64,000 nucleotides of DNA from Bacteroidota bacterium (lineage in GTDB: Bacteria > Bacteroidota > Bacteroidia > AKYH767-A > 2013-40CM-41-45), in contig JAYVUK010000032.1 of the NCBI GenBank assembly GCA_043787975.1, forward strand, positions 2,577 through 66,576, written 5' to 3'. Within the stretch, counting starts at the first letter, position 1. Each line of letters starts with the position of its first letter. This document shows, piece by piece, positions 1 to 64,000 of this stretch. The notes below the pieces were generated by a model. The model had not been told where the DNA came from and searched no databases. It saw nothing but the letters and a program-made list of their open reading frames with translations. Both the position numbers and the translations under genes were made by a program.

Positions 1-795
1 AGACATGATAAAGTGCAAATCATTTCCTGCACAGGAGCGAATCTGGAAGAAGACATTATGAATCTCGTGGCTCACAATCACTACAAACGTGTTCCGAATT
101 ACCGCGACCTCAGCCCGAAGGAAGAATGGGATCTGTTGGAGAATCATTACAACCGTGTGACCGATACATGCATCCCAGAAGAAGAAGCGTTTCGCAGGTT
201 GCAGAAACACATTCACAAAATCTGGAAGGATGCCGAAACAAAAGGCGAGCGTTTTTTTCCGCATGAATACATGTACAAGATTTTGTTGAGTGGTGAGTTG
301 AAGCAGTATTATGAAATTGACCCGAAGAACAGCTGGATGCTTGCTGCGGCAGAAAAAAATATTCCGATCATTGTTCCGGGCTGGGAAGACAGCACGATGG
401 GAAACATCTTTGCTTCGTATGTCATCAAGAATGAACTGAAGGCGAGCACGATGAAAAGTGGGATCGAATACATGGTGTGGTTGAGTGATTGGTACCGTAA
501 GAATTCTTCCGGTAAAGGAGTTGGATTTTTCCAGATCGGCGGTGGCATTGCAGGAGACTTCCCGATTTGCGTTGTGCCAATGATGTACCAGGATCTGGAA
601 TGGCATGATGTACCGTTCTGGAGTTACTTCTGCCAGATCAGTGATTCAACGACAAGCTACGGTTCTTACAGCGGTGCTGTTCCGAACGAAAAAATTACCT
701 GGGGAAAACTCGATATCAACACACCGAAATTTATTATTGAAAGCGATGCTTCTATTGTTGCTCCGCTGGTATTCGGTTGGTTATTGGGTTGGTAA
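1..795 (+). CDS. deoxyhypusine synthase family protein (3' portion; 5' end lies upstream of window)
   Basis: Frame is open back to position 1. The C-terminus (SGAVPNEKITWGKLDINTPKFIIESDASIVAPLVFGWLL) aligns with the conserved DHS C-terminus (SGARPDEAVSWGKI...ADASLVFPLL). Confidence 0.65.
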   Translation, partial: RHDKVQIISCTGANLEEDIMNLVAHNHYKRVPNYRDLSPKEEWDLLENHYNRVTDTCIPEEEAFRRLQKHIHKIWKDAETKGERFFPHEYMYKILLSGELKQYYEIDPKNSWMLAAAEKNIPIIVPGWEDSTMGNIFASYVIKNELKASTMKSGIEYMVWLSDWYRKNSSGKGVGFFQIGGGIAGDFPICVVPMMYQDLEWHDVPFWSYFCQISDSTTSYGSYSGAVPNEKITWGKLDINTPKFIIESDASIVAPLVFGWLLGW

Positions 796-855
796 ATTGT
801 AGTTCAAAGTTCTTAGTTCAAAGTTGGCGCTCCGTAACTAAGAACTTTGAACTAC
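790..855. terminator. perfect 20-bp inverted repeat (gtagttcaaagttcttagtt / aactaagaactttgaactac) between convergent genes; probable bidirectional terminator
   Basis: Seen directly: arms at 790-809 and 836-855, placed between the stop codons of the DHS-like gene (+) and anmK (-). Confidence 0.6.
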
Positions 856-1919
856 AAATAAATTGCTCCGCCAACAGAATCTGTTTTCGCGCCCGTCACA
901 CTTTTCAAACAATTCACTTCTCCTCTCCAGCGAAGCACGCCGAGAAAGGCAAAGATTAATGCTTCCTTGTATTGGATTGTTGTTTCATCGGGAATGATAA
1001 TTTCTATTCCCGACAATTCCCGAATTCTCGAAACAAGATATGTGTTGAAGGTGCCGCCGCCGGTAATAAGAAGCCGACTGTTTGCTGCCGCCGGCCGACT
1101 GTTGACGATGACATTGGAGATCTGAATGGCAATGTGTTCGCAAAAGGTATTCAGTTTGTCCTGTGCGGAAATACCCATTGAATTGAGTACAGGAAAAAAA
1201 TTTTCGTCAATATCTTCTCTTCCCAACGACTTTTGAGAACCGATAGAATAAAAAGGGAGCGCATTCAATTTTTTCAGAAGTTCAGAATTCAAATTTCCAC
1301 CGGAAGCAAATTCGCCTTTGTCATCATACTCTTTGCCGAGCTGTATGGAAAAATAATTCAATACGATGTTGCACGGACATACATCAAAAGCAATTCTTTT
1401 TTTATCCAGGTCAAAAGAAACGTTCGCAATACCTCCAAGATTAAGACAAAAATCATAGTGAGGAAAAAGATACTGGTCTCCGATCGGAACGAGTGGAGCG
1501 CCTTGTCCGCCTAATGCCACATCTTTGCTTCTGAAATCGCATACTACCGGAAGTCCGCATTCGGCACTGATCGCAGCACCATCACCAATTTGAGAAGTAA
1601 AAATATGTTGCGGCTGATGAAAAATAGTATGGCCGTGAGAGGCAACAAAGTCAACCTTGATTTTATTTTTTTCGATGAAATTTTTTACAAGCACGCCCAG
1701 GTAATGCCCGTATTCTGCATGTGTATTTGCAAATGTCTGCGCCTCCTTCGTGTTAAGCGAAGACAACTTTTTTTTCCAGGGATCATTGTAGACGATGGTT
1801 GTCGATGCTTTTATTTCAAAATCCCAATCAGCTCCGTCTTTCTTAAAGTGGCAATAAGCGAGATCAACGCCATCCAGCGAGGTTCCCGACATGATACCAA
1901 TGACTTTGTATTCCTGCAT
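852..1919 (-). CDS. anmK: anhydro-N-acetylmuramic acid kinase
   Basis: The MQEYKVIGIMSGTSLDGVDLA N-terminus and overall AnmK similarity. The start is taken at the internal Met (1919) rather than the ORF-track start at 2009. Confidence 0.85.
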   Translation of the reverse strand: MQEYKVIGIMSGTSLDGVDLAYCHFKKDGADWDFEIKASTTIVYNDPWKKKLSSLNTKEAQTFANTHAEYGHYLGVLVKNFIEKNKIKVDFVASHGHTIFHQPQHIFTSQIGDGAAISAECGLPVVCDFRSKDVALGGQGAPLVPIGDQYLFPHYDFCLNLGGIANVSFDLDKKRIAFDVCPCNIVLNYFSIQLGKEYDDKGEFASGGNLNSELLKKLNALPFYSIGSQKSLGREDIDENFFPVLNSMGISAQDKLNTFCEHIAIQISNVIVNSRPAAANSRLLITGGGTFNTYLVSRIRELSGIEIIIPDETTIQYKEALIFAFLGVLRWRGEVNCLKSVTGAKTDSVGGAIYL

Positions 1920-2049
1920 AATTGACTGCGAAGTAACAGGAAGAACATGGAAATGGGAAATCATTTGAAGGTGAAAACAAAATATTTCTGCACAATCTTC
2001 TATCTTCAAGCAAATAAATTATTTTTGTCACTCTTTAAACCATATGTAA

Positions 2050-3189
2050 ATGAAATTTGAACTGAGTGAAGAACATTTGATGATTCAAAAAGCTGCACGT
2101 GATTTTGCGCAGACCGAACTGAAGCCCGGCGTAATTGAGCGGGATGAGCATCAAAAGTTTCCGAAGGAGCAGGTGAAGATGATGGGTGAGTTGGGTTTTC
2201 TGGGAATGATGGTGAGTCAGAAATATGGCGGAGGAGGAATGGATACCATTTCGTATGTGTTGGCAATGGAAGAGATTTCAAAAATCGATGCTTCTGCGTC
2301 AGTAGTGATGTCCGTAAATAATTCGTTGGTGTGTTGGGGACTAGAAGCGTTTGGAACGGAAGAACAGAAACAAAAATATTTAGTGCCGCTGGCAAAGGGA
2401 GATGTTATTGGAGCATTTTGTTTAAGTGAGCCGGAAGCCGGTTCAGATGCGACTTCGCAGCATACGACAGCAGTTGATAAAGGCGATCATTATTTATTGA
2501 ACGGAACAAAGAACTGGATTACCAACGGTGGAACTGCTTCTACGTACCTGGTGATGGCGCAAACCGATGTTGCAAAGGGATCAAGAGGAATCAATGCATT
2601 GATTGTCGAAAAGGGAATGCCGGGATTTACAGTCGGGCCGAAAGAAAATAAATTAGGTATTCGTGGAAGCGATACACATTCTCTGATGTTTACCGACGTA
2701 AAAGTTCCGAAAGCGAACCGTATCGGTGAAGACGGTTTTGGATTTAAGTTCGCGATGAAAACATTGACCGGTGGCCGCATCGGAATAGCATCACAGGCAT
2801 TGGGTATTGCAAGCGGAGCGTATGAATTGGCGTTGGCTTATTCAAAAGAACGTAAAGCATTCGGTAAAACGATTTCACAACACCAGGCGATTCAATTCAA
2901 ACTTGCCGACATGGCAACGGAAATTGATGCAGCTCGTTTGTTATGTCTCAAAGCTGCATGGTTAAAAGATAAGGGAGAAGATTATTCGTTGGCCTCATCG
3001 ATGGCGAAACTTTTTGCTTCTCGTGTTGCGATGGAAGTTTCAACGGAAGCCGTGCAGGTTCACGGCGGTTACGGATACGTAAAAGAATTTCATGTGGAAC
3101 GCCTCATGCGCGATGCAAAGATCACACAGATCTATGAAGGAACTTCCGAAGTGCAGAAGATTGTGATTTCACGGGCGATACTTGGGTAG
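2050..3189 (+). CDS. acyl-CoA dehydrogenase (short-chain/butyryl-CoA dehydrogenase-like)
   Basis: Full-length acyl-CoA dehydrogenase (ACAD) motifs (GAFCLSEPEAGSDA, YEGTSEVQ) are present. Confidence 0.9.
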   Translation: MKFELSEEHLMIQKAARDFAQTELKPGVIERDEHQKFPKEQVKMMGELGFLGMMVSQKYGGGGMDTISYVLAMEEISKIDASASVVMSVNNSLVCWGLEAFGTEEQKQKYLVPLAKGDVIGAFCLSEPEAGSDATSQHTTAVDKGDHYLLNGTKNWITNGGTASTYLVMAQTDVAKGSRGINALIVEKGMPGFTVGPKENKLGIRGSDTHSLMFTDVKVPKANRIGEDGFGFKFAMKTLTGGRIGIASQALGIASGAYELALAYSKERKAFGKTISQHQAIQFKLADMATEIDAARLLCLKAAWLKDKGEDYSLASSMAKLFASRVAMEVSTEAVQVHGGYGYVKEFHVERLMRDAKITQIYEGTSEVQKIVISRAILG

Positions 3190-3255
3190 TTTGGAGTTTT
3201 TAGTTCGCGGAGTTCAGAATTAAAATTATATTTGTGTATTGTAATTTTTATTCGA

Positions 3256-4794
3256 ATGAACCGAATCGCGTTTTTAACTATTCTTCTTTTGTCTCTTTAT
3301 TCTCCGCACTGTTCTGAAGCACAATCTTTATTTGATAAGAAATATCTGCAACCGGAATGGGTTTGCCAATTGGTACAGGTTGATATTTCGGGGAATGTTT
3401 ATGTAGCATCTACAAATACGAATGCTAAAATTGTGATTACCAAATTTGATTCTACAGGAAATATTAGTTGGAGTAAGATCGCAGGTCTGGGAGAACGCAA
3501 TTTTGTAGTTGATTTTATCATTACAGAAGAGCAAAAACTTGTTATTGCATTTAGATTAGACAGCGGAAGTTTTAGCAGTTATCTTGCAGGAGGTTTTATG
3601 GGGTTGGATACTTCGGGGAATTTACTTTTTTCAAAAGTCTTTAATTATAATGATACATTGAATTATCCGCAAAATATTATTAAGGATTCTACGGGATTTA
3701 CAATGACTCTTAGATATGATGATCTGAATCATGACGGATTTAAGCTGGTTAAATTTGATGACAATGGTGCTATCCTTCAGGAGAGATTTTTTCCCAATAG
3801 TGATATGGTAAGAGTTCTGAAATTACCTGATCGCAGTTACATGGTATGTTCCAAATTTGATTTAACTGTTTATTTAATTGATCGCGATTTTATCCAGGAA
3901 AAGGTGTTTAATTGCGGAGCAGGGCTTGAACAATATTATCAAAGTAAAATGATACTAGGTGCAGATAGTCTGGTATATATTATAAGCAAGGATCTTAGTA
4001 ATTATGCCTGGGTATCATGTACTGATTTTAATTTGACATTTGAATGGTCAAAAAATTTTGCGTTAAATGATCCAACGCAGGCATTCTATTTAACCGATAT
4101 ACATCAATTGTCGGATAGAAGCTGGATATTGATTGGGAATATTAATTCAAGCGATGAAGAAAACAACCAGAGTAAAATATTAATTCATGCCGATACTTCG
4201 TTTAATTGCCTAAAGACCGTTAGCCTGAAGGGATCTTCTTTTGTTCCTGATTTTTATTCAGAATCTGTACTGTCAACAAACAATGAAATTGTTTTTACAG
4301 GCAATCATGTAGATACAGCCGGTTTTCCTTTTCCCGATTTTGAATTAATTAAAGCGGATACTTCGTTTTCCTATATATGCAATTCGAATGAAATTTTGCT
4401 ACAGGAGTATTCTCCTATAGAATATGGTTTTTTTAACATTTCCAATGTTAGTTCAGAAGTCTTACCCTCTTCGTTATCTGATATAGTTTTTCCTGTTTCG
4501 GATTATATTCCACAATATGGTTCGTGTGATGATTCAACACTTTTAAGTATTTCTGATAACAGTCAGCGAGAACTCTTAATTTATCCTAACCCGACCAAAG
4601 ATAAAATTACTATACAAGACAATTTTATTGCTGATTCTTTTCAATTGTTTGATTTAACAGGAGAACTTTTAAAGAATGAAAATGTGTCTACTTCAAAATT
4701 TGAAATTGATTTAAGCAACTACAGCAACGGAATTTATTTCCTTACTCTCATTGGAAAAGGAAATCAGATCCACAAAAAAATTATCAAGGAGTAA
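3256..4794 (+). CDS. secreted beta-propeller-repeat protein with T9SS C-terminal sorting domain
   Basis: Signal peptide, repeated SGNxYV / DxxGNxxWSK propeller-like units, and a C-terminal Por secretion tail (LLIYPNPTKDKITIQ...NGIYFLTLIGKG). Confidence 0.7.
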   Translation: MNRIAFLTILLLSLYSPHCSEAQSLFDKKYLQPEWVCQLVQVDISGNVYVASTNTNAKIVITKFDSTGNISWSKIAGLGERNFVVDFIITEEQKLVIAFRLDSGSFSSYLAGGFMGLDTSGNLLFSKVFNYNDTLNYPQNIIKDSTGFTMTLRYDDLNHDGFKLVKFDDNGAILQERFFPNSDMVRVLKLPDRSYMVCSKFDLTVYLIDRDFIQEKVFNCGAGLEQYYQSKMILGADSLVYIISKDLSNYAWVSCTDFNLTFEWSKNFALNDPTQAFYLTDIHQLSDRSWILIGNINSSDEENNQSKILIHADTSFNCLKTVSLKGSSFVPDFYSESVLSTNNEIVFTGNHVDTAGFPFPDFELIKADTSFSYICNSNEILLQEYSPIEYGFFNISNVSSEVLPSSLSDIVFPVSDYIPQYGSCDDSTLLSISDNSQRELLIYPNPTKDKITIQDNFIADSFQLFDLTGELLKNENVSTSKFEIDLSNYSNGIYFLTLIGKGNQIHKKIIKE

Positions 4795-4840
4795 AATTCT
4801 TGAATCAACTTGCGTGCATGCGAAGCTGCGTTCGCACTCG

Positions 4841-5092
4841 CTAAGTCTCAACTCCAACCGCCTCCACACCTTTTATTTCCGGAACGTGATTTAAAATGGT
4901 TTGTTCGATTCCTGCTCTCAACGTCATTGCGCTCATCGAACAATTGCTGCAGGCACCATGGAATTTTAATTTGACAACCATGTCATCCGTCACTTCCAGC
5001 AGGCTCACGTTGCCGCTGTCAGCTTCAAGATAAGGACGAATCTGGTTCAACGCTTCTTCGATACGTGAAATAAGATCAGTGCGATGTGTCAT
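4841..5092 (-). CDS. NifU-like Fe-S cluster assembly domain protein
   Basis: Nfu/NifU C-terminal domain with a CxxC motif (GACSNCSMS). The pairing with mrp is commonly conserved. Confidence 0.85.
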   Translation of the reverse strand: MTHRTDLISRIEEALNQIRPYLEADSGNVSLLEVTDDMVVKLKFHGACSNCSMSAMTLRAGIEQTILNHVPEIKGVEAVGVET

Positions 5093-5110
5093 TTTTAGTT
5101 TAAGGTTTAA

Positions 5111-5151
5111 GGTTTAAAGTCTAAGGCCATTCGTTCTTTGAACTTTAAACC
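5111..5151. terminator. 10-bp inverted repeat (ggtttaaagt / actttaaacc) between mrp and nifU-like genes; intercistronic stem-loop
   Basis: Seen directly in the sequence. Confidence 0.35.
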
Positions 5152-5173
5152 GTAGATATTAAACGTTAAACTA

Positions 5174-6274
5174 TTAAGCAAGTGTTTCTACTTTTTTCGT
5201 CGGAGCATAATTCGCATTGCGGATGGAAACCTGCCGAGTAACCTGGTCGGCAATTTCGGTGAATGCATTTGATACAGGTGTGTCGTTATCCAGCACAGCA
5301 GGATGTCCGCTGTCTCCGCCTTCACGAATGCTTTGCACCAATGGAATCTGTCCGAGAAAAGGAACATTCATGTCATCTGCTAATTTTCTGCAACCATCTT
5401 TTCCGAAGATGTAATATTTATTTTCAGGCAACTCAGCCGGAGTGAAGTAGGCCATGTTTTCAACCAATCCCAAGACCGGAACATTCACAGCAGGAAGTTG
5501 AAACATGTTGATTCCCTTTTGTGCATCAGCTAAGGCAACATGTTGCGGAGTACTTACAACAACAGCTCCTGTCAATGGAACTGCGGAAACCAACGTAAGA
5601 TGAATATCGCCTGTTCCCGGAGGAAGATCAATGAGCATGTAATCGAGATCGCCCCAGTCAGCATCGCTGAAAAGTTGTCGCAATGCTTTGCTTGCCATCG
5701 GACCACGCCACGGAATGGCTCTTCCCGGATCAACTAAAAATCCAATGGACAAAAGTTTGACACCGTATTTTTCTAGCGGAAGCATAAATGTTTTTCCATC
5801 GCGCTCATTGACAAACAAACGCTCATGCTCGAGTCCGAACATGATGTGTTGCGATGGTCCGTAAATGTCGGCATCAATCAATCCTACTTTCGCACCTTTC
5901 TTCGCCAATGCCACGGCAAGATTGGCGGCAACGGTTGATTTGCCGACTCCACCTTTTCCGGAAGCAACGGCGACAATATTTTTAACGCCCGGTAACAACA
6001 CATCGTCTTTCACTCTTCCTGTTGTGGTGCGCGAAGTCATGTTCACTGTCACGTTCGCTTCAGTATCAACAAAATGAACGATGGCATTGATGCATGCCTT
6101 TTCTATCAAAGCTTTCAACGGACACGCAGGAGTGGTAAGGATCACGGTGAAGCTTACATTTTTTCCGTCAACCTGAATATCTTCAATCATGTTAAGGGTG
6201 ACTAAATCTTTTTTCAGATCAGGCTCTTCAACATAACGAAGAGCGTCAAGTACTTGTTCTTTGGTGATGGACAT
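5174..6274 (-). CDS. apbC: Fe-S cluster carrier ATPase Mrp/ApbC (NBP35 family) with N-terminal DUF59/MIP18 domain
   Basis: Walker A motif SGKGGVGKST, a CxxC motif, and ParA/Mrp family similarity. Confidence 0.9.
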   Translation of the reverse strand: MSITKEQVLDALRYVEEPDLKKDLVTLNMIEDIQVDGKNVSFTVILTTPACPLKALIEKACINAIVHFVDTEANVTVNMTSRTTTGRVKDDVLLPGVKNIVAVASGKGGVGKSTVAANLAVALAKKGAKVGLIDADIYGPSQHIMFGLEHERLFVNERDGKTFMLPLEKYGVKLLSIGFLVDPGRAIPWRGPMASKALRQLFSDADWGDLDYMLIDLPPGTGDIHLTLVSAVPLTGAVVVSTPQHVALADAQKGINMFQLPAVNVPVLGLVENMAYFTPAELPENKYYIFGKDGCRKLADDMNVPFLGQIPLVQSIREGGDSGHPAVLDNDTPVSNAFTEIADQVTRQVSIRNANYAPTKKVETLA

Positions 6275-6366
6275 GAGGGAAATTATGAATTATAAATGCT
6301 GAATTATGAATTTTTTCAAAGGTACAAAACCCTGTCTAAATCATGAATGGGAGAAGTTAGTCATCA

Positions 6367-6500
6367 GTTTGAAGAAAGATTCCTCGCTTCGCTCGGAATG
6401 AGATCTTGTATAGGCGGAAATAGGCGGGCTTAAGCCCGCCTCCCAACCTAAATTGCATTGTCATTCCGAGCGAAGCGAGGAATCTTTCTTCTAACTGACA
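6367..6500. repeat. large palindromic element: 31-bp perfect inverted repeat (gaagaaagattcctcgcttcgctcggaatga) flanking a GC hairpin (ggcgggcttaagcccgcc); MITE/REP-like or structured RNA
   Basis: Seen directly. The arm similarity extends imperfectly outward, and AT-rich TTCATAATT-type repeats flank the element at 6279-6312 and 6528-6560. Confidence 0.6.
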
Positions 6501-6553
6501 TTATCGGTAAAGAATGACTTCTCAGTCTTAATTCATAATTTATAATTCATCAT

Positions 6554-6895
6554 TCATAATTCTTTTTCCGGGTCCCAGAAAAGTTTTTTAAAATTCTGCA
6601 CCTGGTCTTTTTTTACCACGATCTTTTCTTTGGCAAGTAGCTCTTCCATTTTTGTCGGGGAACCAAAATGATGTTTGCCTGTAAGAAGTCCGGTACGGTT
6701 TACCACACGGTGAGCAGGAACTTTCGGACGCACATGTTGAGTATTGTTCATAGCCCAACCTACCATTCGGGCGGAACGTGCTGTGCCAAGATATTTTGCA
6801 ATGGCTCCATACGATGTCACTCTTCCCTTCGGAATGAGTCGAGTCACAGCGTAGACCTGTTCAAAAAAGGAATCGAGATTTTTTTCTTTACTCAT
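6554..6895 (-). CDS. alkyltransferase-like protein (MGMT/Ogt DNA-binding domain family with active-site Cys replaced: VPAHRVV)
   Basis: MGMT C-terminal domain fold (YGAIA...PAHRVVN) in which Ala replaces the PCHRV cysteine. Confidence 0.75.
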   Translation of the reverse strand: MSKEKNLDSFFEQVYAVTRLIPKGRVTSYGAIAKYLGTARSARMVGWAMNNTQHVRPKVPAHRVVNRTGLLTGKHHFGSPTKMEELLAKEKIVVKKDQVQNFKKLFWDPEKEL

Positions 6896-7557
6896 TGCAA
6901 CCGGAATTTCAGGTAACAGATTTTTTTATCCTGCTGAAGAAAAATTTTCTCATAGGTTGTTTTAATATCGAGTACATCATCGTGCAAGTCTGAATCGTAC
7001 ACATCGTTGGTTGACGCAAGCAAGGGTAAATTATTTTCATGAATGACACCAAGCGTGTATTCATACAAACCAAGGCTATCGGTTTTCAGGTGGACTGTTC
7101 CGTCTTTCCTGAGGAGGTTTTTATACATCGTAAGAAACCGGAGTGATGTTAAACGTTTCTGTTCGCGGCTTTGCTGTGGCTGCGGATCAGGAAATGTAAT
7201 CCATACTTCATCCACTTCGTTCGAGGCAAAATAATTTTCAATCCGCTGAATTTGTATCCTGAGAAAAGCAACATGTTTCATTTCATTTTCCAAAGCAGAT
7301 TTTGCACCTCTCCACAAACGCGCACCTTTGAAATCAATTCCGATGTAATTGTTACTTGGAAATTTCTCTGCAAGATTGATCGTGTATTCACCTCTACCAC
7401 AACCCAATTCAAGAACTAAAGGATGATTATTTTTAAAAAAATTTTCATTCCAATTTCCTTTCATCTCATGGTCAACAGGCGGATAAATGTTTCCGGGTTG
7501 AAAAACATTCGGAAAAATTTCATTTTCAGCAAACCGCTGCAGTTTTCTTTTGGTCAT
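6892..7557 (-). CDS. trmB: tRNA (guanine46-N7)-methyltransferase
   Basis: The LELGCGRGE SAM-binding motif and the FPDPQPQ...KRL TrmB signature. The gene overlaps the upstream gene by 4 bp. Confidence 0.88.
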   Translation of the reverse strand: MTKRKLQRFAENEIFPNVFQPGNIYPPVDHEMKGNWNENFFKNNHPLVLELGCGRGEYTINLAEKFPSNNYIGIDFKGARLWRGAKSALENEMKHVAFLRIQIQRIENYFASNEVDEVWITFPDPQPQQSREQKRLTSLRFLTMYKNLLRKDGTVHLKTDSLGLYEYTLGVIHENNLPLLASTNDVYDSDLHDDVLDIKTTYEKIFLQQDKKICYLKFRLQ

Positions 7558-7664
7558 AAGTACTAAATACGAATTTTTACGAAGGTACGAATGAAAGGTA
7601 TTTTTCTAAAGAAAAACTGCTTCAGTATTCGTAAATTCGCAACCCTTATTCGTATTTCGCTGTT

Positions 7665-8738
7665 ATGAAAGTTCTTGTTGCACCTCTCGATTGGGGTCTA
7701 GGGCATGCCACACGATGTATTCCTGTTATCCGGAAGTTAATCCGGCAGGGAGACGAAGTGTTGATTGCTTCAGATGGAAAAATTGAGAAACTTTTAAAAA
7801 AGGAATTCCCGGAGTTAACTTTTGTTTTCCTCCGCGGCTATGACGTGAGCTATTCATCTTTTCTTCCGATGCTTCTTTCCATGATTTTACAACTGCCGAA
7901 AATATGCTGGAGAATTTTCAGGGAACACAAAGAATTGGAGAAAATCATTCTGCGCTACAAGATTGATATGGTCATATCCGACAATCGATATGGGTTGTGG
8001 AACAAAAAAATTCACTCGGTTTTTATTACTCACCAGGTGATGATCAAGTGTCCACCAACGTTGAGGTTTCTGGAACCGGTTCTATATCGCATCCATAAAT
8101 ATTTTATTTCAAAATATAATGAGTGTCGCATTCCGGATGATGAGAAGAAACTTTCAGGAGACTTAGCGCATCATTATCCGCTTCCGCCAAATGCAAAATT
8201 CATCGGAATACTTTCGAGGTGGAAAGGAGAAAAGAAACATTCTTCAGAAAAAAAATATGATGTAATCGGTATTGCCAGCGGACCGGAACCTCATCGTACT
8301 AAGTTTGAAGAACTGTTGATTGAACAAATAAAAAAATCAGGATTGAACGGGTTGGTGATTTCAGGTAAGCCGGAAGAGCTGCAAGAAAAAAGAGTGAGTG
8401 ATAAACTTTTAATTATTCCTCATCTCGAAAGTAAAAGATTGCTGGAGGCAATCGCTTCTTCAAAAGTGGTGATCTGTCGTGCAGGATATTCCAGCATTAT
8501 GGATTTGGCAGCGATCGGAAAAAATGCAATTCTTATTCCTACTCCGGGGCAGACAGAACAAATATATCTGGGAGAGTATTTGAAGCAAAGAAAAGTCTTC
8601 TTCAGCATTTCTCAAAAACAATTTCAACTGAAAGAAGCGATGATTGAATCGGCAAACTATTCAGTTAAAAACTTACCGGCAGAAAAAATCTTCAAGATTC
8701 AACAGCCTACTCAGTATGAATTATTATTTCAGGAATAG
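7665..8738 (+). CDS. glycosyltransferase, family 28-like (MurG/UDP-glycosyltransferase superfamily)
   Basis: N-terminal GLGHATRCIPV motif and GT-B fold similarity. The substrate is unknown. Confidence 0.6.
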   Translation: MKVLVAPLDWGLGHATRCIPVIRKLIRQGDEVLIASDGKIEKLLKKEFPELTFVFLRGYDVSYSSFLPMLLSMILQLPKICWRIFREHKELEKIILRYKIDMVISDNRYGLWNKKIHSVFITHQVMIKCPPTLRFLEPVLYRIHKYFISKYNECRIPDDEKKLSGDLAHHYPLPPNAKFIGILSRWKGEKKHSSEKKYDVIGIASGPEPHRTKFEELLIEQIKKSGLNGLVISGKPEELQEKRVSDKLLIIPHLESKRLLEAIASSKVVICRAGYSSIMDLAAIGKNAILIPTPGQTEQIYLGEYLKQRKVFFSISQKQFQLKEAMIESANYSVKNLPAEKIFKIQQPTQYELLFQE

Positions 8739-9192
8739 TGATCACATTGCTTTTGTGTAATGCGCGGTCGCGGATATATACTTCATACCTCACTGTATCA
8801 TTCGGATGGCCGAATAAAAGGAAAACATCCGTTGCGATGTCTCCTTTCAGCGCTTTATTACTACCCGACGGAGTAAGGTATGGAATTGTTCCGCTGAAAA
8901 GAGAATCATTGCCATTACTTCCCCAGTTTCCGTTATGCAATGTATCCATGACCACGATAAAATCAGGCGGATCGTAAGCGCCCGGAGAATTGTTGCCAAG
9001 GTCACCGTCACCATCCGTAAAAGAAATCACAAGATGAGCGGACACGTCATGGGCACTGGCATCCTGCTGAACAGTAATGGACTTGAATGTAATTTCAGGA
9101 GTATCAGAATATAAATTCGGTTTTTTGCAACCAACAAGGGTTGCAAGTGCGATGACGATAACTAAATTTATTCTCTTAAATTTCATAAGCAA
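8707..9192 (-). CDS. hypothetical lipoprotein
   Basis: Signal peptide plus a lipobox (ATLVGC). I recognise no domain. The 3' end overlaps the convergent glycosyltransferase gene by 32 bp. Confidence 0.5.
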   Translation of the reverse strand: MLMKFKRINLVIVIALATLVGCKKPNLYSDTPEITFKSITVQQDASAHDVSAHLVISFTDGDGDLGNNSPGAYDPPDFIVVMDTLHNGNWGSNGNDSLFSGTIPYLTPSGSNKALKGDIATDVFLLFGHPNDTVRYEVYIRDRALHKSNVITIPEIIIHTE

Positions 9193-9253
9193 TCACAAAA
9201 TAATCTGATGTAAATTTACAAAAATATAAACGATCAGTCTTTAACTAAATTTT

Positions 9254-9766
9254 ATGGCAGTGATTAAGGAGATAAAAGGGATTCGCCCGAAGCTGGGACA
9301 ACATTGTTTTATTGCTGAGAATGCTACGCTGACCGGAGATGTTACACTTGGTGAAAATTGCAGTGTCTGGTTTAATGCTGTCATTCGCGGAGATGTCAAC
9401 TCAATTCGTATCGGTAACAAAGTGAATATACAGGATGGAGCGATTGTACATTGTACCTACCAGAAAGCAAAGACTGTCATTGGAAATTATTGCAACATCG
9501 GTCATAACGCCATCGTTCATGGTTGCACGCTTGAAGACAATGTGCTTATCGGTATGGGAGCGATTGTCATGGATCATGCTGTGGTTGAGAAATACTGTAT
9601 TGTTGCTGCAGGAGCCATTGTTCTTGAAAACATGAAACTTGAATCAGGACATATTTATGCCGGAGCACCGGCAAGAAAAATAAAGCCGATTACAGAAGAA
9701 CAGAAAAAATTATTGGATGAACTACCTGATCGGTATGTGATGTATGCGGGATGGTACAAGGAGTAG
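9254..9766 (+). CDS. gamma-class carbonic anhydrase family / hexapeptide-repeat protein (YrdA/PaaY-like)
   Basis: Left-handed beta-helix hexapeptide repeats and conserved His ligands. Confidence 0.85.
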   Translation: MAVIKEIKGIRPKLGQHCFIAENATLTGDVTLGENCSVWFNAVIRGDVNSIRIGNKVNIQDGAIVHCTYQKAKTVIGNYCNIGHNAIVHGCTLEDNVLIGMGAIVMDHAVVEKYCIVAAGAIVLENMKLESGHIYAGAPARKIKPITEEQKKLLDELPDRYVMYAGWYKE

Positions 9767-9782
9767 TTCGGAGTCAGAAACC

Positions 9783-10595
9783 CTAGTCTTTTTCTAGTAG
9801 GTTCTGATATCGTCTTAAAGTTTCGGCATCTGAAATCTTTCTACCTGATTGGTAAAAAACAATTTCTCCGTTTCCCGGCGGTTGGTTTTTCAGGTCATCC
9901 TTTTCAAGAATATTTTTTACATGATTCACGGTTCCTGAATTTCCATCGATGATTTCAGTTCCTTCCGGAAACATTTTTTTTAGAATGGTTTTATAAAAAG
10001 GAAAATGTGTACAGCCCAGCACAACGGTTCCGTAATCTTCAGGATGAATAGTTGAAAAACTCTTCGATAAAACAGGGATAATTTTTTCTTCGTCAAAAAT
10101 AAATTGTTCCGCCAATGTCACGAGTTCGGGCAAGGGAAGCATGTCAACAATTTTTTCATTGTCAACCTTGTCGACCAATTCTTTAAACTTTTGTTCTTTC
10201 AACGTGAGTTGAGTAGCAAGCACCAGTACACGTTTGTTTTTGGAATTTGATACAGCCGGTTTTACAGCCGGCTCCATACCGACAATCGGGAAATCGTATA
10301 GGTTGCGCAATTCGCCTATAGCAATGCTCGTGGCGGTGTTGCAGGCAACCACGAGCATCTTCACTTGCTTGCCGGATAAAAATTTTGCGGCTTCGAGAAC
10401 GAAATTTTTTACTTCCTCTTTGGTTTTAGTTCCATACGGTACATGATCCGTATCTGCATAATAAATATAGTTTTCAAACGGCAAAAATTTTAATGCTTCT
10501 CTCAATACACTTAATCCGCCAATACCGGAATCAAAAATGGCGATCGGATCGGACGAATTGTAATTGGTTTTTGAGATGGCTGACATGCGATTCAA
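9783..10595 (-). CDS. murI: glutamate racemase
   Basis: IAIFDSGIGGLSV, VVACNTAT and GCTHFP motifs. Confidence 0.9.
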   Translation of the reverse strand: MNRMSAISKTNYNSSDPIAIFDSGIGGLSVLREALKFLPFENYIYYADTDHVPYGTKTKEEVKNFVLEAAKFLSGKQVKMLVVACNTATSIAIGELRNLYDFPIVGMEPAVKPAVSNSKNKRVLVLATQLTLKEQKFKELVDKVDNEKIVDMLPLPELVTLAEQFIFDEEKIIPVLSKSFSTIHPEDYGTVVLGCTHFPFYKTILKKMFPEGTEIIDGNSGTVNHVKNILEKDDLKNQPPGNGEIVFYQSGRKISDAETLRRYQNLLEKD

Positions 10596-10656
10596 AAATA
10601 AAAAGGATTGAATATCAGTTTAGAATGGATTCGGGACAAATACAATTTTTAAAATA

Positions 10657-10699
10657 GCCGCAGATTATTATTTCTAAAAAAAATCTGCGAATCTGCGGC
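10657..10699. terminator. hairpin gccgcagatt...aatctgcggc downstream of alpha/beta hydrolase gene (minus strand)
   Basis: Seen directly: 10-bp stem in an AT-rich flank. Confidence 0.4.
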
Positions 10700-10738
10700 A
10701 TATATTTTCCAACTAAAATCTTAAACACAGTCTGAGTC

Positions 10739-11494
10739 TTAAATTTTTTTCAGCCACTTTTCGAGTACATCATTAAACTCGTGAGGTTGTTCCATCATCG
10801 GCGCATGTCCGCATTTGTCAATCCAGAAAAGATCGCTTTTAGGAAGCAAGCGATGAAATTCTTCGGCAACATCGGGCGGAGTAACGGTGTCTTGTTTTCC
10901 CCAGATCAGGCATACAGGAAGTTGCATGTTTTTTAAATCTTCACTCATGTTGTGACGAATCGCAGATTTTGCCAGTGAAAGAATGCGAATCAGTTTTCCT
11001 TTGTCGTTGACGATTCCGAAGCATTCATCCACCAGTTCTTTGGTCGCTGTCTTCGGATCGTAAAACGTGATTTCCACTTTTTGTTTGATGAAATCGTAAT
11101 CTTCCCGTCGTGGAAATGAGCCACCCATGGCATTTTCATACAACCCTGAACTGCCTGTGAGCACCATGGCTTTCACTTTTTCCGGATGATCTTTTACGTA
11201 CACCAAAGCAACGTGTCCGCCCAATGAATTGCCAATGAGAATGATTTCAGAAAAGTTTTTGTATGTAATGAAGTCACTGACAAATTTTGCCAATGCTTTC
11301 ACATTGGTGTTTAAAATCGGCAAGGTGTAAATCGGCATCAGCGGAATTACCACACGGTAGTTTTTTGAAAACCGCTCTACGACATCCACCCAATTACTCA
11401 GCGCACCAAATAAACCGTGCAGCAGCAACAGGACAGGTCCGTTTCCTTCTTCAATAAACTGAAAATTGTCTTCGTGCTTTACCTGGTAGTGCAT
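10739..11494 (-). CDS. alpha/beta fold hydrolase
   Basis: HGxxG oxyanion motif, a GNSLGG nucleophile elbow and a C-terminal His. Confidence 0.85.
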   Translation of the reverse strand: MHYQVKHEDNFQFIEEGNGPVLLLLHGLFGALSNWVDVVERFSKNYRVVIPLMPIYTLPILNTNVKALAKFVSDFITYKNFSEIILIGNSLGGHVALVYVKDHPEKVKAMVLTGSSGLYENAMGGSFPRREDYDFIKQKVEITFYDPKTATKELVDECFGIVNDKGKLIRILSLAKSAIRHNMSEDLKNMQLPVCLIWGKQDTVTPPDVAEEFHRLLPKSDLFWIDKCGHAPMMEQPHEFNDVLEKWLKKI

Positions 11495-11819
11495 AAAAAA
11501 CTTTTCTCAAATATACATGATTCCAATTTGAATAAACAAAAACAATCATGTGTATTCTTTCTGTCCATTTTTTAAAGTAAGAGATTCAGAAAAAACATAC
11601 GTGATTCCATTTCTATTTCAAAAACAAAAAATCACGGATGTTCTTTCAGGCCTTAAAAAATCATAAAAGAGTCTGGAAAAATATACATGATTCCATTTTG
11701 AATTAGCAAAACGTAATCACCCTTCACTTTTTTTCTACTACTCTTTTGTAAAACAATTTAAGGAAGCTCTGAAAAATTATTCCCGGTGAAATCGTGCTGA
11801 AAAAAAGTTTTCAACAAAA

Positions 11820-11844
11820 GTGGTAAAAAGTGGTAGGAAGTGGT
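11820..11844 (+). promoter_or_regulatory. MraZ operator: three GTGGT direct repeats at exact 10-bp periodicity (11820, 11830, 11840)
   Basis: Seen directly: GTGGTaaaaaGTGGTaggaaGTGGTag, about 40 bp upstream of the mraZ start. In E. coli the MraZ site is three GTGGG/GTGTG repeats with 5-nt spacers. Confidence 0.7.
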
Positions 11845-11886
11845 AGAAATTGTTTTACATTAGCGGCTGCAAAAAAAACCTCGATC

Positions 11887-12351
11887 GTGGCTTTTATCGG
11901 TGAGTTCCCAAGTACAGTTGATTCAAAAGGTCGCTTCCTTCTTCCGGCAGGTTTGAAAAAGCAAATTCCGGCAAAAGAGCAGTCGATGTTTGTTGTGCAT
12001 CGTGGTATCGAAAAGCACCTGGTGGTTTACACGAAAAAGGAATGGGAAAAAAACAGCGAAGGAGTGAACAGCCTCAACTTATTCGTGGAAGAAAACCGTG
12101 AGTTCATCCGGCAATATCATCGCGGAGCAACCGTGATGGAGTTAGACAACACGAATCGTTTACTGGTGCCACAGCAATTGCTGGATTACGCAGGAATTGA
12201 TAAAGACATTGTGTTGTACACGTATGCAAATCGCATTGAAGTATGGTCGCAAAAGGAATTTGATAAGATGTTTAAGAGCGACAAAATCAATTATTCGAAA
12301 CTGGCTGAAAAGGTGATGGGCAAGAAAAAGGATAAGGACGATGTATCATGA
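11887..12351 (+). CDS. mraZ: transcriptional regulator MraZ
   Basis: Duplicated MraZ domains with DxKGR motifs. A GTG start at 11887 is preferred over the ORF-track start at 11830, which would begin inside the operator repeats. Confidence 0.85.
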   Translation: MAFIGEFPSTVDSKGRFLLPAGLKKQIPAKEQSMFVVHRGIEKHLVVYTKKEWEKNSEGVNSLNLFVEENREFIRQYHRGATVMELDNTNRLLVPQQLLDYAGIDKDIVLYTYANRIEVWSQKEFDKMFKSDKINYSKLAEKVMGKKKDKDDVS

Positions 12352-13240
12352 ACCGGTTCTTCTCCATGAAAGCATTGAAGGACTCAACCTTTCAGCAGGA
12401 GGAATTTATGTGGATGCAACATTCGGTGGAGGAGGACATTCAAAAGAGTTATTGAAACAAGTAGGAACAAACGGAAAATTATTTGCATTCGACCAGGATG
12501 CAGATGCAACGAAAAACACAATCACTGACAAGCGCTTCATGCTGATCGGACACAACTTCAGGTTCATTAAAAGATTTTTAAAATACTACGATACGATGCC
12601 TGTTAATGGGTTGATCGCTGATCTTGGAATTTCATCTCACCAGATCAATGTTCCTGAACGAGGCTTCTCCATTCGTTTTGACGCGGAATTGGATATGCGT
12701 ATGAGTAAAGAGACAGAACTGACTGCAGCAGGAATCATCAATGAATACAGTGAGGAACGACTTGTTCAATTGTTTTCCGACTACGGTGAGGTAAGAAATG
12801 CACGCACGCTGGCTAAGAAAATTGTTGAAGCAAGAAAGCAGAAACAAATTAAAACAATCAATGAATTCAAGTCGGCCGTTGAAAGTTGTGCTGATCGCGG
12901 AGCAGAGAATCAATACTTCGCACGGGTATTCCAGGCTTTGCGCATTGAGGTGAATGATGAATTAGGAGCATTGAAAGAATTGTTGATGCAATGTCCTGAC
13001 GTGATTGAAAAAGGCGGGAGACTGGTTGTGATTTCGTATCACTCGCTGGAGGACCGGTTGGTAAAGAATTTTATCGCGAAAGGAAAATTTGAAGGCGAAG
13101 TGGAAAAGGACCTGTATGGAAATTCTGCAGGAGTTCCTTTTAAGCCGGTAAACAAAAAACCGATTCTTCCTTCAGAAGAAGAACTGAAACAAAACCCGAG
13201 AGCACGAAGTGCAAAGTTGAGAATTGCTGAACGCATCTGA
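12341..13240 (+). CDS. rsmH: 16S rRNA (cytosine1402-N4)-methyltransferase
   Basis: RsmH/MraW family. Motifs: DATFGGGGHS and GLIADLGISSHQ. Confidence 0.92.
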   Translation: MYHEPVLLHESIEGLNLSAGGIYVDATFGGGGHSKELLKQVGTNGKLFAFDQDADATKNTITDKRFMLIGHNFRFIKRFLKYYDTMPVNGLIADLGISSHQINVPERGFSIRFDAELDMRMSKETELTAAGIINEYSEERLVQLFSDYGEVRNARTLAKKIVEARKQKQIKTINEFKSAVESCADRGAENQYFARVFQALRIEVNDELGALKELLMQCPDVIEKGGRLVVISYHSLEDRLVKNFIAKGKFEGEVEKDLYGNSAGVPFKPVNKKPILPSEEELKQNPRARSAKLRIAERI

Positions 13241-13242
13241 TC

Positions 13243-13647
13243 ATGGCTGAGAATAAAATCAGGGAACAGGAACCCGAACAACAGGAAGAAGAACCGGTAA
13301 AGAAAAAACGTCCATCGAAACAGGCAAGAAATTTTATCCGCTTCATGGGAATCTTCGGTGTATTTGACCGCAACCAGATTGTGCATGCGATGCCGTTCAT
13401 TCTTTTCATCACCACGCTGGTCATGTTTTACATCGGTAACAGTTACAACTCAGAAAGTACGATTCGCAAGATTGATAAAATCAAAATTGAACTGAATGAA
13501 AAACGGGCTGAATATATTTCTACCGAATCGGATGTGATGTTCAAAAGCAAGCCGTCTGAAGTTGCAAAGGCGGTGGAACCGATGCAAATCAAAGAACCAC
13601 TCGAACCGCCAAAGAGAATTATCGTTCGACAGGAAAGAAAGAAATAA
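13243..13647 (+). CDS. ftsL: cell division protein FtsL-like (small bitopic membrane protein)
   Basis: Lies between rsmH and ftsI. It has a single transmembrane segment and a coiled-coil region. Confidence 0.6.
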   Translation: MAENKIREQEPEQQEEEPVKKKRPSKQARNFIRFMGIFGVFDRNQIVHAMPFILFITTLVMFYIGNSYNSESTIRKIDKIKIELNEKRAEYISTESDVMFKSKPSEVAKAVEPMQIKEPLEPPKRIIVRQERKK

Positions 13648-13712
13648 GTACGATTCATTGACAGGCGAAATTAGTTGAGGGAGTAAATTTTACAACAACA
13701 CAAAACACAAAA

Positions 13713-15815
13713 ATGGAAGTAAAGAAAGATATGATGTGGAGGATTTATACCGTCTTCCTCTTTATCTGCCTTTTCGGGATTGCAATCGTTGTTCAGATTT
13801 TCAGAATTCAGTTTGTGCAGGGAGATTACTGGAAAGAAAAAGCCGACAGTTTGACGACTGCTTATAAAACCATTGAAGCTTCTCGAGGAAATATTTTTTC
13901 GGATGACGGAAGCATGCTTGCTACTTCGGTTCCGATTTATGATGTGAGAATGGATCTGATGGCAGACGGTTTAACGAACGATCTGTTTGATGAAAGCATT
14001 GATTCACTTGCATTTTGTCTCGCTAATTTATTTAACGACCGTTCGAAATTAGAATACAAGCGCGATCTGCGTGAAGCGCGTTCAGGCGGTGACCGCTATC
14101 ATCTCATTCAACGTAACGTTCATTTTCCTGAATTACAAAAACTCAAAAAGTTTCCGCTCTTCCGTCTTGGCAGATACACAGGAGGAATGCTGGTCGAGCG
14201 TAGGAACGTGCGGGAACTTCCATTTAAAATTCTTGCAGCACGTACCATTGGTTATGAACGTGAAGTAAAACCGGTTGGTATAGAAGCTTCATTCAACAAA
14301 CAACTTCAGGGAGTCAGTGGACAGCGACTCATGCAAAAGATTTCGGGTGGTATCTGGATTCCTATCAATGATAAAGATGAAATAGAACCGAAGGATGGCA
14401 ACGATCTCGTCACAACGATTGATGTAAACATCCAGGATGTTGCCGAACATGCGCTCGAAGAACATTTGCGCAAACACAATGCTGATCACGGTTGTGCCGT
14501 ACTCATGGAAGTGGCAACCGGAGAAATAAAAGCAATCGCCAATCTTTCCAGGACAGCGGATGGAAATTATAGTGAAGATTTTAATTATGTGATAGCAGAA
14601 GCAACGGAGCCCGGTTCCACCATGAAGATGGCATCGCTGCTTGCCGCCATGGATGACGGCTTGGTGGATCCGACGGATTCTGTTTTTGTCGGCAACGGCC
14701 AGTACTACAATTTCACGTTGCTGATGAAAGATGCGCATCCTCCGAAAAGAAGTCGGCTTTCAATTGCAGAAGCATTTGAAGCTTCTTCGAATGTGGGAAT
14801 ATCAAAAGCGATTTATCAAGCCTACAATAAACATCAACAGGATTTTATTGATCACCTCAAAAAATTCAGTCTCGATGATCCGCTTCACTTGCAAATTGCA
14901 GGAGAAGGAGAGCCGCGTATCAAGGATGTAAAAGACAAAGACTGGTGGGCCGGTTCATTGCCTCAGATATCAATCGGGTATGAAGTCAGATTGACTCCTC
15001 TTCAGATACTCACTTTTTACAATGCGATTGCAAACAACGGAAGAATGGTGAGACCGAAGTTTGTTCGTGAGGAACAATACCACGGCAAAACAATCAGAAC
15101 ATTTCCAACGGAAATTATCAAAGATTCGATCGCATCTCTGACGGCCATCGCAAAAGCAAAAAAGCTTTTGGAAGGTGTAGTGGAAAAGGGGACGGCTTCT
15201 TCGCTGAATAAATCGTGTTACAAAATTGCAGGTAAAACCGGAACAGCACAAATGTTCGCCAACAAATACGGTTACGACAAAGGCCATATGACATACCAGG
15301 CATCGTTCGTTGGATATTTTCCTGCTGATCGTCCAAAATACTCATGCATGGTTGTCGTATATGCACCTTCTAACGATGTGTACTACGGAGGAGCGGTGTC
15401 AGCTCCCGTGTTCAAAGAAATTGCGGACAAGGTGTATTCCAATCAAATGGAAATGCACGATACACTTCCAACCAACGATTCACTTGTGAAGAGTTTGCCG
15501 CTTGCAAAAGCAGGTTCACAGAAGGAATTGAAAAAAGTATTCGCGCAGTTGAATGTCGCTACAAGTTCTTCAAACACGGATGCAGAGTGGGTTTCAAGTG
15601 CGTTCATGAATAACTCAATTCAGTTTTCAGAACGAAAAGTAAAATCAGGCCTTGTTCCGAATGTCGCCGGAATGGGAGCAAAAGATGCGTTGAGTATTCT
15701 CGAAAATGCAGGACTTCGTGTAAAGATAATTGGAAAGGGAGTTGTGTCGCGTCAATCCATTGAAGCAGGAACGCGTATTCAGAAAGGGCAGCAAATAATT
15801 ATTGAGTTAAGTTAA
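13713..15815 (+). CDS. ftsI: peptidoglycan D,D-transpeptidase FtsI (PBP3)
   Basis: PBP dimerisation and transpeptidase domains with STMK, SSN and KTGT motifs. Confidence 0.92.
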   Translation: MEVKKDMMWRIYTVFLFICLFGIAIVVQIFRIQFVQGDYWKEKADSLTTAYKTIEASRGNIFSDDGSMLATSVPIYDVRMDLMADGLTNDLFDESIDSLAFCLANLFNDRSKLEYKRDLREARSGGDRYHLIQRNVHFPELQKLKKFPLFRLGRYTGGMLVERRNVRELPFKILAARTIGYEREVKPVGIEASFNKQLQGVSGQRLMQKISGGIWIPINDKDEIEPKDGNDLVTTIDVNIQDVAEHALEEHLRKHNADHGCAVLMEVATGEIKAIANLSRTADGNYSEDFNYVIAEATEPGSTMKMASLLAAMDDGLVDPTDSVFVGNGQYYNFTLLMKDAHPPKRSRLSIAEAFEASSNVGISKAIYQAYNKHQQDFIDHLKKFSLDDPLHLQIAGEGEPRIKDVKDKDWWAGSLPQISIGYEVRLTPLQILTFYNAIANNGRMVRPKFVREEQYHGKTIRTFPTEIIKDSIASLTAIAKAKKLLEGVVEKGTASSLNKSCYKIAGKTGTAQMFANKYGYDKGHMTYQASFVGYFPADRPKYSCMVVVYAPSNDVYYGGAVSAPVFKEIADKVYSNQMEMHDTLPTNDSLVKSLPLAKAGSQKELKKVFAQLNVATSSSNTDAEWVSSAFMNNSIQFSERKVKSGLVPNVAGMGAKDALSILENAGLRVKIIGKGVVSRQSIEAGTRIQKGQQIIIELS

Positions 15816-15820
15816 GTTAA

Positions 15821-17281
15821 ATGCGAATTTTAAAAGACATCATTTACAAAACCGGGATCCTTGATGTATCAGGCGCTACTGATATTTCAATTGCTGATAT
15901 CTGTTTTGACTCGCGCAAAGCAAAAGAAGCAAGTCTTTTTGTTGCGGTAAGAGGAACGCAGGCGGATGGTCATCAATACATCAATTCAGTAATTGAGCAA
16001 GGTGCAGTTGCCATTGTATGTGAACAGCTTCCAAAAATTTTAGCAGAAGGCATCACCTATATACGAGTGAGTGACAGTGCGTCAGCGCTTGCCCATATCG
16101 CTTCCAACTTTTACGGAAATCCGTCTGAGAAATTAAAGCTAGTAGGAATTACAGGAACCAACGGAAAGACAACGACAGCAACACTTTTATATCACCTCTT
16201 CAGATCACTCGGTTATGGTGTTGGATTATTATCAACCGTAAAGAATTTAGTCAATGACCAGGTGATTCCTGCGACGCATACAACTCCTGATCCGATTCAG
16301 TTGAATGCGCTCCTTTCCGCGATGGTGGATGAAGAATGCACACATTGTTTTATGGAAGTCAGCTCTCATGCAGTGATTCAGAAACGGATTGCAGGATTAA
16401 AATTTGCAGGAGGAATTTTCACCAACATCACGCACGACCATCTTGATTATCACAAGACGTTTGCCGAATATGTAAAAGCAAAGAAATCTTTTTTCGATTC
16501 GCTTTCAAGTGATGCATTTGCGCTGACAAATCCCGATGATAAAAACGGGAACGTGATGTTGCAAAACACCAAGGCAAAGAAATACTCCTACAGTTTGCAT
16601 TCCATGAGTGATTACAAATGCAAGCTGATCGAAAATCATTTTTCAGGATTGATTCTGAACCTCGATGGTCATGAAGTGCATTGCAAGCTCGTGGGAAGTT
16701 TCAACGCTTACAACCTCACGGCTGCGTATTCAACCGCAGTTTTGCTCGGAGAAAATAAAATGAATGTGCTTACCGAATTGAGTCGTCTCAATTCAGTGGA
16801 AGGTCGCTTTGATTATGTCTCCTCAACAAAGAAAATTATTGGAGTGGTTGATTATGCACACACGCCGGATGCGTTGCAAAATGTATTGGCAACCATACAC
16901 GATGTGAGTTCAGGACACGGACGCGTGATCACCATTGTTGGTTGCGGCGGTGACCGCGATTCAAGCAAGCGGCCGGTGATGGCAAAAATTGCCTGCGATC
17001 TCAGCGATAAAGTAATTCTCACGTCTGACAATCCGCGTTCGGAGGATCCGTCTGAAATTATTCATGAGATGGAAAAAGGAATCGGTCCCGGAGAAGTCAT
17101 GAAAACAATTTCCATCGTTGACCGGAAAGAGGCCATCAAAGCGGCTGTGCAGCTTGCGATGCCGGGCGACATCATTCTGGTTGCCGGGAAAGGCCATGAA
17201 AAATACCAGGAAATAAAAGGAGTACGAACACCTTTTGACGATAAAAAAATTTTACAGGAAATGTTTAAAAATATAGAGTAG
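15821..17281 (+). CDS. murE: UDP-N-acetylmuramoyl-L-alanyl-D-glutamate--2,6-diaminopimelate ligase
   Basis: Mur ligase with [11 protein letters not shown] and a DNPR motif. Confidence 0.92.
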
Positions 17282-17283
17282 CG

Positions 17284-18558
17284 ATGTTGTATTACCTGTT
17301 CATGTATTTGAAAAAGCAATTTGATTTCCCCGGGGCAGGAGTGTTCCAGTACATTTCATTTCGTGCTGCATGTGCAATTATTTTATCGCTGCTTATCTCG
17401 ATGGTGTTTGGAGGAAAAATTATTAAGCATCTCAGGAAGAAACAAATCGGTGAGACCGTTCGCGATCTTGGATTGGAAGGAGAGAAAACAAAACAGGGAA
17501 CTCCGACCATGGGTGGCTTTATTATTCTTTCAGGCATTTTGATTCCGACTCTTTTGTTTGCACGACTACTAAATGTGTATGTCATCATCATGATTGTAAC
17601 TACCGTCTGGCTTGGCCTGATCGGTTTCATTGATGATTACATAAAAGTATTTAAGAAAGACAAAGCAGGATTGGCTGGCAAGTTTAAAATTCTCGGACAA
17701 GTCGGGTTGGGATTGATTATCGGCTGCACACTTTATTTCAATCCGAATGTGGTGACGCGGGAGAAAATGTCTTCCTCCGAAGAATTAAAAGTGTCACGCG
17801 AAACAAAAAATGTTGTTGATGACATGCAGAAGAATGCAAACTATTTATTTTCTCCGGAAAATGTCAAGTCAACAAAAACGACTATTCCGTTTTATAAAAA
17901 CAATGAGTTTGATTATGCATGGCTGGTTTCCTGGATGGGTGATGGCTATCAAAAATATGCATGGATCATTTTTATTCCGTTTGTCATTTTCTTCATCACG
18001 GCTATTTCCAACGGTGCAAACATCACGGATGGAATTGACGGGTTGGCAACCGGAACATCTGCTATCATAGGAGCTACGCTTGGAGTTCTCGCTTATGTTT
18101 CCGGCAATGTGGTGTTTGCAAATTATCTCAACATCATGTACATCCCGAATGCCGGTGAACTGGTAATCTTCATTGCAGCTTTTGTGGGAGCGTGTGTCGG
18201 ATTCCTATGGTACAATGCTTACCCGGCACAGGTATTCATGGGTGATACAGGAAGTCTTGCATTGGGAGGAATCATTGCAACGTTCGCGATTGCGATCCGG
18301 AAAGAATTGCTGATACCGATTCTCTGCGGAATATTTATCGTAGAGAACTTATCGGTTGTTCTCCAGGTCAGCTATTTCAAATATCAAAAAAGAAAACGCG
18401 GGATTGAATATGCACGCGAGCATCGCCTGTTCAGGATGTCACCCTTGCATCATCATTTTCAGAAGAAAGGTTACCATGAATCGAAAATTGTAACTCGGTT
18501 TCTCATTGTCGGAATCATGCTGGCCATTGTCACATTCGTAACATTGAAACTAAGGTAA
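17284..18558 (+). CDS. mraY: phospho-N-acetylmuramoyl-pentapeptide transferase (with Bacteroidota-type insertion)
   Basis: MraY family motifs: [13 protein letters not shown] and [11 protein letters not shown]. Confidence 0.92.
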
Positions 18559-19895
18559 TGGGCAAGCGAATGGTGATACTCGGTGCCGCGGAAAGCGGAG
18601 TTGGCGCAGCAGTGCTTGCTGAGAAAAAAGGATTTGATGTATTCGTGTCCGACAAAGGAAAGATTGAAGAAAAATACAAACGGTTGTTGCAGAAACATGC
18701 AATACCATTTGAAGAAGAACAACACACGGAAGAAAAAATATTGAATGCGGATGAAGTGATTAAGAGTCCGGGCATTCCTGATAAGGCAGCGATCGTTCAA
18801 AAAATAAAATCGAAAAATATTCCGGTCATCTCTGAAATTGAATTTGCAGGAAGATTTACAAAAGCAAAGATGATCGGCATTACAGGAACCAATGGCAAGA
18901 CGACAACCACGATGCTTACGCATCATATTTTAGAAAAGGCGGGATTGAATGTCGGGCTGGCAGGAAATATCGGGAAGAGTCTTGCCTTACAGGTTGCGCA
19001 GCATGATCACGATTATTATGTCATTGAGTTGAGCAGTTTCCAGCTTGATGACATGCGCGAATTTAAATGTGACATCGCCATTCTTACCAACATCACTCCT
19101 GATCATCTCGACCGGTACGATGATGACCTGGAAAAATATGCGCTTTCAAAATTCCGCATCACACAAAATCAAACGGATGAAGACACATTTATCTATTGTG
19201 CCGATGACGAAATTACGAATCAATACATACACGACATAAAGCTTAATGCACAACAACTTCCTTTCTCCATAAAAAAAAAACTCGAGAAAGGATCCTGGCT
19301 TGAAGAAGATCAAATCAATATACAAACCAACATAAACCACTACACAATGAACATACACGAATTGGCATTACAAGGGAAACACAATCTCTACAACTCAATG
19401 GCGGCAGGCATTGCAGCACGCGTACTCGATTTGAGAAAAGAAATTGTGAGAGAAAGTCTTTCTGATTTCAGAAGCATCGAACATCGCCTGGAACATGTTT
19501 CCATCGTTCACGGAATTGAGTTCGTGAACGACTCCAAAGCAACCAACATCAATTCAACCTGGTATGCGCTGGAGAGTTTCAACAAACCCGTTGTCCTTAT
19601 TCTCGGCGGCGTTGACAAAGGAAATGATTATACGATGCTTCAGGATTTAGTGAAAGAAAAAGTAAAAGCCATTGTTTGCCTGGGTAAAGACAACCGGAAA
19701 ATTATCAAAGCGTTCAAAGGAACGGTGGATACAATTGTTGAAGTGCTGTCAGCCGATGAAGCGGTAAAAGCAGGTTATCGTCTCGGCAAGAGCGGTGATG
19801 TAGTGCTGCTTTCACCTGCATGTGCAAGTTTTGATTTGTTCGAGAATTACGAAGATCGCGGACGACAATTTAAGAAAGCAGTAAAAGCATTGTAA
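18558..19895 (+). CDS. murD: UDP-N-acetylmuramoylalanine--D-glutamate ligase
   Basis: Mur ligase with [18 protein letters not shown] junction overlaps the mraY stop. Confidence 0.92.
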   Translation: MGKRMVILGAAESGVGAAVLAEKKGFDVFVSDKGKIEEKYKRLLQKHAIPFEEEQHTEEKILNADEVIKSPGIPDKAAIVQKIKSKNIPVISEIEFAGRFTKAKMIGITGTNGKTTTTMLTHHILEKAGLNVGLAGNIGKSLALQVAQHDHDYYVIELSSFQLDDMREFKCDIAILTNITPDHLDRYDDDLEKYALSKFRITQNQTDEDTFIYCADDEITNQYIHDIKLNAQQLPFSIKKKLEKGSWLEEDQINIQTNINHYTMNIHELALQGKHNLYNSMAAGIAARVLDLRKEIVRESLSDFRSIEHRLEHVSIVHGIEFVNDSKATNINSTWYALESFNKPVVLILGGVDKGNDYTMLQDLVKEKVKAIVCLGKDNRKIIKAFKGTVDTIVEVLSADEAVKAGYRLGKSGDVVLLSPACASFDLFENYEDRGRQFKKAVKAL

Positions 19896-19904
19896 TTGTT
19901 TCCA

Positions 19905-19962
19905 GTTTACGGTTTACGAGTTGCTCGTAAACTGTAAACCAGAAACCGTAAACCAGAAACCG
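19905..19962. repeat. GTTTAC/GTAAAC palindrome (16-bp arms, 1 mismatch) followed by cagaaaccg x2 direct repeat; murD-ftsW intergenic
   Basis: Seen directly. It belongs to the dispersed GTAAAC repeat family also found at 22237-22270, 43802-43848 and 58431-58476. Confidence 0.6.
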
Positions 19963-19964
19963 AT

Positions 19965-21128
19965 ATGCATATAACTTGGCTCGATAAATATTTCAGAGGT
20001 GACAGAACGATCTGGATGATTGTTTTCTTTCTCTCTCTATTCTCTTTGGTTGCTGTGTACAGTTCTACCGGTACGCTTGCATACAAATACAAGAGCGGAA
20101 ATACAGAGTATTACCTGATGAAACATTTATTCATTCTCGTATTCGGAATCGGGTTGATGTATGCTGCACATTTGGTGAAGTACACGTATTATTCACGCAT
20201 TTCTCAAATCGCTCTATTGCTCACGATACCGTTGCTCGCTTTAACATTGGTGATGGGAACGAACCTGAATGAAGCAAGCCGCTGGCTTACGTTGCCGGGA
20301 ATTAATCTTTCGTTTCAGACTTCCGATCTCGCTAAGCTTGCATTGATCATGTATGTAGCACGTATGTTGTCTAAGAAGCAGGATAATATCAAGGATTTCA
20401 AAACGGCATTTCTCCCGATTATGATTCCTGTACTCGTTGTTTGCGGATTGATTTTGCCGGCAAACTTTTCTACGGCTGCGGTTTTATTTTCAACCTGTTG
20501 TTTCCTCATGTTCATCGGAAGGATCAACATGAAATACATTTTGGTTCTCGGGTTAATTGGTATCGTTTGCGTTTCTGCCTTTGTCGGCATTGCATTGATG
20601 TCAAAGAGCCAGGGAAGAGTCGGCACATGGAAAGCACGGATAGAAAATTTTACAAGCGGTAATGACAAGGGAAATTACCAGACGCAGCAGGCGAAGATTG
20701 CCATTGCGACCGGTGGAATCATTGGAAAATTTCCAGGACACAGTACGCAAAAAAATTTTCTGCCACATCCATATTCTGATTTTATCTACGCTATTATTAT
20801 AGAAGAAGAAGGATTGATCGGAGGCGTATTCATTATTTTTCTTTACATATTATTATTTCTGAGAGTCATACGATGTGTCATTCACAGCCCGATGGCATTC
20901 GGAACCTTGCTTGCTGTCGGATGTACGTTCAGCCTTGTTTTCCAGGCGATGATTAACATGGCTGTCGCCGTAAATTTATTTCCGGTTACCGGTCAGCCGT
21001 TACCAATGCTGAGTATGGGAGGAACATCCATTTGGTTTACAAGTCTTGCGATCGGCATTGTGTTGAGCGTAAGCCGCCAGGTTGAGAAAGAGAAAAAAGA
21101 AGGAGGAGCCGAGCTTGCAACGGCGTAG
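19965..21128 (+). CDS. ftsW: peptidoglycan glycosyltransferase FtsW (SEDS family)
   Basis: FtsW/RodA family membrane protein. Confidence 0.9.
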   Translation: MHITWLDKYFRGDRTIWMIVFFLSLFSLVAVYSSTGTLAYKYKSGNTEYYLMKHLFILVFGIGLMYAAHLVKYTYYSRISQIALLLTIPLLALTLVMGTNLNEASRWLTLPGINLSFQTSDLAKLALIMYVARMLSKKQDNIKDFKTAFLPIMIPVLVVCGLILPANFSTAAVLFSTCCFLMFIGRINMKYILVLGLIGIVCVSAFVGIALMSKSQGRVGTWKARIENFTSGNDKGNYQTQQAKIAIATGGIIGKFPGHSTQKNFLPHPYSDFIYAIIIEEEGLIGGVFIIFLYILLFLRVIRCVIHSPMAFGTLLAVGCTFSLVFQAMINMAVAVNLFPVTGQPLPMLSMGGTSIWFTSLAIGIVLSVSRQVEKEKKEGGAELATA

Positions 21129-22230
21129 CATCAAAGTGATCATCAGCGGTGGTGGTACGGGCGGACATATATTCCCTGCCATTGCCATTGCGAATGCTTT
21201 GAAAGTGATAAACAGTGAAAATGAAATCTTGTTTGTAGGAGCGAACGGAAGAATGGAAATGGAAAAAGTTCCCGCAGCAGGATATAAAATAGTAGGATTG
21301 GATATAAGCGGCATTCAACGCAAGCTTACATTGTCAAATTTATTAATACCGTTCAAAGTCTTTTCAAGTGTGATGAAAGCGAAGAAAATTATTAGGGAGT
21401 TTCAACCGGATGTTGCCATCGGAGTTGGCGGTTATGCCAGCGCGCCACTGTTGTATGCGGCTACATCCATGAAAATTCCTTCGTTGATCCAGGAACAGAA
21501 TTCGTATGCAGGAATCACGAATAAAATTTTGGCAAAGCGTGTTCAGAAAATTTGTGTTGCCTATGAAGGGATGGAACAATATTTTCCGAAAGAAAGAATT
21601 ATCATGACGGGAAACCCTGTAAGGCAGGATATTCAACGGGTAGAAGGGAAGCGGGAAGAAGCGCTGAAGCATTTTGAATTATCCCCCGATAAAAAAGTAA
21701 TGCTCGTGGTAGGAGGAAGTCTCGGTGCAAGAACAATCAACGAAAGCATCGCTGATGGGTTGGGAAAACTGAAAGAGAAAAATATTCAGCTCATCTGGCA
21801 AACCGGGAAAGCATTTTATGAACGGGCAAAATCGCTGACAAAAGATTTTGCACAGGACGGTATCCGGTCATTCGATTTTATTCAGCAAATGGATTTGGCG
21901 TATGCTGCTGCTGATATTGTTGTATCAAGAGCCGGCGCGAGTTCCGTTTCGGAGTTGGCATTGGTGGCGAAGCCATCCATTCTTGTTCCGTCACCGAATG
22001 TTGCAGAAGATCACCAGGCCAAAAATGCGATGGCATTGGTAAATAAAAATGCTGCACTCATAATAAAGGATTCAGAGGCAAAAGAAAAGTTATTCAATGT
22101 TTCAATGGATTTAATTAGCGATGAAGCAAAACAAAGAGTATTGAAGGAGAATATTTCAAAGCTTGCTTTAAAAAATTCCGCAGAGAAGATAGTGGAAGAA
22201 GTTTACGCGATGCTGGCAATTAAAAATTAA
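21082..22230 (+). CDS. murG: UDP-N-acetylglucosamine--N-acetylmuramyl-(pentapeptide) pyrophosphoryl-undecaprenol N-acetylglucosamine transferase
   Basis: IISGGGTGGHIFPA N-terminus. The start is ambiguous: ATG 21082 overlaps ftsW, and GTG 21136 is an alternative. Confidence 0.9.
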   Translation: MRKRKKKEEPSLQRRSIKVIISGGGTGGHIFPAIAIANALKVINSENEILFVGANGRMEMEKVPAAGYKIVGLDISGIQRKLTLSNLLIPFKVFSSVMKAKKIIREFQPDVAIGVGGYASAPLLYAATSMKIPSLIQEQNSYAGITNKILAKRVQKICVAYEGMEQYFPKERIIMTGNPVRQDIQRVEGKREEALKHFELSPDKKVMLVVGGSLGARTINESIADGLGKLKEKNIQLIWQTGKAFYERAKSLTKDFAQDGIRSFDFIQQMDLAYAAADIVVSRAGASSVSELALVAKPSILVPSPNVAEDHQAKNAMALVNKNAALIIKDSEAKEKLFNVSMDLISDEAKQRVLKENISKLALKNSAEKIVEEVYAMLAIKN

Positions 22231-22273
22231 GAGAATAACTGTAAACAATAAACAGAAAACTGTAAACCGACAC

Positions 22274-23674
22274 GTGAGTTTCGAACACATCCATAACGTC
22301 TATTTCATCGGTATCGGAGGCATTGGAATGTCTGCATTGGCGCGGTATTTCAAAGCTGAAGGGAAATTTGTTGCAGGCTATGATAAGACTCCTACTGTCC
22401 TCACCGATGAAATGATTGACGAGGGAATTGAAATTCATTTTGAGGATGATGTTCACAATATCCCGTCTGCTTTACGTCATAAGGATTTAGTGCTTCACAA
22501 GTCATTGATTGTTTTTACCCCTGCTATTCCAAAAGACAATGCTGAGTTAAATTATTTTATGTCGAACAACTTTGCTGTAAAGAAACGTTCAGAAGTATTG
22601 GGAATGATTACGAAGAACAATTTTACCATTGCTGTTGCAGGCACACATGGAAAAACGACCACATCTTCCATGATCGCTCACCTGCTGAAAGCTTCCGGGA
22701 TTGATTGCACGGCATTTCTCGGAGGGATTTCAAAAAATTATAATTCCAACCTGTTGCTTTCTAAAGAGAGTTCAGAGAAAAATATTTTTGTTGTGGAAGC
22801 GGATGAATATGACCGTTCGTTTCTTACACTGCATCCTGATATTGCCGTAATCACATCCATGGATGCAGATCACCTCGATATTTATGGTGATAAAAAGTTT
22901 CTTGAAGAATCCTACCGCCTATTTGCACAGCAGGTAAAGCCCGGAGGAAAGCTGATTTACAAAAAAGGTCTTCCGCTGGAAGATCTCGAATTAAACCGTG
23001 CGGAGTATTCGTTAGCCAATCCGTGCGATTACGCTGCTTCCAATATTGAAATAAAAAATCATCAGTACTATTTTAACTGGAACAACAGCAGCAGTACAAT
23101 TCCCGGTCTCTCTTCTGAAATGCCCGGGATGCACAACGTGGAAAATGCAGTGGCTGCCATTGCTGCAGTTCGGCAGTTGGGAATCAGTGATGAAAAAATC
23201 TCAACAGCGTTTCACTCATACACAGGAGTGAAAAGAAGATTTGATTACCAGGTGAAGACGGATAACATGGTTTTCATTGATGATTATGCACATCACCCGG
23301 AAGAGCTTCGTGCTTGCATTTCATCCGTGCGCGAATTGTATCCCGGAAAAAAGATAACAGGCATCTTTCAACCGCATCTGTATTCACGTACGCGCGACTT
23401 TGCTGACGGATTTGCAAAGAGCCTTTCCCTACTCGACTCATTGATCTTGCTTGATATTTATCCTGCACGCGAATTACCCATGGAAGGAATTACTTCCGAA
23501 ATCATCCTTGAAAAAGTTTCCATCAAAGACAAAGTTATTTGTCGGGATGAGGATGTTCTGAGCCTCTTGAGTAAACGGAAAATTGAAGTGTTGCTTACGT
23601 TGGGAGCCGGTGACATTGATCAGTTAGTTTCCCCGATAAAAAATCAGTTCATAAAAAATAATCAGCATGTTTAA
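22274..23674 (+). CDS. murC: UDP-N-acetylmuramate--L-alanine ligase
   Basis: FIGIGGIGMSALA and GTHGKTTT motifs. GTG start. Confidence 0.92.
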   Translation: MSFEHIHNVYFIGIGGIGMSALARYFKAEGKFVAGYDKTPTVLTDEMIDEGIEIHFEDDVHNIPSALRHKDLVLHKSLIVFTPAIPKDNAELNYFMSNNFAVKKRSEVLGMITKNNFTIAVAGTHGKTTTSSMIAHLLKASGIDCTAFLGGISKNYNSNLLLSKESSEKNIFVVEADEYDRSFLTLHPDIAVITSMDADHLDIYGDKKFLEESYRLFAQQVKPGGKLIYKKGLPLEDLELNRAEYSLANPCDYAASNIEIKNHQYYFNWNNSSSTIPGLSSEMPGMHNVENAVAAIAAVRQLGISDEKISTAFHSYTGVKRRFDYQVKTDNMVFIDDYAHHPEELRACISSVRELYPGKKITGIFQPHLYSRTRDFADGFAKSLSLLDSLILLDIYPARELPMEGITSEIILEKVSIKDKVICRDEDVLSLLSKRKIEVLLTLGAGDIDQLVSPIKNQFIKNNQHV

Positions 23675-24509
23675 AAAACTGAAAGACGTGAATTGGAAAA
23701 GAATCTTCCACATCGCAGGCTGGAGTTTAGTGATTGTGTGCTTCTTTATTACCGTAGGGTTCACAGAGAAAAAGCAGCAGGAACTCCTTTGTGGAAAAGT
23801 AACTATCCAAATAAAAAATTCACTCAACCTTGGTTTTGTCGAAGCGAATGATATCCTTCAGACCATCCATGATAAGTTCGGAATGCTAGAGGGAAAACCG
23901 TTGCATGCTATTAACATTTCTTTGTTGGAAAATATAATCAACAACAACCCTTTCGTTTCACGAGCCGAAGTATTTTCAACCATTGATGGAAAGCTCAATA
24001 TTGAAGTTGTTCCGCGCAATCCGATTGTACGGATCATGAACAACTCGAATGAAAGTTTTTACATTGACGAAGAGGGAGTATTCATGCCGTTGTCGGAAAA
24101 GTATTCAGCATCAGTGCCGGTTGTGAACGGTTTTATTCCTGATAAAGAGTCATTGCATAAGATCAGGATAGTAGAAGATAAAGAAGTGAACGATACATCT
24201 TTTCATCCGCGTACGATTGAAAAAGTTTACATGCTTGCTGATTACATAAGGCGTCATGAGTTCTGGAATGCGCAGGTCGAACAGGTGTTTGTGAATGAAG
24301 AAGGAGATTTGGAACTGATTCCGCGGGTGGGAAATCACACCATTGTTTTGGGAGACCTGGGTGGCGGACAGGGATATGAAAGGGAGATGGATGAAAAATT
24401 TAATAAGCTTTTCCTGTTTTACAAAGAAGGATTGAGTAAGCAGGGTTGGGACAAATACAACACGATCAATTTAAAATATAAAGATCAAATCGTCTGCACA
24501 AAAAAATAG
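23667..24509 (+). CDS. ftsQ: cell division protein FtsQ (POTRA domain)
   Basis: Position in the cluster, one N-terminal transmembrane segment, and POTRA-like domain. Confidence 0.75.
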   Translation: MFKKLKDVNWKRIFHIAGWSLVIVCFFITVGFTEKKQQELLCGKVTIQIKNSLNLGFVEANDILQTIHDKFGMLEGKPLHAINISLLENIINNNPFVSRAEVFSTIDGKLNIEVVPRNPIVRIMNNSNESFYIDEEGVFMPLSEKYSASVPVVNGFIPDKESLHKIRIVEDKEVNDTSFHPRTIEKVYMLADYIRRHEFWNAQVEQVFVNEEGDLELIPRVGNHTIVLGDLGGGQGYEREMDEKFNKLFLFYKEGLSKQGWDKYNTINLKYKDQIVCTKK

Positions 24510-24512
24510 TAA

Positions 24513-25805
24513 ATGGAAAAAAATGAAATCATTGTTGGCCTTGACATCGGAACAACAAAAATCTGTACGATCGTAGGCAAGAAGAACGAGTTCGGCAAAA
24601 TCGAAATACTCGGTCACGGGAAATCTGAATCACTCGGTGTAACACGCGGAGTGGTCAGTAACATTGCGCTGACGATTGATTCCATCAAACGGTCCGTTGA
24701 AGAAGCATCTGTAAAATCAAATGTGCATGTGGTGAAGGTGTATGTTGGAATTGCAGGACAACATATCAAAAGTCTTCAGCACCGTGGCATGCGTACGCGC
24801 AAAACAATGGATGATGAAATCAACCAGTCAGACATTGATGCCATTGTGGAAGATATGTTCAAACTGGCCATGCCTCCGGGAGAAGAAATCATTCACGTAA
24901 TTCCACAGGAATACATTGTGGACAATGAACAAGGCGTTAAAAATCCGATCGGGATGTCAGGCATGCGACTCGAAGCCAATTGTCATATTATTACAGGACA
25001 GGTAACAGCTGCAAAAAATATTTACAAATGTGTGGACCGCGCTGCGCTTGAAACCGCCGGACTTTTTCTTGAACCGCTCGCAAGTTCAGAAGCCGTCTTA
25101 ACCGAAGAAGAAAAAGAAGCAGGTGTTGTGCTGGTGGATATTGGAGGAGGAACTACTGACATCGCTATTTTTCAGGATGGAGTGATTCGTCACACCGCTG
25201 TTATTCCTTTCGGAGGAAATGTTATTACTGAAGATATTAAAGAAGGTTGTACCATTATCAAGAGCCAGGCAGAAACACTGAAAGTAAAATTCGGATCTGC
25301 ATTGGCGAGCGAGAACCAGGAAAATGAAATTGTTTCCATTCCTGGATTACGTGGCCGTGAGCCCAAAGAAATCTCTGTGAGAAATCTTGCCAACATCATC
25401 CAGGCGAGAATGGAAGAAATTGTGGAGCATGTATATTACGAAATAAAGAATTCCGGCTACGAGAAAAAATTAATCGCCGGTATTGTCATTACCGGTGGTG
25501 GTGCGCAACTAAAACACATTGTTCAGTTGGTTGAATTCATCACGGGCATGGATGCGCGCATAGGTTATCCGAACGAACATCTTGCAAAAGGTGCGGATGA
25601 ATTGATGAGCCCCATGTATGCGACCGGCGTTGGTTTGGTCATCAAAGGATTCTTTGAACTGGAAAAAGAAAACAGGGTGAAACCTGTTATTGATAACGAT
25701 AAGCAAAGGAAAACAGTTTTGCAGAGTACAAAAACAAAAGGCGGCTTCTTCAAAATATTTGAAGACTGGCTGAAAGAAGATGGAGAAGACAAAGAGCTAA
25801 AATAA
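24513..25805 (+). CDS. ftsA: cell division protein FtsA
   Basis: Actin-like ATPase with VGLDIGTTKI and DIGGGTTD motifs. Confidence 0.92.
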   Translation: MEKNEIIVGLDIGTTKICTIVGKKNEFGKIEILGHGKSESLGVTRGVVSNIALTIDSIKRSVEEASVKSNVHVVKVYVGIAGQHIKSLQHRGMRTRKTMDDEINQSDIDAIVEDMFKLAMPPGEEIIHVIPQEYIVDNEQGVKNPIGMSGMRLEANCHIITGQVTAAKNIYKCVDRAALETAGLFLEPLASSEAVLTEEEKEAGVVLVDIGGGTTDIAIFQDGVIRHTAVIPFGGNVITEDIKEGCTIIKSQAETLKVKFGSALASENQENEIVSIPGLRGREPKEISVRNLANIIQARMEEIVEHVYYEIKNSGYEKKLIAGIVITGGGAQLKHIVQLVEFITGMDARIGYPNEHLAKGADELMSPMYATGVGLVIKGFFELEKENRVKPVIDNDKQRKTVLQSTKTKGGFFKIFEDWLKEDGEDKELK

Positions 25806-25850
25806 ATTTATTCAACATACACCACTCAACAAACAACATAAAAATACAAC

Positions 25851-27374
25851 ATGGAATTCGAACTTCAGAAAGATCAAACATCAATCATCAAGGTTATCGG
25901 AGTTGGCGGTGGCGGAAGCAATGCCGTCAACCACATGTTTCGCCAGGGAATCAAAGGAGTTGATTTCATTGTGTGCAACACCGATGCTCAAGCCCTTGAA
26001 ATTTCTCCCGTACCGACTAAGATTCAACTCGGAATGAGTTTGACGGAAGGCCGCGGTGCTGGCTCCATTCCCGAGATCGGGAAAAATGCTGCTATCGAAA
26101 ACATTGATGACATCCGGAAACTTTTAGCCGATACCAAGATGGTGTTCATCACAGCCGGAATGGGCGGAGGTACAGGTACAGGTGCAGCGCCGATCATTGC
26201 GCAGACGGCAAAAGAGATGGGTATTCTCACCGTCGGCATCATCACGGTTCCGTTTGTATTCGAAGGAAAGAAAAGAAAACACCAGGCGGATGAAGGTATT
26301 GAGCAATTAAAAAATAATGTAGATACGATTATCATCATCTGCAATGACAAGTTGCGTGAGATGTATGGCAACCTGAAATTGTCGGAAGCATTTTCTCATG
26401 CTGATGATATTCTTACAACAGCAGCAAAAGGAATTGCAGAGATCATCACCGTAACGGGTTACATCAATGTTGATTTTGAAGATGTGAAAACTGCAGTGTC
26501 GGATAGTGGCGTGGCGATCATGGGTTCTGCGGTTGCTGAAGGAGAGAACAGGGCCATCAAAGCGGTGGAACAGGCATTGGCTTCTCCACTCCTGAATGAC
26601 AACAATATTAAAGGTGCACGTTACATATTAATGAATGTTGCTTCCGGAAGTAAAGAAGTGACCATGGATGAAATTGGTTCCATTACAGATTATATCCAGG
26701 ATGAAGCAGGATTGACCGCTGATATTATCTGGGGAAATTGCGTGGATGAAACACTTGGAGAAAAAGTAAGTGTGACCATCATCGCTACCGGATTCAAAAC
26801 ACGTGAAGAACTTGGCAAAGAAGAGAACCGCGTAAAAAAGAATGTGACGGATTTATATGCACCGATGAAAGGCGAAGTAACTTCTGTAAAAAAATCAATA
26901 GACCAGGAGCGTGAAATTCTTGAACCGATGATTCTCAATAAAGAAGAAGAACCGGTTCTGAAACAGGAATCTCCTTCTCAAACAGGGAAAGAAATAATTT
27001 TTGAATTTGAGATGACAGGAAAAAAAGAGAATTTGAATCCGAATCCTGTTGCAGAAGAGAAACCGGTAACAAGGAAGGAAGAAAATCCGTCGGAGATTGA
27101 GGAACACAATTCGGGAGACACTTCAACGGAAGAACAATTGCGTAAATCGCGCGAGCGCATCATGAAGTTGAAAGAGTTGAGTTACCGAATCGGTAACGCG
27201 AATAATTTAGCCGACATGGAAAAAGAACCGGCTTACAAAAGAAGAAATATCAAGTTAGATACTGTCCCGCATTCAAGCGAATCAAATATTTCGCGCTATA
27301 CGTTGACCAATGAAGACGAGAAGAAAACGGAAATACGTCCGAACAATTCGTTTCTTCATGACAATGTAGACTAA
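25851..27374 (+). CDS. ftsZ: cell division GTPase FtsZ (long C-terminal linker)
   Basis: GVGGGGSNAVN and GGGTGTGAAP tubulin signature. Confidence 0.95.
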   Translation: MEFELQKDQTSIIKVIGVGGGGSNAVNHMFRQGIKGVDFIVCNTDAQALEISPVPTKIQLGMSLTEGRGAGSIPEIGKNAAIENIDDIRKLLADTKMVFITAGMGGGTGTGAAPIIAQTAKEMGILTVGIITVPFVFEGKKRKHQADEGIEQLKNNVDTIIIICNDKLREMYGNLKLSEAFSHADDILTTAAKGIAEIITVTGYINVDFEDVKTAVSDSGVAIMGSAVAEGENRAIKAVEQALASPLLNDNNIKGARYILMNVASGSKEVTMDEIGSITDYIQDEAGLTADIIWGNCVDETLGEKVSVTIIATGFKTREELGKEENRVKKNVTDLYAPMKGEVTSVKKSIDQEREILEPMILNKEEEPVLKQESPSQTGKEIIFEFEMTGKKENLNPNPVAEEKPVTRKEENPSEIEEHNSGDTSTEEQLRKSRERIMKLKELSYRIGNANNLADMEKEPAYKRRNIKLDTVPHSSESNISRYTLTNEDEKKTEIRPNNSFLHDNVD

Positions 27375-27419
27375 TTGAAGAACAGTGTTGTTTCATGTTG
27401 AGTGTTGTTTATTAAATTT

Positions 27420-27452
27420 GTCCCCGCTGGAGAGTGGGGACATTTTATTTTG
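27420..27452 (+). terminator. rho-independent terminator after ftsZ (gtcccc-gctggagagt-ggggac + T-rich tail)
   Basis: Seen directly. Confidence 0.65.
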
Positions 27453-27671
27453 AAGTAAGAATGAATATTGAATAATGAAAAATCAGCGCTTATTTAAAAT
27501 TTTGTATTATTAATTACCTGCTCCTACTTTTTAAACACAAAACTTCAGTAACTGCATTTATAGTTTGCAATCAGACCTAGGTCATTTTGTACATTACTGA
27601 TCCAAATAATTGAAAACACTTCTTAATTTTGTGCGTCCATAACTAAGAACTAAAAACTAATAACTAAAATC

Positions 27672-28118
27672 ATGACACTCGAAGAAAAAATCAATGCTGA
27701 TCTTAAAACTGCAATGCTGGCTAAAGATGAAGTAACAGTAAGAAGTTTGCGGGCTGTGAAGTCGGCTATTTTGCTTGCAAAAACTTCCGGCAGCGAAGCC
27801 GTCTCTGCGGAAGATGAAATGAAGATGCTTCAAAAGTTAGTGAAGCAAAGAAAAGAATCCCTTGATATTTATCTTCAGCAGAACCGAGCTGACCTTGCCA
27901 AAACTGAACAGGAAGAAATTGCTGTGATTGAAAAATATCTTCCGAAACAAATGGGTGAGGAGGAAATTAAAGCAGAATTGAAAAAGATAATTGAGCAAGT
28001 CGGAGCAAAAAGTGCGGCTGAAATGGGTAAGGTCATGGGTGCTGCTTCTAAACATTTTGCCGGCAAGGCTGACAATAAAGTTGTTTCTGCGTTGGTAAAG
28101 CAGTTGTTGGGTGGGTGA
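27672..28118 (+). CDS. yqeY: GatB/YqeY domain protein
   Basis: Full-length similarity to the YqeY family. Confidence 0.85.
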   Translation: MTLEEKINADLKTAMLAKDEVTVRSLRAVKSAILLAKTSGSEAVSAEDEMKMLQKLVKQRKESLDIYLQQNRADLAKTEQEEIAVIEKYLPKQMGEEEIKAELKKIIEQVGAKSAAEMGKVMGAASKHFAGKADNKVVSALVKQLLGG

Positions 28119-28124
28119 GAGGAA

Positions 28125-28182
28125 GCGGCAGTAGGCAGTTGCAGTAGCGCAAGAAACAGTAGGCAGTGGCAGTAGTCAGAAG
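28125..28182. repeat. tandem GCAGTAGG-type repeat (cagtaggcagtKgcagtag x2) immediately 3' of yqeY stop
   Basis: Seen directly. The units supply TAG stops in all three frames. A related reverse-complement copy lies at 44934-44978. Confidence 0.55.
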
Positions 28183-28201
28183 TTTTTTTCCTTAAAAATA
28201 T

Positions 28202-28759
28202 TTATCTTTTGTATCCGATCTTCTTTCGTTCTTCCCATTTTACTTGAGCGGCTTTTTCATCCAGCAAATTTTCTAGTGCTTCATAAAGCTGCGCAATATT
28301 TACATCGTGGCTTCCAATTCTCTTTTTTATTTCCAGCAATTGTTTTTTAAGGTCATGACGGCTTAATGCGATTCGCCGTATTTCCACAAAAGCCCTCATG
28401 ATGGAAATGTTCATTTGGACGGCTTTACCGGAATTTAAAACTCCGCTCAACATAGCCACGCCTTGTTCGGTAAAAGCATACGGCAAATATTTGTCAGTGC
28501 GGTTTTGAGGTATTTCCATCATCACAATTTGTGATGATGAACTTTTCTTAATCATTTCAACCTGTTGCCTGATACTTTGAAATTCGAGGGGCTTGAGTTG
28601 AAACATAAAGTCATCAGGGAAGCGTTCGGCGTTGCGCTTGACAGCTTGATTCAAAACCCTTGTTTCGACTTCGTAGAGAATTGCTAAATCAAAATCGAGC
28701 ATGACCCGCTCCCCTCTTAATTCGTATATCCTGCTTTGGATACTTTTAATGATACGCAT
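28202..28759 (-). CDS. ORF6N domain protein (KilA-N-like DNA-binding domain; phage/conjugative-element associated family)
   Basis: The N-terminus (IYELRGERVMLDFDLAILYEVETRVLNQAVKRNAERFPDDFMFQL) matches the ORF6N family. Confidence 0.65.
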   Translation of the reverse strand: MRIIKSIQSRIYELRGERVMLDFDLAILYEVETRVLNQAVKRNAERFPDDFMFQLKPLEFQSIRQQVEMIKKSSSSQIVMMEIPQNRTDKYLPYAFTEQGVAMLSGVLNSGKAVQMNISIMRAFVEIRRIALSRHDLKKQLLEIKKRIGSHDVNIAQLYEALENLLDEKAAQVKWEERKKIGYKR

Positions 28760-29130
28760 GGTTAGAGAAAAATTATAAAATAACCGAAAGACAAATGTAA
28801 TTTTTTATGAGCATATCACAGTTTAGAATTTACAGATGAGCCTTTTATTATTTTTGTTTTCCTTTGATAACGAACCAGTTACTAACTAGCCCTGACCGAA
28901 ATGAATCCCGCTTTTCGCGGGAGAAATGAAGGGCAGGATAGCCGGTCATAAAAGGCTGTTCAGCATCGCTCCAAAACTTAAATTTTTACCCCTCTTGTAA
29001 ACCTGAAATATAATTTTCATCTTTGGCACAAAATTAAATTATTAGTAACCCGCAACTTAAAAATTAAATACTCACAAAGGCAGATGTTAAACGGGTGCTG
29101 TCTGACTTTTGTGAACAAATAAAACACTTA

Positions 29131-29325
29131 ATGAAAACAGGTAAAGTAAAATTCTTTAATGAGGCGAAGGGTTTCGGCTTCATTGTCGCTGACGACACAA
29201 ACGCTGAAGTGTTTGTTCATCACAGTGGATTGGTTGACAAAATCCGTGAGAACGACACGGTAGAGTTTGAAGTTACAGAAGGAAAGAAAGGCTTGAATGC
29301 TGTAAACGTAAAAAGAGTGAAGTAA
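29131..29325 (+). CDS. cold-shock protein (CspA family)
   Basis: MKTGKVKFFNEAKGFGFI and VFVHHS RNP motifs. The start is taken at Met-13 of the ORF-track frame. Confidence 0.9.
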   Translation: MKTGKVKFFNEAKGFGFIVADDTNAEVFVHHSGLVDKIRENDTVEFEVTEGKKGLNAVNVKRVK

Positions 29326-29347
29326 CACAAAACACTACAAAATTTAA

Positions 29348-29380
29348 AACGGGAACTCGAACAGGTTCCCGTTTTTTTTT
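29348..29380 (+). terminator. rho-independent terminator after csp (aacgggaac-tcgaacag-gttcccgtt + T9)
   Basis: Seen directly. Confidence 0.75.
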
Positions 29381-29520
29381 GATGAATCTCGTTTTTCGAA
29401 AGTCGCGCCAAAGGCGGACGAATCGAAAAACTTAGATTCATCAATCCCGATAGCGTAGCGTATCCGGATCTGTTAACACCTTTCTTAATTTATAATTTAT
29501 AATTTAAAATTTAGAATTTC

Positions 29521-29958
29521 TCAAGTGTGCTCATGCGTCCTCATAAACGCATCCGCAGAAAATTTTCCGGACCCGAAAATGAGAAAGAAGATTAGCAGAG
29601 CAAGCACTAAGATGGATAGTCCCAACTCGGAGTGAATCGTGAAGAATCCTTTGTCGGCATTCACAAAAACAATCGCTCCTGCCAGAATTGGAATCTGAAA
29701 CAGAATAGCAAATCGGGTAAGCAGTCCGATGATGATCAGAAAACCTCCCATCAAATGAGCCAGCGCAACATAATGCGCGAGGAAAACAGCATAGATTGAA
29801 AAGGCGCTGTGCGCAATCATGTTGTAAATAGCGTCTGTGTTTTGAATAAAGATGACTCCTTTAAAGAAGATAATCATTCCGAGAATTATTCTCAGAACCG
29901 GAAACCACTTCGTTTGGTGAAGGTCACCCCACGTTTCTATTTTTTGGATGGTATTCAT
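29521..29958 (-). CDS. DoxX family membrane protein
   Basis: Four transmembrane segments with a DoxX-like pattern. Confidence 0.7.
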   Translation of the reverse strand: MNTIQKIETWGDLHQTKWFPVLRIILGMIIFFKGVIFIQNTDAIYNMIAHSAFSIYAVFLAHYVALAHLMGGFLIIIGLLTRFAILFQIPILAGAIVFVNADKGFFTIHSELGLSILVLALLIFFLIFGSGKFSADAFMRTHEHT

Positions 29959-30159
29959 GACAGTTAGTTTTAGAGGTTAGACATGAATTGTTCTTACAAA
30001 GTTTACGATATTTTTTTTGCAATTCCAATTCCGGCTTGTTGAATAAGTTGTTTGTAACCGCTTTCAAGCTGCTTTTCATCGCATCATTTCTTTTCTACTT
30101 TGCATCCACACGCTGACGATATTTCTTCGCTATAGAAAATTCGTTTTTAAACCAATCGC

Positions 30160-31644
30160 ATGAATCAGAACTCAACAGGCAAATCATCGCTGCCAATTCT
30201 TATCTCCGTATTTTTCTTTTGGGGATTTGTGGCAGCCAGCAACGACATTCTTATTCCTGTCTTTAAGGAGAAATTAAATCTTGAACAATGGCAAAGCCAG
30301 CTGATTTCTGTCGCCTTTTATGTTGCTTACACAGTTGGATCACTCATTTATTTTTTGGTTTCAAAAATCAATGGTGGTGATATTCTGAACAGAATAGGCT
30401 ACAAAAATGGAATTGCTTTCGGACTGATCTTTTCTGCCCTCGGCACGTTGTTGTTTTATCCTGCTGCCATGACTTCTTCTTTTGGTTTGATGATAAGCGG
30501 GTTGTTTATAGTCGGACTTGGATTTTCTCTTCAGCAAACTGCCGCTAATCCGCTTGCAATAAATATCGGTGATTCTAAAAAAGGTGCGCAGCGATTAAGT
30601 TTAGCCGGAGGTATCAATAACATCGGAACTACGATAGGACCTGTCATTGTTAGTCTTGCAATCTTTGGCTCGCTAAAGGCCGGAGCCAAACTGGAGAATC
30701 TTGAATCGGTGAAAACTCCTTACATGATTTTAGGTGCAGCATTTGTAATTGTTGCATTGATTTTCAAATTCTCATCTCTTCCGAATAAAATTCATCATGA
30801 GGAAGAACAAGCTGATTCAAAGAAAATTTCTTCTGCAAGAAAAAGTGCGCTCAACTATCCTCAACTGTGGCTCGGAATGATAGGCATTTTTGTTTATGTT
30901 GGAGTTGAAGTGTCAACAGCATCTAATCTTCCTGAGTTTATGCGGCAACATCTGAATACTCCAACCAACGAAGTTGCACCATACGTTTCTCTTTTCTGGG
31001 CCAGTTTGATGATCGGAAGATGGTCGGGCGCAGTAGGAGCATTTGATCTGAAAGCAGGAACAAAACAAATGTTACGTTTCTTTTTGCCTTACGCCGCTTT
31101 CGCTGTTTTCTTATTTGTAAATTTTCTTGCCAACCATGATTTGCAACCATTCTACTTGTATTTCTTTGTCATCATTGCAATCATCATCGCAGATATATTA
31201 AGTAAAGGAAACCCGGCTCGTCAGCTGATGATTTTTTCCATGCTGGGAATTACTTCTCTCATCATTGGAATCCTTTCGGATGGAATGGTCAGCGTGTATG
31301 CATTTATCAGTGTCGGATTGTTTTGCTCTACGTTGTGGCCTTGCATCTTCACCCTTGCCATTGCCGGATTGGGAAAACATACCAACGACGGATCAAGTTT
31401 TTTAATCATGATGATTATGGGAGGCGGATTAATCAGCTGGCTCCAGGGATTTCTTGCAAAAGATTCCCTGCTTGGCATACAGTGGAGCTATCTTACCGGT
31501 GTTGCATGTTTCGCATATCTTGCTTTTTATGGATGGCGTGTTAAGCAGATTTTGAAATTGCAAGGGATTGATTATGATGAACCGAAAATTTCTTTGCTTT
31601 CCCATGAAAGTGAAAAAGCAGGAATCTTACAAAGTGAAATATAA
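30160..31644 (+). CDS. MFS sugar permease, FHS family (fucose/glucose/galactose:H+ symporter-like)
   Basis: 12-TM MFS protein whose N-terminus resembles FucP/GluP. Confidence 0.75.
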   Translation: MNQNSTGKSSLPILISVFFFWGFVAASNDILIPVFKEKLNLEQWQSQLISVAFYVAYTVGSLIYFLVSKINGGDILNRIGYKNGIAFGLIFSALGTLLFYPAAMTSSFGLMISGLFIVGLGFSLQQTAANPLAINIGDSKKGAQRLSLAGGINNIGTTIGPVIVSLAIFGSLKAGAKLENLESVKTPYMILGAAFVIVALIFKFSSLPNKIHHEEEQADSKKISSARKSALNYPQLWLGMIGIFVYVGVEVSTASNLPEFMRQHLNTPTNEVAPYVSLFWASLMIGRWSGAVGAFDLKAGTKQMLRFFLPYAAFAVFLFVNFLANHDLQPFYLYFFVIIAIIIADILSKGNPARQLMIFSMLGITSLIIGILSDGMVSVYAFISVGLFCSTLWPCIFTLAIAGLGKHTNDGSSFLIMMIMGGGLISWLQGFLAKDSLLGIQWSYLTGVACFAYLAFYGWRVKQILKLQGIDYDEPKISLLSHESEKAGILQSEI

Positions 31645-31716
31645 ACTTCATCAGATCAACTTTTTATTTTGGATTTGATTTGTTAATCTTTGCTGCCAAT
31701 ACATTCCTTTAAGGAT

Positions 31717-32517
31717 ATGAAATTTCCGGTTCTCGCTTTCTTCTTATTGCTTCATGCTTGCTTGTTTGCACAGACCGGTGAAAACAAACCGGAGCAAAAA
31801 AAAGGCAAAGGCACATTCTATTTCATCTGGGGTTATAATAAGGACTGGTTTTCTAAAAGTGATTTACATTTTGTAGATCACATTACCGATAATTATGATT
31901 TCACTTTGTACGGAGTGAAAGCAGATGATCGCATCGGGCTCTCCAAAATTTTTAACAATGATATTTCTATTCCGCAATATGTTTATCGCTTCGGCTATTA
32001 TTTCAATGACAAACATAATCTGGGTATTGAACTGAATTTTGATCATGCAAAATACATCATGATTCAGGATCAACGTGTTCATATAAAGGGAAACATTCAT
32101 GGAGAAACGATGGACAAGGACACCATCCTTCAACCGGACTTTCTAAAGTTTGAACATACCAACGGTGCAAATTTTATGATGGTGAACTTATTGAAGCGGA
32201 CAAAATTTTTTCAAAGCAAAAATCAGAAGCATGTATTGAACTATGTTTTAAAACCCGGAGTCGGAATCGTTATTCCGAAAACTGATGTTACACTTTTTGG
32301 AACACGCAGAGATAACGTGTTTCACATCGCCGGATATATCATGGGACTTGATGGAGAATTGAGATATGAATTCGGAAAGCACTTATTTGCTGAGACAGGG
32401 TTCAAAGGTTGCTTTGCCAATTATACCAATGTACTGACCCTCGGAGAGGCAAGAGCAAACCATCACTTTTTTTCTCTTGAGTTTCTTTTCGCTGCAGGAT
32501 ATGCAATTCCCTGGTAA
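31717..32517 (+). CDS. hypothetical outer-membrane/secreted protein (signal peptide, beta-rich)
   Basis: Signal peptide MKFPVLAFFLLLHACLFAQ. I recognise no catalytic motif. Confidence 0.45.
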   Translation: MKFPVLAFFLLLHACLFAQTGENKPEQKKGKGTFYFIWGYNKDWFSKSDLHFVDHITDNYDFTLYGVKADDRIGLSKIFNNDISIPQYVYRFGYYFNDKHNLGIELNFDHAKYIMIQDQRVHIKGNIHGETMDKDTILQPDFLKFEHTNGANFMMVNLLKRTKFFQSKNQKHVLNYVLKPGVGIVIPKTDVTLFGTRRDNVFHIAGYIMGLDGELRYEFGKHLFAETGFKGCFANYTNVLTLGEARANHHFFSLEFLFAAGYAIPW

Positions 32518-32582
32518 TGGAAAAGTGATATTTTATCCTTTTCTTAGTAGAGAAATAAATGTAACAAATTTATATTTATCGA

Positions 32583-34877
32583 ATGAGAATATATTTCCTG
32601 TTAACTGTTTACTGTCTTCTGTTTACTGCTGTTTTTGCGCAGCAGGTTGATACGAACATTGATCTCGAAAAATTTTCCGTCATTCCCAAACCTGGCTCTG
32701 TTATTTTCCTGGAAGGAATATTTTCTATCTCTTCAGAAACTACGATTTCTGTTGACGGGAATGAAACAAAATCGGACGCAGAAGTTTTTAATGCATCACT
32801 CGAAAAAATTTGTGGACTCAAACTGAGAATCGTTCAGGGAGACGCTCCGATGAGAAGTCCGATTGTGCTGATCAATACAACATCAGCCGCTTTCAAAAAG
32901 GATTCTTATAAACTCACAGTCTTTCAAAATAAAATTTCAATCATTGGAAAAGATGCTGGAGTATTTTATGGGCTGCAAACCTTGTTGCAATTGATTCAGC
33001 AAAAGGAAAATTCAATCCAGGTTCCGTGTGTAATGATCTCTGATGAACCTCGGTTTTCCTGGAGAGGAATGCATCTTGATGTATGTCGGCACTTTTTTCC
33101 GAAAGAGTTTATTGAGAAATACATTGACATGATCGCGCTATATAAAATGAATACATTTCACTGGCATCTTACCGAAGACCAGGGCTGGAGAATCGAGATA
33201 AAAAAATATCCGAAACTCACGGAAGTCGGTGCGTGGCGAAACGGTTCGATGATTGGCGCATACAGCGCGCAACAGTTTGATACGGTTCGTTATGGAAGAT
33301 TTTATTCGCAGGATGACATAAAGGAAATTGTTGCATATGCAACCAAACGCCACATTACAGTAGTTCCTGAAATTGAAATGCCCGGACATTCGCTTGCTGC
33401 GCTTGCTTCCTATCCTGAACTCGCGTGCACGAGCGGACCGTTTGAAGTGGCAAAAGCATGGGGCGTTTTTGATGATGTGTATTGCCCAAAGGAAGAGACA
33501 TTTAAGTTTCTTGAAAACGTATTGAGTGAAGTATGCGAATTATTTCCGGGAAAATCCATTCACATTGGTGGTGATGAATGCCCCAAAGTGCGGTGGAAAA
33601 ATTGCAAGCATTGCAAAGCGTTGATGAAAAAATTAAAACTGAAGGATGAGAACCAACTGCAAAGTTATTTCATCAGGCGCATGGAAAAATTTCTGAATAA
33701 AAAAGGAAAACAGATAATTGGTTGGGATGAAATTCTCGAAGGTGGACTTGCTCGAGGCGCTACGGTGATGAGCTGGCGCGGCACAGATGGCGGTATTGCT
33801 GCTGCAAAGAAACATCACAAGGTAGTGATGACTCCGGGTGCGTATTGCTATTTTGATCATTACCAGGGAAGCCCGCAATATGAACCGCTTGCCATTGGTG
33901 GTTACACAACAGTTGAAAAAGTCTATTCCTATGAACCGATTCCTGCTGTGCTGGATTCATCCGAACAAAAATATATTCTCGGTGCGCAGGGAAATGTATG
34001 GACGGAATATATTCTTACGCCTCAGCATGTAGAATACATGGCTGTGCCTCGCATGTGTGCGCTTGCTGAAGTTTTGTGGAGTCCGAAAGAGCAAAAGGAT
34101 TATCCTGATTTTCAGAACAGGTTGCTGAAACATTTTTCGTTGCTCGATAGACTGAATATAAATTATTCAAAAGCGATCTATGAACTAAAAACTTCAGTGA
34201 AACCGTTGGTCGAAAAAAACGGAGTTTCATTCGAACTGTCGTCTCCGTTTACAAACGGAAAAATATGTTATACAACAGATGGGACTGATCCGAAAATTAA
34301 TTCAGCAGTTTATTCTTCAGCAATTCCTGTTATTAAAAGTAGCACGTTGAAAGCTGCATATTTCGAAGGCGAAAAGAAAAAAGGAAATGTTCTCGAACAG
34401 ATTTTTTTTGTGACGAAGTCCACGGGAAAAGAAGTGACGCTTGAAACTCCTCCGAATGAAAAATATTTTTGTAACGGAGCACAATCCCTGGTTGACGGTA
34501 TCAAAGGAGGTTTACACAAACACGGACAAAATTGGCTGGGTTGGTGGGGACCTGATATCGTTGCAACGATTGATCTCGGAGAAAGGAAATCTTTCTCAAA
34601 AATTTCTTTCGATGTATTCGATGATGAACCCGCCTGGATATATCTTCCTAAAAGTATTGAAGTTTTAATTTCCGATGACGGGATTAATTTTACGACCTTG
34701 ACTAAAATTTCAGGTGACGAGATAAAAGGAATGAATGAAGTTGTTGAGAAAAATTTCGGAGAGCAGTCATCTCGTTATATAAAAGTGATTGCAAAGAATC
34801 CCGGAAGAATTCCTGATGGTAAACAAGGATCAGGAAATAATTCATGGTTGTTTGTGGATGAAATTTCGGTTGAATAG
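32583..34877 (+). CDS. beta-N-acetylhexosaminidase (GH20) with C-terminal chitobiase-C-like and discoidin-like domains
   Basis: GH20 catalytic region (HIGGDE, GWDE). Signal peptide. Confidence 0.9.
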   Translation: MRIYFLLTVYCLLFTAVFAQQVDTNIDLEKFSVIPKPGSVIFLEGIFSISSETTISVDGNETKSDAEVFNASLEKICGLKLRIVQGDAPMRSPIVLINTTSAAFKKDSYKLTVFQNKISIIGKDAGVFYGLQTLLQLIQQKENSIQVPCVMISDEPRFSWRGMHLDVCRHFFPKEFIEKYIDMIALYKMNTFHWHLTEDQGWRIEIKKYPKLTEVGAWRNGSMIGAYSAQQFDTVRYGRFYSQDDIKEIVAYATKRHITVVPEIEMPGHSLAALASYPELACTSGPFEVAKAWGVFDDVYCPKEETFKFLENVLSEVCELFPGKSIHIGGDECPKVRWKNCKHCKALMKKLKLKDENQLQSYFIRRMEKFLNKKGKQIIGWDEILEGGLARGATVMSWRGTDGGIAAAKKHHKVVMTPGAYCYFDHYQGSPQYEPLAIGGYTTVEKVYSYEPIPAVLDSSEQKYILGAQGNVWTEYILTPQHVEYMAVPRMCALAEVLWSPKEQKDYPDFQNRLLKHFSLLDRLNINYSKAIYELKTSVKPLVEKNGVSFELSSPFTNGKICYTTDGTDPKINSAVYSSAIPVIKSSTLKAAYFEGEKKKGNVLEQIFFVTKSTGKEVTLETPPNEKYFCNGAQSLVDGIKGGLHKHGQNWLGWWGPDIVATIDLGERKSFSKISFDVFDDEPAWIYLPKSIEVLISDDGINFTTLTKISGDEIKGMNEVVEKNFGEQSSRYIKVIAKNPGRIPDGKQGSGNNSWLFVDEISVE

Positions 34878-34963
34878 CCCACAACTTTTAGCCCACGACT
34901 TCAGTCGTGGGAAAATAAATGATGGATCAAAAAATCGTTTCAAGGATTTATAAATTTGAATAA

Positions 34964-35941
34964 ATGGCAACACGAAGAGTTTTTATCAAATGGTCTGCGT
35001 TGAGCGCAGCCCTTTTATCGGTCAACAGATCCAACGCAAAGAAAATTTCCATTCCATCATCAGCAACAAAGCCGATTGTGATTTCGACATGGAAGCATGG
35101 ACAGGAAGCAAATGTGGATGCCTGGAAAATTCTTTCCTCCGGTGGACGCGCATTGGATGCGGTAGAAAAAGGTGTGATGAATACGGAGGAGAATTTACGA
35201 AACCTCAGTGTCGGGCTCGGTGGCTTGCCCGACCGCGATGGTCACGTAACATTGGATGCATGCATCATGGATGAACTTGCTAACTGCGGTTCGGTGGCTT
35301 TTCTTGAACACATCAAGCATCCCATTTCCGTGGCGCGGATGGTGATGGAAAAAACTCCGCATGTGATGCTCGTTGGAGAAGGTGCGTTGAAGTTCGCTTT
35401 GGATAATGGTTTCAAGAAGGAAAAATTTGATCGTACTCCGGAATCCGATAAGGCCTGGAAGGAATGGTTGAAAAAAGCAGAATACAAACCCATCGTCAAT
35501 TTTGAAAATCACGATACGATTGGAATGGTTGCCCTGGATGCTGCAGGAAATCTTTCAGGAGCTTGCACCACCAGCGGCATGGCATATAAACTTCATGGCC
35601 GTGTCGGGGATTCGCCGATTATCGGTGCGGGATTGTATGTCGACAATGAAGTGGGAGCAGCAACGGCTACAGGAACAGGAGAGGAAGTGATTCGCATTTG
35701 TGGAACTCACTTGGTTGTCGAGTTGATGCGACAGGGGAAATCTCCGGAAGATGCTTGCCGCGAAGCGGTCGAGCGAATTGTAAAAAAGCAACCAACGAAA
35801 TCAAAGGAGTTACAGGTTGGTTTTCTTGCATTGAATAAGAACGGTGAATACGGCGCATATTGTCTACAAACCGGATTCAACTATGCTGTGTATTCTGAGA
35901 AAATGAAGAACGAATTGATTGATGGAAAGAGTTACTATTAG
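34964..35941 (+). CDS. N4-(beta-N-acetylglucosaminyl)-L-asparaginase (glycosylasparaginase, Ntn hydrolase)
   Basis: Asparaginase-2 family with autoproteolytic site HDTIGMVALD and GAGLYVD. RR-containing N-terminal signal. Confidence 0.88.
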   Translation: MATRRVFIKWSALSAALLSVNRSNAKKISIPSSATKPIVISTWKHGQEANVDAWKILSSGGRALDAVEKGVMNTEENLRNLSVGLGGLPDRDGHVTLDACIMDELANCGSVAFLEHIKHPISVARMVMEKTPHVMLVGEGALKFALDNGFKKEKFDRTPESDKAWKEWLKKAEYKPIVNFENHDTIGMVALDAAGNLSGACTTSGMAYKLHGRVGDSPIIGAGLYVDNEVGAATATGTGEEVIRICGTHLVVELMRQGKSPEDACREAVERIVKKQPTKSKELQVGFLALNKNGEYGAYCLQTGFNYAVYSEKMKNELIDGKSYY

Positions 35942-36056
35942 ATTTGAGATAGGTGATGTGAGACATGAGATATACACTTCGCTTATTCGTAAAGTCGTTT
36001 TAAATCCGTAATTCGATAGAGGAATTTTAAAGAGTCTCTTTTAATAAACCTAAGCC

Positions 36057-36731
36057 TTGTCAAAAATTAAAATTGAAATTGCCTGTTTTAATTTGGAGTC
36101 AGCATTGACTGCTGCAAATGCCGGCGCTGATCGCATCGAACTTTGTGAGGACTATTCATTGGGGGGAATAACCCCTTCAGAAGAAATAATTATTGAGGCG
36201 CGAAAAAAAATTTCTGTTCCAATCTATGTGATGATTCGTCCGAGAGGTGGAGACTTCGTATACACGGAAAGTGAACTTGAATTGATGAAAGCGCAGGTAA
36301 TTTTTTGCAGAGAGAAAAGGATGGATGGAGTTGTTTTCGGAATCTTGGATAAGCAAAATAATATTGACAAATTCAGATGCAAAGAACTTGTGAATCTTTC
36401 AAAACGAATGCCGATAACATTTCATCGCGCATTTGATCAGGCACAGAATTCATTTCGGGCGCTTGAAGATATTATTGATTGTGGATTTTCGCGAATTCTA
36501 ACCAGTGGAAGAGAAGCGTCAGCAACAGACGGGGCTATGTTGATTTCACAACTTGTTGAAAAAGCAGGCAACAGGATAATCATTATGCCCGGAGGCGGTG
36601 TAAGAAGTGAGAATATTTCTGAACTGATTAAAACAAAAGCAAAAGAATTTCATTCAGCAGCCATCAATAAAACCACGTTGCAAATTGATGAGACTGAAAT
36701 CAGGACAATGAAATTGATATTGTCGAAATGA
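36057..36731 (+). CDS. cutC: CutC family protein (copper homeostasis protein CutC fold)
   Basis: Collinear with E. coli CutC (ADRIELC, RPRGGDF, FHRAFD). A TTG start is inferred. Confidence 0.8.
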   Translation: MSKIKIEIACFNLESALTAANAGADRIELCEDYSLGGITPSEEIIIEARKKISVPIYVMIRPRGGDFVYTESELELMKAQVIFCREKRMDGVVFGILDKQNNIDKFRCKELVNLSKRMPITFHRAFDQAQNSFRALEDIIDCGFSRILTSGREASATDGAMLISQLVEKAGNRIIIMPGGGVRSENISELIKTKAKEFHSAAINKTTLQIDETEIRTMKLILSK

Positions 36732-39313
36732 AAAAAATATGGGTGATATTTTTTCTTTTTGTGTTTGGAAAAGCAAATGCTACATCAGTCACATCGTCAT
36801 TAGATAATTCTTCCTGGCAATTCAGAAAATCCGGTGACTCAAGATGGTTTCCTGCAACTGTCCCGGGAACCGTTCACACCGATCTACTCAACAATAAAAT
36901 CATTGACGATCCTTATTATGGAGACAATGAAAAAAAAATGCAATGGATTGATACCTGTAATTGGGAGTATCAAACATTTTTTGACTGCGATAAAAATGTC
37001 CTGGGCAACAGACATATAGAATTGCAGTTTGACGGATTGGATACCTATGCAAAAATTTTTCTGAATGATTCATTGATTCTTTCAGCTGATAATATGTTTC
37101 GCACCTGGAAGGTTGATTGCAAAAAATACTTAAAGGAAAAAGGGAATCATTTGCTGGTTCAATTTGAATCAGCAGTTGTAAAAGGAAAATCATTGACAAA
37201 GAAATTATCTTACGCATTGCCTGGTGATGAAAAGGTTTTTACACGAAAGGCAGCATATCAATACGGCTGGGATTGGGGACCGCGATTTGTTACGTGTGGT
37301 ATCTGGAGAAATGTAGAATTGATTGGGTGGAATGATGCAACGATTGAGAGCATACAGATCATTCAAAATTTTCTCAGCGATTCAGTGGCAAATATTACAG
37401 CGCGAATTGAAGTGAATGCCGACAAAACAACTGTATTAAATTTTTTCTTACAAATATCTTCAGGCAAGGAAATGAAAGTGATAAAATCACAGGAATTGTC
37501 GCAAGAAAAAAATTTTGTAGACATACCATTCACCATTTCAAATCCAAAACGATGGTGGTCCAATGGTCTGGGTGAACCCTATTTGTATCAGTATGTTTTT
37601 TCAATTGCGAATGGAGAAAATAGGCTGGATGAGCGGAAGATTTCATTTGGGTTGAGAACGATTGAACTGGTTCGCCAAAAAGATTCCATCGGGAAAAGTT
37701 TTTATTTCAAGCTGAATGGAATTCCTGTTTTTATGAAAGGAGCGAATTACATTCCACCGGATAACTTTCTTCCGCGCGTCACAATTGAGAGGTACAAGGA
37801 AATTATTCAGTCGGCTGTTGATGCAAACATGAACATGCTTCGTGTGTGGGGTGGTGGTGTGTATGAAGATGACAAGTATTACAATCTCTGTGACGAAAAG
37901 GGAATTCTTGTTTGGCAGGATTTGATGTTTGCCTGCGCGATGTATCCTGGTGACTCCTTATTTATTGAAAATGTTAAACAGGAAGTCACTGATAATGTTA
38001 AACGATTGCGCAATCATCCTTGTATCGCTTTGTGGTGTGGTAACAATGAGATCGATGAAGGATGGAAAAATTGGGGATGGCAGCAGCAGTACCAATATTC
38101 GGAAAAAGATTCTGCGAAGATCTGGGGCGATTATCAAAAATTATTTCAGGTGCTAATTCCTTCTCTTCTGGATACACTTCTTTTGTCACCGATTCACCGA
38201 TTCACCGATTCGTCTGAACCGGGGAACCAAAGAATGGGAGAATCGGTGAATGTTACTTATATCTCGACATCTCCGTTGATTGGTTGGGGTCACAAGGAAA
38301 GTTTGCAGCAAGGTGATTCACATTATTGGGGTGTATGGTGGGGAATGGAACCATTTGATTTTTACAAAAAGAAAGTCGGAAGATTTATGAGCGAATATGG
38401 TTTCCAGGGAATGCCTTCATTAACTGTATTTAAAAAAATCTCAGATGAGTATGATTGGACATTTGAGTCTCCTGTTGTAAAAAATCATCAGAAGCATCCG
38501 ACAGGTTATGAAACAATTCAAAAATATTTGGAGAAAAGCTACATACAGCCTATTGGTTTTGAAAATTACATTTACGTTTCTCAGCTTCTTCAGGCGGAAG
38601 GAATCAAAACTGCCATCGAAGCGCATCGAATCGCCAAACCAACTTGTATGGGCACCTTGTACTGGCAACTGAATGATTGTTGGCCTGTCACATCATGGAG
38701 CAGCACCGACTATTATGGAAACTGGAAGGCGCTTCACTATTTTGTAAAGAAGGCGTATGAAAAATATCTCATCACTGCTGAAATCGAAAATGAAAATTTA
38801 ATTGTCAATGTTGCTTCTGATGATATATCGAATATTAAAGTGAAGGGTAAATTTCAGTTGATTGATTTCGACGGAAATGTTCTTTGGAAGAATTCAGTTG
38901 ATATTTTCTTGACATACAATAAAAGTGAAAAGATATATTCTATTTCTTTAACAAAACTTCTAAAAACTGTTTCGCAATCCGGAGTATTCTTCAAAATGGA
39001 AATTGAAAAAAATAAGAAACAATTGGCTGAAAATATTTTTTACTTTGTTGATCCTAAAGAATTGCCCCTTACAAAGCCCAATATTCAATACACAATCAAG
39101 AATGAAAAGAACGGTACAACCAGTATTACACTTTCTTCTGATAAACTCGCTAAAAATGTATTTGTGGATTTTGGAAATACAGAAGCTAAATTGAGTGATA
39201 ATTATTTTGATCTTATTCCCGGAGAACAAAAAGTAATTGAAGTAAAGAATCTCGGAGATGTTCACGAGTTGGAAAAAAAAATAAAAATAAAATCGTTAGT
39301 TGATACATACTGA
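36728..39313 (+). CDS. beta-mannosidase (GH2)
   Basis: GH2 beta-mannosidase N-terminal region (WQFRKSGDSRWFPATVPGTVHTDLL) and catalytic region. Signal peptide. Confidence 0.88.
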   Translation: MKKIWVIFFLFVFGKANATSVTSSLDNSSWQFRKSGDSRWFPATVPGTVHTDLLNNKIIDDPYYGDNEKKMQWIDTCNWEYQTFFDCDKNVLGNRHIELQFDGLDTYAKIFLNDSLILSADNMFRTWKVDCKKYLKEKGNHLLVQFESAVVKGKSLTKKLSYALPGDEKVFTRKAAYQYGWDWGPRFVTCGIWRNVELIGWNDATIESIQIIQNFLSDSVANITARIEVNADKTTVLNFFLQISSGKEMKVIKSQELSQEKNFVDIPFTISNPKRWWSNGLGEPYLYQYVFSIANGENRLDERKISFGLRTIELVRQKDSIGKSFYFKLNGIPVFMKGANYIPPDNFLPRVTIERYKEIIQSAVDANMNMLRVWGGGVYEDDKYYNLCDEKGILVWQDLMFACAMYPGDSLFIENVKQEVTDNVKRLRNHPCIALWCGNNEIDEGWKNWGWQQQYQYSEKDSAKIWGDYQKLFQVLIPSLLDTLLLSPIHRFTDSSEPGNQRMGESVNVTYISTSPLIGWGHKESLQQGDSHYWGVWWGMEPFDFYKKKVGRFMSEYGFQGMPSLTVFKKISDEYDWTFESPVVKNHQKHPTGYETIQKYLEKSYIQPIGFENYIYVSQLLQAEGIKTAIEAHRIAKPTCMGTLYWQLNDCWPVTSWSSTDYYGNWKALHYFVKKAYEKYLITAEIENENLIVNVASDDISNIKVKGKFQLIDFDGNVLWKNSVDIFLTYNKSEKIYSISLTKLLKTVSQSGVFFKMEIEKNKKQLAENIFYFVDPKELPLTKPNIQYTIKNEKNGTTSITLSSDKLAKNVFVDFGNTEAKLSDNYFDLIPGEQKVIEVKNLGDVHELEKKIKIKSLVDTY

Positions 39314-39314
39314 A

Positions 39315-42233
39315 ATGAAAAACATAAATCCAAAATTTTATCTTGTTTCTTGCTTCTTATTTCTTGCTTCATTCTCCAATGCACAGGTTGATTACGCAAA
39401 GTATGTGGATCCATTCATCGGTACCGGCGGACACGGACACACATATCCCGGAGCGACTGTTCCATTTGGAATGGTTCAGCTTTCTCCTGATACACGGATT
39501 GATGGAAGTTGGGATGGTTGCAGCGGCTATCATTACACCGATTCTGTGATCTATGGTTTTTCGCATACTCATCTCAGCGGAACAGGTTGCTCGGATTACG
39601 GTGATATCATGATGATGCCGATGATGGGCGAACCATCACTTGATCGTAAAATATATTCTTCTCAATTTTCTCATGCTGATGAATCGGCTTCAGCCGGATA
39701 TTATTCCGTAAAGCTAAAGCGTGACAATATTTTTGTTGAACTTACTTCGACTGAGCGCGTTGGAATGCATCGCTATACTTTTCCGGTAGAAGGAAATGTA
39801 TCTGTTGTCCTTGATCTGACCCATCGTGATAAATTATTGCAGGGAAGAATTCATCGTGTAAGTCCGACAACATTTGAAGGACTGAGGAGATCGGAAGCAT
39901 GGGCGAAAGACCAATTGGTTTTCTATCGGATTGAATTTTCAAAACCTGTTGTTGACGCAAACATCGAATCGGAAAACGGAAGCGATAAAAAAGCATGGTT
40001 TAAATTCAACATGAAGAAGAATGAAAAATTGTTGGTGAAAGTTGCATTGTCATCCGTAAGTGAAGTAGGCGCAAATAAAAACATGAAAGCAGAGCTTCCT
40101 GATTGGGATTTTGAAAAAGTAAAAAAAGAAGCGCATGATGCATGGCAAAAGGAGCTAAATAAAATTGAAGTAAGCGGAGGTGAAGAAGAGCAGACGAAAA
40201 TATTTTATACGGCTTTGTATCATTGTTTTCTTCAGCCGAATATTTACAATGATGTGGACGGGCAATACCGTGGACGTGATTCGAAGATTCACAAAGCAGA
40301 AGGATTTAATTATTACACGGTGTTTTCGCTGTGGGATACATTTCGCGCATGGCATCCACTCATGACTATCATCGACCGAAAGCGAACACTTGATTTTATC
40401 AAAACTTTTCTTGCTCAATATGAACAAGGCGGTTTGTTGCCGGTATGGGAATTGTCTTCCAACGAAACAGAATGTATGATCGGCTATCATGCTGTTTCCG
40501 TAATCGCGGACGCTGCTGTAAAAGGAATTACCGGTTTCGATATGGAAGAAGCTTTTCAGGCCATGAAGAAGAGCGCAATGTTGGGCGACCGGTATGGATT
40601 GGGAAAATATATGGAGCATGGATGTTTAAGTGTCGAAGATGAAAACGAGTCGGTTTCAAAAACGCTTGAGTATGCGTACGATGATTGGTGTATTGCGCAA
40701 ATGGCTAAACTATTGAATCATGAAAAGGATTATCAATATTTCATGGAACGTTCTCAATCCTGGAAAAATTTATTTGATCCTGAAACCGGTTTTATCAGAC
40801 CTAGAAAAAATGGTGGCTGGATGAAACCGTTTGATCCGTTCGAAGTGAACAACAATTATACGGAAGCAAATGCATGGCAGTACACATTTTTTGTTCCGCA
40901 GGAGATTCAATCGCTGATTGAAATGAGTGGAGGCAATGACAAGTTTGAAAAAAAATTAGATGAACTGTTTACCGTGGAAAGTAAAACTACCGGACGCGAT
41001 CAATCAGACATTACGGGGATGATTGGTCAATATGCCCATGGCAATGAACCAAGTCATCACATGGCTTATTTATATAACTATGTTGGCAAGCCATGGAAAA
41101 CACAGGAACGTGTTCATCAAATTCTGACAGACTTTTATCATGCAGCTCCTGACGGGTTAATTGGCAACGAAGATTGTGGACAAATGAGCGCGTGGTATGT
41201 AATGAGCGCAATGGGTTTGTACCAGGTTTGTCCTTCGTTTGATGCGTATGATATCGGAACGCCGATATTTAAAGAAGTGAAAATTCATCTTGAAAATAAA
41301 AAGGAGATATTTTTAAACAGTTTAAATTATTCTGACAAAAGTATCTACGCATACGCTGTAAAAATTAATGACAACTTATCAACTCAATATTCAGTTTCCT
41401 ATCACGATTTAGTACAAGGAGCAAGTATTTCTTTTGACACGCGGGAAAAATTCAGAGAAGGTAAATTGATTATTAGCAATTCATACATCAATACATCGGA
41501 TATGAATAAGGAGATTGTCGAATCGCCTTTGATAAGTTCAACATCGGCATCATTTAAAGGGAAGTGTGAAGTAAAAATTAATTCATACGGTAAAAAGAAT
41601 TCGAAACTGTTTTTTACAACAGATGGAAATCTGCCCAATCTTCAATCTTCACTTTACCAATCTCCAATTACTGTCGATACGACAACTACGATCAAGGCGA
41701 TTGCAGTCAATGACCATGGTGAATTAAGTAAAGTTTCGACCGCTCATTTTTATAAAATGCCGCATCCGGATTGGAAAATAAAAATTTTCTCAAAATATAA
41801 TCGGCAATACACAGCCGGTGGTGATGAAGGATTGATCGATGGTATTCTGGGTGAAATAAATTGGCAAAAGGGAGGTTGGCAAGGTTATCAATCGCAAGAT
41901 TTTGAATGTGTGATTGATCTTGGAAGTGAAAAGGAAATTTCACAATGCAGCGTTGATGTTTTGCAGGATACAAGGTCATGGATTCTATTCCCTACCCAAA
42001 TTGAATTTTCTTTTTCAACAGATTCAGCTCGCTTTCCTGCTCCAAAAATTGTAACGAATGCAATTGCTGCCAACGATTATAATCCGCAATTACAGGAATT
42101 CATATCCACACTTCCGAAACAAAAAGTCCGTTTCGTAAAAATCAAAGCGATCAATTACGGTAAGCTTCCCGAATGGCATCTTGGAGCAGGAGGCGATGCA
42201 TTTATTTTTGTAGATGAGATAACAATTGAGTAG
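39315..42233 (+). CDS. alpha-1,2-mannosidase (GH92) with C-terminal chitobiase-C-like and discoidin-like domains
   Basis: GH92 N-terminal signature YVDPFIGTGGHGHTYPGATVPFGMVQLSPDT. Signal peptide. Confidence 0.9.
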   Translation: MKNINPKFYLVSCFLFLASFSNAQVDYAKYVDPFIGTGGHGHTYPGATVPFGMVQLSPDTRIDGSWDGCSGYHYTDSVIYGFSHTHLSGTGCSDYGDIMMMPMMGEPSLDRKIYSSQFSHADESASAGYYSVKLKRDNIFVELTSTERVGMHRYTFPVEGNVSVVLDLTHRDKLLQGRIHRVSPTTFEGLRRSEAWAKDQLVFYRIEFSKPVVDANIESENGSDKKAWFKFNMKKNEKLLVKVALSSVSEVGANKNMKAELPDWDFEKVKKEAHDAWQKELNKIEVSGGEEEQTKIFYTALYHCFLQPNIYNDVDGQYRGRDSKIHKAEGFNYYTVFSLWDTFRAWHPLMTIIDRKRTLDFIKTFLAQYEQGGLLPVWELSSNETECMIGYHAVSVIADAAVKGITGFDMEEAFQAMKKSAMLGDRYGLGKYMEHGCLSVEDENESVSKTLEYAYDDWCIAQMAKLLNHEKDYQYFMERSQSWKNLFDPETGFIRPRKNGGWMKPFDPFEVNNNYTEANAWQYTFFVPQEIQSLIEMSGGNDKFEKKLDELFTVESKTTGRDQSDITGMIGQYAHGNEPSHHMAYLYNYVGKPWKTQERVHQILTDFYHAAPDGLIGNEDCGQMSAWYVMSAMGLYQVCPSFDAYDIGTPIFKEVKIHLENKKEIFLNSLNYSDKSIYAYAVKINDNLSTQYSVSYHDLVQGASISFDTREKFREGKLIISNSYINTSDMNKEIVESPLISSTSASFKGKCEVKINSYGKKNSKLFFTTDGNLPNLQSSLYQSPITVDTTTTIKAIAVNDHGELSKVSTAHFYKMPHPDWKIKIFSKYNRQYTAGGDEGLIDGILGEINWQKGGWQGYQSQDFECVIDLGSEKEISQCSVDVLQDTRSWILFPTQIEFSFSTDSARFPAPKIVTNAIAANDYNPQLQEFISTLPKQKVRFVKIKAINYGKLPEWHLGAGGDAFIFVDEITIE

Positions 42234-42238
42234 TACGG

Positions 42239-43789
42239 TTAGTGTGCATCCACAGGAACCGCTGATCCTTTTTTGAACCGTTGTAAAAATAACAGCGGAA
42301 TACAGAGAATAAAAAACATTCCTGTAAACCAAAAACCATCCATATAGCTTAGTAAAAAAGTTTGCTTCAATACAGCACCTTCAATTGCTTTGTATGCAAG
42401 CGTGGTTGCATCAACGGCTGCATACCCTTTCGCAATAAAATTATTGAATAAACTATTAAAGCGCGAAACAAAATCAGGATTGTATTGATTTATATTTTCA
42501 AGAAGAATGGAACGGTGATATCCCTGTCGAAGATGAATCAAGGTGGTGATCAAAGCAATGCCAAACGAACCACCGAGTTGACGCATCATGTTATTCAATC
42601 CTGTTGCCTGCGATAAATCTTTTGGTTGAACATCACTGAATGCAAGAGAAGTAAGCGGAACAAACAAAAGACTCAACCCGATTCCGCGAAGTATCAGGGG
42701 GAAATAAAAATTACTTTCTCCCGAACTAAGGTTTGATTTTCCAAGTGTATACGTAAAAAGAAAAAAGAAAAAGAAGCCGAGTGATGCTAATATCTGAGGT
42801 GGAATTTTATTCTGCAACATTCTTCCCACGAGCGGCATCATCAGGATGGTTGCAAGACCTCCGGGAATAAGCAGTTCACCGGTTTGCTGCGCAGTGAAGC
42901 CAAGAAGATTCTGACAGAAGATCGGGAAAATAAAAACGGAAGCAAACAATCCGAATCCAAGAATGAAGGTGGTGAACATACCAATTGCAAGAGAACGATT
43001 TTTCATGATTCGAAGATTCACGACCGGGTGTTCAGTGTACAATTCATGAAGAATAAATCCAACCATGCTAATCGCTGTAACAATTGCAAGTATGGTGATG
43101 TAAGTCGTGTTAAACCAATCTTCAGTTTCTCCCTTTTCAAGGATGACTTGCAACGAACCGATTCCGACAGTGAGCAGAATAATTCCAAGCCAATCCACAT
43201 GGTCGCTTTGATGATGCGCATGAATGGAATCTTTAATAAAGTTAAGCGTAAGGAGAACGGCAATGATTCCAAGAGGAATGTTGATGAAGAATATCCATGG
43301 CCACGTCCAATGATCGGTAATCACGCCACCGAGTGTAGGGCCAAATGTCGGACCGACAACTACACCAAGTCCGAACAAAGCCATCGCAGTTCCAAGTTGT
43401 TTCTTAGGCCACGATTCAATGAGAATTGCTTGCGCAGTGGAAAGCAATCCACCGCCACCAATACCTTGAATGAAACGAAAAATAATCAGTTCCCAGATCG
43501 TATGTGCGTTTCCACAGAAGAAGGATGCAATGGTAAAGAGTACAATGGAAGCAGTAAAATAATTCCTTCTGCCGTAACGATTGCTCAGCCAGCCGCTCAT
43601 TGGAAGGATGATCACGTTTGCAACAGCATAAGAAGTGATTACCCAACCAACATCTTCAAGCGTCGCTCCGAGATTTCCCATAATCTGTGGCAACGATACA
43701 TTCACCACCGTCGTATCGATCAATTCGAGCAGCGCAGCAAGAATAACTGTAAAGGTGATGATGAATTTTCGGAATCCTGTTTCTACCAT
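42239..43789 (-). CDS. emrB: MFS multidrug efflux transporter, DHA2 (EmrB/QacA) family, 14 TM
   Basis: EmrB-family N-terminus and motif A (GWLSNRYGRR). Confidence 0.88.
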   Translation of the reverse strand: MVETGFRKFIITFTVILAALLELIDTTVVNVSLPQIMGNLGATLEDVGWVITSYAVANVIILPMSGWLSNRYGRRNYFTASIVLFTIASFFCGNAHTIWELIIFRFIQGIGGGGLLSTAQAILIESWPKKQLGTAMALFGLGVVVGPTFGPTLGGVITDHWTWPWIFFINIPLGIIAVLLTLNFIKDSIHAHHQSDHVDWLGIILLTVGIGSLQVILEKGETEDWFNTTYITILAIVTAISMVGFILHELYTEHPVVNLRIMKNRSLAIGMFTTFILGFGLFASVFIFPIFCQNLLGFTAQQTGELLIPGGLATILMMPLVGRMLQNKIPPQILASLGFFFFFLFTYTLGKSNLSSGESNFYFPLILRGIGLSLLFVPLTSLAFSDVQPKDLSQATGLNNMMRQLGGSFGIALITTLIHLRQGYHRSILLENINQYNPDFVSRFNSLFNNFIAKGYAAVDATTLAYKAIEGAVLKQTFLLSYMDGFWFTGMFFILCIPLLFLQRFKKGSAVPVDAH

Positions 43790-43801
43790 AATCTGTTTTC
43801 G

Positions 43802-43848
43802 GTTTACAGTTTACGGTTTACAGAAACTGTAAACCGTAAACTGTAAAC
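43802..43848. repeat. perfect 22-bp inverted repeat (gtttacagtttacggtttacag-aaa-ctgtaaaccgtaaactgtaaac) between hlyD and emrB cistrons
   Basis: Seen directly. It is built from GTAAAC units. Confidence 0.8.
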
Positions 43849-43850
43849 AA

Positions 43851-44897
43851 TTAATTTACCTTAACCGATACTCCTACGCTCATTCCCGCTCTCAACTTTT
43901 CCATCGTCTCTTTATCGGTATTCAATTTTATTTTAACCGGAACACGCTGAACAATTTTTACAAAATTTCCGGTGGCATTGTCGGGAGGAAGTAAACTGAA
44001 CTTTGCACCTGTGACAGGAGAAAAAGAATACACGGTTCCGGAAATGACCTGGTCCGGAAATGCATCTGCTGTTACTTCGACCGGCAATCCTGTTTTCATT
44101 TTTTCAAGTTGAGTTTCTTTGAAATTGGCAACGACATAAATTCCGTTTTCCGAAACAACTGAGAAGAGTGGAGTTCCGGCATTGATAAACTGTCCGGCCT
44201 GGATATTCTTTTTTGATGCAAGACCTAAAGCTGGCGCTGTAATGCTTGCATAACTCAATTGAAGTTTTGCAAAATCAAGATCGGCTTGTCGTTGTGTAAT
44301 CAAACTTTGAGCGACAGCAACCTGTTGACCCGAAGCCTGGCCTTGCATGGAAGATGAAGATTGTTGTTTGGTCGCAGATTCAAGTTGCGCTTCAGCAGAA
44401 AGTTTTTCTGCTTTGGCGGCATCATATTGTTGCTGTGTGATGGCCTTGTCTTTTAAAAGATTTTCATAACGGATAAAATCCTGTGTCGTTTTCCATACAT
44501 GAACCTTTGCAGCCTCCACATTGGAAGAAGCGGTTGCCGTATTTGCTTGTGCTGTCCCGACATTTGCTTTCGCCACGGAACGGTTTGCAATCGCATTCTC
44601 AAGTGCCGCCTGTGCTTGCTGAACTTTGATTTGCAGATCGCGGTCATCTAATTTTACCAACGTGTCACCTTTGTTAACATGCTGGTTTTCTTCAAACCGG
44701 ATTTCATCCACATATCCTGAAACACGCGCCAACACCGGATTTATGTCAGCATCAATTTGTGCGTCATCCGTATCAACATGATGTAGCGAATAAAAATATT
44801 TGTTGATACCGAAAGCTGTTGCGCTTACCAGCACGATAGCAATGATAAGAAGTGGTGCCCTTTTTTTCTTTGAATTTTTTTGTTCTGTATTTTCCAT
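43851..44897 (-). CDS. emrA: HlyD/EmrA family periplasmic adaptor protein
   Basis: N-terminal transmembrane anchor, coiled coil and lipoyl/beta-barrel HlyD domains. Confidence 0.88.
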   Translation of the reverse strand: MENTEQKNSKKKRAPLLIIAIVLVSATAFGINKYFYSLHHVDTDDAQIDADINPVLARVSGYVDEIRFEENQHVNKGDTLVKLDDRDLQIKVQQAQAALENAIANRSVAKANVGTAQANTATASSNVEAAKVHVWKTTQDFIRYENLLKDKAITQQQYDAAKAEKLSAEAQLESATKQQSSSSMQGQASGQQVAVAQSLITQRQADLDFAKLQLSYASITAPALGLASKKNIQAGQFINAGTPLFSVVSENGIYVVANFKETQLEKMKTGLPVEVTADAFPDQVISGTVYSFSPVTGAKFSLLPPDNATGNFVKIVQRVPVKIKLNTDKETMEKLRAGMSVGVSVKVN

Positions 44898-44966
44898 TTT
44901 TGTATTTTTTAAGTACGGTTCAATGTTTTTAATTACTACTTACTGCTTACCGCTTACTGCCCCTGC

Positions 44967-46289
44967 CTACTGCAGCGGAATTCCTCCTGTAGCTTTCATC
45001 AATCGGTAATACGCAATTTGCCCGTCAGCCTTTGACATGACAAGATTTATTTTAGCATTCAGCCATGTATTGTCTGCGTCCAGTAATTCACTCAGGAGGA
45101 TTAAATTATTCTTGTACCTTGAATCAGTGATCCTGTAATTTTCTTCAGCTTGCTCAACTGATTTTTGTAAAACAATAACACGTTGATTTGCTTGCTTCCA
45201 TGAAAGATAATTTTGATTCACTTCCATCTTCACCACATCCGACAATTGATTCAATGCTTCTTTGTTTTGTGAAAGATTCGCCTTTGCTTCATCTACGTAA
45301 TGTTTGTTTGAGTAGAGTCGCATGAGATCCCAGGTAAAAAATATTCCTGTGTCCCACGTAAAAGTGAATTGATCTTTCGGAGGAATAATTCTTGGATTCG
45401 GACGCATATCATATAAATTACCACCGAGACTGATCTGCGGCAGGTAACTGTTTTTCGAGACCTTCAGATTATTTTCCGCCGCTTTTGTCCTCAGGTCAAT
45501 AGACTGCAAGTCGCCTCGCGTTGAAGAAGCGCGATTCAAATAATCACTCAACGGTTTCTCTTCATTCAGCTTGTTGATCGAATTCGAATCAACATCCAAT
45601 TGAATGTCATTCAAGCCGAGCAACAGGTTCATGTTATAGTTGGCAACCTGTTGATTATTCTCAATATCGAGTTGAGTCAATTCAATGTTTGATTGTTGAA
45701 GTTGCCAGCGAAGTACATCGTTGTGCGTTGCCAACCCTTGTTGTTCCCAAAGTTGAGTTTCCTTTACATGTTGCTGAACCTGTTCAAGATTTTCAGCCAC
45801 AATCTTCTTTGATTCTCCGACCTTATAAAGATTGTAGTAAGATTGGATGATGTTGTAAATGATTTCATCCTTGTCTTTATCGGAATCCAGTTTGGATGCC
45901 TGTAACAAAAGTTGAAAAGATTCCTTGGCATACTTCGCGCGAAAGCCTGAAAATACAATTTCACTCGCTGATAGTCTTGTCGAATAATTATTGACGTAGA
46001 TGGGAAAAATAACAATGGGTTCTGCCACTCCCGGAAACTGGATGCTGGGAGGATCGAGGTCACTCAATCGTTGGTACGATGCCGAAGCATTCACAGAAGG
46101 AAGTGCAGCATCCAGTGCCTGGTGGTATTTCGCGTTGGCAGCATCCACTTTTGCCTGGGAAATTTTAAATGTTTTGCTGTTCTCCAATCCTAGTTTGATT
46201 GCGTCTTCTAACGATAATTGTTTATGTTGTTGAGCAAAAGCAGTGAAGCTAAGAAGTGAAAACAGGAGAACGATTATCGTTTTATTCAT
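44967..46289 (-). CDS. tolC: TolC family outer-membrane efflux protein
   Basis: Two OEP repeats. Signal peptide. Confidence 0.85.
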   Translation of the reverse strand: MNKTIIVLLFSLLSFTAFAQQHKQLSLEDAIKLGLENSKTFKISQAKVDAANAKYHQALDAALPSVNASASYQRLSDLDPPSIQFPGVAEPIVIFPIYVNNYSTRLSASEIVFSGFRAKYAKESFQLLLQASKLDSDKDKDEIIYNIIQSYYNLYKVGESKKIVAENLEQVQQHVKETQLWEQQGLATHNDVLRWQLQQSNIELTQLDIENNQQVANYNMNLLLGLNDIQLDVDSNSINKLNEEKPLSDYLNRASSTRGDLQSIDLRTKAAENNLKVSKNSYLPQISLGGNLYDMRPNPRIIPPKDQFTFTWDTGIFFTWDLMRLYSNKHYVDEAKANLSQNKEALNQLSDVVKMEVNQNYLSWKQANQRVIVLQKSVEQAEENYRITDSRYKNNLILLSELLDADNTWLNAKINLVMSKADGQIAYYRLMKATGGIPLQ

Positions 46290-46314
46290 CGGATGATTTT
46301 TGAAACAGTCTGAT

Positions 46315-46929
46315 TTATTTTTTAATGAGTAAATGATTTTTTAATAATTCGCGAAGGTGTTTCTTCACGCGCGTTTTATTTTTTTCATCAAAGATTGAAT
46401 TCGTTTCAGGATTCAGGTTGATCATTTTACAGGCCAGCATGGATGATTTGGTCACCTGAGAAATGGTTCCGATCATCGACGCAATCGTACATTCAATGTC
46501 TACTTTCCTGAATATTTTTTTTCGCTGGCCTTCTTCAATCATCTTCCGCATTTCATTCACGTTACGAAGCATGATTTCAGCTATCACATCATGCATTCCT
46601 GAACGTTGCTGCAAAGCAATTTCACGTTGCAGAATCCTGTGAAAACGATGGTTGTCAAAAATTTTATCCACGTAGAGGTCAATGAGTTTTTCAATTTTCG
46701 TCAGCGGATCCAATTCTTTTTCGTTCAGTGAACGTAGCTTCTCATGCGTGCTGCCTGCCCGGTATTCCACCAATGCTTTGAATAATTTCTCTTTGGAGCC
46801 AAAATAATAGGAGACCATCGCGATATTGATGCGTGCCTTTTTTGCAAGCATTCTCACCGATGTGCCTTCGAAACCGTGCTCCGCAAAAAGAGTCTCGGCC
46901 ACTTCCAATATCTGTTCTTTCTTTTCCAT
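46315..46929 (-). CDS. TetR/AcrR family transcriptional regulator
   Basis: TetR helix-turn-helix (HTH) (GFEGTSVRMLAKKARINIAMVSYYFGSKEKLF). The start is taken at MEKKEQ. Confidence 0.85.
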   Translation of the reverse strand: MEKKEQILEVAETLFAEHGFEGTSVRMLAKKARINIAMVSYYFGSKEKLFKALVEYRAGSTHEKLRSLNEKELDPLTKIEKLIDLYVDKIFDNHRFHRILQREIALQQRSGMHDVIAEIMLRNVNEMRKMIEEGQRKKIFRKVDIECTIASMIGTISQVTKSSMLACKMINLNPETNSIFDEKNKTRVKKHLRELLKNHLLIKK

Positions 46930-46952
46930 TATTTTTTTAATCGGGGACAAAG

Positions 46953-46985
46953 TTAAACAAGTGTTTAAATTAAACAAACGTTTAA
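46953..46985. promoter_or_regulatory. two tandem palindromic operator-like sites TTAAAC-N4-GTTTAA (46953-46968, 46970-46985) upstream of tetR
   Basis: Seen directly, 24-56 bp upstream of the tetR start. TetR-family repressors typically bind such palindromes. Confidence 0.55.
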
Positions 46986-47054
46986 TTAACTTTTTTTACT
47001 AAGATTTTATACCCTTTTTGGGAATCGGTTGAATGCAAAGATTATTTTGCAGGC

Positions 47055-47094
47055 AATAAAAAAACCCTGCTCTTTCGAACAGGGTTCTTTTATA
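47055..47094 (-). terminator. rho-independent terminator downstream of groEL (aaccctg-ctctttcgaa-cagggtt, T-run on transcript strand)
   Basis: Seen directly. Confidence 0.7.
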
Positions 47095-47136
47095 ATTAGT
47101 AGTTCTCTAAACTCCGAACTAAATACTCCGGACTTT

Positions 47137-48837
<1,701 letters not shown>

Positions 48838-48892
48838 TCAAACAGGAAGAATTCTTCCTTCGTACATTCGTCCGCCTCAGGCGGATTCGTGG

Positions 48893-49183
48893 TTAGATGA
48901 TTGCGAAAATGTCGCTTTCACGCATGATTAAATATTCTTTACCGCTATGAGTGATTTCTGTACCTGCATATTTACCGTACAATACTTTATCACCAACTTT
49001 TACTGCGGGTTTGTTGCCTTTCTCATCTACCTCACTGATTGAAACAACCGTTCCTTGTTGAGGTTTTTCTTTCGCTGTGTCAGGAATGATAATTCCGCTT
49101 GCTGTTTTTTCTTCTGCCGGGGACGGCTCAACCACAACTCTGTTCTGAGTTCCTGCGATTGGTTTAATGTTGAATTTGCTCAT
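48893..49183 (-). CDS. groS: co-chaperonin GroES
   Basis: Full-length GroES. Confidence 0.95.
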
Positions 49184-49375
49184 GATAGTTTTATTTTAGA
49201 TTAGTAAACAATATTGTTCTTATGAAATAAATTTCGAGTCGCGCCTGTCGAACATTGTGCCACTGATTTTCCTGTCAGTTTTTTTCCCAAGATGACATGG
49301 AAGAAAAAAAATATCGCAGGCAATGGTGTCATCGTGACACAACCCGGTTACCCTCAATAAAAAATATGACTGAAA

Positions 49376-49741
49376 TTATTTTTGCTGAGGAGCTGGTTGT
49401 GTCGACTGATTCTGTGCCGGTTGATTTTGCACAGGAGCAGTTGCCGGAGCTTTCTGAGGAGCTGTTCCTGCATTGTCAATTTGTTCCTGTAATGAGCTTC
49501 CGGAAGTTCGTGCTTCTTTATTAGGCAGGGAAAAACTTGCAACGAGACATAATACAACCAACGTAAGGGCGAGGCCCCAGGTTAATTTTTCAATGAAGTC
49601 GGAGGTTTTTTTAACGCCCATTACCTGGTTGGAACCGGCAAAACCGGAAGCTAATCCGCCTCCTTTGGAATTCTGAACCAATACAACGAGAATGAGCAGA
49701 ACGCAAACGATGATAATTAAAACGGTAACTACTGTATACAT
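49376..49741 (-). CDS. secG: preprotein translocase subunit SecG
   Basis: SecG N-terminal transmembrane segment and LVQNSKGGG motif. The Q/P/A-rich C-terminal tail extends it. Confidence 0.85.
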   Translation of the reverse strand: MYTVVTVLIIIVCVLLILVVLVQNSKGGGLASGFAGSNQVMGVKKTSDFIEKLTWGLALTLVVLCLVASFSLPNKEARTSGSSLQEQIDNAGTAPQKAPATAPVQNQPAQNQSTQPAPQQK

Positions 49742-51066
49742 TATTCTTGCTTGTTTATGTGATTATCAATTTCCTGAATAAGGGCGGCAAAGTAACTGCT
49801 TTTTTCGGGATGAAGCAAGCTTAATTTTTGATAGCTCGAACGGGCTTTTAGCAAATTTCCCTGGTCGAAATAAATTTTTGCAAGTGTCTCTGAAACCATA
49901 TCGTCATGCTCCGCGATGCTCTTTTTAGCCTGGTTTACAGGTGAATAGAACTCAACCTTCGACGCGACGATTCTCGGTTCCGTGGCAATAAATTGGTTGA
50001 CGAGGTCCTCTTTACTGATCGCAGGTTGAGCATTTTCTTCCGGTTCAATCAACTCATCCGGCAAGTTGTCATCGGCCTGAACTTCTTCAACGACACCGAA
50101 ATCCTTGTGAGATTTTATTTTCAGCCAATCAAGAAATGAATGAGTTTCGACAGTGGAAATTTCCTTGACAGAAAGCGTTTCATGAACTTCTTCTTCAATG
50201 AGAGGAAGTTTTTCGATGGAATGAAGAATGGTTTCTTCCATCGCATGCTCAAGTCCGATCCTGTCAATTACATCACGAACCTTTTCAACCTGTTCTGCGA
50301 TGATTTCTTCTTCATCAATTTTTACTTCAGCGGGAGAAGTTGCTTCCGGGTAAATACGTTCTGCCTGAATTTTATGTTCAGGAACATCAGCTGTTTTTTC
50401 GGGAGCAACTTCATCATCGAAATCGTTTTTAAAATCGGTGGAATCTTTTCCCACAAGTATTTCACTCAACCGCTTCCTGATCACTTCATGCGGGTCAACG
50501 ATTTTTGATTCGGATGTTCCGGAAGTAATTTCATCCGTTGTCTCTGACGAATCATCCACAGCAGTATACCATTCATCGGTTGACTTCTGATGACCGGAAA
50601 ATGATTCCTGGATTCCACTATCCGATATTTTTATTTCTGAATCTGGATTTTTTTCCTGGAAAATATTCTCCTTTAAAGGTTCTGCGAAAACACTTGCCTC
50701 GCCGGTGGGCGGGTTTTCTTCTTCCGGTTTTGCCGGATGAACAGATTTTTCTTCTTCATTTAAAATCACTGACCTGAAAGGAAAAACAGGTTCTTCTTTG
50801 AAGACAGAAACTTCCTCTTCACCCAGATTTTCATTTTGTTGGTGAATGAGTGTGTATAGAATTTTTCTGTCGACAGAATAAATGGATGCCGTTTTTAATT
50901 GCTGATCAAAAAGAATGTTGTGCTGATCGTGCAGGCATTTCGCGAGCAACAAATGTCCGGTTTGGCAATAAGGAAAATTGCTGACAAAATCCTGCAGCAT
51001 CGGAATCGCTTCTTTATTCAGCGAACCTTTGCTATCCATCAGCTTTATAAATTCCCCGTGTTCCAT
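49741..51066 (-). CDS. hypothetical protein (TPR-like helical N- and C-terminal regions, long acidic Glu/Asp-rich middle)
   Basis: No domain recognised with confidence. It sits in an apparent operon with the lptE-like gene and secG. Confidence 0.5.
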   Translation of the reverse strand: MEHGEFIKLMDSKGSLNKEAIPMLQDFVSNFPYCQTGHLLLAKCLHDQHNILFDQQLKTASIYSVDRKILYTLIHQQNENLGEEEVSVFKEEPVFPFRSVILNEEEKSVHPAKPEEENPPTGEASVFAEPLKENIFQEKNPDSEIKISDSGIQESFSGHQKSTDEWYTAVDDSSETTDEITSGTSESKIVDPHEVIRKRLSEILVGKDSTDFKNDFDDEVAPEKTADVPEHKIQAERIYPEATSPAEVKIDEEEIIAEQVEKVRDVIDRIGLEHAMEETILHSIEKLPLIEEEVHETLSVKEISTVETHSFLDWLKIKSHKDFGVVEEVQADDNLPDELIEPEENAQPAISKEDLVNQFIATEPRIVASKVEFYSPVNQAKKSIAEHDDMVSETLAKIYFDQGNLLKARSSYQKLSLLHPEKSSYFAALIQEIDNHINKQE

Positions 51067-51606
51067 CTACCAATTGATAAAAGCTTTATTGAAAACATCG
51101 TCCACCAACTGATCCTCAATTTCTGCGATTAAATTACTCTCAACGGCTGAAAGGCTTTGACTGCTGCTGTAATCTGCAAACCTCGAAAAGCTGGTTTCAA
51201 AATTCTGTTTGTCATTTTTAATGTTGGTAAACTTCGCATTGATGGTAATCGTGAGTCGGTTACTAGCCGCTGTTTCGTTTGCCTGGATAGCAAGAGGAGT
51301 CACAGCATAGTTGATGATGGATCCTTCAAAGATCAGATCAGGATCTTTGTCAGTAAGCTTCAGATTTGTTTGAGAAAGAAATTTGTCTTTTAATTTTTCC
51401 GTGAATGTTTGACTTAGTAATGACGGACCTAGCGCAGAAGTCTTTTGAAAATATTTTACATTGAATGTTTTGATGTCAGGAGAAATGGAAGCACCCGACA
51501 TCGAATAGTTGACCTTACAGGAGTTCAAAAGGAATAAGGAATAAGGAATAAGGAATAAAAAGAGAGAGAAGTTTCTCCTGACATTCATGATTTTTTTTTT
51601 ATTCAT
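51067..51606 (-). CDS. LptE-like lipoprotein (putative LPS-assembly lipoprotein; lipobox LLNSC)
   Basis: Signal peptide plus lipobox. The size and context fit Bacteroidota LptE-family proteins. The assignment is tentative. Confidence 0.45.
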   Translation of the reverse strand: MNKKKIMNVRRNFSLFLFLIPYSLFLLNSCKVNYSMSGASISPDIKTFNVKYFQKTSALGPSLLSQTFTEKLKDKFLSQTNLKLTDKDPDLIFEGSIINYAVTPLAIQANETAASNRLTITINAKFTNIKNDKQNFETSFSRFADYSSSQSLSAVESNLIAEIEDQLVDDVFNKAFINW

Positions 51607-51672
51607 TATTAATTCTTAAATTTTACTTTTCATTAGCTAATTATCAAATTATCAAATCAACGAATTATCACA

Positions 51673-52899
51673 TTAGTGTATCTTATACTCATTCATCTTC
51701 CTATACAACGTCCGCTCGGAAATACCAAGTTCCTTCGCAGCCATCTTTCTTCTTCCTTTGTATTTATGCAATGCTTTTTTGATGAACTCTTTTTCTTTTT
51801 CTTCAAGAGAAAGTGATTCTTCCACTTCTTCATGACGATGCATCGGAGCCGCTTCAATGTTCGGATGAATGGTAATGTTTGGATCAGAAGTTGGAATGGC
51901 AGACTTCGATTCCGATTGAAGTTTATTCAAAAGATGTTCGTTGTGCTCTTTCCAATTCGGATCGCTTGAAGCATTTTGCATCAATTCATTTACCAGTTGC
52001 TTCATGTCATTCATGTCCTTCTTCATATCGAAAAGAACCTTGTACAACAATTCACGTTCTGAAAATTCAGAACCTGTTTTCGTTCCGTCTTTCATCAACA
52101 CAGGCAAATTACTGAATGGCGCCGGAGGTAAATAACGAAGCAATGTTTCTCCGGTGATATCCCGATGCTTTTCGAGTATTGACATTTGCTCCGTGATGTT
52201 CTTTAGCTGACGAATGTTTCCGGGCCAGCGATAGTCGGTCAACAATTTTTGCGCTTCGGTCTGCAGCATCAATGCCGGCATACGATATCGTTCCGCAAAG
52301 TCAGATGCAAATTTTCTAAACAAAAGAAAGATGTCTTCTTTCCGGTCGCGCAACGGAGGAACACGGATTGGAACAGTGTTCAAACGGTAATATAAATCTT
52401 CACGGAACTTTCCGTTTTCAATCGCTCTGAGTAAATCAACATTGGTTGCACCGACAACGCGTACGTTTGTCTTCTGCACTTTCGACGAACCGACTTTGAT
52501 GAACTCACCGGTCTCTAACACGCGAAGCAAACGAACCTGTGTATTCAATGGCAAATCTCCGACTTCATCCAAAAAAATAGTTCCGCCATCCGACACTTCA
52601 AAATATCCTTTGCGTGCTTCATGAGCCCCGGTGAACGAACCTTTTTCATGACCGAATAATTCTGAATCAATTGTTCCTTCCGGAATGGCACCACAGTTTA
52701 CGGCGATGTATGGTCCGTGTTTACGGGCACTCAGTTGATGAATGATTTGCGGAAAAACTTCTTTACCAACTCCGCTTTCTCCGCTAATCAAAACGGAAAT
52801 TTCAGTCGGTGAAACTTGACGCGCTACATTGATCGCATGATCAAGCAACGGTGAGTTACCGATGATTCCAAAGCGTTGTTTTATTTCGAGAGGTGTCAT
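51673..52899 (-). CDS. sigma-54-dependent transcriptional activator (AAA+ sigma-54 interaction domain + C-terminal Fis-type HTH; no receiver domain)
   Basis: GESGVGKE Walker A, ESELFGHEKGSFTGA (the GAFTGA-type motif) and a C-terminal HTH (GISERTLYRKMNEY). Confidence 0.88.
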   Translation of the reverse strand: MTPLEIKQRFGIIGNSPLLDHAINVARQVSPTEISVLISGESGVGKEVFPQIIHQLSARKHGPYIAVNCGAIPEGTIDSELFGHEKGSFTGAHEARKGYFEVSDGGTIFLDEVGDLPLNTQVRLLRVLETGEFIKVGSSKVQKTNVRVVGATNVDLLRAIENGKFREDLYYRLNTVPIRVPPLRDRKEDIFLLFRKFASDFAERYRMPALMLQTEAQKLLTDYRWPGNIRQLKNITEQMSILEKHRDITGETLLRYLPPAPFSNLPVLMKDGTKTGSEFSERELLYKVLFDMKKDMNDMKQLVNELMQNASSDPNWKEHNEHLLNKLQSESKSAIPTSDPNITIHPNIEAAPMHRHEEVEESLSLEEKEKEFIKKALHKYKGRRKMAAKELGISERTLYRKMNEYKIH

Positions 52900-52979
52900 T
52901 TTTATTGAATCATTGAAGATTGTATCATTGACGATTTAAATGAACCAATGATCCGATCGTCAATGATAAAATTATCACT

Positions 52980-54506
52980 TTAAATACTATGCCCGAGCAA
53001 CGTCGCCGGCGTACAATCCGTAACCAATACATGGACGTAATCACCCGGTTTATATTGTTCACGCGGGAAGATGATGACTTTGTTCTGGTCACTTCTTCCT
53101 GATAAATGTTTATCAGAACGTTTTGAGACTCCATCCACCAACACACGAAAAACCTTATTCAGATCTTTCAGATTGCTTTGATGAGAAAGTTTTGCCTGGA
53201 CGTTAATGATTTCTGTCAGTCGTTTTGATTTAATCTCTTCCGCTACATCATCTTTGAATTGGCGCGCAGCCTGTGTTCCCGGTCGTTCAGAATATTTAAA
53301 CATGTAGGCATATTCATACCCGACTGATTTCATCAGTGAAAGAGTTTCTTCATGCTCTTCATCTGTCTCTCCGCAAAATCCGGTGATGATGTCTGTCGAA
53401 ATAGCGCAGTCCGGAATAATAGTTCTCACCGATTCGATTCGTTTAAAATAATCCTCGCGAGAGTAACCGCGGTTCATTCGTTCCAACACATTGCTGTTGC
53501 CGCTTTGAACCGGAAGATGAATGTAATTACAAATGTTATCATGCTTCGCGACAACATGCAACACAGCATCCGTCATGTCGCGCGGATTGGAAGTTGAAAA
53601 GCGAACACGGAGATCAGGATTTATTTCGGCAACCATTCCGAGTAGGTCGGCGAACGATACAGAATTTTTATGTTCGAATTGGTGAATCGGTGAATCGGTG
53701 AAAGGATGATTCTCGCTATCATTCTCCGTTCCCCCTATTCTCCGTTTCTCCGTTTCTTCAGTTCTCTTAATTATTTCCTTCTTCGTATTCGTATCCGGAT
53801 GCCATAAATAAGAATCTACATTTTGCCCGAGCAACGTTATTTCCTTGTAACCGCTTTCCGAAAGTTGTCTGGCTTCGTTGATAATAGATTCAGGTTCCCG
53901 GCTTCGCTCTCTTCCGCGCGTGAAAGGAACCACGCAAAACGAACACATGTTATCACATCCTCGTGTGATGGAAATAAAAGCAGAGATTCCATTGCTTCCC
54001 AAACGAACCGGGCTGATCTCAGCATAGGTTTCTTCACGGCTCAATAAAACATTCACAGCTTTTTGCCCGGACTCAACGGATGCAATCAAGTTCGGCAAAT
54101 CACGGTATGAATCCGGACCAACGACAAGATCAACTAATTTTTCCTGTTCCAGTAATTTTGATTTCAGACGTTCAGCCATGCAACCAAGTACACCTATAAT
54201 AAGAGAAGGTTGATGAACTTTCTTTTTCTTGAAATCTTTTAAGCGTGCCCAGATGCGGAGTTCGGCATTGTCACGGATCGCACATGTGTTCAGGAAGATA
54301 ACATCAGCATCATCGGTTGTATTCGTAGTTACGAATCCCAAATCAGTCATGATGGAAGCCACGATTTCACTATCCGAAAAATTCATCGCACAGCCGTAGC
54401 TTTCCAGGTACAGTTTCTTCGCGTCAGGATTTTTTACGTTCGTCTCCTTCATCAACACCTCGCCCTGGCGCGATTCATCCATTACTTTAGTTTCTTCAAA
54501 TGACAT
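52980..54506 (-). CDS. miaB: tRNA-2-methylthio-N6-dimethylallyladenosine synthase (radical SAM methylthiotransferase)
   Basis: MTTase N-terminal domain (LESYGCAMN), radical SAM CxxxCxxC (GCDNMCSFC) and a TRAM domain. It carries an acidic low-complexity insertion. Confidence 0.88.
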
Positions 54507-54648
54507 GGCGCAAAGATAAATTTAATTGGCTGGCTTGACAAGATGTCAGTTTCAGAGATTTTAAATTAGAAATTTTAGATTTTAAATGGTAATTGTTGAA
54601 TTTTGGTTTAAGCTATTTTTTTATTTTCACCCCGTTAAATCGTTTTCT

Positions 54649-55716
54649 ATGAAAAAAATTCACAAAGGCTTTCTGCTTAGTGTCGGTGTTTTCTTGTATT
54701 CTTTATGCTGCTTTGCTCAGGATACTTTAACCCCTAAAAATCCCTATGATGACAGAATTTTTACAATTGTTGAAGAAATGCCTTCATTTCCTGGTGGCGA
54801 GGAGACGATGATGAATTTCATAGCTCAGAATATTAAATATCCACCTCGCGCGCGAGAAAATAATATTCAGGGAAGAGTATATGTAAATTTTATACTGGAC
54901 ACAGCAGGAACGGTTACGAGAGCAAAAGTTGTTCGAGGGATTGGAGGTGGTTGCGATGAAGAAGCAATCCGTGTTATTGCTTCCATGCCCAAATGGAAAC
55001 CGGGAAAGCAAAATGGACAGCCGGTTAACGTCGTCTATAATCTACCTGTCTTATTTGGAGATAAAGGAGATGAAAATAAAGCAAGTACCAATGAAAATCA
55101 TTATAATCACGGAGTTGAATTATTAAAAAAAGAAAAGTTTATTGAGGCAATAAAAGAATTTGATGAATCTATTCAAGTAAACAAATCAGACATTGACGCT
55201 TACTATAATAGAGGTATCGCAAAACTTCGGATGAACGACAGATCAGGAGCTTGCTTTGATTGGAGTACTTCGGCAATTCACGGTGACGCGAACGTATTTC
55301 AGCAACTGAATAGATTTTGTGACAGCCTTATAATTTATGAAGGAGATACCGTTAATACGACTCAGCCAAAAACAATTGATACAATAGAGTTTGTTAGCAA
55401 AACGGACACTGGAACCGAAGTGATGCCTCATTTCCCTGGTGGTGAAAAAGCCTTGTTGGAATTTATTTTCCGTAATGTTAAGTATCCACTTAAAGCTAAA
55501 GCAAATGGAATTGAGGGAAAAGTGTATGTAACTTTTTATATCGACAAGAATGGAGGCGTTGGTGATCCGAAAATTGCAAAAGGAATTGGCGGAGGTTGCG
55601 ATGAGGAAGTAATTAAAGTTGTAAAATTAATGCCCAGATGGGTTCCCGGAAAAAAAGGTGGTAAGCCAGTAAATGTAAGGTTCAATTTGCCCGTCAACTT
55701 TACTGTTAAAAATTGA
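54649..55716 (+). CDS. TonB C-terminal-domain protein with two TonB_C repeats flanking a TPR segment
   Basis: Two copies of the EEMPSFPGGE...IQGRVYV...GIGGGCDEE module. Signal peptide. Confidence 0.65.
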   Translation: MKKIHKGFLLSVGVFLYSLCCFAQDTLTPKNPYDDRIFTIVEEMPSFPGGEETMMNFIAQNIKYPPRARENNIQGRVYVNFILDTAGTVTRAKVVRGIGGGCDEEAIRVIASMPKWKPGKQNGQPVNVVYNLPVLFGDKGDENKASTNENHYNHGVELLKKEKFIEAIKEFDESIQVNKSDIDAYYNRGIAKLRMNDRSGACFDWSTSAIHGDANVFQQLNRFCDSLIIYEGDTVNTTQPKTIDTIEFVSKTDTGTEVMPHFPGGEKALLEFIFRNVKYPLKAKANGIEGKVYVTFYIDKNGGVGDPKIAKGIGGGCDEEVIKVVKLMPRWVPGKKGGKPVNVRFNLPVNFTVKN

Positions 55717-55931
55717 GAATGCTTTTCCATTTGCTATCTCATTTCATTCTCAAAAATATTTTTTTCATTTCATTTTTACTCCCGTTCAAATTCTTTTTTT
55801 GCTTGCAGAAAAATAAAATGCTTTTATTTGCGCCATCGAAAAAAAGTTGAGACAAGAATTAAGATGCAAGAATCAAGATAGATTCCGCGTCTTAAATCTT
55901 GATTCTTGATTCTAAAATCTCGTTCCAAACG

Positions 55932-58412
55932 ATGTCAAAAAACTTAGTAATAGTAGAGTCACCTGCGAAAGCAAAAACAATAGAAGGATATCTCGGAAAA
56001 GATTTCACGGTGAAGTCGAGCTATGGTCATGTGCGTGATCTGGTGAAGAGCGGAATGGGCATCAACATCAAAAATAATTTCGAACCCGTTTATGAAGTCA
56101 GCCCTGACAAAGAGCATGTGATAAAGGATTTGCAAAAGCTGGTGAAGAAAGCGGAGATGGTATGGCTTGCAACGGATGAGGACCGCGAAGGAGAAGCAAT
56201 CTCCTGGCATTTATTTGAAGCACTGGAGTTGAAAGAAGACAAAACGAAACGGATTGTTTTTCATGAGATCACGAAGAAGGCAATTCTTGCAGCGATAGAA
56301 AACCCGCGCACCATTGACAAGCACATGGTGGACGCACAGCAAGCGAGAAGAGTGCTCGATCGTTTGGTTGGTTTTGAACTCTCTCCTGTGTTATGGAAAA
56401 AGGTAAAGCCATCGCTTTCAGCCGGTCGTGTGCAATCGGTTGCCGTAAGGTTATTGGTTGAACGGGAAAGAGAAATCGATTCATTCAACATCAACTTCTT
56501 TTATAAAGTCGTTGCCATTTTTGAAACGGAAGAAAAATCATTCAAAGCAGAACTTCCGAAGAAATATAAAACGAAAGAAGAAGCGGAAGCATTTCTTCAG
56601 AGTTGCATCGGCGCAAATTTCAATGTAAAAAACCTGGAAGTGAAGCCGGGAAAAAAATCTCCTTCAGCTCCGTTTACAACATCCACCTTGCAGCAGGAAG
56701 CAAGCCGGAAACTTGGTTACTCAGTTTCGCAAACCATGGTGATCGCTCAGAAACTTTATGAGAGTGGAAAAATCTCCTACATGAGAACTGACTCAGTAAC
56801 GCTTTCACAGGATGCACTCGAGATGGCGAAGAAAGTGATCACTTCAAATTACGGGAAAAAATATTCGGAACCGCATCAGTACAAAACGAAACAGGCATCT
56901 GCGCAGGAAGCTCACGAAGCAATCCGTCCTACTGACATGGCTGTTGAAGTGGTGGATGGAGATCAGCGGGATCAACGGTTGTACGATCTTATTCGCAAGA
57001 GAACATTGGCTTCTCAAATGGCAGACGCTGTGCTGGAAAAAACAGTGGTGACCATTTCTTCTTCCAAATCAAATGAAGAATTAATTGTTACCGGTGAGGT
57101 CATTAAATTCGATGGTTTTTTGAAAATGTACATGGAAGGCAGTGATGAAGAAGATGAGGATGCACAGGAAGGAATTTTGCCGGCGATGAAAGTCGGTGAT
57201 GATTTGAAATTCCTTGAAGCATCCGCTACTCAACGATTCACACATCCGCCTGCACGTTTCACAGAAGCATCACTCGTAAAAAAATTGGAAGAACTTGGCA
57301 TCGGACGACCATCTACATATGCTCCTACCATTTCAACAGTTCAGAAAAGAGGGTATGTAGTGAAGGAAGAGCGTGAAGGAAAAGAACGGTTGTACGATGT
57401 GATTACGCTGAAGAATGATACCATTAAGAGTGAGAAGAAATCAGAAATAACGGGAGCAGAAAAAAATAAATTATTCCCGACCGACATTGGAGTAGTGGTG
57501 ACTGATTTTCTCGTTACAAACTTCAAAGACATTCTCGATTACAATTTCACTGCTTACGTTGAAAAAGAATTTGATGACATCGCCAACGGTGAATTGAAAT
57601 GGCAAAAGATGATCAAGGAATTTTACGGACCGTTTCACCAAACGGTGGAAATAACAACCGAAACTTCTGAGCGTGCTTCCGGAGAGCGAATTCTTGGGAA
57701 AGATCCTGCCAGTGGACTTACGCTGTTAGTTCGTGTCGGAAGGTTTGGCCCGATGGCGCAAATAGGAAACACGGAAGAAATTGAAGCAGGTAAAATTGAA
57801 AAGTCACGCTTTGCAAAACTTCGTCCCAATCAACGGTTAGAAACCATCACGTTTGAAGAAGCGATTGATCTCTTCAAACTTCCAAGAACCCTGGGGGAAT
57901 TTGAAGGACAAAATGTTACAGTAGCGATCGGCCGTTTCGGACCGTATGCAAAACACAACGACATATTTGTCTCGCTGAAAAAAGAAGATGATCCGTACAC
58001 CATCATGCTTGATCGCGCTATTGAATTGATTGAAGAAAAAAGAAAAGCGAATGCAGAACGAATCATCCAGGTGTTTGAAGAAGATAAGGATGTAAAAGTG
58101 TTGAACGGTCGTTACGGACCTTACATCCAGGTAAAGGATAAGAATGTAAAAATTCCCAAAGACAAAGACCCGAAGTCACTGACGCTTGCCGAAATTTACG
58201 AGATCGCAGAAAATGCTCCCGAACCTAAAAAAAGATGGGGCAACAAAAGTTTTGGGAATAAAAATTCAGGAGGCTTTGGCAACAAGGGCTTCGCGAAGAA
58301 AAAACCTGAGACAGTGGAAGACATAGAGCTGCCTGCAAAAAAAGCTGCTTCATCAAAACCAACAGCGAAGAAGGCGCCTGCAAAAAAGGCCGCCCCGAAA
58401 AAGAAAGAATAA
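55932..58412 (+). CDS. topA: DNA topoisomerase I with lysine/alanine-rich C-terminal tail
   Basis: TOPRIM domain (LVIVESPAKAKTIEGYLG) and the type IA core. The start is taken at MSKNLVIV. Confidence 0.93.
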   Translation: MSKNLVIVESPAKAKTIEGYLGKDFTVKSSYGHVRDLVKSGMGINIKNNFEPVYEVSPDKEHVIKDLQKLVKKAEMVWLATDEDREGEAISWHLFEALELKEDKTKRIVFHEITKKAILAAIENPRTIDKHMVDAQQARRVLDRLVGFELSPVLWKKVKPSLSAGRVQSVAVRLLVEREREIDSFNINFFYKVVAIFETEEKSFKAELPKKYKTKEEAEAFLQSCIGANFNVKNLEVKPGKKSPSAPFTTSTLQQEASRKLGYSVSQTMVIAQKLYESGKISYMRTDSVTLSQDALEMAKKVITSNYGKKYSEPHQYKTKQASAQEAHEAIRPTDMAVEVVDGDQRDQRLYDLIRKRTLASQMADAVLEKTVVTISSSKSNEELIVTGEVIKFDGFLKMYMEGSDEEDEDAQEGILPAMKVGDDLKFLEASATQRFTHPPARFTEASLVKKLEELGIGRPSTYAPTISTVQKRGYVVKEEREGKERLYDVITLKNDTIKSEKKSEITGAEKNKLFPTDIGVVVTDFLVTNFKDILDYNFTAYVEKEFDDIANGELKWQKMIKEFYGPFHQTVEITTETSERASGERILGKDPASGLTLLVRVGRFGPMAQIGNTEEIEAGKIEKSRFAKLRPNQRLETITFEEAIDLFKLPRTLGEFEGQNVTVAIGRFGPYAKHNDIFVSLKKEDDPYTIMLDRAIELIEEKRKANAERIIQVFEEDKDVKVLNGRYGPYIQVKDKNVKIPKDKDPKSLTLAEIYEIAENAPEPKKRWGNKSFGNKNSGGFGNKGFAKKKPETVEDIELPAKKAASSKPTAKKAPAKKAAPKKKE

Positions 58413-58430
58413 TTTTAGAACCAACAGTTG

Positions 58431-58476
58431 CACAGTTGCGAGAACTGTGTAAACCGTAAACCAAAAACTGTAAACC
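58431..58476. repeat. GTAAAC-family repeat (cacagtt-gcgag-aactgtg palindrome + taaaccgtaaaccaaaaactgtaaacc) downstream of topA
   Basis: Seen directly. Confidence 0.55.
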
Positions 58477-58479
58477 ACT

Positions 58480-59649
58480 TTGGATATTTCCATTTTCTTT
58501 AAACCACTTGACGCTTCACGGTTTGATACGTATCAGGACCAAAAAACGGTGATGGGAAATGCGGTTAAAAAATTTCTTGACCCTGAAAAATTTCCTGACC
58601 TCACCGGTTGCCACATTGCATTCATCGGTTGTGAGGAAGATCGAGGCTCAGTCAGGAATGATGGCTGTGCGAAGGCTCCGGATATCATACGTGAAAAATA
58701 TTACCAGTTAAAAAAAGCCCAACATCCTTACCAGGTTGTGGATCTTGGAAACATTCGTTTAGGTGAATCGCTCAAGGATACGTACGCTGCCTTGTCAACC
58801 ATCATGATTGAGTTGATAAAGGATGGAATTCTGCCTGTCATTCTTGGTGGAAGCCAGGACTTAACGTATGCACAATACTTGGCGTATCAGCAGTTGGAAG
58901 AAACGGTCAACATTGTTTCAGTGGATGCAAAATTTGATCTTGGTTCCACCGAAGAAGAGATTCGTTCGAGTACGTATCTTGGAAAAATAATTCTGCATGA
59001 GCCCAACTTTCTTTTCAACTTCAGCAACATTGGTTATCAAACATATTTTGTAGGCAATGACCAGGTTGAATTGATGGATAAACTTTTTTTTGATGCGTAC
59101 AGGTTAGGACAAGTGAGAAAAGATATGGAGGAAGTTGAACCGATTGTTAGAAACGCAGACATCCTGAGTTTCGATATGACTTCAATTCGTCAGTCGGATG
59201 CACCGGGAAACGGAAATGCATCACCGAATGGATTTTATGGAGAAGAAGCTTGCCAGATTATCCGGTATGCGGGGCTGAGTGATAAATTAACATCCATCGG
59301 ATTTTATGAAGCAAATCCCTTATTTGATAATCACGATCAGACATCTCATCTTATTGCGCAGATGATTTGGTATTTCATTGATGGATATTACAATCGAAAA
59401 AAAGATATGCCTGTTTCCAATAAAGCAGGATTTGTGAAATATCGTGTTGCTTTGAAAAAATCGGAACAGGAAATTATTTTTTATAAAAGCGAAAAAAGTA
59501 GTCGCTGGTGGATGGAAGTCCCTTTTCCAAATTCAAAAGTTAAATATCATCGTCACCACTTAGTTCCTTGTTCGTACAAAGATTATGAAACTGCATGCCG
59601 TGATGAAATGCCGGAGCGTTGGTGGCAGGCCTTTCAGAAGATAAGTTGA
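58480..59649 (+). CDS. arginase/formiminoglutamase-fold protein with substituted metal-ligand positions (putative pseudoenzyme)
   Basis: Arginase-family motif positions are recognisable but altered: GGSQD in place of GGDHS, DAKFD in place of DAHxD, and SFDMT in place of SFDVD. Confidence 0.55.
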   Translation: MDISIFFKPLDASRFDTYQDQKTVMGNAVKKFLDPEKFPDLTGCHIAFIGCEEDRGSVRNDGCAKAPDIIREKYYQLKKAQHPYQVVDLGNIRLGESLKDTYAALSTIMIELIKDGILPVILGGSQDLTYAQYLAYQQLEETVNIVSVDAKFDLGSTEEEIRSSTYLGKIILHEPNFLFNFSNIGYQTYFVGNDQVELMDKLFFDAYRLGQVRKDMEEVEPIVRNADILSFDMTSIRQSDAPGNGNASPNGFYGEEACQIIRYAGLSDKLTSIGFYEANPLFDNHDQTSHLIAQMIWYFIDGYYNRKKDMPVSNKAGFVKYRVALKKSEQEIIFYKSEKSSRWWMEVPFPNSKVKYHRHHLVPCSYKDYETACRDEMPERWWQAFQKIS

Positions 59650-59830
59650 TTTTTTTCCGGCACGGAAAAAAATACAAATACAAAATTTCTCCAAAATGTC
59701 TTATTAAAATTAACACGTAGGCATTGAAAAAAATTTTGTTTTTATTTTTTCTTTTTACTTACTTTACCCGCTCTTAGCGTTTACAGCAAACACATAAACT
59801 CTCTTGCCAAAGAAATATTTATCTGATAAC

Positions 59831-60757
59831 ATGAGGAAATTGTACCCGATTTTGTTTCTATTGATTTTCCTTGGTGCCGGCTTTGTTTCTATGGCGCAGC
59901 AAGATCCCCAGTTCAGTCAGAACATGTTTACGAAATTAGCAGTGAATCCCGGGTTTGCAGGTGCAAGCGGAGGTTACTGTGGTACTTTGCTTTATCGCAA
60001 TCAATGGACAGGGTTCGGCGGTGAGCCAAAGACCATGTTATTTACGGCCGATGCTGACATCGATGTGATTCATGGCGGAGCGGGTCTTACAGTAGTTGCT
60101 GCTGATAATTTAGGCGTTGATAAAAACCTGATGGCTCGTCTTGCTTATGCTTACAGAGCCGATCTTGGTGAAGGAAAAATTGGGATTGGTATTGACTTTG
60201 GCTTAATGCAGAAATCTGTTGACGGTTCAAAGTTCGTTTATAATGATCAAAATGATGCGAATATTCCAACAGGGAATGTCAGCGGAAACACCTTTGATAT
60301 GGGATTGGGTGTGTACTACAACACCGACAAATTATATGTTGGAGCTTCAGCCTCTCACCTGACTGAAGGAGATATTAAATACAGTGACATTACATCAAAG
60401 ATTGCGAGACACTATTATCTTCAGGCGGGATACGGCATTGATCTTACCTCTTCGCTTACATTGAAACCATCTGTGTTGGTTAAAACAGATGCGGTATCAA
60501 CCCAGGTTGATGGAAATGCAAACCTGATGATTAATAATAAATACTGGATAGGACTTTCATACCGCATACAGGACGCCTTTGTAATCATGGCAGGATTGGA
60601 AATAATTCCTAACCTCAAGTTTGGGTATGCTTATGATCTTACTACATCTGACATAAAAACATATAGCAGCGGAACGCATGAAGTTGTCCTTAACTACTGC
60701 TTTAAACCGATTAAGATAGTAAAACGCCAGTTTCATCGCAATGTAAGATTCCTCTGA
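59831..60757 (+). CDS. porP: type IX secretion system membrane protein PorP/SprF family
   Basis: Signal peptide followed by the hallmark AQQDPQFSQNMFTKLAVNPGFAG motif. Confidence 0.85.
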   Translation: MRKLYPILFLLIFLGAGFVSMAQQDPQFSQNMFTKLAVNPGFAGASGGYCGTLLYRNQWTGFGGEPKTMLFTADADIDVIHGGAGLTVVAADNLGVDKNLMARLAYAYRADLGEGKIGIGIDFGLMQKSVDGSKFVYNDQNDANIPTGNVSGNTFDMGLGVYYNTDKLYVGASASHLTEGDIKYSDITSKIARHYYLQAGYGIDLTSSLTLKPSVLVKTDAVSTQVDGNANLMINNKYWIGLSYRIQDAFVIMAGLEIIPNLKFGYAYDLTTSDIKTYSSGTHEVVLNYCFKPIKIVKRQFHRNVRFL

Positions 60758-60913
60758 TAATTAGAAATTCAGTTCTAAAAATAGAGGTTAGATTTGTTGA
60801 AACTATAATAGTAGTAGATCGTTCAAAGAATTCACCCTAAATTGAACACAATAAATGTTCATCAAGGTCGTTTTTAAAAATAATTTATCATTAATAATAA
60901 GCCCCAAAGTCAA

Positions 60914-62200
60914 ATGATTCAGAAACAAACAAGACTAAAGAGAAATGCATTTCTTTTTTCGATTGTTCTGCTAACACTGGCGGGATGCAAGAGTGGTAAT
61001 AATGGCGAACTTACCGGAGTGCCGCATCGCGAAAAATGGTACCAGGCAGACCCTTATGGAATGGTTTACATTCCGGCAGGATCATTCGTCATGGGTCCAA
61101 GTGATCAGGATATTGCTTATACCGTTACTGCCCAGGGTAAGACCGTGACTATTCCGGCGCTTTACATGGATAATACAGAAATTACAAATAACGAATACCG
61201 TCAGTTTGTGTATTGGGTTCGTGACTCACTGGCTCATCGTTTATTGGGAGGAGAACATCTGCTGGATGAAGGCGAATACGGAGAGCGTATTAACTGGAGA
61301 GCAAAAATAAAATGGGATGACGAGCAGAATGTTGAAACATTGGCCGAACTTTTTCTTCCTGAAACAGAACGTTTTTACAGAAGAAAAGAAATTGATACAA
61401 GAAAATTAATGTTCGAGTCGTATTGGATTGACTTGCGAACTGCTGCAAAAAAAGACAGTCGTGAGCAGGGTGCAAGGGATCGTTCAGTATTTATCAAGAA
61501 GGATGTAATCAATGTGTATCCTGATACGTTGGCTTGGATAGCTGATTATGTTTATTCATACCATGAGCCGATGACTCAAATGTATTTCTGGCATCCGGCG
61601 TATGATGATTATCCTGTCGTTGGAGTTTCATGGATGCAGGCACGTGCTTTTTGCAGATGGAGAACACAATTATTCAATGATTATTTGGCAGAAAACGGTG
61701 ACGGATTTGTTCAGGATTTTAGGTTACCTACAGAAGCTGAATGGGAATATGCAGCACGTGGAGGAATGGAACTTTCACCTTATCCTTGGGGCGGTCCATA
61801 TATTCGTAACAGCCGCGGATGTTTCTTAGGGAACTTTAAACCAATGCGTGGAAATTATATGGACGATGGCGGAGTTTATACCGTAAAAGCCACTTCGTAT
61901 TGGCCAAATGATTATGGTTTATATTGCATGGCAGGAAATGTTTCTGAATGGACAAGCAATGCGTATGATGAATCAGCATATAGCTTTACGCACGACGTAA
62001 GCACGGATTATGAATACGAAGCGAAAGAAACGGATTCACCTGCGTTGAAAAGAAAAGTGATCAGAGGGGGATCATGGAAGGATGTGATGTGGTATTTGCA
62101 GACCAGCACTCGTTCCTACGAATATCAGGATACAGCTAAATGTTACATCGGTTTTCGCTGTGTCATGAGTTTCTTAGGCAGGGATAAATCGGATTACTAA
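60914..62200 (+). CDS. gldK: gliding motility/T9SS lipoprotein GldK (PorK; FGE-sulfatase fold)
   Basis: GldK/PorK similarity throughout. Lipobox LAGC. Confidence 0.92.
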   Translation: MIQKQTRLKRNAFLFSIVLLTLAGCKSGNNGELTGVPHREKWYQADPYGMVYIPAGSFVMGPSDQDIAYTVTAQGKTVTIPALYMDNTEITNNEYRQFVYWVRDSLAHRLLGGEHLLDEGEYGERINWRAKIKWDDEQNVETLAELFLPETERFYRRKEIDTRKLMFESYWIDLRTAAKKDSREQGARDRSVFIKKDVINVYPDTLAWIADYVYSYHEPMTQMYFWHPAYDDYPVVGVSWMQARAFCRWRTQLFNDYLAENGDGFVQDFRLPTEAEWEYAARGGMELSPYPWGGPYIRNSRGCFLGNFKPMRGNYMDDGGVYTVKATSYWPNDYGLYCMAGNVSEWTSNAYDESAYSFTHDVSTDYEYEAKETDSPALKRKVIRGGSWKDVMWYLQTSTRSYEYQDTAKCYIGFRCVMSFLGRDKSDY

Positions 62201-62315
62201 GATTACTTTCCGTATTGAGATTATTTTTATTTAACCAGGATCTGAATCAACAAAAATAATTCAGTTATTAATCATTATTGTTTAACCAAATCAACACACC
62301 AAAAATTAATTTACT

Positions 62316-63128
62316 ATGGGAATTTCGGAAATAACGCAAGGCAAGAGCTTCAAAAAACTAATGGTCAAGTTATATGGCCTTGGGGCGTCTATCGTAATCA
62401 TTGGAGCCTTATTTAAAATTCAACATTATCCTGGTGCTGGTTTTATGCTTGCACTTGGTTTGGGAACAGAGGCTGTCATCTTTTTCTTTTCAGCATTTGA
62501 ACCACCGCATGAAGATGTGGATTGGTCACTTGTTTATCCTGAACTTGCAGGAATGCAAGACGAGGATGCAATGCTTGACAGGAAGAAAAAGAAATCTGTA
62601 AAAGACCCTGTTGCTCAATACATGGATAAACTTTTAGCGGATGCCAACATTGGTACTGATCTGCTGGATAGTTTGGGTACGGGATTGAGATCGCTTGGAG
62701 ATAACACCAGTAAATTGGCTGATCTCAGCAACGCATCAGTAGCAACGGATGATTATGTGAAAAATGTGAGCAAGGCGTCACAATCAGTCAGTGAGATGTC
62801 CAATGCGTATACAAAAGCATCCCAGGCAATCGAACAACTTTCATCTTCAACGGATGATGTAAGGGTCTACAAGGACCAGGTTGTTTCTGCCGGAAAAAAC
62901 CTGGCAGCATTAAATGCTGTCTATGAATTACAGTTGCAGGATTCAAATGAGCATTTGAAACAGACAAGTAAGTTCTATGAAGGTATTAATGAGATGATGT
63001 CAAACCTGAGCTCTTCTCTTGATGACACCAAAAAATACCGTCAGGAAGTTTCTATGCTTGCAAAGAATTTATCTCAACTCAATACGGTTTATGGAAATAT
63101 GTTGTCTGCAATGACACTCAAGTCATAA
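62316..63128 (+). CDS. gldL: gliding motility/T9SS protein GldL (PorL)
   Basis: Two N-terminal transmembrane segments and the GldL-specific N-terminus (KLYGLGASIVIIGALFKIQHYPGAG). Confidence 0.92.
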   Translation: MGISEITQGKSFKKLMVKLYGLGASIVIIGALFKIQHYPGAGFMLALGLGTEAVIFFFSAFEPPHEDVDWSLVYPELAGMQDEDAMLDRKKKKSVKDPVAQYMDKLLADANIGTDLLDSLGTGLRSLGDNTSKLADLSNASVATDDYVKNVSKASQSVSEMSNAYTKASQAIEQLSSSTDDVRVYKDQVVSAGKNLAALNAVYELQLQDSNEHLKQTSKFYEGINEMMSNLSSSLDDTKKYRQEVSMLAKNLSQLNTVYGNMLSAMTLKS

Positions 63129-63191
63129 TCTGCCAAATAAAATATCTCATTTCATCAACACACATCTTAATCAGACAAACACACCACGAAT

Positions 63192-64000
63192 ATGGCAGCG
63201 GGAAAACTAAGCCCAAGGCAGAAGATGATCAACATGATGTACCTGGTATTGACAGCCCTTTTGGCGCTGAACGTAACCAAGGAAGTCATCAATGCCTTTG
63301 TAACAATTAATGAAAGCGTTCAATTATCGAAAGAAAATATTGAAAAGAAAAACGAAAATACCTACGCATCGTTTGAGCAGGCAATGAAGGTAGATGCGGC
63401 TAAGTACAAATCCGTGAATGATAAGGCAATCAATATAAAAAAGACATCGAATGATCTCGTTTCATTTATTGATGGCTTAAAAACTGAGCTTATTAAAAAA
63501 TCAGATGGATTGAAGGATGCAGAAAAAACTCCTGATCTCATTGACATGGAGAACAAAGAAAATTATGATGTTCCTACTCATGTGATGTGTGGTGATAACC
63601 AGGAAGGACAAGGAGCCAAAGCGACTGAATTGAAAAAGCATCTTGAAGAATTTAAAGGGAACGTGATTAAAAATGCTCCGGAAGGTTCTCAGGCAGAGTA
63701 CAAAAAGAAATTCGACAACCTGTTAAATACAAATGATCCTAAAAAGGCGGAAGACGGAAAACGAACCTGGGAGATGTTTAACTTCTATCACAATCCTGTT
63801 GTAGCGACCGTTGCTTTGCTTACGAAAATTGAGAATGATGTTCGAAATGCAGAATCCCAGGTTACAGATGAACTCTTGTCATCAGTCGATAAGAACATTG
63901 TGAAGTTAAATCAGTTTACGGCCAAGGTAATTCCAAACAGTACGGTGGTTACGATTGGAAGCGATTACAAGGCCGATGTATTTTTATCGGCTACATCTTC
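63192..64000 (+). CDS. gldM: gliding motility/T9SS protein GldM (PorM), 3' truncated by window end
   Basis: The frame runs open to the window end and is absent from the ORF track for that reason. The N-terminus (MAAGKLSPRQKMINMMYLVLTALLALNVTKEV) is the canonical GldM start. Confidence 0.88.
   Translation, partial: MAAGKLSPRQKMINMMYLVLTALLALNVTKEVINAFVTINESVQLSKENIEKKNENTYASFEQAMKVDAAKYKSVNDKAINIKKTSNDLVSFIDGLKTELIKKSDGLKDAEKTPDLIDMENKENYDVPTHVMCGDNQEGQGAKATELKKHLEEFKGNVIKNAPEGSQAEYKKKFDNLLNTNDPKKAEDGKRTWEMFNFYHNPVVATVALLTKIENDVRNAESQVTDELLSSVDKNIVKLNQFTAKVIPNSTVVTIGSDYKADVFLSATS

Follow-up and report, generated by a model that had tools for sequence, protein, structure and literature searches.

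The 392-bp gap at positions 11495-11886 of the window (the whole 64-kb stretch of DNA that was analyzed) separates two divergent genes, an alpha/beta-fold hydrolase gene on the minus strand (10739..11494) and mraZ on the plus strand (11887..12351). The hydrolase gene, an open reading frame of 251 aa, has a match to Pfam Abhydrolase_1 (7.9e-22), and its protein has no NCBIfam equivalog at or above the cut-off. mraZ, which has a GTG start and is supported by ORF, domain, and equivalog evidence, is followed on the plus strand by rsmH (12341-13240), an ftsL-like gene (13243-13647), and a PBP gene (13713-15815). The gap holds three MraZ-type boxes on the mraZ side and an array of tandem repeats on the hydrolase side; the genes near the array are the hydrolase gene, a murI-like gene, a hexapeptide transferase gene, and mraZ.

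The encoded MraZ passes the equivalog cut-off of TIGR00242 (104.3 vs 98.35 bits), and its two DXXXR motifs, DSKGR and DNTNR, align with residues K13, R15, and R86 of Mycoplasma genitalium MraZ, which contact DNA in cryo-EM structures (PMC12957436; bioRxiv 10.1101/2022.02.09.479790). Its best homologues share 81-92% identity, and each originates from a MAG or metagenome of uncultured Bacteroidota/Flavobacteriales. Because the in-frame GTG at 11887 aligns with the ATG start of the relatives (MAGFIGEF in the relatives, MAFIGEF here), mraZ is taken to start at 11887 rather than 11830. The automatic ORF call begins the gene at a GTG at 11830, inside the operator, giving 173 aa (11830-12351), and the same over-extended start is present in the database entries P0001 (173 aa) and P0015 (172 aa).

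Fifteen related loci from uncultured Bacteroidota were gathered through protein look-ups and one exact-pattern scan; the scan, run with the MraZ operator, yielded 10 loci, and an MraZ-based search of genome contigs returned no related loci. Twelve relatives entered a region-wide conservation profile. The divergent arrangement of the hydrolase gene and mraZ is kept in the relatives. The flank beyond the hydrolase gene is a variable spot among them: it holds a ParE toxin/antitoxin pair in L004 (1191-1686) and an ORF6N-domain gene in L007 (1177-1674) and L013 (1338-1793), in each case ahead of an EngB-like GTPase gene, which lies directly beyond the hydrolase gene in L010 and L015. In this window, the spot is occupied by a glutamate-racemase-like gene (9783-10595).

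The MraZ operator and its predicted promoter context

Three GTGGTA boxes lie on the plus strand at 11820..11845, with GTGGT at 11820-11824, 11830-11834, and 11840-11844, and the last box ends 42 bp before the GTG start. Their exact 10-bp spacing upstream of a GTG-start mraZ, which the original prediction had pointed out, was confirmed, and the array is unique in the 64 kb: the 26-nt pattern GTGGTANNNAGTGGTANNNAGTGGTA has this single match, where shuffles expect 0.00, and no GTGG-N6-GTGG was found beyond the operator within the window. In most bacteria, MraZ-binding repeats consist of three GTG(G/T)-type boxes with 6-nt spacers directly upstream of mraZ (PMC12957436), and repression in Bacillus subtilis requires three GTGG[A/T]G boxes that are 4 nt apart (bioRxiv 10.1101/2022.02.09.479790). 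In this array, the three direct GTG(G/T) boxes are separated by 6-nt spacers and stand directly upstream of the mraZ gene that heads the dcw cluster. The earlier assignment to the MraZ operator architecture is likewise upheld as a prediction, since the layout fits the published three-box form with a 10-bp period and is essentially invariant in the 15 related loci.

Conservation extends beyond the boxes. A block consisting of AAAGTTTTCAAC, the three boxes, 12 nt, and TACATTAGC is essentially invariant across the 15 related loci, the distance from box 3 to TACATTAGC is identical in 16 loci, and the 74-bp island at 11804-11877 is the only intergenic part conserved in 12/12 relatives. The motif AAAGTTTTCAAC (11804..11815, plus strand) forms the upstream edge of this island and is invariant or nearly so in 16 loci, with the variants TTTTTTAAC / GTTTTTAAC in L004/L023. 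It lies 12-13 nt from box 1 and thus outside the 10-bp register; it could be an UP-like element, a degenerate fourth box, or the site of another factor. In the closest relative, L001 (350-372), boxes 1 and 2 are spaced 9 bp rather than 10 bp, one A having been lost (GTGGTAAAAGTGG); the 10-bp spacing is unchanged between boxes 2 and 3.

The sigma-A promoters of Bacteroidota have the consensus -33 TTTG / -7 TAnnTTTG (PMC7366714, PMC2483708), with the -7 box spanning -12 to -5 (PMC9723704) and the -33 TTTG not being essential (PMC2483708). TAnnTTTG was found 4-42 nt upstream of 11 of the 50 ORFs in the window (including those starting at 2050, 3256, 6274, 9186, 27672, 28759, and 46929), and leaders in the window are A-rich and lack a Shine-Dalgarno sequence, which together confirm a Bacteroidota-type expression system. 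With the ORFs of the window and the relatives pooled (141 in total), the 60 nt before the ORFs show an 8.7-fold enrichment of TAnnTTTG, compared with just 1.4-fold for TAnnTTTT; the weight given here to the final G of the box rests on this enrichment count. Across the window as a whole, TAnnTTTG is rarer than composition predicts, with 45 occurrences observed vs ~60 expected on both strands.

The sequence TACATTAG (11856..11863, plus strand) is the putative sigma-A -7 box of mraZ. It is a non-consensus box (5/6) located downstream of the MraZ boxes, exactly 12 nt past box 3, and no other plus-strand sequence in the entire intergenic region matches TAnnTTTG at 5/6 or better. The G of TACATTAG stands 23 nt before the start codon, compared with 4-42 nt for other genes in the window, and the box is invariant, at the same 12-nt distance from box 3, in all 16 loci. 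Every lineage has A for T at position 7, so that the suboptimal base is itself conserved. Two features count against this assignment, namely that TACATTAG is off consensus and that a -33 TTTG is absent, its position being occupied by the invariant second box GTGGTAGG. Based on the position of TACATTAG, the mraZ transcription start site (TSS) would lie at ~11868, leaving an A-rich 5' UTR of ~19 nt (11868..11886), and the MraZ boxes would extend from ~-48 to -23, over the -33 region. A-rich leaders without a Shine-Dalgarno sequence are described as typical of Bacteroidota (PMC6847099). The name "mraZ leader", under which the original prediction had placed the entire gap, is therefore a misnomer, given that the leader proper is probably only ~19 nt and that the repeats adjoin the divergent hydrolase gene.

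As judged from its sequence, the operator is a canonical member of the known class set in a Bacteroidota promoter context. Like the MraZ-binding repeats of Escherichia coli, B. subtilis, and Mycoplasma, it comprises three direct boxes with a 10-bp period before mraZ as the first dcw gene; it is also the sole such array in the sequence examined, and the cognate MraZ carries both DXXXR motifs. Unlike the known cases, its box flanks are lineage-specific (AAGTGGTA), its promoter is of the Bacteroidota -7/-33 type rather than the -10/-35 type, and the extra invariant motif AAAGTTTTCAAC precedes the boxes. The placement of the boxes, apparently over the -33 region and before the -7 box, also differs from that in M. 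genitalium, in which box 1 contains the TSS (PMC12957436). MraZ bound to the boxes of this module (11804-11877) would occlude RNA polymerase and thereby autorepress mraZ and the dcw operon, as proposed by analogy with E. coli, B. subtilis, and Mycoplasma. The locus thus offers a clean Bacteroidota example of an MraZ operator, suggests where the boxes are placed relative to the promoter of this phylum (over the -33 region and upstream of the invariant TACATTAG), and adds the flanking motif AAAGTTTTCAAC to the operator picture.

The tandem repeat array and the predicted hydrolase promoter

Three tandem units of ~85 bp start at 11494, 11578, and 11664 (spacing of 84 and 86 bp), adjoining the hydrolase gene and lying 110-360 bp upstream of the mraZ island. 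The direct repeats of the original prediction are real and far above shuffles, with a best off-diagonal self-match of 31 at offset 86 vs 12.2 ± 1.8 and a maximum of 23 in 200 dinucleotide shuffles; however, the unit is a tandem module of ~85 bp, not ~45 bp, and each is an imperfect palindrome of ~65 bp (CTGAAAAAAyATACrTGATT, 24 nt, AATCAyGkATrTTCTTTCAG). Exact matches to an 18-nt degenerate core occur at 11511, 11595, and 11681, and homology among the units runs from the leader-equivalent flank through the -7 region to the -33 region.

Unit 1 (11494..11577, minus strand, subtype A), with arms at 11510-11522/11544-11556 and a covariance-model score of 70.3 bits, holds the predicted hydrolase promoter. 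Unit 2 (11578..11663, minus strand, subtype B) is the best palindrome, with arms at 11589-11606/11630-11647 that are 89% complementary and 17 of 20 Watson-Crick pairs, and it carries the -7-like box TATGTTTT (11599->11592) with a TTTG 19 nt upstream. This unit had been taken for a degenerate third copy at ~11595, but it represents a distinct conserved subtype rather than a decayed copy, and its orthologues L001_u1 and L016_u2 show 76% identity. Unit 3 (11664..11750, minus strand, subtype A-like) carries the -7-like box TATATTTT (11685->11678); it is 80% identical to unit 1 over 50 nt (11662-11711 vs 11492-11541), its right arm is decayed, with 9 of 20 Watson-Crick pairs, and it scores 46.3 bits. 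A possible fourth, strongly decayed copy (11757..11800, minus strand; CTCTGAAAAATTATTCC), recognized by eye and weak, contains the 5/6 box TAATTTTT (11779->11772); it was missed by the covariance model and is conserved in the closest relative L001 only. A duplication of the hydrolase start codon in unit 3 (CATAAAAGAG vs CATAAAAAAC) was also considered, but the corresponding L001 sequence, AATCAAAATCG, does not support it and the resemblance may be due to chance.

The left arm of unit 1, read on the minus strand, is TATATTTG (11508..11515), a perfect sigma-A -7 box and the only 6/6 match in the intergenic region, with its G located 13 nt before the hydrolase ATG. A perfect TAnnTTTG with its G 13-15 nt from this ATG recurs in 15/15 lineages with data, even in distant ones where the remainder of the unit is missing, and TATATTTG is predicted to be the conserved core promoter of the hydrolase gene. 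The TSS would accordingly be expected at ~11503, with a leader of ~9 nt. A candidate -33 TTTG lies at 11537..11540 (minus strand), 21 nt upstream of the -7 box; a TTTG also precedes the -7-like boxes of units 2 and 3, by 19 and 21 nt, respectively, although this is a short motif in AT-rich DNA. The perfect -7 box near the start codon makes unit 1 similar to the Bacteroidota sigma-A (sigma-ABfr) promoters, as would the candidate TTTG 21 nt upstream. Unlike the usual promoters of this type, the module is present three times in tandem, has T at the last box position in its distal copies, and is embedded in an imperfect palindrome. Units 2 and 3 contain the hydrolase -7 box with G replaced by T, all boxes point leftward, and no unit of the window contains a plus-strand -7 match of at least 5/6. 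Duplicated promoters, one of the earlier suggestions, were consequently right in kind but were assigned to the wrong gene and strand, as the boxes lie on the minus strand and face the divergent hydrolase gene. A search for sigma-70 promoters also gave three minus-strand hits coinciding with the units, but these were set aside in view of the Bacteroidota promoter type of this organism.

In total, 16 units from nine genomes align well and form the two subtypes A and B. The best match of each unit is a unit of the same subtype in another genome, indicating that a two-unit array is older than the divergence of these lineages. The order of units, counted from the hydrolase gene, is A-B-A' in this window, B-A-A' in L001, A-B in L004 and L016, and A followed by a divergent second unit in L023; L007 and L015 have only a B unit, L010 and L013 have one decayed unit, and a more distant group has the -7 box only and no unit. 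Copy number varies from 1 to 3 (possibly 4) where units are present and is 0 in the more distant group, and unequal recombination within a tandem array gives rise to just such variation in order and number. In the alignment of relatives' loci that had been suggested as a check, the operator island recurred in 12/12 relatives, but the upstream units were conserved in only 4-9/12, with varying copy number, and the spacer between the two is unconserved. The only invariant columns across the 16 units are specified positions of the -7 box, with a minus-strand match of 5-6/6 in every unit vs at most 4/6, rarely 5/6, on the plus strand. The last base of the box is G in 9/9 proximal units and T in 7/7 distal units. 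In the distal units, conservation reaches 0.91 in the -7 box and 0.82 in the inner left arm (GGAATCA), compared with 0.94 and 0.84 in the proximal units and with 0.59 in the loop and 0.64-0.67 in the right arm of the distal units, values in which the apparent conservation of the core is inflated because the units were recognized through it.

Origin and possible roles of the repeat units

The somewhat favored explanation is that a tandemly duplicated hydrolase promoter module stands beside a canonical MraZ operator. By the same modest margin of confidence, the 11495-11886 region is probably a divergent promoter region that combines two mutually independent control modules and not an unusual mraZ leader. 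The hydrolase module (11494-~11750) would be a tandem array of three ~85-bp copies, and its origin by duplication of the hydrolase promoter module is likely. The proximal unit would serve as the working sigma-A promoter (TTTG, 21 nt, TATATTTG, and a TSS ~9 nt before the ATG), and the distal units would be ancient tandem copies in which the -7 core and the adjacent 10 upstream nt (GGAATCAyGTATrTTT) have been retained. Because T replaces the favored G at -5, the distal units could at most serve the hydrolase gene as weak secondary promoters facing leftward or as binding sites for polymerase. Whether they still fire or bind polymerase is a close call on sequence grounds, with the chances slightly against it. 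A copy number ranging from 1 to 3 between relatives indicates that the distal copies are dispensable, and they may be promoter-dead, since all 7 have the TAnnTTTT form that is barely enriched upstream of genes. A simple promoter model, moreover, leaves the palindromic symmetry of the units unexplained, which counts against the duplicated-promoter reading.

Multiple promoters and operators that arose by local duplication are familiar from classical tandem P1/P2 promoters and from the auxiliary operators of lac and gal. The array resembles these systems in having several promoter-like modules on the same strand, helically phased and upstream of one gene, but differs in that its distal modules are putative and have no known bound regulator. 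The array would represent a small case of promoter-module duplication and turnover by unequal recombination.

Alternatively, the distal units could be functionless relics, a slowly decaying neutral minisatellite that arose at the hydrolase promoter through slippage or unequal crossing-over. This is rather unlikely. In its favor, the variable copy number and the orders A-B-A', B-A-A', A-B, and B are as unequal recombination predicts, decay is evident in unit 3 and in the putative fourth copy, and the G of the -7 box has been lost in all distal units. However, the subtype B orthologue has been kept at 62-76% identity in six lineages while the adjacent spacer has fully turned over, and decay of the distal units is uneven, sparing the positions that matter in the proximal promoter.

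The palindromic units might instead be operators of a symmetric (dimeric or tetrameric) regulator, with the proximal one over the hydrolase promoter and the distal ones acting as auxiliary sites through cooperativity or looping. The inverted repeat is indeed register-specific, with 63% of cells paired across the 16 units vs 36-41% when slid by +/-1 to 3; the column pairs 16/61 (CG:4, UA:4) and 21/56 (AU:4, GC:3) change together between the subtypes; the unit period of 80-86 bp corresponds to ~8 helical turns; the wobble-type mismatches show no RNA-strand preference (30 vs 27), which suits a palindrome at the DNA level; and the distal units have been retained despite a suboptimal -7 box. Nevertheless, an operator role of this kind is unlikely. 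Equal half-sites, as expected of a symmetric operator, were not observed, with conservation of 0.82-0.91 in the left arm vs 0.64-0.67 in the right arm and 0.59 in the loop, and arms of 20 nt set 24 nt apart do not resemble known dimer sites. In many relatives, there is just one unit or the right arm has decayed, and no regulator gene was found among the genes neighboring the array. A regulon search with TGATT-N19-27-AATCA returned, beyond the three units, only chance matches in coding regions of the 64-kb window, and the covariance model and pattern searches found no further copies in the window or ~120 kb of the relatives, the model recovering its own training sequences alone. A search of viral contigs with a 22-base core likewise gave no match. 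A more elaborate version, in which the A and B modules are helically phased sites of a symmetric factor that couples hydrolase and mraZ/dcw expression through the shared divergent region, is highly improbable; if true, these uncultured Bacteroidota would control dcw at a second level that is specific to their lineage.

The absence of further copies from the window, ~120 kb of the relatives, and the viral contigs argues against both a regulon and a REP- or MITE-type element. REP/BIME- and MITE-type repeats are short palindromic repeats that are dispersed through genomes. The units resemble them in being short imperfect palindromes clustered in an intergenic region, but every copy found in the window and ~120 kb of the relatives belongs to this one locus, all copies are direct repeats of one another, the locus is a 5' divergent region and not a 3' one, and the sequence carries no signature of the REP type. 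Candidates for known elements, including a Fur box, DnaA box, dif, attC, an invertible promoter, and REP, were rejected on sequence or geometry, given the 20-nt arms 24 nt apart, the single locus, and the uniformly direct orientation.

It has also to be considered that the units encode minus-strand hairpin RNAs, either as tandem small RNAs, each ending at the hairpin and U-run of the next unit, or as 5'-UTR hairpins that modulate hydrolase translation and require transcription to start in the distal units. On the minus strand, unit 2 has a fold of -21.7 kcal/mol (z = -4.4) with UUUUUUC directly after it, unit 1 reaches z = -3.8 on the plus strand, and minus-strand RNA would form a G-U pair at column pair 13/64, where an A/C mismatch is conserved. 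Over the 16 units, however, the mean fold z is only -1.06 on the plus strand and -1.16 on the minus strand, with 3-4 units below -2 and several near 0. Covariation is weak: pairing is 63.0 vs 60.4 in column shuffles, and changes on both sides affect 21 cells vs 13.5 ± 2.9 in shuffles (7 of 500 reach this value) and track a single A/B subtype split, with no overall strand bias. An Rfam search of 10500-13000 (E <= 10) gave chance-level hits only, the best at 21 bits against a gathering score of 88, and a terminator scan found no terminator-like site. In single-unit lineages, the hairpin would not even be part of the transcript. A functional RNA hairpin thus appears weakly supported, and this reading is very improbable.

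Equally doubtful is the proposal of the original prediction that the repeats are upstream promoters or sites of an additional regulator of the mraZ/dcw operon: although they share one intergenic region with the mraZ operator and their right arms carry a weak mirror-image box (e.g., TATATTCT or TATTCTTT), the units contain neither a GTGG box nor, in the window, a plus-strand -7 match of at least 5/6, are separated from the mraZ island by an unconserved spacer, occur in 0-3 copies among lineages next to an invariant island, and conserve precisely the parts that belong to a leftward promoter. No evidence for added dcw regulation emerged, and the array on balance probably lies outside dcw control. 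For annotation, it should not be called an mraZ leader element, and it opens no new question of dcw regulation. The spacer that separates the array from the mraZ island can for the most part not be aligned between lineages. In L004, it is GC-richer (2650-2900) and contains a TTCCGG(N)G motif at least five times; one similar element, TTCCCGGTGAAAT, is present in this window at 11780-11792, and the spacer of L010 contains a short TTCTAAA tandem.

Follow-up and report, generated by a model that had tools for sequence, protein, structure and literature searches.

In mammals, N-glycans are catabolized in the lysosome by AGA, MANBA, HEXA/B and MAN2B1, a pathway for which we know of no operon, transporter or CutC link. 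In Bacteroides thetaiotaomicron, the composition of a complex N-glycan CAZyme cluster around BT0458 (BtMan2A, GH2) and BT0459 (GH20) was reportedly described by Briliute et al. in 2019. The activities of BT0459, BT0456 and BT0460 (PMC10154615) and the role of mammalian AGA in lysosomal catabolism (PMC5134220) have been documented. High-mannose N-glycans are the substrate of a canonical B. thetaiotaomicron polysaccharide utilization locus (PUL), with SusC/D, the surface endo-beta-N-acetylglucosaminidase GH18 BT3987 and GH92 exo-mannosidases that trim the core (PMC10154615, PMC11180146). Some CAZyme clusters have no Sus genes of their own and are co-regulated with PULs at other sites (PMC9522356). 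In Xanthomonas campestris and X. citri, an exported GH20, a GH2 beta-mannosidase and a GH92 of the nix cluster act sequentially on N-glycans (PMC4173781); GlcNAc is imported by the FHS-type MFS NagP, an asparaginase and cutC adjoin the cluster, and SusD is absent (PMC4173781, PMC6718126, PMC5700972). The two adjoining genes in X. citri are XAC3092 and XAC3091 (cutC), respectively (PMC6718126, PMC5700972). The GlcNAc-Asn linkage region of N-glycoproteins is used by Lactobacillus casei through the alf-2 genes, which encode a glycosylasparaginase together with an MFS permease and a sugar kinase (PMC6960285).

We compared these systems with a locus in a 64-kb stretch of DNA (the window) from an uncultivated soil-type Bacteroidota. 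Families were assigned from Pfam and NCBIfam profile matches, and the closest solved structures were taken from PDB matches. Seven co-directional ORFs are located on the + strand at 30160-42233, exactly where the first-pass annotation had placed them, and the profile searches, which assigned every ORF except ORF2, agreed with the families that it had named. The enzymes themselves are ordinary. The features are as follows.

29959..30159, + strand: presumed promoter region of the operon, between the divergent DoxX and MFS genes; the sole sizeable upstream non-coding gap
30160..31644, + strand: MFS permease of the FHS type (fucose/glucose/GlcNAc:H+ symporter), predicted inner membrane (Pfam MFS_1, NCBIfam)
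31717..32517, + strand: ORF2, signal-peptide protein of 266 aa from an unannotated Bacteroidota family, predicted small outer-membrane beta-barrel (AF2 model)
32583..34877, + strand: GH20 beta-N-acetylhexosaminidase with C-terminal CHB_HEX_C and F5/8-type-C module, Sec signal, probably periplasmic (Pfam, PDB match)
34964..35941, + strand: glycosylasparaginase (N4-(beta-N-acetylglucosaminyl)-L-asparaginase; AGA), Ntn hydrolase with twin-arginine leader (PDB match)
36057..36731, + strand: CutC-family TIM-barrel protein, leaderless, probably cytoplasmic (Pfam, PDB match)
36728..39313, + strand: GH2 beta-mannosidase, BtMan2A-like, probably periplasmic (Pfam, PDB match)
39300..42233, + strand: GH92 exo-alpha-mannosidase of the BT3130 / alpha-1,3 clade, probably periplasmic (Pfam, PDB match)

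The seven genes form a real, conserved Bacteroidota operon and are probably co-transcribed. The intergenic gaps from the MFS gene to the CutC gene are operon-like (72, 65, 86 and 115 nt, in that order). The CutC and GH2 genes overlap by 4 nt, and the GH2 and GH92 genes overlap by 14 nt or are separated by 1 nt, depending on the GH92 start, which may be ATG 39315 instead of 39300. ORF2 opens at TTG 31690, and its likeliest start, ATG 31717, is matched by an independent gene call in another assembly of the same DNA. Scans for sigma-70 promoters and terminators gave scores no better than shuffled sequence, and the promoter is thus only presumed; the locus has no regulator gene. The gene order is conserved beyond chance, since it recurs with little or no change in independent genomes (L171, L083, L170, L021 and L031), all of which contain the core GH20-AGA-CutC-GH2-GH92; it is rearranged in L036. 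The core is found in several Bacteroidota lineages, often together with an MFS gene with a ROK kinase, GH29 and NagB-like genes and in no case with SusC/D beside it, and the related loci originate from soil and rhizosphere metagenomes. Their recurrent accessory genes, for a GH29 fucosidase, a GH109 and a Glucosamine_iso+PIG-L fusion, fit N-glycan core and GlcNAc catabolism.

Analysis of the four hydrolases bore out both their families and the proposed N-glycan core theme. The GH20 protein matched Pfam Glyco_hydro_20 (1.8e-123), the N-terminal Glyco_hydro_20b, CHB_HEX_C and F5/8-C, and contains the catalytic pair in HIGGDE. Its top full-length PDB match was BT0459 (6q63, 3.5e-192; PMC7426924), a broad antennary GlcNAc-ase on N-glycans (PMC10154615). 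The AGA protein (Pfam Asparaginase_2) is approximately 70% identical to the Elizabethkingia glycosylasparaginase, its top PDB match (3ljq and 1p4k, E 7e-137, residues 30-314 aligned), whereas isoaspartyl peptidases scored merely ~1e-38 to 1e-40. It is also homologous to mammalian AGA (1apy), retains the autoprocessing site ENHD/TIGM (HDT), and by its sequence appears to be a true glycosylasparaginase. The GH2 protein matched Glyco_hydro_2_N2, Mannosidase_ig and Ig_mannosidase, with BtMan2A as the top PDB match (2je8, 1.1e-208), followed by Xanthomonas Man2A (6byc, 4e-185). Its catalytic motifs NE and SE[YF]G are kept (WCGNNEI and FMSEYGFQ, as compared to WCGNNEI and FMSEFGFQ in BtMan2A). The GH92 protein matched the Pfam catalytic domain (1.6e-179), the N-terminal domain and CHB_HEX_C. 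Its top PDB matches were BT3130 (6f8z, 3e-188), the Bacteroides massiliensis core alpha-1,3-mannosidase (7zgm, 2e-178) and BT3965, whereas alpha-1,2 enzymes scored ~1e-111, which places it with the BT3130 / alpha-1,3 clade as judged from these scores (reference enzymes in PMC5930347 and PMC9522356). Its Glu in TEANAWQY and Asp in GNEDCGQ align with E535 and D637 of BT3130 (PMC5930347). Its C-terminal module shares 29% identity (E 4e-32) with that of the GH20 protein and is paralogous to it.

Leaders were read by eye from the N-termini. As had been claimed, all four hydrolases carry an export leader; so does ORF2, and CutC has none. The N-termini were read as MKFPVLAFFLLLHACLFA/Q for ORF2, MRIYFLLTVYCLLFTAVFA/Q for GH20, MKKIWVIFFLFVFGKANA/T for GH2, MKNINPKFYLVSCFLFLASFSNA/Q for GH92 and MATRRVFIKWSALSAALLSVNRSNA/K for AGA. 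The AGA leader is of the Tat type with TRRVFIK, and the RR motif is present in the leaders of 78 of 78 AGA homologues from related loci.

We propose that the operon carries out the terminal, exo-acting part of N-glycan and glycoasparagine breakdown, as a downstream "finishing" module and not a self-contained PUL (probability approximately 0.68). Small N-glycopeptides, glycoasparagines or free core glycans, made by proteases and/or endoglycosidases, would enter the periplasm by a route encoded outside the locus, most likely SusC/D or another TonB-dependent system elsewhere in the genome; the smallest species might enter by porins, possibly ORF2. Four soluble periplasmic enzymes would then act in turn. 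GH20 would take off terminal beta-GlcNAc, antennary at first and later that of chitobiose, GH92 would take off alpha-linked core mannose, probably alpha-1,3, and GH2 would cut Man-beta-1,4-GlcNAc. The Tat-exported AGA would convert GlcNAc-Asn to aspartate and 1-amino-GlcNAc, the latter decaying to GlcNAc and ammonia (PMC6960285). The released monosaccharide would be imported by the FHS-type symporter, and in relatives a ROK kinase, sometimes with a NagB/PIG-L fusion, would pass the sugar to glycolysis.

The earlier claim that the locus covers every linkage of a high-mannose core was overstated. GH92 is the sole alpha-mannosidase, and no GH125, GH38 or GH76, the candidates for alpha-1,6 activity, is present. 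Since this lone enzyme falls in the BT3130 / alpha-1,3 clade, coverage cannot be assumed for alpha-1,2 and alpha-1,6 mannose, and complete high-mannose degradation cannot be claimed for a locus with one alpha-mannosidase and no obvious alpha-1,6 or alpha-1,2 activity. BT0459, the closest characterized GH20 homologue, has an antennary role, and paucimannose or trimmed complex/hybrid glycans are substrates no less likely than high-mannose glycans.

Mannans are substrates of BtMan2A-type GH2 and BT3130-type GH92 enzymes too, so part of the operon could serve fungal mannoprotein. We consider it improbable that the operon is directed chiefly at mannoprotein from fungi or yeast and at oligosaccharides from chitin (alpha-mannan side chains, beta-mannosides and chitobiose), with N-glycan core breakdown as a side activity and AGA merely tidying the linkage region. 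BT3130 shows high activity on yeast alpha-mannan (PMC5930347), the first description of BtMan2A was as an enzyme for mannan-derived beta-mannosides according to a title cited in PMC10154615, chitobiose is commonly cleaved by GH20 enzymes (PMC7426924), and the soil and rhizosphere origin of the related loci is consistent with such a diet. However, the most conserved element, AGA-CutC, makes sense only for Asn-linked GlcNAc, and the GH29 fucosidase of relatives points to core fucose. Endo-mannanases (GH76, GH99) and chitinases (GH18, GH19) are absent from the window and not recurrent in relatives.

For the finishing module, substrate supply would lie elsewhere. The window, part of a 75-kb contig, encodes no SusC, SusD or TonB-dependent receptor, as the first-pass annotation had stated for the locus, and no GH18/GH85 endo-beta-N-acetylglucosaminidase, PNGase or protease to generate substrate. 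Nor is a SusC/SusD pair recurrent among approximately 100 related loci. A pair may be present at another site in this genome. The absence had been presented as a departure from the usual architecture; it is not unusual by itself, as Sus-less clusters are known (PMC9522356).

If ORF2 were a dedicated outer-membrane channel, then together with periplasmic hydrolysis and MFS monosaccharide import it would make the operon self-sufficient, with no need for SusC/D. We regard this as unlikely, although less so than the fungal target. ORF2 carries a signal peptide and ends in Trp, and its AF2 model is confident (pLDDT 86.5) and all-beta, with an outer-membrane barrel fold. As a small barrel from a generic family, it can be called no more than a hypothetical glycan channel. 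Its fold neighbors, OmpA, NspA, PagL, OmpW and CarO, are 8-10-stranded barrels, which are not known to form pores that would pass glycans of ~1 kDa. The family has at least 492 homologues, all labeled "hypothetical", and weak OMP_b-brl matches were obtained for 4 of 48 members. Three different operon layouts include ORF2, all of them in close relatives. One of these, a minimal MFS-ORF2-GH92 triad (L086/L089), follows the logic of outer-membrane channel, periplasmic hydrolase and inner-membrane symporter, and in another lineage (L106, L125, L131) family members are located two genes upstream of a 45%-identical FHS MFS. Below ~64% identity, however, they occur among unrelated genes (NadE, COX15, PorP/SprF), and none of 80 AGA-centered loci of other Bacteroidota species has an ORF2 homologue within 10 kb. 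The mean column identity is unusually high (52%), with invariant polar motifs DHxKY and EHTNGAN, a pattern no less expected of an enzyme or a structural barrel than of a passive pore. Given the OmpA/OmpW/PagL-type barrel and an operon link confined to the closest relatives, ORF2 is unlikely to substitute for SusC with oligosaccharides.

The MFS permease (Pfam MFS_1, 3.9e-20) scored 203.2 bits against NCBIfam gluP (cut-off 202.55), and 180.8 and 164 bits against fucP and NagP, both under cut-off. From these matches, it probably serves to import the monosaccharide set free, GlcNAc and/or mannose. In relatives, a ROK sugar kinase directly follows the orthologous MFS gene (L083; 14 loci), and some loci add the NagB/PIG-L fusion. 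The monosaccharide import proposed earlier is plausible, as is the periplasmic location. The ROK kinase is missing from the 64-kb window, which counts against the finishing-module reading. It is very improbable that the permease imports intact glycoamino acids or disaccharides (GlcNAc-Asn, Man-GlcNAc) for intracellular degradation, as in L. casei, where the MFS AlfH imports fucosyl-GlcNAc-Asn for an intracellular glycosylasparaginase and then a sugar kinase (PMC6960285). CutC is indeed cytoplasmic by its lack of a leader, but this sole cytoplasmic protein belongs to no glycosidase or amidase family, all four hydrolases have export leaders, including the conserved twin-arginine signal of AGA, and the MFS scores highest with monosaccharide transporters.

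CutC matched Pfam CutC (1.7e-66), with human CUTC as top PDB match (3iwp, 1.9e-54). In 58 of 73 species loci, the gene directly follows AGA on the same strand, no more than 2 kb away, and L169 has CutC-GH2-GH92 without AGA. In the finishing module, this phosphate-binding-type TIM barrel would be a conserved pathway member, probably acting on a phosphorylated sugar product. CutC is the best lead from the locus, being consistently wired into the N-glycan core pathway without an assigned reaction.

Among the known systems, the BT0458/BT0459 cluster is similar in that these adjacent genes encode the best solved-structure matches of the GH2 and GH20 proteins, and in comprising Bacteroidota exo-glycosidases downstream of import with no known SusC/D of their own. 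However, it belongs to a gut and not an environmental lineage, is not known to include a glycosylasparaginase, CutC, an MFS or the small outer-membrane barrel, and for complex antennae it also has a sialidase and a beta-galactosidase. The B. thetaiotaomicron high-mannose PUL acts on substrates of the same class but has three linkage-specific GH92 enzymes (alpha-1,2, alpha-1,3 and alpha-1,6), whereas the window has one, no endo-beta-N-acetylglucosaminidase or SusC/D, and in addition AGA, GH2 and GH20 for the reducing-end core. The nix operon opens with the TonB-dependent transporter NixD and includes GH18, GH29, GH3, GH125 and GH35, as compared to no such transporter and a far smaller enzyme set in the window; NagP is encoded at another locus and AspG lies outside the GlcNAc regulon. 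The alf-2 system differs in being Gram-positive and wholly intracellular; its permease takes up the glycoamino acid intact, and its enzymes include a fucosidase, whereas mannosidases and GH20 are missing. The mammalian lysosome shares the same four steps, by alpha-mannosidase, beta-mannosidase, beta-hexosaminidase and glycosylasparaginase, although its alpha-mannosidase is a GH38 instead of a GH92 and the compartment is the lysosome instead of, as predicted here, the periplasm.

Seven co-directional open reading frames (ORFs) were called on the plus strand of the window at 30160-42233.

Genes of the operon, with strand and family matches in Pfam and NCBIfam
30160-31644, + strand: MFS, transporter; MFS_1, gluP above cut-off, fucP and NagP significant but sub-threshold
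start ATG 31717, + strand: ORF2, putative small outer-membrane barrel; no family
32583-34877, + strand: GH20; catalytic and N-terminal domains, CHB_HEX_C/Fn3_assoc, F5/8-type-C
34964-35941, + strand: AGA, putative glycosylasparaginase; Asparaginase_2
36057-36731, + strand: CutC; CutC
36728-39313, + strand: GH2; GH2 with mannosidase-specific Ig domains
39300-42233, + strand: GH92; N-terminal and catalytic domains, CHB_HEX_C

The spacing is operon-like: the first four gaps, in gene order, measure 72, 65, 86 and 115 nt, CutC and GH2 overlap by 4 nt, and GH2 and GH92 either overlap by 14 nt or are 1 nt apart. In a second assembly of this DNA (Logan SRR23617268, L001), the genes called independently were the same, with ORF2 starting at the ATG at 31717 and encoding 266 aa. 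The ORF calls, family matches and synteny confirmed the seven-gene observation of the first-pass annotation as a conserved operon of well-known enzyme families. The HMM searches against Pfam and NCBIfam returned GH20, Asparaginase_2, CutC, GH2, GH92 and FHS-type MFS matches, in line with the families claimed.

The operon is preceded by the dcw cluster of cell-division genes (mraZ to ftsZ), by genes for YqeY, an ORF6N protein and a cold-shock protein, and by DoxX, which is divergent. An MFS/HlyD/OEP efflux pump in convergent orientation, together with a TetR regulator, follows downstream. Type IX secretion (T9SS) genes for PorP/SprF, a GldK-like protein and GldL at 59.8-63.1 kb identify the source organism as a member of the Bacteroidota. 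The closest genomes in the AGA-based search were uncultivated Bacteroidota or Cytophagales-type MAGs, with AGA identities of at most 75%. A consensus scan for promoters and terminators over 29400-42600 was uninformative, since the counts equalled those of shuffled controls and no intergenic terminators were found; tRNA and Rfam scans of the window gave no matches. The ORF6N-domain (KilA-N/antirepressor-like) gene at 28202-28759 (-), between YqeY and the cold-shock gene, is missing from the syntenic region of two related loci (L086 and L171) and is thus probably a small mobile insertion. Two further sizeable ORFs had no Pfam match: one of 441 aa at 49741-51066 (-), between LptE and SecG, and one of 280 aa at 23667-24509 (+), between murC and ftsA, at the expected place of ftsQ.

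In the PDB search, AGA matched the Elizabethkingia (Flavobacterium) glycosylasparaginase across the mature protein (E 7e-137), and isoaspartyl peptidases and L-asparaginase at only ~1e-38 to 1e-40. The autoprocessing site between ENHD and TIGM is kept (ENHDTIGM aligns with ENHD(C/T)IGM), and the Asparaginase_2 protein is, judging by its sequence, a genuine glycosylasparaginase (Ntn hydrolase, EC 3.5.1.26). GH2 contains the Pfam domains Glyco_hydro_2_N2, Mannosidase_ig and Ig_mannosidase and matched BtMan2A (BT0458 of Bacteroides thetaiotaomicron; 2je8, 1.1e-208) and Xanthomonas Man2A (4e-185). Its motifs WCGNNEI and FMSEYGFQ align with their BtMan2A counterparts (FMSE[YF]GFQ), and we take the glutamates in them to be the catalytic pair (acid/base NE, nucleophile Glu), as in BtMan2A and clan GH-A. 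Both domain architecture and catalytic residues argue for a BtMan2A-like beta-mannosidase. The GH20 catalytic domain was detected at 1.8e-123 (Pfam), and the sequence includes HIGGDE, of which the D-E pair is catalytic. GH20 matched 6q63, the structure of BT0459 (PMC7426924), over its full length (3.5e-192).

For GH92, both Pfam domains were found, and the Glu of TEANAWQY and the Asp of GNEDCGQ align with E535 and D637 of BT3130, its general acid and base (PMC5930347). The best matches in the PDB search were BT3130 (6f8z, 3e-188), a core alpha-1,3-mannosidase of B. massiliensis (7zgm, 2e-178) and BT3965, whereas the alpha-1,2-specific BT3990 and BT2199 were much more distant (~1e-111). The nearest enzymes thus belong to the alpha-1,3 clade, but this clade also holds BT3965, which is alpha-1,4 (PMC5930347), and the linkage cleaved is probably alpha-1,3. 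The claim that the locus covers every linkage of a high-mannose glycan was not sustained: the locus has a single GH92, from the alpha-1,3-type clade, and lacks any candidate for alpha-1,6 cleavage. The theme of the N-glycan core stands, but trimmed complex, hybrid or paucimannose glycans (plant, insect, fungal) are as plausible as high-mannose substrates, since the nearest characterised relative of GH20, BT0459, is an antennary GlcNAc-ase (PMC10154615).

The C-terminal ~210 residues of GH92 are paralogous to the C-terminus of GH20 (29% identity, E 4e-32), so the two enzymes share one accessory module. This module (aa ~560-764 of GH20 and ~800-977 of GH92) consists of CHB_HEX_C and an F5/8-type-C-like part and is present in BT0459 (6q63) too. 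It might bind glycan in both enzymes and so direct GH20 and GH92 to one substrate.

Export leaders were judged by eye from the N-termini. ORF2, GH20, GH2 and GH92 have short leaders of the basic-hydrophobic-AxA type, with no convincing lipobox, and the AGA leader (34964-35041) is of the textbook twin-arginine type (TRRVFIK...SNA/K), which agrees with the leaders claimed earlier for the four hydrolases. CutC has no leader. An RR motif was present at the N-terminus of all 78 Bacteroidota AGA homologues in the related loci (L002-L081), so Tat export looks like a conserved property of the autoprocessing AGA. With Pfam, the hydrolases showed no sign of a T9SS C-terminal domain. The transporter scored 203.2 bits against gluP (TIGR01272, cut-off 202.55) and fell below the equivalog cut-offs of fucP and NagP, which places it, by profile similarity, in the FHS (fucose:H+ symporter, TC 2.A.1.7) subfamily. 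The simplest reading would put the four hydrolases, as soluble enzymes, in the periplasm, with one protein each in the outer membrane, the inner membrane (the transporter) and the cytoplasm.

This gene set would suit a finishing pathway in the periplasm, in which exo-acting enzymes take apart the inner portion of N-glycans. GH20 would remove terminal beta-GlcNAc, GH92 would take off alpha-mannose, probably alpha-1,3-linked, GH2 would cut Man-beta-1,4-GlcNAc, and GH20 would cut chitobiose. Glycosylasparaginase would convert GlcNAc-Asn to aspartate and 1-amino-GlcNAc, which would give GlcNAc and ammonia, the chemistry being as described for GlcNAc-Asn cleavage (PMC6960285). The monosaccharide would be imported by the FHS-type MFS, with a ROK kinase next in relatives. 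Glycosylasparaginase requires a free alpha-amino and a free alpha-carboxyl group on Asn, and therefore peptidases, none of which is encoded in the operon, must act before AGA. The operon genes also leave outer-membrane entry unexplained.

When every ORF of 120 aa or more in the 64 kb window was scanned with Pfam, none fell into the TonB_dep_Rec, Plug or SusD families, and thus there is no susC/susD pair as required of a polysaccharide utilisation locus (PUL); GH18/GH85 and PNGase were absent from the same ORFs. The only TonB-related find in the window was a TonB protein at 54586-55716. SusC, SusD and TonB-receptor families did not recur among 44 large non-cluster ORFs of 21 related loci. None of the seven genes encodes a regulator of the kinds expected in a PUL (hybrid two-component system, ECF sigma/anti-sigma, SusR), and the nearest regulators are the TetR protein at 46315-46977, assigned to the efflux pump next to the operon, and, at 51673-52899, a sigma-54 activator. 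The best structural matches of GH2 and GH20, BT0458 and BT0459, are encoded by adjacent genes of a cluster that likewise lacks Sus components. CAZyme clusters of this type, co-regulated with PULs elsewhere, have already been described (Crouch et al., PMC9522356). Thus, the absence of SusC/SusD reported in the first-pass annotation holds for the window, but such an absence is not unusual.

The conservation of the operon was analyzed in 80 loci, each from a different GTDB species, retrieved with a glycosylasparaginase query. Of these, 73 extend far enough downstream of AGA, and in 58 of them CutC follows AGA on the same strand, with a median gap of 56 bp (<150 bp in 38 loci). GH20 was found within 10 kb in 13 loci, as were GH92 and MFS, each in 13; the count for GH2 was 3. 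In 14 loci, a ROK kinase gene was located just upstream of AGA. CutC is the most consistent partner of glycosylasparaginase. The nearest homologues to the CutC of the window were in L171, with the same seven-gene layout, L170 (MFS...GH20-AGA-CutC-GH2-GH92) and L169 (CutC-GH2-GH92 without AGA), and the 4-nt CutC/GH2 overlap is shared by the window and L169-L171. Recurrent extras among the 44 large non-cluster ORFs of the 21 related loci were a GH29 alpha-fucosidase, a GH109 and a Glucosamine_iso+PIG-L fusion (four loci each), which fit core fucose removal and GlcNAc catabolism.

Divergence from the closest relative, L171, is mosaic: DoxX, MFS, ORF2 and AGA are 94-97% identical, CutC 78% and GH2 75%. 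The corresponding values for L083 are 87% for AGA, 57% for CutC and 58% for GH2. From these identities, it seems that CutC and GH2 were exchanged as a pair or that the pair is evolving much faster than its neighbours. Five Chitinophaga loci (L026, L037, L040, L042 and L059; ~12-13.7 kb) encode two exported proteins between CutC and GH20/GH92, one phosphodiesterase/alkaline-phosphatase-like and the other of the endonuclease/exonuclease/phosphatase family, as read by eye. Processing of phosphorylated mannose on N-glycans would be a guess at their role.

CutC is a full-length match to the CutC TIM-barrel family (PF03932), which spans bacteria to humans. Its nearest non-CutC neighbours in fold include TrpF and HisA, which rearrange glycosylamines, and 1-amino-GlcNAc, the compound released by glycosylasparaginase, is a glycosylamine too. 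Residues E7, R26, E28, C30, H123, R124, D127, the S150-G151 pair, R183, E197 and H199 are invariant. So is G180, which is part of a conserved glycine loop, and two further residues, R61 and R63, are almost invariant. This pattern looks like that of an enzyme active site. The label "copper homeostasis" is doubtful: the copper-sensitivity phenotype from which cutC took its name in E. coli is now ascribed to MicL, an sRNA encoded inside the gene (PMC4102768), so the family name is an unreliable guide to function. We infer that CutC acts on a sugar phosphate within the AGA pathway. It may thus be a cytoplasmic sugar-phosphate-type enzyme of N-glycan core or glycoasparagine catabolism, a reading to which we give roughly one chance in three. 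A role as Tat-export chaperone for AGA was set aside, because CutC also pairs with GH2-GH92 where AGA is missing (L169). In the searched literature, we found no proposal of a sugar-phosphate role, and CutC appeared together with glycosylasparaginase, N-glycans or GH92 in passing mentions in Xanthomonas comparative genomics, with no functional study found. Two such papers mention that cutC of Xanthomonas citri (XAC3091) adjoins the asparaginase XAC3092 and the N-glycan (nix) cluster (PMC6718126, PMC5700972).

ORF2 is one of at least 492 unannotated family members of ~265 aa; the family has a mean column identity of 52% and polar motifs, among them DHxKY and EHTNGAN, that do not vary. ORF2 has the features of a small outer-membrane barrel like OmpA, OmpW or PagL, namely a cleavable signal peptide (by eye), an all-beta antiparallel barrel fold in the predicted model and a C-terminal aromatic residue. 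A low-stringency Pfam scan of 48 family members gave sporadic OMP_b-brl matches only, and none to PagL, porin or KdgM. In the closest relatives (ORF2 identity 62-94%), ORF2 lies inside the cluster in three layouts.

Gene orders around ORF2 in its closest relatives
MFS-ORF2-GH20-AGA-CutC-GH2-GH92: window, L171
MFS-ROK-GH20-AGA-CutC-ORF2-GH2-GH92: L083, L092, L093
reduced MFS-ORF2-GH92, same chromosomal site: L086, L089

The reduced form (L086/L089, JADMIO011070257.1) lies between DoxX and the efflux pump, with flanking genes 90-91% identical to those of the window. The 6.7-kb GH20-AGA-CutC-GH2 block (window 32518-39314) is thus a presence/absence polymorphism relative to these loci.

More distant family members sit amid unrelated genes, and no ORF2 homologue was found within 10 kb in the 80 AGA-centred loci of other species (1e-10). 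A glycan link for the whole family was rejected, since 80 metagenome loci showed a consistent neighbourhood in the closest relatives only. Operon membership of ORF2, as would be relevant to a substrate-specific glycan channel such as NanC, KdgM or ChiP, is likewise confined to close relatives. A small barrel of 8-10 strands is unlikely to be a conduit for glycans of ~1 kDa; it may have a role in small-solute passage. As a secondary reading, small mannosides and glycoamino acids would cross the outer membrane of this lineage through the barrel, independently of Sus proteins. In another lineage (L106, L125 and L131; ~9960-16850 each), an ORF2-family barrel heads a co-directional run without glycosidases, followed by a ~785-aa multi-pass membrane protein (MMPL/RND-like), an FHS-type MFS 45% identical to that of the window and a ~688-aa membrane protein (OPT-family transporter), the two family readings being by eye only.

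The significance of the locus rests mainly on the CutC linkage, and less on the barrel family and the widespread module with Tat-exported AGA. With the copper phenotype reassigned to MicL, CutC now gets a concrete, testable genomic context for its biochemical function. The synteny points to a substrate panel (GlcNAc-6-P, Man-6-P, 1-amino-GlcNAc and its 6-phosphate) and to tractable hosts (Pedobacter, Chitinophaga). A compact linkage-region module without Sus genes, centred on a Tat-exported glycosylasparaginase, is widespread among environmental Bacteroidota (Cytophagales, Sphingobacteriales, Chitinophagales), and the gut-centred N-glycan literature says little about it. Such a module would allow recovery of carbon and nitrogen (aspartate, ammonia) from soil glycoprotein debris.

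Among known systems, a precedent is the Xanthomonas nix cluster, with exported GH20, GH2 and GH92, a NagP MFS and a nearby asparaginase (PMC4173781). The nix operon is headed by a TonB-dependent transporter, whereas the window has none and is thus not of the nix type; of the enzyme sets, only GH20, GH2 and GH92 overlap (PMC4173781). The earlier interpretation is supported in part: the operon is best filed as a Sus-less periplasmic finishing module, not as a new kind of uptake system. It joins a known class, the N-glycan catabolic clusters of bacteria, in which it is fairly ordinary, if uncharacterised.
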